DNA from: Enterococcus phage EFAP-1
Sequence record: FJ792813.1
DNA: 21,115 bases
Direction: 5' to 3' (one strand)
The translations under genes were made by a program, and so were the position numbers. The notes beneath the pieces are model-generated. The model saw only the letters and a list, made by a program, of their open reading frames with translations, ran no database searches and had not been told where the DNA came from. Shown here one piece after another: positions 1 to 21,115 of the stretch (positions are counted from its first letter, which is position 1; each line of letters begins with the position of its first letter).

Positions 1-213
1 ACTAAAAATAATTGCATGCCTTGCAAAATGACAAAACGTAAACTACAAGAGTTAGGTGTTAACTATCAAGAAATTAATGTGGATGAAGATTTGAGTGCAT
101 TAGGATATTTAATGGAATGCGGATTTCGTTCTTTACCAGTTGTGTTCAATGAAAATGGCGCACCTATGGTAACTGGTGGATTTGCACCAAATATCTTAGA
201 AAAGCTTGTGTGA
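1..213 (+). CDS. nrdH: NrdH-like glutaredoxin, 5' end truncated by the window edge
   Basis: Frame 1 is open from base 1 (TKNNCMPCKMTKRKLQELGVNYQEINVDED...SLPVVF...). The CxxC redox motif (CMPC) followed by KMTK and a C-terminal SLPV(V) motif is typical of NrdH redoxins. Stop TGA at 211-213. Opposite orientation to the phage late operon, so either a host flank or a moron. Confidence 0.6.
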   Translation, partial: TKNNCMPCKMTKRKLQELGVNYQEINVDEDLSALGYLMECGFRSLPVVFNENGAPMVTGGFAPNILEKLV

Positions 214-260
214 GAGGAGCATTCTAAGCACGTTTCAGATTCAAAGTAAGGTGATTATAC
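214..260 (+). repeat. copy A of a 46-bp direct repeat (AGGAG-ATTCTAAGC-N..-GTGATTAT)
   Basis: Aligns without gaps to 1865-1910 at 34 of 46 positions. Both copies carry the perfect 9-mers ATTCTAAGC and GTGATTAT at identical 30-nt spacing. Confidence 0.6.
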
Positions 261-263
261 ACG

Positions 264-299
264 AAAAGACCCCCTATAAAGGAGGTCTTTTTCTTTTTA
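264..299. terminator. bidirectional rho-independent terminator between nrdH and the endolysin gene
   Basis: GACCCCC tataaa GGAGGTC hairpin followed by TTTTTCTTTTT on the plus strand. Convergent genes stop on both sides. Confidence 0.6.
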
Positions 300-1283
300 T
301 TGATACATTAAGGCTTGTTTACTATCTGTGAACAACCAGATAAATTCATTTGGTAATTGTACATGAGATAATGTATAACCCATGTAAGGTGTTTGCTCTT
401 GTACTACACCTGTGCTGTTTTCTTGGAAGTTGAAATAGTCGCCAACTTTTAGTACTTGGTCCTTAGTAGGTTGTCCTGTTGCTGGATTAACCTTGTCAAC
501 AACTTCTACTGGAATACCGTTTTCAGTCCAATTAAAGTCAATTTTACCTAAATGTTCGTTGTAGATTTGCCACATTCCATTTACATACTCTAAGCCATCT
601 ACACGGTAATTGAAGCGTTTTTTATTACTAGGTTTACTAGGTTGTGTTGGCTTAGGTTTATCAGGTTTAGGAGTAGGTGTTGCTGTGTTACCACTAACCC
701 CATTAGCTAAGTCATGTGCCAATTGAGCTTTACTGATACCCATCTTAGCTAAGTAACCATAAGGGTCTGTGTGGTCACCCCATACAAAGTCTGTAACCCA
801 TTGGTGAGATACTACACCTTTTTCCCAAAGTGAACCACCTTGGTCAAGTGTCATTGGAATACCAAACTTTTTGCCCATGTCCCGTGTATAGTCAACATAT
901 GCTTTATAGTTGGCTTTAAATAGTTCAGGGTCGTTTGTATGTTGTAACTCAATTTGAACTGGTGCGTAAGGGTTAGCATTACCAGCACCCCATGATACGT
1001 TACCTTCTGGTGCTACTTTATAAACAATGCCACCATCACCAACAATGGCTGTAGTATGTGCATTAAACCAGTTGTTTTTCATATACGTAGCTTCATTACG
1101 ACCTGTTGCACGTGGATTAGCTGTTTCATGTAAGATGATTTTATTAGGATATGCCAGTTGTTGGCTACCTTCCCATGGTTGTAAATTAAATTCGTTGTTG
1201 ACTTCATATGCTTGTACATTTGTTGCACCAAAAAGCAATCCAAATGTTGTTACTACTGATAATAAAATTCCTTTTAATTTCAT
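297..1283 (-). CDS. endolysin: N-acetylmuramoyl-L-alanine amidase (Amidase_2/PGRP type) with N-terminal Sec signal peptide, PT-rich linker and C-terminal cell-wall-binding domain
   Basis: ATG at 1281-1283 with RBS AGGAGGA 6 nt upstream. N-terminus MKLKGILLSVVTTFGLLFGATNVQA has the n-h-c structure of a signal peptide with an AxA-like cleavage site. IILHETANP, SHQWV and GDHTDP are amidase_2 zinc-site motifs. TPTPKPDKPKPTQPSKPS is a linker. C-terminal 110 aa is W/Y/G-rich and SH3b-like. Confidence 0.85.
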   Translation of the reverse strand: MKLKGILLSVVTTFGLLFGATNVQAYEVNNEFNLQPWEGSQQLAYPNKIILHETANPRATGRNEATYMKNNWFNAHTTAIVGDGGIVYKVAPEGNVSWGAGNANPYAPVQIELQHTNDPELFKANYKAYVDYTRDMGKKFGIPMTLDQGGSLWEKGVVSHQWVTDFVWGDHTDPYGYLAKMGISKAQLAHDLANGVSGNTATPTPKPDKPKPTQPSKPSNKKRFNYRVDGLEYVNGMWQIYNEHLGKIDFNWTENGIPVEVVDKVNPATGQPTKDQVLKVGDYFNFQENSTGVVQEQTPYMGYTLSHVQLPNEFIWLFTDSKQALMYQ

Positions 1284-1516
1284 TGGTTTTCCTCCTTGTT
1301 GTCCTTAATTCCTTTTGTTGTTGGGTCTACTGCAATACCTAAGATACTTAGTACAACGAATAGCGCATTGATAACTGCAATGAGTTGTTCACTCAAACCA
1401 GTTAGTTTGCTCATGTCTAAGCCAAAGATATTACCAATCATTTGAATTAAAACAACTACTGCTGGTACTAATGTAATCCAAAACGCTTTACTTCTGATAC
1501 GTGTTTTCCAATCCAT
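1280..1516 (-). CDS. holin, phi LC3/TP901-1-like small class (2 predicted TM helices)
   Basis: MDWKTRIRSKAFWITLVPAVVVLIQ...LIAVINALFVVLSILGIAVDPTTKG closely resembles lactococcal P335-group holins (M.WK.R.KN..FW...IPA...DPTT.G). ATG at 1514-1516 with RBS AAGGAGAG. Its stop overlaps the lysin ATG (ATGA). Confidence 0.8.
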   Translation of the reverse strand: MDWKTRIRSKAFWITLVPAVVVLIQMIGNIFGLDMSKLTGLSEQLIAVINALFVVLSILGIAVDPTTKGIKDNKEENQ

Positions 1517-1530
1517 GTTATACACTCTCC

Positions 1531-1776
1531 TTATAATATTGTTATAATCGCACCAATGACAGCCACAATAATTGCACTACCTACAGTACGTGATAACCAT
1601 TTTAAGCGGTCATTTATACTAGCAATGTCCTTTTCATTTTGAATAGAACGGTGATGTGTTTCACTTAGTAATTGATTGTTTGCTTTTAGCTCATTTTTCA
1701 ATTCTGGAATACCTTCTAAGCTTGATTCAATCCTTGCTAGTTGTACTTTTATTTCCATAAAGTCCTTTTCTTCCAT
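1531..1776 (-). CDS. XhlA-like membrane-anchored lysis accessory protein
   Basis: 81 aa with an N-terminal coiled-coil (EIKVQLARIESSLEGIPELKNELKAN) and a C-terminal TM anchor (RLKWLSRTVGSAIIVAVIGAIITIL), as in Bacillus PBSX XhlA family proteins. RBS AAGGAGATG. Sits directly upstream of the holin. Confidence 0.65.
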   Translation of the reverse strand: MEEKDFMEIKVQLARIESSLEGIPELKNELKANNQLLSETHHRSIQNEKDIASINDRLKWLSRTVGSAIIVAVIGAIITIL

Positions 1777-1822
1777 GTCAGCATCTCCTTATTTTATAGT
1801 AAACCACCGCCTTTCAGCTACT

Positions 1823-1836
1823 ATTATAGTATATCA
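1823..1836 (-). promoter_or_regulatory. putative lysis-cassette promoter (TGATATACTATAAT on the minus strand)
   Basis: Extended -10-like sequence about 45 nt upstream of the xhlA-like ATG, just downstream of the strong terminator at 1922-1955. Confidence 0.3.
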
Positions 1837-1864
1837 CTTAAATAGGGGAAATAGTGTGCTTCAT

Positions 1865-1910
1865 AGGAGGATTCTAAGCGTTTTTCAGTCGCCAAGGTGG
1901 GTGATTATCC
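1865..1910 (+). repeat. copy B of the 46-bp direct repeat
   Basis: See copy A (214-260). Lies between the terminator at 1922-1955 and the putative lysis promoter. Confidence 0.6.
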
Positions 1911-1921
1911 ATTTAAAAGCA

Positions 1922-1955
1922 AATAAAAACACCTCTTTTTAGAGGTGTTTTTAAC
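1922..1955. terminator. strong bidirectional rho-independent terminator
   Basis: AAAAACACCTCT tttt AGAGGTGTTTTT: a perfect 12-bp stem with A-run and T-run flanks. Immediately 3' of the 95-aa ORF on the minus strand. Confidence 0.75.
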
Positions 1956-2242
1956 TATAGTAAATCAGAAAGTAATTCTTCTAATTTTGCTAGTCTTTCA
2001 GCCATTTCTTCTTTACTTGGTTCTGGTGGCTTACTAGCTTCTTCATCTAAAAACTTTTGGAAATCATTATCTGTATTTCTGGTCAATTCTTTACCATCAT
2101 AATAGTAATTATGAAAGTCAATCAATCCGCCTTCCATAGACTTTGCGCTTGTTATATCAATATCACATTTGATATAATCCTCATAAGCTTCTGTAGTATA
2201 TCCTGTTAAGAAACCTACTCTATCTGGTATCCAAATTTCCAT
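1955..2242 (-). CDS. hypothetical 95-aa protein downstream of the tail fibre (acidic, C-terminal coiled-coil)
   Basis: ATG at 2240-2242 with RBS AAAGGATG, tightly coupled to the upstream gene. Position is analogous to the small XkdW/XkdX-like proteins that sit between fibre and lysis genes in PBSX-like elements. No recognisable motif. Confidence 0.5.
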   Translation of the reverse strand: MEIWIPDRVGFLTGYTTEAYEDYIKCDIDITSAKSMEGGLIDFHNYYYDGKELTRNTDNDFQKFLDEEASKPPEPSKEEMAERLAKLEELLSDLL

Positions 2243-2257
2243 TGTTTTACATCCTTT

Positions 2258-4327
2258 CTATACTGAAAATACACCTGTCAATACCCATTTAGCACCATTA
2301 CCTTGTGCATTTTCTGCCCGTCCTTTTATCTGTGTTTTACTAACATATACATATTTGAATATAGTATCATTTGCGCCATCACCAGTTGAAGCACCTTGTA
2401 GTCGCATTACAATACCTTTACCATTATTGTAAGCACCATGTGCTTTTGGAACTAGGTAGTACGTATAGTCCCAAGTACCTGGTGTTGATGTTGATGTGTT
2501 ATAGGGTTGCCACATAAACAACCAACCTATTGCAACTTCATCCATGGTAAGTGTTGGTGTAATTATATCATTTGCACCAACCCAAGATGCTCCACTGTAT
2601 AATCTGCGAGCTGTATTTGCGAATTGCATTACTAATTCAGCAGTTAAGAAACCACTGTTACCTTGTGCATCTAGTAATGACAACCCTGCTGGTGTAAGGC
2701 TTGCATATTGGTTTACTGAACTGTCAGTATTTAGTACACGTGCGTCAAACCCTTGTGAAAACAACCTTGTTGAACCTGTTCTGTTTGTTGTTAAGTTCTG
2801 GTATTCAATTTCCATTTCACCACTAGCTACGGTTGATATACCTTCAAGTTGTTGACCAGCTACTGTTGTTTTGAACGTATTCAAAAATTCAGAACCATTG
2901 ATTGTAGAACCGTTCATTGTTACAGCGTTTAATGTTTCAATGTTTAGCACAGATTGGTCAATTGTCTGTTCAACCCATTCTGTTTTTAAATCATCCCATA
3001 CCTTATAAGATGCTATCTTAGGATTTTCTTTTACTGCTCTTGTTTCAAGGTCACCTAATCTATTAACTGCATTAACTGGTACAGTACCATCAACAACCCA
3101 CCACATATCACCTTGTTTTGGATTAACTGGCGGTTCTTGTTGAACATATACTTTAGGAATAGATGCAACCTTATTATTAATCTGAGTGTTCAATTGGTCT
3201 GATAACTTTCTAAGCTCATCATTTATACCAGATTCAATTACTACAAAGTCTGATAACGTAGCTTCAACACTATCTGTGGTATAGTCATATTTTAGTTCTT
3301 GAACACGTGATTCAAGATATAACTCTTCCTTCTCGTCAACTAGTTTAATTTTATCACCAACAAGTAGATTGTATGGGATATTAGCAATATCAACTTCATA
3401 TGAAACCAGTGGTTTTCCATAATCTTTCAAGTGTTTTAGTGCGTAATCAACTAGTTTGTTTTTTGTAGTTGTTTCAAAGTCTAACTGCTGTAAGAAATAG
3501 TTATCCTCTGTATGAGTTCGTGACCATTGTTTGATGTTCTCTCTATCATATATAATACCAGTTGTTTTATCTAATCTAAAACGATTATTTGGGTCTACCC
3601 AGTTATAACCTTTCAGGTCAACAGGTTTATCTGCCCCATCAGGAGTACCACCAATAGGTTTTATAGCATTTACTAATTGGTAAATATCTTCTTTAGTCTT
3701 GATTGAATTAATATCCCTATTAACATATAGAGTGTGTACTTTATCTGTACCACGTCTCTTTTTAATGTCAATATATCTATTAACTAACTGGTTACCATTG
3801 AATTCAAATCTGAACTCTAATTCTGCATTATCAAATTGCGTTGCTACTGATTGAATACGTTCCAATGCGGTTGCTCCTGAATCCCACTCTAATTTTCTAG
3901 ATAACTTACTGATTTCATTAACACCAATTTTGAAACCACTGCTTCCAGCGAATTCTTCGATATAATACTTAATTGGAAACGCTTGTGTTGCCTTATACGA
4001 TTCAACATGTTGGTTCAGCAAGTCTAGTGATGCATCTTCCAATTCCATTGTTCTAACTTGGGTTAATGGGTCATGTTCAACACTTAAAATTGTCATCCAC
4101 TCATACTTACCATTCTTGTCAACGTAAAGTACGTAGTTACCTACTTTGAACGTTTCTTTAGCTAGTGCGCTAGTTTGTTGCGTAAATGTAACATCCAATA
4201 CCATACGTCTGCTTGCTGTTGATAACTGAACAGTATCCTCAGCAGTTACCACACTAAATAGTGTACCACCATTTGTTGATACAATATCTAATAATTTAAA
4301 TGTTCTATCTGTAATATAAAAATCCAT
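2258..4327 (-). CDS. tail-associated protein Tal / tail fibre (Prophage_tail-type N-terminal domain; C-terminal putative receptor-binding region)
   Basis: 689 aa. N-terminus MDFYITDRTFKLLDIV... is typical of the siphovirus Tal N-terminal (gp27-like) domain. Position immediately after Dit. C-terminal 200 aa are G/S/T/W/Y-rich, like receptor-binding heads. RBS GGAGG. Confidence 0.7.
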   Translation of the reverse strand: MDFYITDRTFKLLDIVSTNGGTLFSVVTAEDTVQLSTASRRMVLDVTFTQQTSALAKETFKVGNYVLYVDKNGKYEWMTILSVEHDPLTQVRTMELEDASLDLLNQHVESYKATQAFPIKYYIEEFAGSSGFKIGVNEISKLSRKLEWDSGATALERIQSVATQFDNAELEFRFEFNGNQLVNRYIDIKKRRGTDKVHTLYVNRDINSIKTKEDIYQLVNAIKPIGGTPDGADKPVDLKGYNWVDPNNRFRLDKTTGIIYDRENIKQWSRTHTEDNYFLQQLDFETTTKNKLVDYALKHLKDYGKPLVSYEVDIANIPYNLLVGDKIKLVDEKEELYLESRVQELKYDYTTDSVEATLSDFVVIESGINDELRKLSDQLNTQINNKVASIPKVYVQQEPPVNPKQGDMWWVVDGTVPVNAVNRLGDLETRAVKENPKIASYKVWDDLKTEWVEQTIDQSVLNIETLNAVTMNGSTINGSEFLNTFKTTVAGQQLEGISTVASGEMEIEYQNLTTNRTGSTRLFSQGFDARVLNTDSSVNQYASLTPAGLSLLDAQGNSGFLTAELVMQFANTARRLYSGASWVGANDIITPTLTMDEVAIGWLFMWQPYNTSTSTPGTWDYTYYLVPKAHGAYNNGKGIVMRLQGASTGDGANDTIFKYVYVSKTQIKGRAENAQGNGAKWVLTGVFSV

Positions 4328-4355
4328 GATTATACCTCCTATATATTATATTAAT

Positions 4356-4391
4356 AGTATACCACAAACGATAGGGGCTTGTAAAGCCCCA
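4356..4391 (-). promoter_or_regulatory. hairpin GGGGCT-TTACA-AGCCCC followed by a TG-extended -10-like TGTGGTATACT, upstream of Tal
   Basis: Perfect 6-bp stem at 4374-4390 directly after the Dit stop, then TTTGTGGTATACT and RBS GGAGG before the Tal ATG. Confidence 0.35.
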
Positions 4392-4396
4392 TATTG

Positions 4397-6478
4397 TTAT
4401 AGGTATGTTTGTTCTAAGATGCAATTAACCTCAGGTTGTAAAGCCCAAGATGATTTTAATGGTAGTATATCATGCTCACCTAAACCGAGTTGGAACTGTT
4501 CCCACTGGTTACCAACAACATTCAATTCATTGTTTATAGCACCATTGATATACACATTACGTGAGTACGTATCTAACTCAACTATATCACCATCTTTAAA
4601 ATAATTTCTAACATTATTAATGTACTTCACATTTAACCAACGTAATTTAGCATCAGTTATCATTACTGTGTTGGCTTTATTGTTTGAGAATTGTTGCACC
4701 CAGAATCCAAAATGTGATAGGTCTGAACTATCTTCAACATTATATACAAATGAATAGTTATCTCCAACCACTACATTATCAAGTTTGTTTATACTCTTGA
4801 TTGAAGCTAAGCGCCATTTGACATATGTTTCAGCACGTTCAATGTTTATTTCAAGTTTAAGACTACCAAACTTCTTTTTATCTAAGATGTATTGGTGTAC
4901 CAACTCACCTTTATACCAACATTCCATGATTGTGGTATTAGCTGATGTTAATGAATCTCTAAAGACTGTACTTATAACAGCTTCACCTCCAGTAGCACGT
5001 ATCATATACTCTAACCTTGCCATAGGTGATGTTTCACGATAATTATTGAATACAAAGCGAATATTTGCTATAAAGTGAGATGTCCTATCGTTTGTGGATG
5101 GTGCTGTAATTGGTATAACACCAGAAGGACCATGCCACACACCTTCTTTTTCGTTTGTGAAGTTTGGTAATACTGAATCAATATCTTTTACCATATTTAA
5201 AGAACCATCAAATAGATTGGGAGTTCCTACATTACCTAGATAGTTAGGATACGTACTTACGAAACCAGTGTTTTCTACCATTCCAGTAGGTAGTTCAGTA
5301 CCCCAAAAATCTAATACCTGTACTGTTTCAGTACGTGATTGTTCTGTATAATCAACTTCTTCTGGGTTACCTATTTGGATTATCTGACCACTCTTATTGA
5401 CCACTCCAACCAATCCATTTTCACCATTCATTTTAAATGAAAAGCGTGGATAGGCTTTGTATGTTCCGTTATTTACAACTTTTAATTCTTCTTTCAGTTC
5501 AATCAACGATTCTTGGTAAGTCATTGGTGTTGTCTGGTCAATTGCAAACATAGGTTCGCATATATCACCACTAACATGGTCACCATATAAACCAAAGTTC
5601 ATTGATAATCCAGTTGTTTCTGGACTTTTGATAGTTATTGTTTTTGCGTACATGGTCCAGTCTTTTACCTCATTAGGCATCTCAATCACATGTGTGTATG
5701 TTTTCCTAACTGGATTGTCTGCCCATTCTATCAATATTAGTTCTGCTGTCTTATCTGGTCGTACCTCGTTGTCTACTACGTTAATACGCACCTTAGCTTG
5801 AAAGCCAACTGTTTGACCTACATTTAAATCTAAATTCATACGTCTGTTGTATGCATCATAGAAGAACCATGCTTGGTGAGGTGTGCTGTTGTCAACATAA
5901 TAGGCTGGTATACCAGCAGTGAAGTCACAACTCAATACATTACTTTCACCTTGTTTTTCAATGGCTAACTGCGCCCAAGGTTTATAGTACTGGTCTTTAC
6001 GCTCAAAATTTGAATCTAATACCATGTTACTATTTTTAGTTATTACATTATTAAAGTTTGAAGCTTCAATCTGATGAGCTAAGGCATCAGGTACATCAAA
6101 TGTTAATGTAAATGGTGTGTACTTTGTGTCTGTTGCGTCATACTCTTCTGTGCCTGTGAATATTGCGTTAAAATATCTATCTGGCATCTGGTCTAGTATA
6201 AGTCTTTTAGGTTCATCACTATTGATAATCTTTACAAGCGCATCCTTGGTTTGTGATACAGTCATACCACTATTGTCTGAAATAATGAAACCATCAATAC
6301 TGATTGCGAAGTCACCTAATCTTGTATTTCTAAAGTGTTTACCATCTGTGTTACCAATCTGAAAAAAATCATTATCTTTTGATAAAAATGGTACGTTAAC
6401 TTTAGCTATTTGAAATAGATGGCTTGTTTCTTTTCCGTCAAAAGTAAATGAGCGTAGAAAATTATAGTTTTCTTTCAT
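4397..6478 (-). CDS. distal tail protein Dit, long 'evolved' form (693 aa)
   Basis: N-terminus MKENYNFLRSFTFDGKETSHLFQIAKVNVPFLS matches the siphovirus Dit (Sipho_tail) N-terminal signature. Position immediately after TMP. Length is more than twice a classical Dit, implying inserted (carbohydrate-binding-like) domains. RBS AAAAGGAG. Confidence 0.7.
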   Translation of the reverse strand: MKENYNFLRSFTFDGKETSHLFQIAKVNVPFLSKDNDFFQIGNTDGKHFRNTRLGDFAISIDGFIISDNSGMTVSQTKDALVKIINSDEPKRLILDQMPDRYFNAIFTGTEEYDATDTKYTPFTLTFDVPDALAHQIEASNFNNVITKNSNMVLDSNFERKDQYYKPWAQLAIEKQGESNVLSCDFTAGIPAYYVDNSTPHQAWFFYDAYNRRMNLDLNVGQTVGFQAKVRINVVDNEVRPDKTAELILIEWADNPVRKTYTHVIEMPNEVKDWTMYAKTITIKSPETTGLSMNFGLYGDHVSGDICEPMFAIDQTTPMTYQESLIELKEELKVVNNGTYKAYPRFSFKMNGENGLVGVVNKSGQIIQIGNPEEVDYTEQSRTETVQVLDFWGTELPTGMVENTGFVSTYPNYLGNVGTPNLFDGSLNMVKDIDSVLPNFTNEKEGVWHGPSGVIPITAPSTNDRTSHFIANIRFVFNNYRETSPMARLEYMIRATGGEAVISTVFRDSLTSANTTIMECWYKGELVHQYILDKKKFGSLKLEINIERAETYVKWRLASIKSINKLDNVVVGDNYSFVYNVEDSSDLSHFGFWVQQFSNNKANTVMITDAKLRWLNVKYINNVRNYFKDGDIVELDTYSRNVYINGAINNELNVVGNQWEQFQLGLGEHDILPLKSSWALQPEVNCILEQTYL

Positions 6479-6513
6479 GTGTATTATCTCCTTTTCTTAG
6501 TCACTATACTAGT

Positions 6514-6549
6514 ATTATAACACAAAAGACAACCCTTGTAAAGGGGTTG
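6514..6549 (-). promoter_or_regulatory. hairpin (CAACCC-TTTACAAG-GGGTTG) plus TGTTATAAT between TMP and Dit
   Basis: Hairpin at 6530-6549 directly after the TMP stop, then T-rich tract and TGTTATAAT (plus 6514-6522) 25 nt before the Dit RBS. Confidence 0.35.
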
Positions 6550-6560
6550 CCTTGATGTTT

Positions 6561-9500
6561 TTAAATATAACCTAGATTACGTCTAGTGTTTCGTTCTTGT
6601 GTTCTGTTGAGGTTATTAAGCTCTTTGTTCATCTTCTTACCATCTAATATAACATCTGTGTTTTTAGCTAAGATAGCTTGTAACAATTCGTTCTGTTGTT
6701 GCATTAAGCTAACCAATAATGCCATGTCTTGTGATTCGCCACTGCCACCTACATGGTTGCGTTCGTCTTTGACACCTAACATCTGTTTAGCTTGGTTAAG
6801 TAACGCTAGTGCTCTACCTCGTTTAGATGGTTCAGTTGGTATGATAACCTCAGGGTGACCGTTTTCAGCCAGTGTTGCAATCTGTGGTGTTCTTGCAATA
6901 CCACCATTGAAGTAACCTCTAATACGGTGACCACGTGGACCCCAACCTGATTTACCGTACTGCAAGTCATTTTCCCAATTACTATTGTTGAAGAAAGCTA
7001 ATAATTGGTGATAGCCATTGTTAATGTTACCATAACCTGGAACTTTGTACGCATCAAACGTCTGTGGAATATATTGTAATAATCCTCGTGCTGGGTTACC
7101 ACTCAATGTGTTAATGTCAACCACATCTGGACTTTGAACAATCTTTTCATTACCACCTGATTCACGCATGATTTGAGCAACTAAACCAGCTACCTGTGAA
7201 CTACTGATTGATTGACCCATGTATTTCGCCGCCTTGCGGATAACAGGTGCCCAGTCACCACCAGCACCAGCTGATTCTTCTTCCTCTTTTTTCTTGAATA
7301 ATGCTTTAACCTTTTCAGCAAATGCAGATGTGGCTTTACTACCTAATCCTTTTGCCATGTCAAGTGGGATGTGTGATAGTCCACCTAAGTCCATTGCACC
7401 CATAATTGCATTGCGTGCTAGGTCTAATGGTTTACCTACCCAGTCCATTACATCACTGATTGTTTCTTTTACCTTGTTGATTCCGTTACCTACAAATGAT
7501 TTTGTATTAGACCACATGTCTTTTACACCATCCATGAAACCAGTTCCTTTTTTGTAGAATGGCACACGCCCGCGTTTACCTAAGAAAGCTGATGTTTCAT
7601 GTTCGTTCAATACATGTGTACCTTTAGGTGCGTTCATCATTACGTTACGCCCTTTAGGTATCATTGCGTTACCATCAGGTGTGATTACCATTTCAGCTCC
7701 GCCACCATCATTTACTACCATAGGTCCGCCAACGTGTCCGCCTGAACCTGTTCCTTGTTCATACTGTGGTACATTCCATTTGGCAACTTGTGGTGCGCCA
7801 AATTTTTCTAGTACCCAGTTAGCACCGCCAATGATTCCATTTACTGGTCCACCAATGGCTCTTAATACTCCGTTGAAAATACCTTTAAACGCATTAGTTA
7901 TTGCACCAGCTCCGTTCTTAACTGCTCTCACCATTTGGTTTGGTAAATCAGCAAACCAGCCTGAAACTGTTTTAATTCCTGTACTAAATGTGTTCTTGAT
8001 ACCGTTCCAAAGATTACGAATAGTATTGCTTACTAGGTTTTTCATAGTGTTCGCAATACCACTTATACCATTCTTAAATCCGTCAAAGATATTTTTAGCA
8101 CCATTTGCCCCACTACTAAAGAAGTTCTTGATACCATTCCACATGTTACTTACTGTGTTCTTGATTGCATTCTTGAAATTATTAGCTATACCTTTGATAC
8201 TTCCGCCAAACTTATCAAACAACGCACCCGCACTACTTCCGCCACTTGTAAAGAAGTTCTTGACTCCGTCCCACATGGCTTTCACTGTGCCTTTTACTGA
8301 TGTACCTAGTCCTTTTACACCTTTGAAAATCTTACCAATGAACATTAGGTTGAACCATTCCCAAACGGCTTGGATTCCACCAAAGAAGATACGTTTAATC
8401 GCATCCCACAAACCAGTGAAGTCACCTGTTAATACCATTGAAAAAACATCAATAATACCTGTGATTACATCAACCATTCCATCAATGAACCCCACAACTG
8501 ATTTAACAAATGATTTTACAATTTCAATTGCAATAGCAAAGATTGGTTTCAATAGTGTAAGTAGGTTCATAATTGCCTTACCAATACGGTCACCATTTTG
8601 GTCCCACCAATTGCTTATTTTGTCAAATATCTTACCTAAGGCTTCTGCTAACTCTTTAATAATTGGCATAATCATTGGTAGTAGTTCTTTTACAAAGAAG
8701 TCTAATACTATTTTGAAAATCTTTTGAGCGCCACCAAGTAACTTAGTGATTGCTTTTAAGGCTTTGTCAATTAATGGTATAACTGTTGGAATAATCTCAA
8801 CTGTGATAAAATCAACTACTTTTGTTAATGTTTCAAAGAATCCCGCTGGTGTACCGTCACCAGTACCAAAAGTGAACGCATTTTTGATATAATCTTTAAA
8901 TCTTCCTAATGATTCTTTAATACCTACAATAGCATTAGATACAGTTTTCATTTTTTCGTCTGATAAACCAAGCATGTCTAAGTCAACTAAGCCATTACCT
9001 TCCCATGCTGATTTAAAGTTATAACCCCATGATTTTAACCCACTTAATGATGATTTGAACTTGTTTACTGCACTGTCAATTCTATTTATTCCCTTTATAT
9101 CTAATCCAAGCGCGCCAACATTTATGAGACCCTCACCTTTCCAAATACGTTTAATGTTTTCTGCCCACATACCAACTTTTTTACCAAAGCCTGATAAGTA
9201 ACCCCACGCTTCACCTGTGACTTTTCCAAATACATCAAATGTACCCTTGAATACCTTACCAACCCATGAAAGGTTTTTGGCTAATTCAGGTAGGCTGTTA
9301 CCTAATCCACCCAAGAAAGCTTCAAACCTATTACCTGTGTTTGTTATCTGCTCTTGGAAAGATGGTAGACCCATTTTTTCTAGTGATTTGTTTAGTCCTT
9401 CAATCATCTTGGCTGTACCACGCGTAACAGCTGATTTCATGTTGGCTATTGCAGTACCAAAACCTTGTGTACTATCTTTAGCTATCTTTTCTAATGACTT

Positions 9501-10931
9501 AAGACCGCCACCACCCTCTTTATCCATTTTAACTAAGGCATCTTGGAACTGTCTTACAGATATACTACCTGATGACAATCCTTCTTTTAATTCACCTGTT
9601 GTCATGCCCATTTCTTTTGCTAAGGCATTAAGGGTAGGTCCTAAACCACTGTTAATCATTGAGTTCCACGTTTGCGCATCTACCTTACCATTTGAGAATG
9701 ATTGAGATAACTGAACAACCGCACTATCAACCATCTGTGCATCCCCACCAAAACCTAGGATAGCATCATTCATTGCTTTAAATACGTCAACTGATAATCC
9801 CATATCATCTGTTGATGCTGTTAGCAACTGAACGTTACTCACTGCACTGTCTAAGGCTGTTGGTAACCCACGTGTTGCTTCCTGTAGCTTATCCATGTTC
9901 TTGGTTATATCCCCAGTAGCTACACCCATGTTCTCAAAGGCACGTGTACTATTGTTTAATGTATCAATCCTATTTAATGCACCATCAATTGATGATTTAA
10001 CAGTGTTAAACGCTTTTGAACCAATGTTTGCAACTGCACCTAATGCGCCAGCACCTAAGAATATACCTACACCCTTTGTTGCTGAACCAATAGCAGAACC
10101 AATCTTGCCAAATCCTGACTTGATAGAACTACCTACACCAGAAGCTGTCTTTTTAAGTGATGAAAACACACCATCTAACTTACTAGCACTTGAACTAGCT
10201 TCTTTTGATTCTGTACTTACACCATTCATTGCTTTTTCTGTTTCTTTTAGTTCATCACCTAAAGCATCCACATTCTTTTCACTTTTGCGTGCTTCATTTG
10301 CGTATGCTTGTAGTTTTTGCTGTGCTTCTTTTACCTCTGTTGAGTTAGCACCATACTTCTTAGTTAACTGTGTGACCTCATTTGACTGTTCTCTGACAGC
10401 CTTGTTCATTATCTCTAGGTTGCGTCGTTGACCCTCTTGTTTTGCCTTAACAACGTCTATCTCTGTACCGTGTTTTTTGGCAATAGCAACTTCTTTTTCT
10501 GTTGCCTTGTTATTAGCTTCAACTTGTTTACCGTATTTACTTGAAGAAACCACTTGTTTCTCTAGTGCTGTTGTTGTTTTTGATAACTGTTGGTTGTATG
10601 CATTATACTTAGCTGTTGATTGATTAATTTTAGTGTTAAGATTGTCAACTTGCTTAGATTCAGCACCATATTTCTGAATGGCTTCATCTCTGCGCTTTTG
10701 CAAAATCTTAATCTTTTGTTCTTCTAACCCCATTACTGTGTTTAAGTCTTTTGTTTTTTGACTTAAACCTTGCATACTCTTACCACCGTCATCAAAAGCC
10801 TTTGCATTTGCACGCATAGCACTTTCAGCTTGTCGCATTTTACTTTGTAACTGGTCAAGTGTTTTAATGGTATTGTCTACACCCTCAACACCAATACCAA
10901 ACTTCATATTCCCAATTGGTTTATCTGCCAT
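6561..10931 (-). CDS. tape measure protein with C-terminal lytic transglycosylase (SLT) domain
   Basis: 1456 aa. N-terminal coiled-coil. Central tandem repeats of about 43 aa with periodic W/F (MWDGVKNFF..., MWNGIKNFF..., LWNGIKNTF...). C-terminal QIMRESGGNEKIV...ARGLLQYIPQTF is an SLT-family motif. ATG overlaps the stop of the chaperone -1 frame (TAATG). Confidence 0.9.
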   Translation of the reverse strand: MADKPIGNMKFGIGVEGVDNTIKTLDQLQSKMRQAESAMRANAKAFDDGGKSMQGLSQKTKDLNTVMGLEEQKIKILQKRRDEAIQKYGAESKQVDNLNTKINQSTAKYNAYNQQLSKTTTALEKQVVSSSKYGKQVEANNKATEKEVAIAKKHGTEIDVVKAKQEGQRRNLEIMNKAVREQSNEVTQLTKKYGANSTEVKEAQQKLQAYANEARKSEKNVDALGDELKETEKAMNGVSTESKEASSSASKLDGVFSSLKKTASGVGSSIKSGFGKIGSAIGSATKGVGIFLGAGALGAVANIGSKAFNTVKSSIDGALNRIDTLNNSTRAFENMGVATGDITKNMDKLQEATRGLPTALDSAVSNVQLLTASTDDMGLSVDVFKAMNDAILGFGGDAQMVDSAVVQLSQSFSNGKVDAQTWNSMINSGLGPTLNALAKEMGMTTGELKEGLSSGSISVRQFQDALVKMDKEGGGGLKSLEKIAKDSTQGFGTAIANMKSAVTRGTAKMIEGLNKSLEKMGLPSFQEQITNTGNRFEAFLGGLGNSLPELAKNLSWVGKVFKGTFDVFGKVTGEAWGYLSGFGKKVGMWAENIKRIWKGEGLINVGALGLDIKGINRIDSAVNKFKSSLSGLKSWGYNFKSAWEGNGLVDLDMLGLSDEKMKTVSNAIVGIKESLGRFKDYIKNAFTFGTGDGTPAGFFETLTKVVDFITVEIIPTVIPLIDKALKAITKLLGGAQKIFKIVLDFFVKELLPMIMPIIKELAEALGKIFDKISNWWDQNGDRIGKAIMNLLTLLKPIFAIAIEIVKSFVKSVVGFIDGMVDVITGIIDVFSMVLTGDFTGLWDAIKRIFFGGIQAVWEWFNLMFIGKIFKGVKGLGTSVKGTVKAMWDGVKNFFTSGGSSAGALFDKFGGSIKGIANNFKNAIKNTVSNMWNGIKNFFSSGANGAKNIFDGFKNGISGIANTMKNLVSNTIRNLWNGIKNTFSTGIKTVSGWFADLPNQMVRAVKNGAGAITNAFKGIFNGVLRAIGGPVNGIIGGANWVLEKFGAPQVAKWNVPQYEQGTGSGGHVGGPMVVNDGGGAEMVITPDGNAMIPKGRNVMMNAPKGTHVLNEHETSAFLGKRGRVPFYKKGTGFMDGVKDMWSNTKSFVGNGINKVKETISDVMDWVGKPLDLARNAIMGAMDLGGLSHIPLDMAKGLGSKATSAFAEKVKALFKKKEEEESAGAGGDWAPVIRKAAKYMGQSISSSQVAGLVAQIMRESGGNEKIVQSPDVVDINTLSGNPARGLLQYIPQTFDAYKVPGYGNINNGYHQLLAFFNNSNWENDLQYGKSGWGPRGHRIRGYFNGGIARTPQIATLAENGHPEVIIPTEPSKRGRALALLNQAKQMLGVKDERNHVGGSGESQDMALLVSLMQQQNELLQAILAKNTDVILDGKKMNKELNNLNRTQERNTRRNLGYI
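8113..8279 (-). repeat. DNA-level tandem repeats inside the TMP gene (about 130-nt period)
   Basis: actactaaagaagttcttgataccattccacatgtt versus cacttgtaaagaagttcttgactccgtcccacatggc, encoding the W/F-periodic 43-aa protein repeats. Confidence 0.5.
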
Positions 10932-11200
10932 TAGTCTAGTTCTCCTTTCGCTCTAGCCATTTCCGCTGGTGATAATACTGAACCAAAGAATGACATAGGG
11001 TCTTGCTTCTTCTCTTTTTTAGGGGCTTTCTGATTGTTAAATAAATCTAAAAGAAAGTAGTAATCAGCATTGTTTATCTCTGATAAACTCCAATTACCAC
11101 TTTCTAATAGTTGTCTATATAAGTCATCAAAGTTTTCTAACTGTTCTGCGAATGACGTATTTTCTAATTCTTTTAACTCATCAGCCCCTAGGCTTTTTTT
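10932..11200 (-). CDS. -1 frame extension of the tail assembly chaperone (gpGT-like fusion product)
   Basis: The -1 frame is open from the A7 run for 87 codons (SLGADELKELENTSFAEQLENFDDLYRQLLESGNWSLSEINNADYYFLLDLFNNQKAPKKEKKQDPMSFFGSVLSPAEMARAKGELD) and stops at TAA 10932-10934, overlapping the TMP ATG. Confidence 0.55.
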
Positions 11201-11499
11201 CCTTCGTCATTGCTTCCCATTGCATTTGAGAAAATATCTTCAATCGTAGGCATTAGGTCATCAGCTGTAATTGAATCTTGAATTGCATCAAATGTAACAC
11301 GTGGGTCCATGAACATATCAGCTACTAATTGAATCATTTCATCAATCATTTGTAATTCTGACATTTCAACTTCACCAGCTTCAACTTTTTCAACTGTTGC
11401 ATGGAATTTAATTAGTTCACGCATTGAACGAGTTGAAATTGATTTTTGTTTGACTGTAAAACTTTTTCCTTCTTCATTTTGTAGTGTAATTTTAATCAT
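11188..11499 (-). CDS. tail assembly chaperone (gpG-like)
   Basis: 103 aa, acidic. Located between MTP and TMP. Likely ATG at 11497-11499 with RBS GGAGGA 7 nt upstream (the track start at 11514 is TTG). Ends ...NDEGKKA with the slippery run at its 3' end. Confidence 0.65.
   Translation of the reverse strand: MIKITLQNEEGKSFTVKQKSISTRSMRELIKFHATVEKVEAGEVEMSELQMIDEMIQLVADMFMDPRVTFDAIQDSITADDLMPTIEDIFSNAMGSNDEGKKA
11194..11200 (-). other. programmed -1 ribosomal frameshift slippery site A_AAA_AAA (followed by G) in the chaperone gene
   Basis: GGA AAA AAA GCC TAG in the zero frame. Seven consecutive A residues, two codons before the gpG stop, open the 87-codon -1 frame. Confidence 0.55.
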
Positions 11500-11518
11500 A
11501 ATTGATTCCTCCAATAAA

Positions 11519-11571
11519 TTTATTTTTCTTACTAAAGATATTATAGCATAAACACTGGTGGTTGTGGGTGT
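11519..11571 (-). promoter_or_regulatory. conserved late promoter-like element, copy E1 (upstream of chaperone/TMP block)
   Basis: Minus strand ACACCCACAA-ccaccagtgttta-TGCTATAAT-ATCTTTAGTAAGAAAAATAAA, then RBS GGAGGA. Confidence 0.55.
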
Positions 11572-11589
11572 TGGTGAAACTAGTTCAAA

Positions 11590-11625
11590 TAAAAAGAGTA
11601 CCTACACTTAAGTAAGTACCCCTTC
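11590..11625 (-). terminator. hairpin plus T-run after the major tail protein gene
   Basis: Minus strand GGGGTACTTAC ttaagt GTAGGTACTC followed by TTTTTATTT. Confidence 0.45.
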
Positions 11626-11629
11626 TATA

Positions 11630-11702
11630 TTATGATAATTCAATTGTCACAGATGTTTCATCTGTTGTTATTTCACCCACTAGCGGTGCTTTACTCACTG
11701 GG
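11630..11702 (-). CDS. +1-frame C-terminal extension of the major tail protein (PVSKAPLVGEITTDETSVTIELS)
   Basis: The +1 frame is open from CCA at 11699-11701 to TAA at 11630-11632. The peptide is almost identical to the +1-frame peptide after the MCP gene, and the nucleotide differences are mostly synonymous in this frame. Confidence 0.5.
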
Positions 11703-12260
11703 AGAAACGTTGTTTAACTTGTCAACAAATTTATCTAATGTTAATTTCTCACCAGATACGCCTGACATGTAAGCAATACCACGGTCATCTGTTACAAATG
11801 AACCTTCAATTGTTTCTGTGTTTGGTTCTGTTCCGCCAGATTCGGTTGTGTTTAATGCAATTTCTGGGTGGCTGAAACGACCTTTAGTTAAACCAAAGTA
11901 CATTTCTTTACCGTCTGCGCCGTCTGCTACGAATGTAACTGATACGTATGGTGCTTCTGTATCTTCGCCAACTGATGCAATGCCTTCTTCATCACGTGTA
12001 ATACCCAAGATTTTTTCATATACTCCACCTTTGTATAAGTCAAAGACGTTTAATGTAGCTGATAACTCACCAACACCTTTAGCAGATACCCAAATTGGAA
12101 CGTTTGAAGCATAAACAGTTGTTTGTTCTGCTGAAATTCCTGAAATAGAAGCTTCAATAGTACCGCCACCTGTTTTATCAATTACATGTTTTTCAATTGT
12201 TTTTCCATCTTCGCCACCACGTACTGAAATGATAGCCTTTTTAAACCCTACTACTGCCAT
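11691..12260 (-). CDS. major tail protein
   Basis: 189 aa, MAVVGFKKAIISVRGGEDG... Start ATG 12258-12260 with RBS AAAGGAG. Position between tail completion genes and the chaperone. Composition typical of siphovirus MTPs. Confidence 0.8.
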   Translation of the reverse strand: MAVVGFKKAIISVRGGEDGKTIEKHVIDKTGGGTIEASISGISAEQTTVYASNVPIWVSAKGVGELSATLNVFDLYKGGVYEKILGITRDEEGIASVGEDTEAPYVSVTFVADGADGKEMYFGLTKGRFSHPEIALNTTESGGTEPNTETIEGSFVTDDRGIAYMSGVSGEKLTLDKFVDKLNNVSPSE

Positions 12261-12276
12261 ATTAAAATCTCCTTTG

Positions 12277-12332
12277 TTTTTATATTTTCTTACTAGAATA
12301 ATTATATCATTAATCAACCTGTTTTAGGGTGT
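12277..12332 (-). promoter_or_regulatory. conserved late promoter-like element, copy E3 (upstream of MTP)
   Basis: Minus strand ACACCCTAAA-acaggttgattaa-TGATATAAT-TATTCTAGTAAGAAAATATAAA, then RBS AAAGGAG. Confidence 0.55.
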
Positions 12333-12335
12333 CAC

Positions 12336-12701
12336 TTAGACAACCCTTTGACTGATTGTATAACGTTTGATAACCCTACGAGCGTCTTCTAGGTCTGGGT
12401 CGTAGCTTTGTTGTGATAATACGCACTGAACATTATCTGCACGCATTGTCTTGTCAATATCAAAGTAATACTTTTCAACTTCTTTCAAGTCCTCACACCA
12501 CAAGTCTACCTGTACATGTGTTACAAAATAATTAGGGTCTGCGCTTGCATATTCTGTGTACCGTCCGTCAAGTTCTACCACTCTACCAACTGGTAGTTTA
12601 GGTAGTGTTTGGAATTCTGTTGGCACTTCATTAGTAAACCAGTTGACTTCTGGGTGTGATTGCTCTAGTGTTTCAGCTACTTGTAATACTGGTAATCTCA
12701 T
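12336..12701 (-). CDS. tail completion / tail terminator protein
   Basis: 121 aa. Position immediately upstream of MTP. ATGA overlap with the upstream gene. Confidence 0.55.
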   Translation of the reverse strand: MRLPVLQVAETLEQSHPEVNWFTNEVPTEFQTLPKLPVGRVVELDGRYTEYASADPNYFVTHVQVDLWCEDLKEVEKYYFDIDKTMRADNVQCVLSQQSYDPDLEDARRVIKRYTISQRVV

Positions 12702-13105
12702 TTTAAAAACGCCTCCTGTAATGCTTTTTGAATGATTGATGCAACTTCATCTTCTATACTATTCATGGTTTTTTGTATAAAACCTTGTGGTCTTTGTTTA
12801 ATTGTGCCTAATTCTGGAAAATGTGCCATCCATGCCACATCATCATCAAAGCCAACCTCCGCAACATGCTTGTTCTTGCTTGCTTTACTCATTACTATAT
12901 GGTCCCGCATGTGTTCTTTCTTGTAATCCTGAGCATCTTTACTATACTTTGTACCGTTAAAACGTGGTGTATTACGTTTTAACTCTTGCATACTAGCTTC
13001 ACCAGCTGTGTTTATAGCTTTACTTACAATCTGGTCCGCATTCTTTCCAGCTTTCTGTAGTCGTTTATATGCCTGTGAAAAATCAACATAATTCTTACCA
13101 CTCAC
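12698..13105 (-). CDS. HK97 gp10-family head-tail component
   Basis: 135 aa with ...HFPELGTIKQRPQGFIQKT..., similar to the HK97 gp10 family signature. ATGA overlaps on both sides. Confidence 0.65.
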   Translation of the reverse strand: MSGKNYVDFSQAYKRLQKAGKNADQIVSKAINTAGEASMQELKRNTPRFNGTKYSKDAQDYKKEHMRDHIVMSKASKNKHVAEVGFDDDVAWMAHFPELGTIKQRPQGFIQKTMNSIEDEVASIIQKALQEAFLK

Positions 13106-13437
13106 TTCTTCACCCTCTTACATACAAGGGTTGTAAAGTCACGTTGGAAACTACCTTCTAACACTTGAACAATATCATAGTTAACTCCGTTATATACAAC
13201 ACGCATACTATTGTCAATTTGAAAATGTTGTTCATATCTGATAATAAAGTTTGTTGTATCCTCTAACACTGTACCTAGTGATTCTTTATAGTCTTTAAAG
13301 TATTGTTCTTTCACTGAACACCAGATACTGGATTTTGTTTCCCAATCTGTGACCCACTCATAATATTCGTTCTTATGAGTGGTTTTCTCTTGAATGTCAA
13401 TACGTTTATCAAGTCGTTGTGTTGCTACCTGTGCCAT
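13102..13437 (-). CDS. head-tail joining (head closure) protein
   Basis: 111 aa. W-rich pattern (YYEWVTDWETKSSIWCSV) and position are typical of SPP1 gp16/Phage_H_T_join proteins. Confidence 0.6.
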   Translation of the reverse strand: MAQVATQRLDKRIDIQEKTTHKNEYYEWVTDWETKSSIWCSVKEQYFKDYKESLGTVLEDTTNFIIRYEQHFQIDNSMRVVYNGVNYDIVQVLEGSFQRDFTTLVCKRVKK

Positions 13438-13708
13438 CTTGTAACCCCCTTAGTTGATGAATCATAGCTACAATAGTAAATGGTACTTGTTGTTGAAGTG
13501 CGCTAGTTGCTGGTACTCTGTTTTCATACCAGAGTGAAACCAACATGAACTGTAGGGTGTTAAAGCGTTCATCATCTGGCGCTTCTGTTAATTCAATAGC
13601 ACCAAGTATAAACATTTCACTAGTTGTAATTAGTCCTGTAATATATTCATCATCAAAATTATGGTCAAGTCTTAAATTGTTTTTAACTTGTTCAAGTGTC
13701 AATGTCAT
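13409..13708 (-). CDS. head-tail connector (gp6-like, Phage_connect_1)
   Basis: 99 aa. MTLTLEQVKNNLRLDHNFDDEYITGLITTSE matches the gp6-like N-terminal signature (L..K..LR.D.d.DD..I..LI..a). Confidence 0.65.
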   Translation of the reverse strand: MTLTLEQVKNNLRLDHNFDDEYITGLITTSEMFILGAIELTEAPDDERFNTLQFMLVSLWYENRVPATSALQQQVPFTIVAMIHQLRGLQDGTGSNTTT

Positions 13709-13723
13709 TTACATTACCTCCTT

Positions 13724-13942
13724 TTATACTTCTGGTGATGTTGGACTTACTGTTTCTTTTGTTTTGAATGCTGGTAAATCTACTTTTTCAGATTCTAGCT
13801 TTCCATCTTCCACTGCTGTTGCTTGATAGTCACCTTTTCCATATTGTGTATTAGGTGTTAGTCCTGTTAATTTTGCTGGTGATGTAACCCCAGTTAATAC
13901 TTTAGAACCATCTTTTTTGTAGATATTAAATACTTTAACCAT
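13724..13942 (-). CDS. small FN3/Ig-like domain protein (possible head decoration/fibre)
   Basis: 72 aa from ATG 13940-13942 with RBS AAAGGAG at 8-nt spacing. LTGLTPNTQY...ATAVEDG resembles fibronectin-III/Ig-like folds found on phage capsids. The track's longer start (TTG at 13984) has no RBS. Confidence 0.45.
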   Translation of the reverse strand: MVKVFNIYKKDGSKVLTGVTSPAKLTGLTPNTQYGKGDYQATAVEDGKLESEKVDLPAFKTKETVSPTSPEV

Positions 13943-14000
13943 TGTGTTATCTCCTTTATAATATAATAAGAGGATAGAGCGCAAGCCCTACCCTCCTTGG

Positions 14001-14082
14001 TTAACTCAATTCAATTGTTGCTGATGTTTCAGTAGTTGTTATCTCACCAACTAGCGGTGCTTTACTCACCGCCGACACTGGG
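14001..14082 (-). CDS. +1-frame C-terminal extension of the major capsid protein (PVSAVSKAPLVGEITTTETSATIELS)
   Basis: The +1 frame is open from CCA at 14079-14081 to TAA at 14001-14003. See MTP extension. Both genes share the CCC_AGT_G context upstream. Confidence 0.5.
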
Positions 14083-15318
14083 TGTCAAAGTGATGAACTT
14101 ACCAGCGTTTTTATCAACGATTTCACAGTCAAAGCGCATTGCTACTGCTAATACTTGACCGTAGTATTGGTGTTCTACCCAACGGACAGTAGTGTCTACA
14201 CGGTCAAAGAATACCGCGAACGCGTCAGGTTGTCCTAAGAATGCTACCATGTCACCATCTTTAGCTCCAATTAATTTGTCAGCTAAAACAGTTACTTTGC
14301 GACCTAGTAAAGCTTTACCAGATTGTGCTTTGATGTCATCTTCTAATAAGTAACGTCCGTTAGCGTCTTTCATTTGGTCTAAAGCGTTGAAGAATGATTG
14401 TGAAACGATAAATTCTAAGTTGTAAGCTGGGTCAAAACCAGTGTTAACTTGCGTTTTCAAGTCATCAATAGATTTCGCAGCTACTGCTGTAGCTTCTTTT
14501 AATTTAGCAACAATAGCTTTGTTAGCTGTGTTCAAACCTTGACGTTGAATGTGACGTGCAATGATTCCAGATAAGTCATCATCAGAATCTTGTAAAGCTT
14601 CTTCTGCTACTGCAATTTGACCACGGTAAGTTTCAACTTCATATTTGACTTCTTCGAAAGCTGGTCCTTCTAAATCAGGGTTCTTTTTAAGTTCTTCAAC
14701 TGTTGCCAATACTGCTTCATTAGCTTTCAAGATTGGATATTTACCCATTGCATGTGTTACTTTTTGACGTGTAATCATGTTACGTAAATCAACAACTGTT
14801 TCAGGTAACATTTTAGCTTTTGTGATAATTTCTTCTGGGATAATTGCAGAAGCATCCGCAGACTTAACACCTTCAAATGATTCAGGCAATGCACGTGTTT
14901 CTTTTGAGCGTAAGTATTCTAAGAATCCACGCACTTCTTTATTTTCTACTTCTTTTCCATCTAAAATAACTTTCTCCATGTTTTCTTCTCCTTTTTGCTC
15001 TAGTGAGCGTTTTTCTGTTTTAGGTTCTTCCTTTGGTTCCTCTTTAGGTTCTTCAACATCTTGTTCAGTTTTTGCTGAACGTTCTTCTTTTGTTTCTTCC
15101 TTATCTTCTTTAGGTTCTTCCTTTGGTTCGTCCTTAGCATCTTCTGCTTTAGGTTCTTCCTCTGGTTTCTCCTCTTCTTTATTATCAACTGCACGTTCTT
15201 CTTCTTTAGGTTTTTCCTCATCTAAAGCTTTAATTTGTTGCATTACTTTTTCAGCTTCATCAAGTTTACCTTCTGATAATAAAGTTTGTGCTTGTTCCAT
15301 AAGTTCTTGCCGTGACAT
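14062..15318 (-). CDS. major capsid protein (HK97 type) with N-terminal delta/scaffolding-like domain
   Basis: The C-terminal 280 aa have HK97-fold-like composition. The N-terminal 130 aa are a coiled-coil plus an E/K/P-rich low-complexity region (EEKPKEEE..PKEEPKEEPK). There is no separate scaffold gene between protease and MCP. ATG 15316-15318 with RBS AGGGG (the track start is GTG at 15324). Confidence 0.85.
   Translation of the reverse strand: MSRQELMEQAQTLLSEGKLDEAEKVMQQIKALDEEKPKEEERAVDNKEEEKPEEEPKAEDAKDEPKEEPKEDKEETKEERSAKTEQDVEEPKEEPKEEPKTEKRSLEQKGEENMEKVILDGKEVENKEVRGFLEYLRSKETRALPESFEGVKSADASAIIPEEIITKAKMLPETVVDLRNMITRQKVTHAMGKYPILKANEAVLATVEELKKNPDLEGPAFEEVKYEVETYRGQIAVAEEALQDSDDDLSGIIARHIQRQGLNTANKAIVAKLKEATAVAAKSIDDLKTQVNTGFDPAYNLEFIVSQSFFNALDQMKDANGRYLLEDDIKAQSGKALLGRKVTVLADKLIGAKDGDMVAFLGQPDAFAVFFDRVDTTVRWVEHQYYGQVLAVAMRFDCEIVDKNAGKFITLTPSVGGE
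15010..15200 (-). repeat. tandem coding repeats (TTTAGGTTCTTCCTTTGGTTC-type) inside the MCP delta domain
   Basis: Repeated units at about 15019-15040, 15108-15130 and 15150-15175 encode PKEEPKEE repeats. Alternative frames give K-rich and S-rich phantom ORFs. Confidence 0.5.
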
Positions 15319-15336
15319 ACGCACACCCCTTAGTTT

Positions 15337-15389
15337 TTTATTTTTCTTACTAAAGATAGTATATCACGAACAAGGGAACTTGTGGGTGT
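15337..15389 (-). promoter_or_regulatory. conserved late promoter-like element, copy E2 (upstream of MCP)
   Basis: Minus strand (TA)ACACCCACAA-gttcccttgttcg-TGATATACT-ATCTTTAGTAAGAAAAATAAA, then RBS AGGGG. The upstream motif overlaps the protease stop codon. Confidence 0.55.
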
Positions 15390-15952
15390 TACTTGTATAA
15401 CCCTAATAGGTTTAATTCTAATTCTAGTTTACGCTTTTGAAATTGTTTTGCTTCCTCTTCCATTTGTTCTAATGAACGTTTAGCCACACTAACATCTGTG
15501 TCTGCATATGCTGGAATTGAAACCAGTGAGATTTCAAATAGTGATTTGATTTGTTTGATAGTTCTGTGGTTGATTCCATCAGCTTTGCGCCATTCATCTT
15601 TAGCAACTGTGAATCCAAACGAACACTGACTAAGGTCACCGCGTTTAACTAGTTCCATTGCATCACGTCCAACTGATGTATCAGGAAGTAATGCTCTAAA
15701 TTTTAACCCAATGTCGTCAACCTCTAATGTTAATGTTCCACTCTTTGTCCGTCCTAATAACTTACTTGAATCATGGTCAACGAACATACGAACGTCACTC
15801 ATATCAACACCATCTAAAGCACGCTTATCAATGAATTCAATGAATCCACCTAAGTTCTCACTAGGTGAATCAAACTTTAAAGCGTACCCCTCAACAATGT
15901 TGTCTGTTACTGTTTCAACTTGCTGTAGTTGTCTAATTTCAAGATTCTTCAC
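15389..15952 (-). CDS. prohead maturation protease (HK97 family, S78/U35)
   Basis: 187 aa. Position between portal and MCP. GTG start at 15950-15952 with RBS AAGGAGTG. 14-nt overlap with the portal end. Confidence 0.8.
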   Translation of the reverse strand: MKNLEIRQLQQVETVTDNIVEGYALKFDSPSENLGGFIEFIDKRALDGVDMSDVRMFVDHDSSKLLGRTKSGTLTLEVDDIGLKFRALLPDTSVGRDAMELVKRGDLSQCSFGFTVAKDEWRKADGINHRTIKQIKSLFEISLVSIPAYADTDVSVAKRSLEQMEEEAKQFQKRKLELELNLLGLYK

Positions 15953-17090
15953 TTGCTGACACTCCTTCTTGTCCTTTTACTTGGATGTGCGTATCGCCAT
16001 CTGGTAAATTCTCATAACCTAAATAGTCACGGATTTCATTCACTTGGATAGCACCCAATAGTTCTTTACCTGACTTACCTTCAAATACTCGTTTCCGTCT
16101 ATCTTCATAAGTATCATTCAATAATGTTGTCAAGTCTAACTCTAATGTGTTACCTGTTTTAATTTCAATTTCATCACAGATGGCTCTTTCATACTGGCTA
16201 ATAGTTGATGCAATGTAGATGTCGTTCGCTCCACTATCTGTAGAGTTTACTAACTCCATACCAAAGCGGTTCAATGGAATACCTAATACTTTTGCAATCT
16301 GTTGTGTACTGAACTTGTTACCTTGGATAAGTTTAAGAATATCAGTATTCATTTTGTACTCTTGGAACTCTGTTGATTCATCTAAGACAATAACTCCATT
16401 ACTGTTTGTGCTTCCGCCGTTTGCCTTTTCAAAGTCTTTTCTGATTTTAGCTTTAGTATCGTTATCAACGTAAGCGCCTTTTAGTTTTAAGATACCTCCG
16501 CCGAATACTCCGTTGGCAAAGAACTTACTTAAAATCTTACTACCGTTTGACTGCATAGCTACTTCATCTTTTAATGATAATAAAGGACTTCTTCCAAGGA
16601 AACCATCTACGGTTGTAATTCTAAAGTGTAAAATATCTTCTGGTTTACACTTGTACATGATACTACCATAATCCATTGTTACATCATATGACCACTCACC
16701 AGTCGTTACATTTTGGATTACATTAACTTGTTCAGGTCTTACAAATTCTAAACTCTCAATACCACCCATTCTATCTCTATGAATCAATGCGTATGAGTTA
16801 CCGCTTAGAATCAAGTTTGCTACTGTTGCATACATGAACATGTAATGACTTTGTTTGTCGTTTGGTCGTTTGTTAATCATCTTCAAGAACTCTTCATCAA
16901 CTGGAATATCTTTGACTGGTCTAAAGCTTGACTGTCCTAAGTCACCACTAATAATGTTGATACCTGTGAAAATGTCTGAATTGCGTAATGCTTTTTCACC
17001 TGTGATTTCTGTTGAATAAATGTCACTGCTTTCGATAAAGTCAATGAAGTTCTGCTTTGTTGTACTTCTAGGTGCTACAAAAACTCCCAT
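15939..17090 (-). CDS. portal protein (HK97 family)
   Basis: 383 aa. Size, position after TerL and composition are consistent with Phage_portal family proteins. Confidence 0.85.
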   Translation of the reverse strand: MGVFVAPRSTTKQNFIDFIESSDIYSTEITGEKALRNSDIFTGINIISGDLGQSSFRPVKDIPVDEEFLKMINKRPNDKQSHYMFMYATVANLILSGNSYALIHRDRMGGIESLEFVRPEQVNVIQNVTTGEWSYDVTMDYGSIMYKCKPEDILHFRITTVDGFLGRSPLLSLKDEVAMQSNGSKILSKFFANGVFGGGILKLKGAYVDNDTKAKIRKDFEKANGGSTNSNGVIVLDESTEFQEYKMNTDILKLIQGNKFSTQQIAKVLGIPLNRFGMELVNSTDSGANDIYIASTISQYERAICDEIEIKTGNTLELDLTTLLNDTYEDRRKRVFEGKSGKELLGAIQVNEIRDYLGYENLPDGDTHIQVKGQEGVSASEES

Positions 17091-17094
17091 TTAA

Positions 17095-17259
17095 TTACTC
17101 ACCTTCTCCCAATTCTTTGTATAAGATTACTGATGGAATTAATAATGCTACTGCTAAGGCTACTAAACCAGCTACTAAACCAGTGAAAAACATTGATGTG
17201 ACTAGTGATAGCATACCTAAAACGTAGAAAATTACTACTAACCATACCGCATTTTGCAT
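17095..17259 (-). CDS. small hydrophobic membrane protein (2 TM) between terL and portal
   Basis: ATG 17257-17259 with RBS AGGAGGGG. MQNAVWLVVIFYVLGMLSLVTSMFFTGLVAGLVALAVALLIPSVIL... Preceded by TGTGGTAAAAT. Confidence 0.4.
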   Translation of the reverse strand: MQNAVWLVVIFYVLGMLSLVTSMFFTGLVAGLVALAVALLIPSVILYKELGEGE

Positions 17260-17304
17260 ATTTACCCCTCCTATATACCTCATTTTACCACAAAACAATA
17301 GAAA

Positions 17305-17328
17305 AAAGAGTGCTAGTTAAAGCACTCT
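17305..17328 (-). terminator. hairpin plus T-run immediately after the terL stop
   Basis: Minus strand TAA AGAGTGCT ttaact AGCACTCT TTTTTCTATTGTTTTG. Confidence 0.5.
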
Positions 17329-19053
17329 TTATACACCAAATCCAAATTTTCCTTCTTCAATCAGTTCTTTAAAGCTAATATACTCATAATCAAAGTACAT
17401 TGCTTCACTCATTGCATTAATTAAGGCATCTATAGGGTCAATTTTGTTACGATTCATAGCCTTTTCAATAGCTATATTGTCCGCAAACTCACGCATAATA
17501 GCATTATATACCGCTCTAGTTAGTAGTGGGTTATCTGTTTGAATCACTTCACCCTTGATAATTGCATCACGTAAGTACTTTGTAGGTGCATTTAAATACT
17601 GGATGCGCTGTGGTACTTCAATTAGTTTGTCTGGAAAGTCCTTGCTTAAGTTGATTACAGATGGCGTTGCTTGGTGTCCGTCATAGTAAATACCTTGTAG
17701 GTCTAAGTCATACTCTGTTATGAACTCTCTTATCCATTCGCACATATCTTCATGGTCTATCAAACCATCTGGTCGCTGACTGATGTTTACTAGTCCTAAG
17801 TTCTCATACTGTCTATACGGTATCTTATCTTTTATCTGTTTAGCTTCAATACCACCCACAGAAGCTATAAAAGCGTGACTGTCAAGAAGTAGCTTGCGTT
17901 CCTCTGCAATAGGTATCACCCAGCTAACTGCCGTCATATCGCCTGTACGTGCCAAATCAAGACCTATATAAACTGGTCTACCTTTTATATCATATGGTTT
18001 TGTTTGCTTAACAGCTTCCCAAGATTCTTTATCAATGAAACTGTCTTGTGATGATTGTACCCAGAAGTTCATCTCTTTAGTTAGCCAACCACTCATGTCA
18101 CCCTTAGCCTTATACTCTGCTAATGAGTTAACCTTATGTTCGTACATTGTTTCATGTAACTGTGCATTCTCAAATAATGGGTTGCTCTTAATCCAGTTAG
18201 CTTCATCATCTACTTCACTTAGGCTATCCATTTCCCAACACAAGGCAAGGTATGCATCAGCTTCCACTTCCTCATTAAGTAGCTTAGTTATAAATGGGTA
18301 TTCTATGCTGTGCATTGGTCCATTCAAGTTTTTGGTTGTTGTACTAATAATCAAAATTAAACCTTGTAATTGTTGTGACTGTGAACTTTCTAATACCTCA
18401 ATCATGGCTGTGCTTTTAGCTTCTCCATACTCATCAAGTACACCACATAGCACGTCTAGTCCGTCTAAGCTATCTACATCACTTGATAGTGGCTTAACCG
18501 TTGATTCATCTTCTAAGTGTTCAATGTCTTTCTTATTAACTTTGGTTACTTTCCTTGTTCCATCACTTACTGCACGCAATGCCTTTAGCTGTGATTTTAA
18601 CATGTTGAATACAATACCAGCTTGGTCTTTAGTGTTAGCCGCCGCTACAATCTGTCTTGAAGCGTTTGGATACTGACCTAATAAGAACTCATATAATGAG
18701 ATACCAGCAACCAGAATTGACTTACCGTTTTTACGTGCTAGGCTGATATATACTTTTCTGAATCTACGCATCTTGTTTTTCTTTTTGCGCCAACCATATA
18801 TCATAGCAATAATAAACTTCTGGAACTTAGCTAGTTTATTTGTCTTACGTGTCTTTGGGTCTGGTAGCATTTCAATAAATGCAACTGGTTCTAGTGCTTC
18901 TTTAGGGTCATAGTAGTATGGATAATCTGGGTCTAGTGACCGCTCTAAGTCCTTCTCATGACGTCTAATGGCTTGTTTAATCTTATTACCTATTGGTATT
19001 TGATTATACCTTACGTAATTGATGTAATCAGCTACAAAATCTATATTATTCAT
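17329..19053 (-). CDS. terL: terminase large subunit
   Basis: 574 aa. Walker A-like LARKNGKS. Terminase_1-type ATPase/nuclease architecture. RBS AAGGAGG 7 nt before the ATG. TGCTATAAT lies just upstream. Confidence 0.9.
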   Translation of the reverse strand: MNNIDFVADYINYVRYNQIPIGNKIKQAIRRHEKDLERSLDPDYPYYYDPKEALEPVAFIEMLPDPKTRKTNKLAKFQKFIIAMIYGWRKKKNKMRRFRKVYISLARKNGKSILVAGISLYEFLLGQYPNASRQIVAAANTKDQAGIVFNMLKSQLKALRAVSDGTRKVTKVNKKDIEHLEDESTVKPLSSDVDSLDGLDVLCGVLDEYGEAKSTAMIEVLESSQSQQLQGLILIISTTTKNLNGPMHSIEYPFITKLLNEEVEADAYLALCWEMDSLSEVDDEANWIKSNPLFENAQLHETMYEHKVNSLAEYKAKGDMSGWLTKEMNFWVQSSQDSFIDKESWEAVKQTKPYDIKGRPVYIGLDLARTGDMTAVSWVIPIAEERKLLLDSHAFIASVGGIEAKQIKDKIPYRQYENLGLVNISQRPDGLIDHEDMCEWIREFITEYDLDLQGIYYDGHQATPSVINLSKDFPDKLIEVPQRIQYLNAPTKYLRDAIIKGEVIQTDNPLLTRAVYNAIMREFADNIAIEKAMNRNKIDPIDALINAMSEAMYFDYEYISFKELIEEGKFGFGV

Positions 19054-19424
19054 ATGTATACCTCCTTGTTTCTATTATAGCACAAATAAAAAGACTTAGG
19101 TCATGAGTTTATCCAAAGGGGATAACAAACTTACCTAAGTCAATTGGTCGCACAGCAACCGTTATTAAATGATTAAGTGTTGTTATGTGGTTGGCGGACC
19201 GTCCACATACGGACTGCCTCACAACACTTAATAGAGTTTTGCTCACTTGGTTAAGGAGGTAAGAGCGTTTCCTTGTAAATAGACCCTCACATCTATTTAC
19301 TAACATGTTACTAACATGTCCGCAACTATTGCCGTAGTTGCTCCTGAATAATACTACCCAATATTATTCTAATCTACAAATCATCTGGAAGGCGTTTTCC
19401 GTAAATACATTATACCACAACTTA
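19054..19424 (-). other. 370-bp structured noncoding spacer between terS and terL
   Basis: No credible ORF. The only ORF (65 aa, 19109-19306) has no RBS and starts inside a repeat. GC-rich relative to the flanks. Tandem TTACTAACATG x2 (19298-19319), palindrome TAACATGTTA, stem-loop GCAACTA-ttgcc-TAGTTGC (19322-19341), inverted repeat AAGTGTTGT/ACAACACTT (19167-19215). Promoter-like TCAACA-N17-TGTGGTATAAT on the minus strand at about 19396-19430. Confidence 0.4.
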
Positions 19425-19898
19425 CTAACTTTGTTGACGTAACTTAATCAACTGTCCTAGTGGGTCATTGCTTTCTTTTGTTTTTTCAGCTGGTGCCACT
19501 ATTTTCAGTCTTGCGTTAATTGTCAAACCAAGGTCAGCAGTTGCGGACTTCAACTCTTTACTATATGAGTTCATGATGTCAACACGTGGATTCTTCTTAC
19601 CATCTGGTGTGATTTCTCCTTCTTCCATCAATCGCTCTGTTGCTTCACTATATAGGTAAGTGTAATTACAGTAACGAACCATTGTTTGTTGGTCCAATTC
19701 TGAAATAGGTAGGTCACCTATAAAGTGTGAGATACGTTCCCATTCAGGAAAAGCACCTTGCAATAATCCTTGTGGATAATAACTAAAGTCTAACTTCTCA
19801 TAGTTGTAAAGTGCTTCTTCCTCTTTCTTACGTTCCTCTTGTTGCTCTGTTGTGAGGTTGCCAACTTGGGCATTAATTAATTTTCTTGGTCTACCCAT
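19425..19898 (-). CDS. terS: terminase small subunit (P27 family)
   Basis: 157 aa. MGRPRKLI... plus the overall P27-family pattern. RBS AAGGAGGTG. Immediately upstream of terL, in a region that also carries an HNH gene. Confidence 0.8.
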   Translation of the reverse strand: MGRPRKLINAQVGNLTTEQQEERKKEEEALYNYEKLDFSYYPQGLLQGAFPEWERISHFIGDLPISELDQQTMVRYCNYTYLYSEATERLMEEGEITPDGKKNPRVDIMNSYSKELKSATADLGLTINARLKIVAPAEKTKESNDPLGQLIKLRQQS

Positions 19899-19912
19899 TA
19901 TGTTTCACCTCC

Positions 19913-20065
19913 TTATACTACTTCAATAATTTCATAATGGCGATTGCGTCCACCAAGCTTAGTGCGTACGTCTTTAAAGTAGCCTGATTTTTTATTATAA
20001 AATTTGTCTGCTTCTGTTTGCGACTTAAACGCTCGTGTTTGTTGCGTGTGCAAATCTTTTACCAT
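19913..20065 (-). CDS. small basic protein (50 aa) immediately upstream of terS
   Basis: MVKDLHTQQTRAFKSQTEADKFYNKKSGYFKDVRTKLGGRNRHYEIIEVV. Not in the ORF track. No RBS within 15 nt of the ATG, but an in-frame ATT triplet run sits 8 nt after AGGGAGG (20084-20100). Stop is 10 nt before the terS RBS. Confidence 0.35.
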   Translation of the reverse strand: MVKDLHTQQTRAFKSQTEADKFYNKKSGYFKDVRTKLGGRNRHYEIIEVV

Positions 20066-20163
20066 AATAGGTTTTGGTGCTGGAATAATAATTACCTCCC
20101 TTACTATAATTTAAATTTAAGAAAAAACTCCCTAACAAAATTATAGCACAAAACGTGTTGTTT

Positions 20164-20291
20164 GAGAAACCAGTTTTGATGCGTGTTATCAGGGAAGTAT
20201 TTCGTAATAGTGAATATGTGTAACATTCTGTGTAACGCTTGATACAATTGAAAAGAAACCAGTTTTGAATCGTGTTTTTCAAGGGAAAAAG
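20164..20291. repeat. two imperfect direct repeats GAAACCAGTTTTGA(t/a)(g/t)CGTGTT.T(.)CA(A)GGGAA, about 89 bp apart
   Basis: Copies at 20164-20197 and 20253-20291. Confidence 0.6.
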
Positions 20292-20386
20292 CATGTTTTC
20301 AACTTTCGTTTTTAGAAATTCGTGTGAAAAGAAGTCATCACCGATTAGCTTGACCAAAAAATCGAGGGGGGGTCTAAAAAATTTAG

Positions 20387-20426
20387 GTACTCCCTCCCGT
20401 TTTATTTTGGTACTCCCTCCCGTTTT
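20387..20426. repeat. tandem direct repeat ggtactccctcccgtttt x2 (22-bp period)
   Basis: Exact 18-mer at 20387-20404 and 20409-20426. Confidence 0.7.
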
Positions 20427-20457
20427 TAAAATCTGACACCCCTCTAACTACCTGCAA

Positions 20458-20829
20458 TTACCCCTTGCGGTGGCGGAAGCTGGCAGAATGTTCTTCTTTA
20501 TTGTGACACTCTTGACATATACTTTCTAGGTTATCTATATCCAACCTATGTTCCCAACCCATTGTGGTCCGTACCTCTTGCCTATGATGCACTATGGTTG
20601 CTATGCTTGCATTACATACTTCACACATTGGATTCATTGATAGCTTTCTTGCTCTCACGTTTCGCCACTGTGTTGATGCATAGAAGTCCGCATACTTCTT
20701 GTTGTCTGGTGAATGTCTTACTTGCTTGTTGTATGTTCGTTGTGTATTACCTTTGTGTTCTTCACAGTATACTTCTGGTATGTCTACATACTCCCTGCAG
20801 TGTGCAACCTTACACCGTCGCTTAGGCAT
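20458..20829 (-). CDS. HNH endonuclease (terminase-associated)
   Basis: 123 aa from ATG 20827-20829. CxxC...HH...CxxC with CQECHNKEEH is an HNH zinc-finger motif. Start overlaps the stop of the upstream ORF (TAATG). Confidence 0.8.
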   Translation of the reverse strand: MPKRRCKVAHCREYVDIPEVYCEEHKGNTQRTYNKQVRHSPDNKKYADFYASTQWRNVRARKLSMNPMCEVCNASIATIVHHRQEVRTTMGWEHRLDIDNLESICQECHNKEEHSASFRHRKG

Positions 20830-21035
20830 TAGAAGCCCCACATATCTTTGTTGTTATTGGTGGTGCTTAAGATGTCATAAGATACTTTAGGTTTGCTTGT
20901 TGGTTCTGTTGTTGGTTGTTCTGTTGTGTCTGATGTGTTGGTAACCATTGCTTGCTCTAACTGTCTGATGTATGATACTAACTCTAACTTAGTATGAGAT
21001 AGTAGTTGCTTGTCTGTCATACCCTCCATGGTCAT
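20829..21035 (-). CDS. hypothetical 68-aa protein
   Basis: ATG 21033-21035 with RBS GAGGAGGG 8 nt upstream. Translationally coupled to the HNH gene. T/S/P-rich middle. No recognisable motif. Confidence 0.4.
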   Translation of the reverse strand: MTMEGMTDKQLLSHTKLELVSYIRQLEQAMVTNTSDTTEQPTTEPTSKPKVSYDILSTTNNNKDMWGF

Positions 21036-21045
21036 ATAGTATACC

Positions 21046-21107
21046 CTCCTCTATGTTGTATTCTCAAGGGTACAGTATTAAACTATACCCTCCACTCTCT
21101 GTTGTAT
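21046..21107. repeat. two direct repeats TATACCCTCC(t/a)CT(a/c)T(-/c)TGTTGTAT
   Basis: Copies at 21046-21068 and 21083-21107. The proximal copy contains the RBS of the 68-aa ORF. A hairpin GGGTATAGT-ttaat-ACTGTACCC lies between them on the minus strand. Confidence 0.5.
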
Positions 21108-21115
21108 ATGGTGGT

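What the first reader, a model, noticed from the sequence alone, without database searches (positions are those of the whole stretch)
214..1910. Lysis cassette bracketed by a 46-bp direct repeat, with nrdH immediately outside
Positions 214-260 and 1865-1910 share AGGAG-ATTCTAAGC-N21-GTGATTAT, with two exact 9-mers at identical spacing and 34 of 46 matches overall. One copy lies just past the lysin terminator, between it and nrdH. The other lies just upstream of the xhlA/holin/lysin promoter. The repeat therefore flanks the entire lysis module (297-1776) in direct orientation. This is the arrangement expected for a module swapped in by recombination at short conserved linker sequences, or one that could loop out. 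A small structured RNA is an alternative, since both copies are followed by terminator hairpins on the plus strand. nrdH sitting directly beyond it may be a host flank, placing attR just outside the window, or a phage moron.
Basis: seen in the sequence. Interest (0 to 1): 0.55.

Follow-up and report, generated by a model that had tools for sequence, protein, structure and literature searches.

The report
Conserved non-coding element bracketing phage lysis genes
Two copies of a strongly conserved non-coding sequence of about 70 bases, each beside a transcription terminator, flank the lysis genes of this virulent Enterococcus phage; one copy sits at a fixed distance upstream of the lysis promoter, so it is most likely a DNA control site, but its function is unproven.

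Summary
The repeat is real. Positions 215-261 and 1865-1911 match at 35 of 47 bases (best shuffle 28), with both exact 9-mers at the same spacing. The prophage reading is wrong. The window is a virulent Efquatrovirus phage (94% identical to EfaCPT1), and the nrdH-like gene is the last gene of its early arm, not a host flank.

The repeat is a conserved island. About 65-80 nt align without any indel, with two boxes, GAGCATTCTRAGC and GGTGATTAT. Two copies bracket the lysis cassette in nearly all Efquatrovirus phages and in a diverged E. faecium phage group. Single copies occur in S. mutans M102-like phages, 59-kb E. gallinarum phages and a conjugative element.

It is not coding, matches no Rfam family and shows no conserved RNA structure on either strand.

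On the late strand, copy B lies between the tail-operon terminator and an extended -10 lysis promoter. The box-to-promoter spacing is exactly 37 nt in all 26 distinct copy-B sequences and also in the S. mutans phages.

My best reading (confidence about 0.35) is a DNA-level control site at a terminator-promoter junction. Copy A would be a promoter-less partner, and both copies also serve as homology patches for cassette exchange. A plus-strand small RNA is the main rival.

The parts
1..213 (+). 3' part of the NrdH-like glutaredoxin gene, the last gene of the phage early/replication arm. Its stop codon abuts copy A.
   Evidence: Pfam Glutaredoxin, E = 3e-12. It is syntenic with EfaCPT1 gp21, downstream of the DNA polymerase gene.
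198..261 (+). Copy A of the conserved element: GAAA..TGTG, box 1 GAGCATTCTAAGC (218-230), TTTCAG (233-238) and box 2 GGTGATTAT (250-258). No promoter follows it on the late strand.
264..291 (.). Bidirectional intrinsic terminator between the converging early arm (nrdH) and late arm (lysin). In this clade it differs from the hairpin found in most relatives.
   Evidence: Inverted repeat I12, terminator scan and comparison of relatives.
297..1283 (-). Endolysin (Amidase_2 + ZoocinA_TRD).
1280..1516 (-). Holin (Phage_holin_1).
1531..1776 (-). XhlA-family protein, the first gene of the lysis cassette.
1828..1838 (-). Extended -10 lysis promoter AGTGATATACT. The TG is at 1836-1835 and the hexamer TATACT at 1833-1828. 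It starts exactly 37 nt after the CTTAGAAT box of copy B on the late strand.
   Evidence: Sequence. An extended -10 lies at offset 37 in 26 distinct copy-B sequences.
1848..1926 (+). Copy B of the conserved element: GAAATAGTGTG (1848-1858), box 1 GAGGATTCTAAGC (1868-1880), TTTCAG (1883-1888), box 2 GGTGATTAT (1900-1908) and CATTTAAAAGCAAATAAA. On the late strand it spans roughly -27 to -105 relative to the lysis promoter.
1924..1953 (.). Bidirectional intrinsic terminator (13-bp stem) that ends the tail operon.
   Evidence: Inverted repeat I7, terminator scan and the EfaCPT1 annotation.
1955..2242 (-). Last gene of the tail arm (hypothetical, EfaCPT1 gp17 homologue). It lies next to a hypervariable tail-side region.

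Best explanation
The repeat is a conserved non-coding DNA element, not a coding relic, not an att site and not a structured RNA. Read on the late (minus) strand, each copy lies just downstream of an intrinsic terminator. Its order there is T-rich tract, (G/T)ATAATCACC, 11 nt, CTGAAA, 3 nt, GCTTAGAAT.

Copy B fills the gap between the tail-operon terminator and the extended -10 promoter of the XhlA-holin-lysin cassette. I infer that it is the upstream control region of that promoter: a docking site, with two boxes about three helical turns apart, for an unidentified factor. That factor could be host-encoded, or it could be a phage protein that co-evolves with the element. It would set when or how strongly transcription restarts into the lysis genes after termination of the tail operon.

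Copy A is an old paralogue without a promoter, at the junction where early and late transcription converge. It would bind the same factor, as a partner site for looping, insulation or titration. As a by-product, the two conserved patches give homologous recombination a foothold, so the cassette can be exchanged as a module.

Shown: the anatomy, the conservation, the fixed spacing, the absence of RNA structure and coding, and the cassette exchange. Inferred: protein binding, regulation of the lysis promoter, and any role for copy A.
For: 1. The element is an island of conservation. In E. faecium phages, blastn finds only the element and not its flanks (hits H74-H79). Sixty-four distinct copies from four phage groups align over 92 columns with no indel.
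2. Both copies are present in 26 of 28 Efquatrovirus loci and 12 of 18 E. faecium-phage loci, and there are never more than two per genome.
3. It is not coding. The upstream ORF stops before, inside or after the element, in different frames. Examples are nrdH TGA or TAG, read-through in LY0322, and the tmk TAA inside ATTCTAAGC in BUCT630.
4. RNAalifold gives no consensus structure on either strand, there are no stacked covarying pairs, and there is no Rfam hit.
5. Every other late intergenic region of this phage is a terminator directly followed by TGTGnTATAAT. Only the lysis junction carries the extra element.
6. The distance from the CTYAGAAT box to the extended -10 is exactly 37 nt in 26 distinct copy-B sequences of two phage groups. 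By my own count on the sequences it is also 37 nt in the unrelated S. mutans phages (TGaTAATAT). A conjugative-element version has TATGATATACT 23 nt away.
7. Lineage-specific changes appear in both copies together: CATAGGAG/TTTCAG in E. faecalis phages against CTCACGAG/TTTAAA in E. faecium phages. This is what recognition by one shared factor would produce.
Against: No binding protein is identified. Apart from structural proteins, terminase subunits and one uncharacterised protein, the only proteins shared between the phage groups at blastp level are HNH endonucleases. Copy A, the E. faecium copy A' and the E. gallinarum-phage copy have no -10 at that spacing, so the promoter link covers only some contexts. 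In the S. mutans phages the putative -10 overlaps the annotated start codon of the downstream gene, which makes that promoter doubtful. The conjugative-element spacing differs by 14 nt, which is not a whole number of helical turns. Conservation shows no 10-11 bp periodicity. Some phages lack copy A (L171, L175) or carry an HNH insertion that alters box 2, so neither copy is strictly essential. There are no transcription data.
Confidence: 0.35

Rival explanations
1. The element works as plus-strand (AGGAG-sense) RNA. Copy A would be the 3' UTR of the early operon, ending at its terminator. Copy B would be a sibling small RNA made from a promoter divergent from the lysis promoter. The unstructured conserved boxes would pair with targets. 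One such target is late read-through transcripts, which carry the complement of the other copy. Pairing could tune lysis timing.
For: On the plus strand both window copies are followed by hairpins with T runs. The S. mutans phage versions have TTGCCA-18-TATAAT just upstream on this strand. Their substitutions within a local 7-bp helix keep pairing on this strand through G-U pairs and would not on the other strand. The conjugative-element version has TGcTAGTAT upstream and a hairpin with a T run downstream. The convergent layout makes the copy A RNA complementary to late-strand RNA that spans copy B.
Against: There is no consensus structure and no Rfam family. In about half of the E. faecium-phage copy-B sequences the hairpin has no T run on this strand, while the late-strand T tract is always kept. 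The S. mutans -10 is not conserved (TATAAT, TGTAAT, TATTTT). The two copies are no more similar within a genome than between genomes (0.727 against 0.727, permutation p = 0.48). Duplex predictions against the ribosome-binding regions of all the phage's own genes are no better than for shuffled queries. The complete absence of indels in poorly conserved spacers is unexpected for an unstructured seed RNA.
Confidence: 0.2
2. The copies have no regulatory role. They are remnants of an old duplication, or linker sequences kept because recombination at them moves the lysis cassette between phages.
For: A cassette swap with near-identical flanks is seen in L137 against L145 (96% / 82% / 98%). Several pairs break exactly at copy B. 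Breakpoint density is 2-3 times the average at the copies. Some copy B sequences carry a copy-A-type right half, which indicates ectopic gene conversion.
Against: Single copies occur where nothing is bracketed: in S. mutans phages, 59-kb E. gallinarum phages and a conjugative element. The same roughly 35 positions are kept in both paralogues across two diverged phage groups, while the flanks have diverged beyond blastn detection. Most breakpoints lie elsewhere. Direct repeats around essential lysis genes carry a deletion cost.
Confidence: 0.15
3. The element is a target site, or a leftover leader, of a free-standing HNH homing endonuclease cassette.
For: In LY0322-type phages (about 10 records) an I-HmuI-like HNH gene sits exactly between the motif and its terminator and uses AAGGTGGGT as its ribosome-binding site. 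HNH endonucleases are almost the only non-structural proteins shared between the phage groups that carry the element.
Against: The other HNH genes in the same genomes have no such sequence nearby, and each genome has only its one or two element copies. The element is conserved in hundreds of phages that lack the insertion, and at copy B no insertion was seen.
Confidence: 0.07
4. The element is a strand-specific replication or priming signal, similar to a single-strand origin (sso).
For: Family members lie next to ssb in a conjugative element, in an iteron-rich 880-nt non-coding region of phage EG103P3, and possibly between rep and mob on a S. mitis plasmid-like contig. The two phage copies lie on the same strand.
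Against: There is no conserved hairpin. The ssoA signatures RSB (TTATGCCGAGAAAATTT) and CS-6 (TAGCGT), as given in PMC4598088, are not matched in sequence or order. These phages encode their own primases. The S. mitis hit is at the chance level for that scan.
Confidence: 0.07
5. The repeat is a prophage attachment-site repeat, with nrdH as the host flank.
For: Only the position of copy A just downstream of the lysin gene, which is where attP or attR lies in many temperate phages.
Against: The window is collinear with complete genomes of virulent Efquatrovirus phages, in which nrdH follows the phage DNA polymerase gene. The 22-nt core pattern was found in no Enterococcus chromosome among 185,579 species-representative genomes.
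Confidence: 0.01

Closest known systems
Activator-dependent late promoters of Gram-positive phages, such as the TP901-1 late promoter with its Alt-binding repeats and phi29 p4 sites upstream of promoter A3 (from my own knowledge of the literature, not tested here)
   Same: A promoter with a good extended -10 and no usable -35, preceded by a conserved upstream region reaching about -100 at fixed spacing. It controls late functions.
   Different: No activator gene is identified. The sequence is unrelated to those sites. A second, promoter-less copy lies downstream of the regulated cassette. The same element occurs in unrelated phages and in a conjugative element.
Promoter-coupled terminators (bioRxiv 10.64898/2026.08.19.745784)
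   Same: Terminators and the next promoter are packed together between tandem transcription units. All other late junctions of this phage follow this pattern.
   Different: At the lysis junction the terminator and promoter are separated by about 100 nt, and that gap is filled by the conserved element.
Linker or boundary sequences of the modular theory of phage evolution, as described in lambdoid phages (own knowledge)
   Same: Short conserved sequences at module junctions, with mosaic breakpoints enriched there.
   Different: The element is duplicated within one genome, is conserved far beyond its flanks, and occurs as single copies in other contexts.
Lambda nutL/nutR and HK022 putL/putR (own knowledge)
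   Same: Two copies per genome of a short conserved non-coding element tied to the control of transcription through terminators.
   Different: Those act as structured RNA downstream of promoters. Here no structure is conserved, and on the late strand the copies lie after terminators rather than before them.
ssoA-type single-strand origins (PMC4598088, PMC8860593)
   Same: A non-coding, strand-specific element of mobile DNA in Firmicutes, with superficial TAAGCGT and TTATGC similarity.
   Different: The RSB and CS-6 signatures are not matched and there is no conserved long hairpin.

Membership tests
Prophage att sites (attL/attR) | Direct repeats flank an integrated prophage, with host DNA outside them. 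| tested here: not met
   The window is collinear with complete virulent Efquatrovirus genomes and nrdH is a phage gene. The core pattern is absent from Enterococcus chromosomes.
Any Rfam RNA family | A match to a covariance model at or near its gathering score. | tested here: not met
   The best hits are 20-27 bits against thresholds of 47-90, and all are driven by the terminator hairpins.
Structured cis-regulatory RNA or riboswitch | A conserved secondary structure supported by compensatory changes. | tested here: not met
   RNAalifold predicts no pairs on either strand for 64 sequences, and there are no adjacent covarying column pairs. Local helices in the S. mutans and EG103 versions are not conserved elsewhere.
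Protein-coding sequence or small ORF | An open frame kept across homologues, with variation at third codon positions. | tested here: not met
   Stop codons of the upstream genes fall at different places and in different frames within the element. Copy B has no consistent ORF.
Intrinsic (rho-independent) terminator | A GC-rich hairpin followed by a T run. | tested here: met
   This is met by the hairpins at 264-291 and 1924-1953 next to each copy, not by the motif itself.
Extended -10 sigma-A promoter with an upstream control region | TGnTATAAT-like -10, no need for a -35, and an upstream element at fixed spacing. | tested here: met
   Copy B: TGaTATACT at 1836-1828, 37 nt from the CTTAGAAT box, in 26 distinct sequences. 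This is not met for copy A.
Extended -10 sigma-A promoter with an upstream control region | A cognate DNA-binding factor. | not testable with these tools
   No regulator shared between the phage groups was found by blastp. This needs a gel-shift or pull-down experiment.
Module boundary (linker) sequences | Mosaic breakpoints between related phages coincide with the conserved sequence. | tested here: inconclusive
   There are clear examples, but the enrichment is only 2-3 fold, the pairs compared are not independent, and many breakpoints lie elsewhere.
ssoA single-strand origin | The RSB and CS-6 sequences within a long imperfect hairpin. | tested here: not met
   The published RSB and CS-6 sequences do not match in sequence or order, and there is no conserved hairpin.
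Homing-endonuclease target site | Cleavage of the allele that lacks the insertion, by the endonuclease encoded at the insertion. | not testable with these tools
   Only the position of the insertion is known.

The most novel reading that the evidence does not exclude
The element defines an undescribed family of terminator-to-promoter junction control sites shared by unrelated mobile elements of Lactobacillales: Enterococcus and S. mutans phages and a conjugative element. In Efquatrovirus-like phages the two copies would be bound by one factor that bridges them. This would loop out or insulate the 1.65-kb lysis cassette and so act as a transcriptional lysis timer that operates before the holin does.
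Probability: 0.15. Interest if true: 0.7.

Novelty: new variant of a known kind. Interest (0 to 1): 0.45.

Why it matters
Efquatrovirus phages are among the Enterococcus phages most often isolated for therapy, and nothing is known about how they control transcription of their lysis genes. A conserved, experimentally tractable element at a fixed distance from the lysis promoter gives a direct handle on lysis timing, through reporter fusions and point mutants. If a host factor binds it, that would also explain why unrelated phages and a conjugative element of enterococci and streptococci carry the same sequence. The two copies also mark where lysis cassettes can be exchanged, which is useful for engineering phages and for interpreting their mosaic genomes.

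Tried and rejected
- **Rfam, permissive search**: only terminator-driven noise.
- **Single-sequence folds**: no structure shared between copies beyond the terminators.
- **RNAalifold on both strands and an all-pairs covariation screen**: nothing.
- **Closing helices** seen in the window copy A, the APCM01 copy and the EG103P3 copy: they use different registers and are not conserved within their own groups.
- **Reading the motif as a peptide** (R-S-I-L-S-x-F-Q..V-I-I-H): rejected because the stop codons of the upstream genes vary in position and frame.
- **The motif itself as a sigma-A promoter on either strand:** no -35/-10 pair at a workable spacing (and inspection by eye).
- **Helical (10-11 bp) periodicity of conservation:** not significant, p = 0.42.
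- **Co-variation of the two copies within a genome:** none.
- **Predicted pairing of the element RNA, either sense, with all EfaCPT1 ribosome-binding regions:** no better than shuffled queries.
- **Search for a regulator shared by the four phage groups:** mainly structural and terminase proteins and HNH endonucleases.
- **ssoA signatures**: no match.
- **Known regulator boxes recalled from memory** (cre, CodY, DnaA box, WalR, LytTR repeats, PerR): only partial, non-conserved resemblances.
- **Resemblance of GCTTAGAATGCTC to part of the E. faecalis type II-A CRISPR repeat** (recalled from memory): an 8-11 nt match that does not co-vary with the S. mutans repeat, so I dropped it without a proper test.
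- **Literature searches** on Efquatrovirus and M102AD intergenic elements: no description of this element.
- **Scan of representative bacterial genomes**: hits at chance level only.
Full report
**Observation**

At an offset of 1650 nt, 215-261 and 1865-1911 align without gaps at 35 of 47 positions: AGGAGnATTCTAAGCnnnTTTCAGnnnCnAAGnnnGGTGATTATnCA. The two exact 9-mers occur only at these two places on the plus strand. Shuffles of the two non-coding stretches never exceed 28 of 47, and the next best match of copy A in the window is 27 of 47. On the plus strand each copy is followed by a hairpin with flanking A and T runs, at 264-291 and 1924-1953. The genes in between are XhlA, a Phage_holin_1 holin and an Amidase_2/ZoocinA_TRD lysin, and a glutaredoxin/NrdH-like gene ends at 213.

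**Context**

The first 2.3 kb are 94% identical and collinear with Enterococcus phage EfaCPT1 and about 50 other complete genomes of the virulent genus Efquatrovirus. In EfaCPT1 the glutaredoxin gene follows the DNA polymerase gene and is the last gene of the early/replication arm, which converges on the lysin at a shared terminator. The window's minus strand is the late strand. So there is no prophage, no host flank and no attR. A scan of one genome per bacterial species for the 22-nt core pattern gave only six hits, about the number expected by chance, and none was in Enterococcus.

**Extent and distribution**

In most relatives the repeat is longer than in the window. It runs from about 20 nt upstream of AGGAG through CCATTAAAACGCAAATAAAG and the terminator hairpin, about 105-115 nt in total. 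The window and EfaCPT1 carry a replaced terminator at copy A.

A profile search finds these numbers of copies:

| Group | Copies found |
|---|---|
| Efquatrovirus loci | Two copies in 26 of 28 loci; never more than two in a whole genome |
| Diverged E. faecium phages (BUCT630, IME-EFm1/5) | Same two-copy bracket of the lysis cassette in 12 of 18 loci |
| S. mutans M102-like phages | Single copy, between the major tail gene and the tape-measure gene, antisense to all genes |
| 59-kb E. gallinarum/casseliflavus phages | Single copy in an 880-nt iteron-rich non-coding region |
| Conjugative element | One divergent copy between ssb and the coupling-protein gene |

In the E. faecium phages blastn detects only the element and not the surrounding DNA. 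Sixty-four distinct copies align over 92 columns without a single gap. The conserved cores are box 1 GAGCATTCTRAG(C), a TTT.A patch and box 2 GGTGATTAT.C.

**What it is not**

- It is not coding. The upstream ORF ends before the element (TGA in the window), inside CATAGG (TAG in many relatives), after reading through it in another frame (LY0322), or at the TAA inside ATTCTAAGC (tmk of BUCT630).
- It matches no Rfam family.
- It is not a conserved RNA structure. RNAalifold predicts no pair on either strand, and an all-pairs screen finds only isolated column pairs that reflect clade differences.
- Local helices that close the motif in the S. mutans and EG103P3 versions are not conserved in the other groups.
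- No 10-11 bp periodicity of conservation was detectable.

**Promoter anatomy**

All other late-strand intergenic regions of the window are a terminator immediately followed by an extended -10 promoter (TGTGnTATAAT). This holds after terS, terL, the major tail gene, the tape-measure gene and Dit. It resembles the promoter-coupled terminators described in bioRxiv 10.64898/2026.08.19.745784.

The tail-to-lysis junction is the exception. The order there is terminator (1953-1924), the reverse-complemented element (1926-1848), and then AGTGATATACT (1838-1828), an extended -10 of the same type. The generic consensus scan missed it because it has no -35.

The distance from the CTTAGAAT box to the -10 hexamer is exactly 37 nt in all 26 distinct copy-B sequences that carry the box, across both Enterococcus phage groups. 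This holds although the spacer sequence itself differs. By my count on the sequences, the S. mutans phages also have TGaTAATAT exactly 37 nt after CTCAGAAT. That hexamer overlaps the annotated start codon of the next gene, so this case is weaker. The conjugative-element version has TATGATATACT 23 nt away, followed by a hairpin and a T run. Copy A, the E. faecium copy A' and the EG103 copies have no -10 at these offsets.

**Evolution**

Copy B of the two Enterococcus phage groups shares features absent from copy A (GAAATAGTGTG and GGTGGGTGATTAT), so the duplication predates their split. Even so, lineage-specific changes are shared by both copies of a group: CATAGGAG/TTTCAG against CTCACGAG/TTTAAA. 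Within a group the two copies are no more alike in the same genome than between genomes (0.727 against 0.727, p = 0.48). Some copy B sequences carry a copy-A-type right half, which indicates occasional ectopic conversion.

The lysis cassette does move as a unit. L137 and L145 are 96% and 98% identical in the flanks but 82% in the cassette. Several pairs switch from more than 97% identity to unalignable sequence exactly at copy B. A crude breakpoint count gives 0.31 and 0.19 breakpoints per nt at copies A and B, against an average of 0.10. There are also many breakpoints inside the cassette and in the early arm, and the pairs are not independent.

**HNH insertion**

In about ten phages (LY0322, KEN02, 785CS, ZXL) an I-HmuI-like HNH gene lies exactly between box 2 and the terminator of copy A. 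It uses AAGGTGGGT as its ribosome-binding site and alters box 2. Other HNH genes in these genomes are not associated with the element. I read this as a secondary insertion at a conserved spot.

**Interpretation**

Four features argue for recognition of the sequence by a macromolecule with fixed geometry:
- strict primary-sequence conservation with no structure;
- rigid internal spacing;
- a constant position after a terminator;
- a constant 37-nt distance to an extended -10 promoter that lacks a -35.

The simplest reading is a DNA-binding factor acting at a terminator-promoter junction, with copy B as the upstream control region of the lysis promoter. Copy A would be a promoter-less partner. 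Its conservation is real but its role is unexplained; looping, insulation of the convergent junction and titration are all guesses. No factor is identified: beyond structural proteins, terminase subunits and one uncharacterised protein, blastp finds only HNH endonucleases shared between the phage groups.

The main rival is a plus-strand RNA, that is, an early-operon 3' UTR plus a sibling small RNA. Promoter-like sequences upstream of the S. mutans and conjugative-element versions support it, as do wobble-compatible substitutions in the S. mutans versions. Several findings weaken it: the missing plus-strand T runs at many E. faecium copy B terminators, the lack of any structure or within-genome co-variation, and the lack of predicted targets.

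A pure recombination-linker role, a homing-endonuclease site and an sso-like priming site are less likely. The prophage reading is refuted.

**Verdict**

The finding is a genuine, previously undescribed conserved non-coding element. Its function remains inferred.

Noticed in passing
window minus strand, about 14066-13995 and 11695-11625: The roughly 70 nt just after the stop codons of the major capsid gene (14062-15324) and the major tail gene (11691-12317) form a direct repeat. In another frame both copies read ...VSKAPLVGEITT(T/D)ETS(A/V)TIELS*. This suggests a shared frameshift or recoding extension of both proteins.
   Followed up: partly
window late-strand junctions at 4320-4400, 6470-6565, 11510-11695, 17085-17335 and 19050-19430: Every other late intergenic region is an intrinsic terminator followed within a few bases by an extended -10 promoter (TGTGnTATAAT). 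The late operon is therefore a chain of terminator-promoter modules.
   Followed up: partly
L121 (phage LY0322) 19725-20301: An I-HmuI-like HNH endonuclease gene is inserted exactly between the motif and its terminator at copy A. It uses the motif's AAGGTGGGT as its ribosome-binding site, and here the glutaredoxin ORF reads through the motif.
   Followed up: yes
L241 5560-5800 and L226 4091-4148: A divergent member of the motif family lies in a Gram-positive conjugative element, between ssb and the type IV coupling-protein gene. On the opposite strand, an extended -10 (TATGATATACT) is followed about 30 nt later by a hairpin and a T run. This could be a tiny antisense transcription unit.
   Followed up: partly
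window 20335-20343 (+): TCATCACCG lies upstream of the small terminase gene. It matches what I recall, from memory only, as the cohesive-end sequence reported for IME-EF4-like phages.
   Followed up: no
L122 (phage EG103P3) 2700-3570: An 880-nt non-coding region holds the single motif copy. It also holds three GG(G/T)(T/C)AGCTAT(A/G)(C/T)T repeats and two 40-nt repeats of the form ...CCCGGGATTTTTAA..CACTTAAAAC.TCAT.A. It could be an origin or a regulatory hub.
   Followed up: no
L171 and L175 (E. faecium phages), about 4526-4560: These phages lack copy A altogether, and the nrdH-like gene ends about 30 nt from the lysin gene. Their copy B has a replaced middle segment, but L174 carries the same variant and still has copy A.
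   Followed up: partly

Follow-up and report, generated by a model that had tools for sequence, protein, structure and literature searches.

Three copies of a 55-bp cassette in the structural region of Enterococcus phage EFAP-1 are probably internal sigma-A promoters, each joining a box of a phage-specific class to a 5' leader and forming, with neighbouring hairpins, promoter-gene-terminator units. The window, the whole 21,115-nucleotide stretch of DNA analysed (FJ792813.1), comes from a virulent Enterococcus faecalis siphovirus, an Efquatrovirus with 95% identity to vB_Efa_VP16 (VP16); the first-pass annotation had taken it for a prophage, and the induction it envisaged is inapplicable because the phage is virulent. 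The three minus-strand copies reported there are where they were placed, degenerate-pattern and repeat searches agreeing on them:

15337..15389, minus strand: cassette E2, directly 3' of the prohead-protease stop codon and 5' of the major capsid gene; box ACACCCACAA at 15389-15380, -10 TGATATACT at 15366-15358, leader ATCTTTAGTAAGAAAAATAAA at 15357-15337, ATG at 15318.
12279..12332, minus strand: cassette E3, 3' of the tail-terminator gene stop codon and 5' of the major tail (tube) gene; box ACACCCTAAA at 12332-12323, -10 TGATATAAT at 12309-12301, leader TATTCTAGTAAGAAAATATAAA, ATG at 12260.
11519..11571, minus strand: cassette E1, ~25 nt past the tail-tube terminator and 5' of the tail assembly chaperone/tape-measure genes; box ACACCCACAA at 11571-11562, -10 TGCTATAAT at 11548-11540, leader at 11539-11519, ATG at 11499.

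Pfam assigns an S78 prohead protease 5' and an HK97-type capsid protein 3' of E2, a Phage_TTP_1 tail tube after E3 and a Phage_TAC_19 chaperone after E1. The pattern ACACCC-NN-AA-N13-TGNTATANT-N3-T-N-TAGTAAGAAAA, with up to three mismatches allowed, found exactly three sites (11524-11571, 12285-12332 and 15342-15389), each with 0 mismatches, and 100 dinucleotide shuffles run as control gave 0 matches; the repeat search recovered the same family (D3) at 11519-11572, 12280-12333 and 15337-15390, E1 and E2 being 83% identical over 54 nt.

Each cassette is made of three parts: the box, an extended -10 (TRTGnTATAAT) and an A-rich leader. In the alignment ACACCC, TG-TATA-T and TAGTAAGAAAA are invariant in all three copies and the 13-nt spacers between box and -10 bear no relation to one another, which speaks for constrained blocks and against a recent neutral duplication. 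The promoter-like look described earlier is borne out: the TG-extended -10 with its TRTG is perfect, it lies 17 bp from the hexamer at the -35 position (CCCACA in E1 and E2, CCCTAA in E3), and 39-40 nt separate it from the start codon at all three sites. The upstream box, too, is confirmed as a conserved, non-canonical element, and the leader is indeed shared; its 21 nt, identical in E1 and E2 and with a 1-nt insertion in E3, run from the predicted +1 (the A/G of TAGTAAG) to a strong Shine-Dalgarno sequence and are no more structured than shuffles. The part of translational enhancer first suggested for this leader is putative. A simple sigma-70 scan left E1-E3 uncalled because their -35 hexamers match TTGACA poorly (3/6 for CCCACA, 1/6 for CCCTAA).

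All three sites are conserved at orthologous places in VP16, IME-EF4, Ef6.4, Q69, VEsP-2, EFap02 and IMG/VR relatives; where members of the genus differ, they do so in the spacer and past the leader. DELF1 and IME-EFm1, whose structural modules are ~68% identical, keep TGnTATAAT at 3/3 sites and, with the same 17-bp spacing, have CCCACA, AACACA or TACACA at the -35 position; the box, though decayed to nnCACA, thus persists in distant E. faecium phages. The E3 box is looser (CCCTAA; ACGACC in EFap02). The genes beside the cassettes are mosaic among relatives, with alternative tail-tube genes, extension types and terminators. No such cassettes were found in the structural regions of phiEf11 and VD13, so that the feature is lineage-specific.

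A motif scan of the phage and its relatives, suggested with the original annotation, extends the box to a genome-wide class. In three genomes nnCACA or CCCTAA with an extended -10 occurs mainly on the structural arm, in contrast to the early arm, where TTGACA accompanies the extended -10 and to which TTGAC(A/T) promoters are restricted. At the -35 position nnCACA stands in 5 of the 25 TGnTATAhT sites of VP16 (binomial p 6.5e-8) and in 9 of the 31 in IME-EFm1 (binomial p 1.8e-15), most of them on the structural arm; inside the early arm the class has one sense and one antisense site. The early arm also holds a repeated cassette of its own, TTGAC(A/T)-N17-TGATATACT-TAATTCATAAGTTAAGAGGAGG, at VP16 38430 and 38693.

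The hairpins that complete the proposed units lie behind the capsid and tail-tube genes:

13968..13997, minus strand: capsid hairpin, intrinsic-terminator-like, 3' of the capsid gene and its putative +1 extension.
11590..11627, minus strand: tail-tube intrinsic terminator, 3' of the tail-tube gene and its putative +1 extension.

The capsid hairpin has a 13-bp stem (-20.3 kcal/mol, z -3.6) and an interrupted U-tract, so that termination there is probably partial; the tail-tube terminator (-18.8 kcal/mol, z -5.2) is followed by TCTTTTTATTT, and relatives have at its place either the same hairpin or an unrelated one (AGAAGAGC..GCTCTTCTTTTTT).

From this arrangement we infer that transcription starts at the cassettes, and that host RNA polymerase with sigma-A would read them through the consensus Gram-positive extended -10 (TRTGnTATAAT), the class being marked by a C-rich/CACA(A) element exactly at the -35 place (17-bp spacer) and each promoter being joined directly to a short A-rich 5' leader that lacks structure. 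E2 would raise output of the capsid gene over the upstream portal/protease genes, and the capsid terminator would cut expression of the low-copy connector genes; E3 would raise output of the tail-tube gene, the tail-tube terminator would close its unit, and at E1 transcription would begin anew, to cover chaperone, tape measure and the genes downstream of them. The structural operon thus appears to be split by promoter-leader units and terminators into separately dosed units. The cassettes had been taken to mark the three most abundant structural products, but E1 precedes low-copy chaperone/tape-measure genes and follows a strong terminator; given the strong hairpins after the capsid and tail-tube genes, its role is most likely transcription restart after the tail-tube terminator rather than a mark of abundance. 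Regulation by cassettes is real and conserved here, yet of a kind fairly ordinary for phages. In T7 the class III promoter phi10, the gene 10 leader and the T-phi terminator serve the phage's own single-subunit polymerase, which reads a 23-bp promoter; there too a repeated conserved promoter and a defined leader precede the major capsid gene and a terminator follows it, as a high-output unit within a long late region, but the present phage has no polymerase gene of its own and its elements are of the host sigma-A type.

Hairpin and promoter are combined differently at two junctions further along the operon:

6514..6553, minus strand: tape-measure/Dit junction, terminator-like hairpin at 6553-6526 with loop TTTACA, 17 bp 5' of TGTTATAAT.
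4356..4390, minus strand: Dit/Tal junction, hairpin GGGGCTTTACAAGCCCC at 4390-4374 with loop TTTACA, 18 bp 5' of TGGTATACT.

The hairpin/terminator and promoter pairs noticed earlier at these places are present, with TTTACA in the loops 17-18 bp 5' of the -10. At the tape-measure/Dit junction TGTTATAAT has 11/12 consensus matches, the loop TTTACA is predicted to act as -35, and the arrangement is the same in VP16 and LoneStar. In T4-type phages, promoter-stem-loop (PeSL) cassettes serve as early promoters of hyperplastic regions and are linked to gene shuffling; like them, the present elements are small regulatory cassettes repeated between genes, some of them a promoter alone and some with a hairpin, and the -35 in the hairpin loop at the two junctions is PeSL-like, but E1-E3 have no common hairpin and occupy fixed orthologous sites in the structural module.

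The C at the third -35 position and the conserved +1 leader exceed the needs of a plain extended -10, so that an additional reader, a protein or an RNA-level function, may be required. A tentative candidate for it, clearly less probable than promoters read by sigma-A itself, is a phage early protein, acting as a class II activator or, in the manner of MotA/AsiA, by sigma appropriation, that would recognise the CACA(A)/ACACCC box where sigma-A alone is inefficient and so move transcription on from the TTGACA promoters of the early class to box-type middle/late ones. In phage T4, sigma appropriation by MotA/AsiA directs polymerase to middle promoters, in which a sigma-70 -10 is joined by a MotA box (..TGCTT.A, centred at -30) in the -35's stead. 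Common to both are a host-type (often extended) -10, a class-specific box at the -35 place and a temporal class apart from early promoters with consensus -35, but the box sequences differ, no MotA/AsiA homologue was detected here, and factor dependence is only putative. The idea fits the class- and phage-specificity of nnCACA, enriched at fixed 17-bp spacing on the structural arm while early promoters carry TTGACA; the sense and antisense class sites inside the early arm, as a regulon would show; the confinement of the cassettes to one lineage; and the hexamer's position-3 C, kept across genera though a poor -35 base, which points to recognition by something else than sigma region 4. Nor is such a motif reported in the survey of E. 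faecalis promoters (Michaux et al. 2020, PMC7724050). Host sigma-A promoters have the same TG-extended -10 with TRTG, no canonical -35, and a predicted +1 purine likewise ~7 nt 3' of the -10, to which the phage copies add the CACA(A)/ACACCC element and the conserved initial transcribed sequence, both unreported in that survey. However, tgnTAtaaT is found at 96% of the transcription start sites of E. faecalis and a -35 at only ~4% (PMC7724050); an extended -10 without -35 being the norm, a missing -35 is no evidence for activator dependence in this host. The latent period of a related phage, moreover, is only 8 min (PMC7503890), which leaves little time for a cascade, and no recognisable DNA-binding signature and no homologue of sigma, Alt, RinA, ArpU or LtrC turned up in Pharokka/RefSeq annotations or when 30 VP16 ORFs, early-arm or unassigned, and 10 late-arm ORFs of the window were scanned against PHROG/Pfam.

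The search for an Alt-like activator or sigma factor proposed at the outset, early arm included, thus came back empty in these annotations and scans, and the specific comparison with TP901-1 Alt/phi31 late activators is not supported. Late promoters of that kind in Gram-positive temperate phages (TP901-1 Alt/phi31, RinA/ArpU/LtrC) have a poor or absent -35 and depend on a phage activator, and these systems have one late promoter 5' of terS with the activator gene adjoining (PMC3152322, PMC3753634); here, instead, a virulent phage has several internal promoters and no such activator gene, the layout of the TP901-1 late promoter, with its upstream repeats, is inapplicable, and absence of a -35 is usual in the host.

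It is unlikely that only the extended -10 matters, box and leader resembling each other through copying or homogenising recombination, with no role in recognition, as portable expression cassettes or linkers for module exchange. The early cassette at VP16 38430 and 38693 does show reuse of a promoter-leader unit, and the flanking genes are mosaic, but a copy would have brought its spacer along, and unrelated spacers lie between identical blocks; moreover, the nnCACA core is kept at orthologous sites in ~68%-identical phages in which neutral intergenic sequence is randomised.

Somewhat more doubtful still is action of the conserved blocks in read-through polycistronic RNA, as a processing/stability site or translational operator, rather than as start signals. 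A fold at E2 speaks for it:

15301..15381, minus strand: possible RNA pairing of 15381-15359 (E2 box 3' end, spacer and -10) with 15324-15301 (capsid-gene start region).

This pairing with the capsid start codon (dG -27.6, z -3.1) is possibly specific to read-through transcripts, since its 5' arm is absent from a transcript begun at E2; the Ef6.4/Q69 clade keeps it with different sequences (z -3.4/-2.4), and VEsP-2, DELF1 and IME-EFm1 lack it. In read-through RNA the end of the upstream gene folds with the ACACCC of E3, which supplies the 3' side of the hairpin. Against this, E3 and E1 have no significant pairing to their start regions, no structure is common to the three copies, Rfam gives no match, and the most strongly invariant block, a perfect TRTGnTATAAT spaced as in a promoter, has no obvious RNA role. 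Finally, an alternative sigma, phage- or host-encoded, as also proposed originally, is most improbable: a non-canonical -35-position element does unite a temporal class, but the -10 is the exact sigma-A extended consensus, of the same type as in early and host promoters, and annotations and scans hold no sigma-like gene.

Beside the cassettes, the capsid and tail-tube genes each carry a putative PSA-type +1 frameshift extension, the two extension regions being the two copies of repeat D4:

14001..14082, minus strand: capsid-gene 3' end, putative +1 shift site ACA_CCC_A, then a 26-codon extension (VSAVSKAPLVGEITTTETSATIELS, stop).
11630..11702, minus strand: tail-tube-gene 3' end, putative +1 shift site CCC_A, then a 22-codon extension (VSKAPLVGEITTDETSVTIELS, stop).
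13724..13942, minus strand: small ORF of 72 aa, 3' of the capsid terminator, FN3-like but without strands A and B.

In Listeria phage PSA, cps and tsh undergo programmed +1 frameshifting (review: PMC5009743). There as here, the 3' ends of the capsid and tail-tube genes have a CCC proline shift site, and the +1 frame supplies a C-terminal extension; ACA_CCC in the present phage corresponds to the site of PSA cps, and CCC_stop in relatives to that of tsh. Unlike in PSA, the extension is only ~21-26 residues (FN3 strands A-B), the rest of FN3 is a separate gene, and frameshifting in Efquatrovirus is putative. Joined to the +1 extension, the small ORF models as one complete FN3 domain, and mass spectrometry has detected its protein in a related phage (PMC7503890).

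The cassette that the first-pass annotation described is present at exactly three minus-strand sites of the window, as it had claimed: a degenerate pattern spanning the box (an ACACCC/CACA(A) element at the -35 position), the -10 and the leader (the A-rich 5' segment from the predicted +1) matches three of three sites with zero mismatches, and nothing in 100 dinucleotide shuffles. A repeat search of the window returns the same three-copy family.

Cassettes and the genes they precede
15342-15389, minus strand: E2, before the capsid gene
12285-12332, minus strand: E3, before the tail-tube gene
11524-11571, minus strand: E1, before the chaperone and tape-measure genes

When the copies are aligned, ACACCC, TG-TATA-T and TAGTAAGAAAA are invariant, the leaders of E1 and E2 are identical over 21 nt, and the start codon lies 39-40 nt from the -10 in every case; the 13-nt spacer from box to TG is unrelated among the three. 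The hexamer 17 bp before the -10 hexamer is CCCACA in E1 and E2, CCCTAA in E3. All three -10s are TG-extended (TGATATACT, TGATATAAT, TGCTATAAT), with the TG one base upstream of a TATAAT-like hexamer, and this extension is kept in all relatives examined. The -16 TRTG element of Gram-positive promoters is found as TATG in E1 and AATG in E3 and, as a near match, CGTG in E2, the consensus of this region across 40 sequences being TTnaTG. No TTGACA-like hexamer lies 16-18 bp upstream of the -10 in E1-E3, a sigma-70 consensus scan of the window does not call them, and their alignment reveals no shared repeats upstream of the box. A hairpin common to the three cassettes was considered and rejected, local pairings differing copy by copy; leaders taken from the predicted +1 fold no better than shuffles (z 0.6, -0.7, 0.7).

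Megablast of the whole 21-kb window assigns it to Efquatrovirus, a genus of virulent siphoviruses that infect Enterococcus faecalis: vB_Efa_VP16 is 94.7% identical over 100% of the window length, and of 133 matching records 131 carry the name of an Enterococcus phage. The earlier wording of "prophage" and "induction" is refuted by these matches to virulent VP16 and some 130 further lytic phages that are Efquatrovirus-like; as the relatives are virulent and the annotations of the complete VP16, LoneStar and IME-EFm1 genomes list no integrase, neither term applies. Each of these three genomes consists of two divergent arms, one for packaging, head, tail and lysis, the other for replication and early functions. 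Every structural gene of the window is on the minus strand, in an order confirmed by Pfam; known RNA families and tRNAs were sought within the window and none was found.

Genes of the window assigned by Pfam
19425-19898, minus strand: terS
15389-15952, minus strand: S78 prohead protease
14062-15318, minus strand: HK97-type capsid protein
11691-12260, minus strand: Phage_TTP_1 tail tube
11188-11499, minus strand: Phage_TAC_19 chaperone

Orthologous intergenic regions were taken from VP16, IME-EF4, Ef6.4, Q69, VEsP-2, EFap02, DELF1 and IME-EFm1, and from Efquatrovirus-like IMG/VR contigs; a scan of IMG/VR for -10 plus leader drew many unrelated AT-rich contigs by chance, and only Efquatrovirus-like loci were used. 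The cassette is present at all three sites throughout the genus. Forty distinct -10-anchored sequences give the consensus aACaCCCacAA, variable positions, TTnaTGaTATAAT, N3 and T-N-TAGTAAGAAAA, with differences inside the genus confined to the spacer just past the box and to the region beyond the leader. DELF1 and IME-EFm1, whose structural module is only ~68% identical, have TGnTATAAT at three of three sites and, at 17-bp spacing, CCCACA (E2), AACACA (E3) and TACACA (E1); their leader is intact at E3 only. Since the blocks are kept while the spacer drifts, both between copies and between orthologues, selection on the blocks is favoured over recent neutral duplication. The cassette is real, conserved and far beyond chance.

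All TGnTATAAT-like sites were catalogued in the three complete genomes. Early-arm promoters have TTGACA or TTGACT, 17 bp, TGnTATAcT and a common leader of their own, TAATTCATAAGTTAAGAGGAGG; those of VP16 are at 26992, 38430, 38693 and 40361 (minus). The extended -10s of the structural arm have CCCACA, CCCTAA, CACACA, TACACA or AACACA at the -35 position. In VP16 this box class comprises 4816, which is the arm's first promoter and lies ~250 nt outside the window, 7168 in the terS-terL gap, and E2, E3 and E1, at least five box-type promoters being spread along the structural arm. An nnCACA at the fixed -35 position is found at 5 of 25 VP16 sites (binomial p 6.5e-8) and 9 of 31 IME-EFm1 sites (p 1.8e-15). 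Two further box-class sites are within the VP16 early arm, 30399 in sense and 33801 in antisense, and both are kept in LoneStar and IME-EFm1. Intergenic promoters of this kind are missing from the structural regions of phiEf11 and VD13, two unrelated Enterococcus phages, and the architecture is therefore lineage-specific. By their form E1-E3 belong with the extended -10 promoters of host type, and the best-supported reading is that they are probably promoters, belonging to a class that extends through the genome.

The repeated early-arm cassette (TTGAC(A/T), 17 bp, TGnTATAcT, leader TA(A/G)TTCATAAGTTAAGAGGAGGAA) is conserved between E. faecalis and E. faecium phages, its IME-EFm1 sites being 22607, 32504, 38033 and 38382. 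The antisense box-class promoter (AACACA, 17 bp, TGATATAAT; plus strand, at 33801 in VP16, 29108 in LoneStar and 31449 in IME-EFm1) adjoins an early TTGACA promoter in back-to-back orientation and is directed into early genes; it could yield late antisense RNA. Its sense counterpart (minus strand, at 30399, 25578 and 27710 in the same three phages) has TACACA/CACACA, TGTTATAcT and a leader ..AGTAGTAAAAATAAA..GGAGG, and is followed by the gene for a 235-aa protein (phrog_6479) and then by genes leading to DNA polymerase; a role as a "middle" promoter is possible.

There are arguments for and against a dedicated reader of the box. The box is restricted to one promoter class and conserved across genera, it retains C at a position for which sigma region 4 favours G, and the host promoter survey reports no motif like it; but in E. 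faecalis tgnTAtaaT is found at 96% of mapped start sites and a -35 at only ~4% (PMC7724050), so that a missing -35 is normal in this host, and a related phage has a latent period of 8 min (PMC7503890). Nor do annotations or PHROG and Pfam scans contain a sigma factor, Alt, RinA, ArpU, LtrC or other regulator. The early-region search for an Alt-like activator or sigma factor that had been proposed was run on 30 early-arm or unassigned VP16 ORFs and 10 window ORFs (20 by PHROG, 20 by Pfam, with ~20 small early ORFs outside individual scanning): it detected no regulator family, the output comprising only "unknown function", coiled-coil noise, DUF1351, DUF3310, HNH, terS and structural families, and the Pharokka annotation of LoneStar and the RefSeq annotation of IME-EFm1 list no regulator. 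The claim of a specific activator or alternative sigma factor thus finds no gene in its support and is weakened by the host promoter data, and we regard dependence on a further factor as doubtful. That an alternative sigma factor reads the cassettes is unlikely, because their -10, expected on that proposal to deviate, is the housekeeping consensus.

Among known systems, T4 middle promoters follow a like logic, a host -10 combined with a class-specific box at -35, which here takes the form of nnCACA/CCCTAA at a fixed 17-bp spacing (p 6.5e-8 to 1.8e-15); no homologue of a MotA/AsiA-type activator or anti-sigma was recognised, though an unrelated factor may be present among the early proteins, most of which lack an assigned function. 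The phi10-gene 10-T-phi unit of T7 is also alike in logic, and the proteins that define the T7 system were not found here. The suggested TP901-1 Alt/phi31 type of control fails on both features tested, activator gene and promoter layout: those phages have a single late promoter before the packaging genes, with activator repeats upstream of -32, whereas here there are several promoters. The RinA/ArpU model fails on the same two features; in RinA/ArpU/LtrC systems the activator gene lies immediately before terS, a place occupied here by an HNH endonuclease and small ORFs without family match.

The cassettes are set among predicted terminators. A hairpin with a 13-bp stem lies behind the capsid gene (13997-13968, -20.3 kcal/mol, z -3.6), and another, which has a good U-tract, behind the tail-tube gene (about 11627-11596, -18.8 kcal/mol, z -5.2). 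Relatives have at the latter position either that hairpin or an unrelated one, and the occurrence of unrelated hairpins at one position supports a functional terminator behind the tail-tube gene. Hairpins previously noted at the TMP/Dit and Dit/Tal junctions are borne out as terminator-like, with the loop TTTACA 17-18 bp upstream of TGnTATAaT. The simplest reading of this order of elements is a punctuated operon, in which E2-capsid-terminator and E3-tail tube-terminator would act as units of high output, serving the two virion proteins of greatest abundance, the genes lying between both units (low-copy connector proteins) would rely on read-through, and E1 would restart transcription past the tail-tube terminator. 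The idea that E1, too, marks an abundant product does not stand, since chaperone and tape measure are low-copy proteins.

In RNA reading through from upstream, E2 could also affect translation: the 3' end of its box, its spacer and its -10 (15381-15359) are predicted to form, with the region around the capsid start (15324-15301, minus), a duplex of -27.6 kcal/mol, against -18.0 +/- 3.1 for shuffles (z -3.1). In the Ef6.4/Q69 clade the capsid N-terminus and the spacer are different, yet pairing is again predicted, of CCTTGTTCATG with CATGAACAAGG (z -3.4, -2.4). Comparable pairing is absent from VEsP-2, DELF1 and IME-EFm1, and E3 and E1 have no significant start-codon pairing. A transcript starting at E2 has no 5' arm of the duplex. 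These pairings, found in two clades among many comparisons, are no more than suggestive; they would make capsid translation favour E2-initiated mRNA, or would couple it to translation of the protease when the mRNA is read through.

A second repeat family, of two copies, 11620-11698 and 13991-14069 (80% identity over 79 nt), spans the 3' ends of the tail-tube and capsid genes, and each copy contains a potential +1 frameshift site followed by an extension, the tail that the +1 frame would add to the protein.

Predicted +1 sites and the small ORF
14001-14082, minus strand: capsid +1 site and extension, ACA_CCC_AGT
11630-11702, minus strand: tail-tube +1 site and extension, CCC_AGT
13724-13942, minus strand: small ORF of 72 aa, after the capsid terminator

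In both genes a CCC proline codon is terminal, and in six relatives the site is CCC_TAG in capsid and tail-tube genes alike. The +1 frame is open for 21-26 codons and conserved in both genes across seven phages, reading ..KAPLVGEITT(T/D)ETS(A/V)TIELS* in the window and STPPVVGQVTPADTSVSIEL(S/T)* in relatives; between VP16 and IME-EF4, 5 of 7 sense changes (counted by eye) are synonymous in the +1 frame. Hairpins are predicted downstream of the shift sites. Listeria phage PSA has +1 sites of CCC_UGA in tsh and of ACA_CCC plus a pseudoknot in cps (PMC5009743), and the window sites match this PSA type of programmed frameshift in having CCC near the 3' end, predicted downstream structure and a conserved +1 frame. 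A PSA-type +1 frameshift predicted for Efquatrovirus appears not to have been described before. That the capsid extension is fused to the small ORF by ribosome hopping or by read-through is unlikely, as frames differ and stops intervene; hopping moreover finds no conserved matched take-off and landing codons, and there is no ORF behind the tail-tube extension.

The chaperone gene ends in GGA_AAA_AAA_GCC_TAG, with the -1 frame open for ~85 codons up to the tape-measure start (stretch 10931-11250, minus); we take this slippery end to be the usual G/GT-type -1 frameshift of tail chaperones. With both +1 sites the window therefore holds three predicted recoding sites.

The small ORF has no Pfam match and no PDB sequence match, and its relatives number 2 by word-indexed search versus 128 by exhaustive profile search. 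Of 110 related domain instances, 87 start at residue 1 of their own protein, and in canonical FN3 repeats the profile match starts ~30-40 residues into the domain, at strand C; contiguous versions have extension-like sequence ahead, e.g. MGVSNITDTSATITVDEEDSR-TFNIYDNNG... Single-sequence AlphaFold of extension plus small ORF was uninformative (pLDDT 42). With the profile-search alignment, and the two in one chain, mean pLDDT was 86.4, the extension was modelled as strands A and B (pLDDT >90), and the top PDB matches to the joined model were all FN3 domains, over the full length. The small ORF thus looks like an FN3-like domain without strands A-B, which the extensions would supply. Frameshifting would place an A-B hairpin on some capsid and tail-tube subunits, where the C-G half-domain would dock by fold complementation. 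The arrangement suggests a split FN3 put together by strand complementation on head and tail, although a model built in cis is no proof of assembly in trans. The small protein is abundant in the lysate of vB_EfaS-271, with 94% coverage (PMC7503890). Decoration of head and tail by one and the same small Ig-like protein could be accounted for in this way.

The same split is seen with different recoding in other Enterococcus phages. VD13 (3346-3501 and 6320-6464) has -1 sites behind its capsid and tail genes (..VTEDSVTLTW..*), then MAKTYNIYQDG... In phiEf11 (2397-2471 and 4485-4501) the head gene has a -1 site (A_AAA_AAA) and the tail gene encodes the A-B strands in frame, one stop codon separating it from an in-frame FN3-half gene; its head protein is reported to give two bands, with a -1 shift and a 21-aa extension (PMC5221750). 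DELF1 and IME-EFm1 have neither extension nor small ORF. Strict covariation of extension type with small-ORF type is rejected by EFap02, which has the window-type extension on its capsid and the other type on its tail-tube gene, the tail gene lacking the CCC shift site. The small FN3-half ORF of EFap02 (2083-2440) is unannotated and broken by an extra A (A8 vs A7), which may reflect either a mistake in sequencing or a genuine frameshift.

These elements can be combined into one scheme, which as a whole we consider improbable: a box-marked middle/late regulon, hiding of the capsid start codon, and docking of a split FN3. A candidate early protein would read the CACA(A)/ACACCC box and draw the host's sigma-A polymerase away from the TTGACA promoters of the early arm, a switch akin to sigma appropriation but in a siphovirus of a Firmicute; at the capsid gene, read-through mRNA would mask the start codon through pairing with the promoter region, leaving free translation to cassette-initiated mRNA; +1 sites ending the expression units would put FN3 strands A-B on a fraction of capsid and tail-tube subunits; and the C-G half, encoded by its own gene, would attach to them by fold complementation, so decorating head and tail alike. 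Should a phage factor be required at the box, it would represent a new modifier of host polymerase.

Efquatroviruses are among the most often isolated therapeutic candidates against E. faecalis. The cassettes offer a testable map of structural-protein stoichiometry in a 41-kb virulent phage without recognisable regulator, dosing being proposed to come from the two classes of promoter, from internal promoters and from terminators placed around the two proteins of greatest abundance; the cassettes would also serve as compact portable parts (promoter, 5' UTR and RBS in ~75 bp) for engineering Enterococcus and its phages. The searchable literature contains no description of them, nor of Efquatrovirus promoters, transcripts or the motif strings; a 2026 genus-level paper mentions neither promoters nor frameshifts, and the promoters published for vB_EfaS-271 are in-silico predictions only. 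The promoter finding is of moderate interest, and the frameshift/split-FN3 arrangement is the more unusual feature.

Several smaller features accompany these. An HNH endonuclease ORF lies upstream of terS (20458-20841, minus); it is annotated in LoneStar, and the VP16 annotation is empty across the corresponding 765-bp stretch. The terS-terL gap (19053-19425, ~370 nt) has two TGnTATAAT sites and no ORF, its VP16 equivalent has a CACACA-class promoter, and it may hold the cos region. The tape-measure gene contains three repeats at 132-nt spacing (7966-8289, plus coordinates), such periodic repeats being common in tape-measure proteins. Within the capsid gene, a six-copy repeat family occupies 15011-15216 (minus), and the first ~150 residues of the protein consist of degenerate E/K/P-rich repeats; a 2026 paper on phage Abitsa proposes this region to be a fused scaffolding domain.

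Follow-up and report, generated by a model that had tools for sequence, protein, structure and literature searches.

The gap of 371 bp that separates terS from terL in Enterococcus phage EFAP-1 is real, noncoding and strongly structured, and we judge, with a probability of roughly 0.55, that it constitutes an autonomous noncoding RNA gene, bounded by its own promoter and terminator, with the terL promoter immediately behind it. The best-supported description would be an accessory, moron-like noncoding RNA unit that shares its terminator with terS. The window examined here is the whole 21,115-nucleotide stretch of sequence record FJ792813.1. It is about 98% identical to Efquatrovirus siphophages of E. 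faecalis (Max, phiSHEF2, AUEF3 and others), and its genes are located on the minus strand in the order HNH endonuclease, 50-aa ORF, terS, gap, terL and structural genes (Table 1). The GenBank records leave the locus blank or mark it as a spurious hypothetical protein, and in the literature on Efquatrovirus we found no transcriptome and no description of the terS–terL region. The feature appears to be a structured-RNA cassette that has been neither described nor annotated, although its general kind is known.

Table 1. Features of the terS–terL region of EFAP-1, in window coordinates.
Feature	Position	Strand	Sequence or content	Basis or remark
HNH endonuclease	20458-20841	−		
cos	20335-20343		TCATCACCG	identity to IME-EF4 overhang
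50-aa ORF	19913-20065	−		
terS	19425-19898	−	P27-type	
terS–terL gap	19054-19424		371 bp	terS stop to terL ATG
P1, sigma-A-type promoter (predicted)	19409-19437	−	TCAACA-N17-TATAAT with upstream TG; −35-like TCAACA at 19437-19432, extended −10 TGGTATAAT at 19417-19409	consensus scan, 10/12 matches plus upstream TG
H0	19387-19400	−	small 5'-proximal hairpin GGAA/TTCC	MFE fold
Ha	19346-19369	−	hairpin, arms GAATAATA and TATTATTC	
Hb	19322-19341	−	hairpin GCAACTA/TAGTTGC, loop cggcaa; arms 19322-19328 and 19335-19341	7-bp hairpin of the earlier note
Linker and Hc	19297-19321	−	GACATGTTAG plus hairpin	holds the tandem repeat and the palindrome
Tandem repeat	19297-19318		TTACTAACATG x2	
Palindrome	19301-19310		TAACATGTTA	
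65-aa ORF	19109-19306	−		only ORF in the gap
Hd	19275-19300	−	hairpin, arms TAAATAGAT and GTCTATTTA, loop gtgagg	MFE fold
M3	19241-19274	−	hairpin AAGGA/TCCTT, loop aaCGCTCTTAcc, then AACCAAGTGAGC	
M4	19172-19232	−	long hairpin; outer stem ATTAAGTGTTGT/ACAACACTTAAT, inner stem TATGTGG/CCACATA, loop ACGGTCCGCCAA	
Inverted repeat	19175-19183 and 19221-19229		AAGTGTTGT/ACAACACTT	
GC-rich block	19193-19218		GGCGGACCGTCCACATACGGACTGCC	inside M4
M5	19146-19160	−	small hairpin GGTTGC/GCGACC, loop tgt	
T, intrinsic-terminator-like hairpin	19084-19141	−	GACTTAGGT...ACCTAAGTC then TTTTTATTT	ΔG −17.9 kcal/mol
P2 and RBS	19054-19082	−	extended −10 TGCTATAAT at 19082-19074; RBS AAGGAGG at 19067-19061	sequence read directly
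terL	17329-19053	−		ATG at 19053; structural genes after it

An earlier note on this DNA had described a GC-rich spacer of about 370 bp. Its length and lack of coding capacity were borne out, and all the sequence motifs that it listed were found by reading the sequence directly, but the G+C content of the gap is 37.5% as compared to 36.7% for the whole window, and 46.7% is reached only in a 60-nt block at positions 19181-19240. The spacer had also been called highly structured, and this agrees with an MFE of −108.8 kcal/mol (z = −5.2 for the sense and −6.2 for the antisense strand), a stability that none of 100 shuffled sequences attained. Among ten intergenic and coding stretches of the window, the gap has the lowest folding energy per nucleotide. 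Other intergenic gaps of EFAP-1 are structured too, with z values of −3 to −5 as compared to a simple shuffle.

The anatomy of the gap is that of a bracketed unit. The promoter-like sequence that had been noticed pointing into the spacer from the end of terS is present as P1: its −35-like element lies within the last terS codons, its extended −10 element is situated 8 nt past the terS stop, and the start of transcription is predicted near position 19402. At the other end, the −10 element and strong RBS previously assigned to terL were both confirmed; P2 together with AAGGAGG would serve the terL start codon. By consensus match, P1 and P2 both correspond to a sigma-A extended −10 promoter (TGnTATAAT; a −35 element at 17 bp is optional). 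Perfect TGnTATAAT sites number only seven on the minus strand in 21 kb, several of the others being intergenic, and this appears to be the ordinary promoter type of the phage, P1 and P2 included.

The −10 element of P2 begins 10 nt beyond the U-tract of hairpin T. This U-tract directly follows the stem, as in the consensus of intrinsic terminators. In EFAP-1 the hairpin encloses 27 nt with an inner stem rather than a compact loop of 3-8 nt, and a consensus-based terminator scan of the window did not call it. Shorter forms of T in Sigurd and in the minimal spacer L007 have compact loops of 6 nt, and that of Sigurd is annotated as a terminator in GenBank. T would end both the terS mRNA and the RNA made from P1.

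To place the gap in a comparative context, we gathered 44 terS–terL spacers from IMG/VR and GenBank, all from relatives with a terS identity of at least 62%. The two genes had been expected to be adjacent or overlapping; instead, a spacer was present in all 44 relatives, with lengths from 92 to 1927 bp, and terS and terL overlap only in three more distant ones (L028-L030). The layout of P1 recurs in 42 of the 44 spacers, where an extended −10 element is located at spacer position 8 in the E. faecalis group or 23 in the E. faecium (IME-EFm1-like) group, the two exceptions being Sigurd and Ec-ZZ2. Likewise, TGCTATAAT is found 28-41 nt before the terL ATG in 42/44 spacers, and a terminator at the matching position (a hairpin and a T-run just upstream of P2) in about 40/44. 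The arrangement of P1 and P2 is thus common to two diverged lineages and has been kept even though the sequence between them cannot be aligned across the two groups.

The interior of the spacers is a mosaic in which modules are present, absent, swapped or duplicated among relatives; the breakpoints fall at conserved linkers, among them GACATGTTAG and ACCAAKTGA. The shortest spacer, the 92 bp of Sigurd, contains only M5, T and P2, while phiSHEF2, Ef5.1 and Ec-ZZ2 carry an extra unit that consists of TGTTATAAT, about 35 nt and a second terminator. One contig of the E. faecium group (L024) has a D12-class N6-adenine (Dam-type) methyltransferase in the slot (PF02086, E = 3.5e-12), and EfaCPT1 has undergone a deletion by microhomology. 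The insert is constant in its presence among these relatives and variable in its module content, and the alternative that relatives would hold unstructured, non-conserved filler is made less likely by the layout shared by 42/44 spacers and by the covariation of the stems.

The breakpoints cluster at spacer positions 114-129. The linker/Hc region, in which GACATGTTA is invariant in 15 variants, reads as a conserved module junction and recombination breakpoint. The tandem 11-mer of EFAP-1 occurs as one copy in vB-EfaP-1017 (L039) and represents a duplication at a conserved linker. Hd is optional: only about 10 of 34 related spacers have it, and elsewhere other modules take its place.

We also examined whether the hairpins are retained in alignments of the relatives, as the earlier note had suggested, and the stems stay paired through compensatory changes. 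The 5'-proximal H0 has 88% of cells paired and no compensatory change, and its support is weak. For Ha, 95% of the cells are paired and two pairs changed on both sides (AU to UA and AU to GC) in six sequences; for Hb the corresponding values are 98% and four pairs. The M3 stem AAGGA/TCCTT is replaced by AAGGC/GCCTT in 4/15 variants and is paired in 14/15, while its loop sequence GCTCTTA and the downstream GTGAGC are invariant; M3 also occurs in the minimal spacer L007. M4, which has an 11-nt 5' internal loop and a 12-nt terminal loop, is paired to 100% in the outer and 98% in the inner stem, with six pairs changed on both sides, as in the inner-stem replacement of TATGTGG/CCACATA by TATACAG/CTGTATA. 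An alternative inner pairing, GGC..CCG/CGG..GCC, was only 79% paired and was discarded in favour of TATGTGG/CCACATA. Complementarity between loops, inspected by eye for the pairs M3 loop/M4 internal loop and Ha loop/M4 loop, yielded no consistent covariation.

When the 3' partner was slid by 1-3 columns as a control for M4, Ha and Hb, pairing fell to 18-52% overall and to 29-50% for M4. The relatives are close (85-93% column identity), so that the compensatory changes represent few independent events, and the shuffle control makes no correction for the relatedness of the sequences. The substitutions in M4 are asymmetric between the strands, with five G·U (U·G) pairs as compared to one A·C, which fits the sense strand only. 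M5, part of the invariant core and retained in Sigurd as well, has a U·G wobble in 23 of 25 spacers and a U-A pair in the other two; on the opposite strand the wobble would be a C·A mismatch. The pairing signal is nevertheless consistent in every hairpin examined except H0, and we take the alignments as evidence of selection for RNA pairing in the gap, biased towards the sense strand.

The slot of the E. faecium group contains a different element, D, of about 110 nt with five helices, two of which are pseudoknotted. One pseudoknot joins a hairpin loop to the 3' tail and the other is a 6-bp loop–loop helix, CCCTAC/GTAGGG, that covaries to CCCTCT/AGAGGG. Overall, 94.5% of D is paired and 11 pairs changed on both sides, and one contig carries two copies. 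Since pairing is conserved in this sister group as well, the slot encodes selected RNA structures in both lineages.

The strongest argument for an autonomous unit comes from the E. cecorum phage A40, which contains M3–M4 at 91% identity behind a promoter of its own, TATGATATAAT. The A40 unit ends in a terminator homologous to T, and it is situated in the leftward early-gene arm, far from terL; two terminators follow the modules there. The genome of this phage is arranged differently, with terL overlapping the upstream gene. A cassette that is found elsewhere with its own promoter and terminator is portable, and this indicates an autonomous RNA gene rather than a leader of terL or a packaging signal. 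A match was found in 104 GenBank phage records, each of them from an Enterococcus phage, and all M3 matches in IMG/VR and metagenomes are located between terS and terL of related phages. Host mimicry or a chromosomal homologue was also considered and set aside: neither M3 nor the D element turned up when the genomes of 185,579 bacterial and archaeal species were scanned with exact patterns.

The possibility that the inverted repeats act at the level of DNA, as an extra packaging, nicking or terminase-binding site, as mobile palindromic repeats or as what an inserted intron or homing endonuclease left behind, is suggested by the number of these repeats, by the adjoining terminase genes and by the variable HNH genes nearby, which in CCS4, TexasRanger and Vaquero directly precede terS. 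We regard it as very unlikely, since the G·U wobbles are compatible with a single strand, A40 has the cassette outside its terminase region, and the exact-pattern scan of the 185,579 species genomes did not recover the modules. The cohesive end of IME-EF4 was mapped by experiment to a 9-nt 3' overhang, TCATCACCG (PMC4445525). The window has a single copy of this sequence, which follows the HNH gene and precedes terS by about 440 bp. By this identity the cos site of EFAP-1 maps outside the spacer, which argues against the alternative packaging or nicking site that had been considered for the gap.

The remnant of an intron or homing endonuclease that had also been entertained finds no counterpart, as there was no Rfam match even at E <= 10 and no endonuclease ORF in the spacer. 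The covariance-model search proposed earlier recovered no known family: Rfam 15 gave no matches in the whole window at gathering thresholds, none in positions 18900-19600 at E <= 10 and none in 20 related loci at curated thresholds. Sub-threshold similarity was seen in one relative only, to PreQ1-I (13 bits, E = 6) and to the terminator-like NsiR1. No tRNA or tmRNA was detected by ARAGORN in the window or in the 20 related loci.

A small protein encoded by the 65-aa ORF would be in line with the annotation of a hypothetical protein in TexasRanger and some other GenBank records. We rejected this reading. The ORF has no Shine-Dalgarno sequence, its substitutions are evenly distributed over the three codon positions (29/28/26), the frame is broken in most relatives by a 1-nt indel or by stop codons, and a Pfam search gave no match; it also overlaps covarying RNA stems and extends into the terminator. 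The previous assessment that the spacer holds no credible ORF is in accord with these data. An 11-codon ORF in M4, read by eye, was discarded as well, its ATG being lost in EFRM31.

An action of the RNA in cis on the genes downstream has the position in its favour: the gap is immediately upstream of the first gene of a long structural operon (about 18 kb) with a terminator in between. The RNA from P1 could then be a leader of the late operon that modifies the RNA polymerase or hides the terminator and lets transcription read through T, by processive antitermination or as a regulated attenuator. The octamer CGCTCTTA, invariant in the M3 loop, is identical to what we take to be the core of lambda boxA, and the MFE fold pairs CTTACCTCCTT with the terL RBS. 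Firmicute boxA sequences, however, differ from the E. coli/lambda form, and no Rfam antiterminator family was matched. The sequence CCTCC varies among relatives (CCGCC, ACTCC, CATCC) along with its own stem partner and not with the terL RBS, which shows that the constraint is on that stem, and anti-Shine-Dalgarno pairing with the terL RBS was rejected on this pattern. A leader is also difficult to reconcile with the A40 modules, which are followed by two terminators in the early arm, with the strong promoter that terL has of its own after T in 42/44 genomes, with Sigurd and Ec-ZZ2, which have no P1, and with modules that vary more than a fixed fold for binding RNA polymerase would allow. We consider such a leader unlikely. 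Of the two functions suggested in the earlier note, a small RNA or a leader controlling terL, the former is therefore favoured by the conserved P1 and T, the covariation, the sense-only G·U pairs and the portability, while the latter is opposed by A40, by P2 after T, by the two relatives without P1 and by the tie of CCTCC to its own stem.

It is also conceivable, though in our view rather improbable, that no separate RNA function exists and that the gap is a 3' UTR and insulator, in which the hairpins protect the terS mRNA from 3' exonucleases, T and P2 uncouple terS from terL and the modules are junk left at recombination junctions. The invariant core comprises only M5, T and P2, as in the 92 bp of Sigurd, and the gap is a mosaic boundary, with terS identities of 62-100% beside terL identities of 80-100%; deletions by microhomology, as in EfaCPT1, and the structure seen in other intergenic gaps would fit the same explanation. 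It does not account for a near-consensus promoter at a fixed place in 42/44 spacers of two lineages, for internal hairpins that covary, have no U-tracts and show invariant loops and linkers, or for the A40 cassette, which moved with its own promoter. The P1-less spacers of Sigurd and Ec-ZZ2 and those with hardly any modules do indicate that the RNA is dispensable and could be weakly selected.

Under the reading that we prefer, a self-contained unit for a noncoding RNA, the host sigma-A RNA polymerase would initiate at P1 and produce a minus-strand RNA of about 315 nt, from roughly 19402 to 19086. This RNA would fold co-transcriptionally into the independent hairpins H0, Ha, Hb, Hc, Hd, M3, M4 and M5, and transcription would stop at T, which would also end the terS mRNA from a promoter at 20148. 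A separate transcript, begun at P2, would cover terL and the structural genes. The RNA part may be regarded as accessory cargo in a moron-like slot, which can hold no modules, several of them, duplicated units or a methyltransferase. We infer that the RNA would act in trans as a structured RNA and that its partner would most plausibly be a host or phage protein; such a role is likely because the cassette is portable, dispensable and shuffled, and because it shares its slot with a gene of the anti-restriction type. A search for trans targets among 23 phage translation-start regions gave a best duplex of −34.0 kcal/mol as compared to a mean of −34.5 kcal/mol for shuffled sequences, and no conserved single-stranded seed opposite a target RBS was found.

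Several known systems resemble the unit in part. Morons, described by Hendrix and colleagues, are reportedly promoter–cargo–terminator units located between genes that are adjacent in related phages. Similarly, P1 and T bracket a variable cargo, the flanking genes overlap in L028-L030, one relative has a methyltransferase in the slot and the A40 unit is at another locus; the difference is that the cargo in EFAP-1 is a modular noncoding RNA rather than a protein gene. Small RNAs of the DapZ/MicL type, which are derived from 3' UTRs in enterobacteria, have an internal promoter and share the terminator of the mRNA, and they are Hfq-dependent base-pairing regulators with a conserved seed. The −35 element of P1 inside the end of terS and the sharing of T with the terS mRNA are reminiscent of this arrangement, but the EFAP-1 search gave no seed or target, and Hfq is not known to be used by enterococci.

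Terminated late-leader or cis-acting antiterminator RNAs include lambda 6S RNA (pR'–tR'), lambda nut/boxA, HK022 put and Bacillus EAR. With these EFAP-1 shares the succession of a promoter, a short structured RNA and a terminator before the late or structural genes, as well as CGCTCTTA in the M3 loop. It differs in that terL has a promoter of its own behind the terminator, in that the modules vary and can be lost, in the presence of the cassette outside the late region as well, and in the lack of an Rfam match. The pRNA of phi29 is likewise a structured RNA encoded beside packaging functions, and the loops of D are complementary as in pRNA. In these phages, however, packaging belongs to a terS/terL/HNH cos system, no Rfam pRNA match was obtained, and an RNA that is absent from some viable relatives cannot be an essential part of the motor.

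The closest analogue of the EFAP-1 cassette would be the cabRNA of staphylococcal phages, a discrete structured RNA that originates from the terS/terL genes and is sensed by a CBASS cyclase (Banh et al. 2023, Nature; PMC10686824). The cabRNA ranges from under 50 to about 400 nt, shows no sequence conservation between phages, is active as individual hairpins and has no known function for the phage (PMC10686824). A hairpin-rich RNA from the terS–terL region of a Firmicute siphophage would be common to both, the EFAP-1 RNA being a prediction, and no sequence similarity links the two. The cabRNA is embedded in the coding sequences of terS and terL and its ends depend on the TerS protein (PMC10686824), whereas the EFAP-1 RNA would be encoded in a spacer reserved for it, outside the coding sequences, and bracketed by a promoter and a terminator of its own. 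By analogy, the RNA might serve as a decoy, as a counter-defence RNA or as an RNA recognised by host immunity, like the cabRNA bound by the CBASS cyclase. A broader version of this idea is that the terS–terL slot of Enterococcus siphophages is set aside for structured RNAs that can be exchanged and that engage host immunity, a promoter-driven counterpart of cabRNA whose products would be decoys against RNA-sensing defences or the molecules that such defences detect. The complexity of D would then be that of an aptamer or a ribozyme, with M3–M4 as its counterpart in phages of E. faecalis. We offer this broader version as speculation, with a rather small chance of being correct, and a link to immune sensing or counter-defence, if established, would sharply raise the importance of the cassette.

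If the RNA is made, phage biology would gain a family of modular structured RNAs that has not been described before, and these phages would be seen to transcribe terS and terL separately. The cassette would also provide a clean genetic system for the role of terS–terL RNAs, a question left by the discovery of cabRNA, because the unit has its own promoter and terminator, lies outside coding sequence and is accompanied by natural deletion variants. Efquatroviruses are among the most often isolated candidates for Enterococcus phage therapy, and the shuffling of modules between close relatives is the pattern expected of loci under pressure from host defences, which suggests that the locus may influence host range.

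The terS and terL alleles on the two sides of the spacer differ in how far they have diverged. We compared related terS-terL loci from IMG/VR and GenBank (L042-L046, L053, L054, L058, L061 and L063 vs L002-L007), in which identity to the window ranged from 62 to 100% for terS and from 80 to 100% for terL. Loci with divergent terS alleles have spacer modules in common, and this combination with a much more similar adjoining terL identifies the spacer, on comparative grounds, as a recombination boundary between packaging-gene alleles. The HNH genes directly upstream of terS are also variable among the relatives. EfaCPT1 (L001) has lost the hairpin modules M4 and M5 together with the first terminator arm (spacer ~195-205), a deletion attributed to the microhomology TAAGT. 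For this phage, the record in GenBank and IMG stops inside the spacer, which is the place where the record was opened and not a physical end.

In the E. faecium phage group, the same slot is occupied by a structured RNA of ~110 nt, here named the D element, with two pseudoknots supported by covariation, one of the interactions being a 6-bp loop-loop pairing. The D element had no match in Rfam and was absent from bacterial genomes; one contig contains it twice. The module GTGGTTCACCACACTCCACATTAAAAAGGGTT next to it is strongly conserved and is present in two tandem copies in locus L014. It resembles the PreQ1-I riboswitch aptamer in its stem, its UUC and its A-rich tail, and ACC and GGT might pair to form a pseudoknot. 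The match was below threshold (13 bits, E = 6) and the resemblance may be due to chance.

Features identified in the window and in related terS-terL loci
Feature	Position	Strand	Remarks
Cos site, TCATCACCG	20335-20343		Assigned by identity to IME-EF4 cohesive end
Perfect 15-bp direct repeat, ACGGGAGGGAGTACC	20386-20400 and 20409-20423	−	
Third consensus promoter, TTCTCA-17-TATAAT with upstream TG	−10 at 20148-20140	−	
50-aa ORF	19913-20065	−	Between third promoter and terS
TGCTATAAT	11548-11540		Inside gap 11515-11690
PreQ1-I-like module, GTGGTTCACCACACTCCACATTAAAAAGGGTT	L010:1631-1669		Homologues found; directly upstream of D element
D element	L010:1680-1825		Homologues in L009-L027, E. faecium phage group, including IME-EFm1 (L018)
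D12-class N6-adenine DNA methyltransferase gene (PF02086)	L024:3011-4030		Spacer positions 47-1066

Other cargo was also found in the slot. In an E. faecium-group contig, a methyltransferase gene is inserted between terS and terL, flanked by promoters on one side and by two D element copies on the other. Five loci (L035, L003, L044, L008 and L034; Ef5.1, phiSHEF2, Ec-ZZ2 and others) contain an extra tandem unit after the first terminator and before the predicted promoter P2, in which TTATGTTATAAT and ~35 nt precede another copy of the terminator hairpin; this unit would yield a second, very short RNA.

In the region upstream of the spacer (19913-20168, − strand), the third promoter is predicted to drive the 50-aa ORF and then terS, so terS appears to be part of its own short operon, ending at the spacer terminator. 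The cos site is identical in sequence to the 9-nt 3' cohesive end mapped by experiment in phage IME-EF4 (PMC4445525), and, with the HNH endonuclease gene on one side and terS on the other, it fits the classic HNH-cos-terS-terL arrangement. The two ACGGGAGGGAGTACC copies, separated by 23 bp from start to start, are located ~45-90 bp from the cleavage site, with the HNH gene on the other side, and are a candidate terminase-binding (cosB/cosQ-like) element.

Two other gaps in the window fold better than shuffled sequence, 11515-11690 (z −5.1) and 10932-11187 (z −3.5). The latter has the tape-measure gene on one side and the likely tail-chaperone ORF on the other; it may represent the frameshift extension rather than noncoding sequence.
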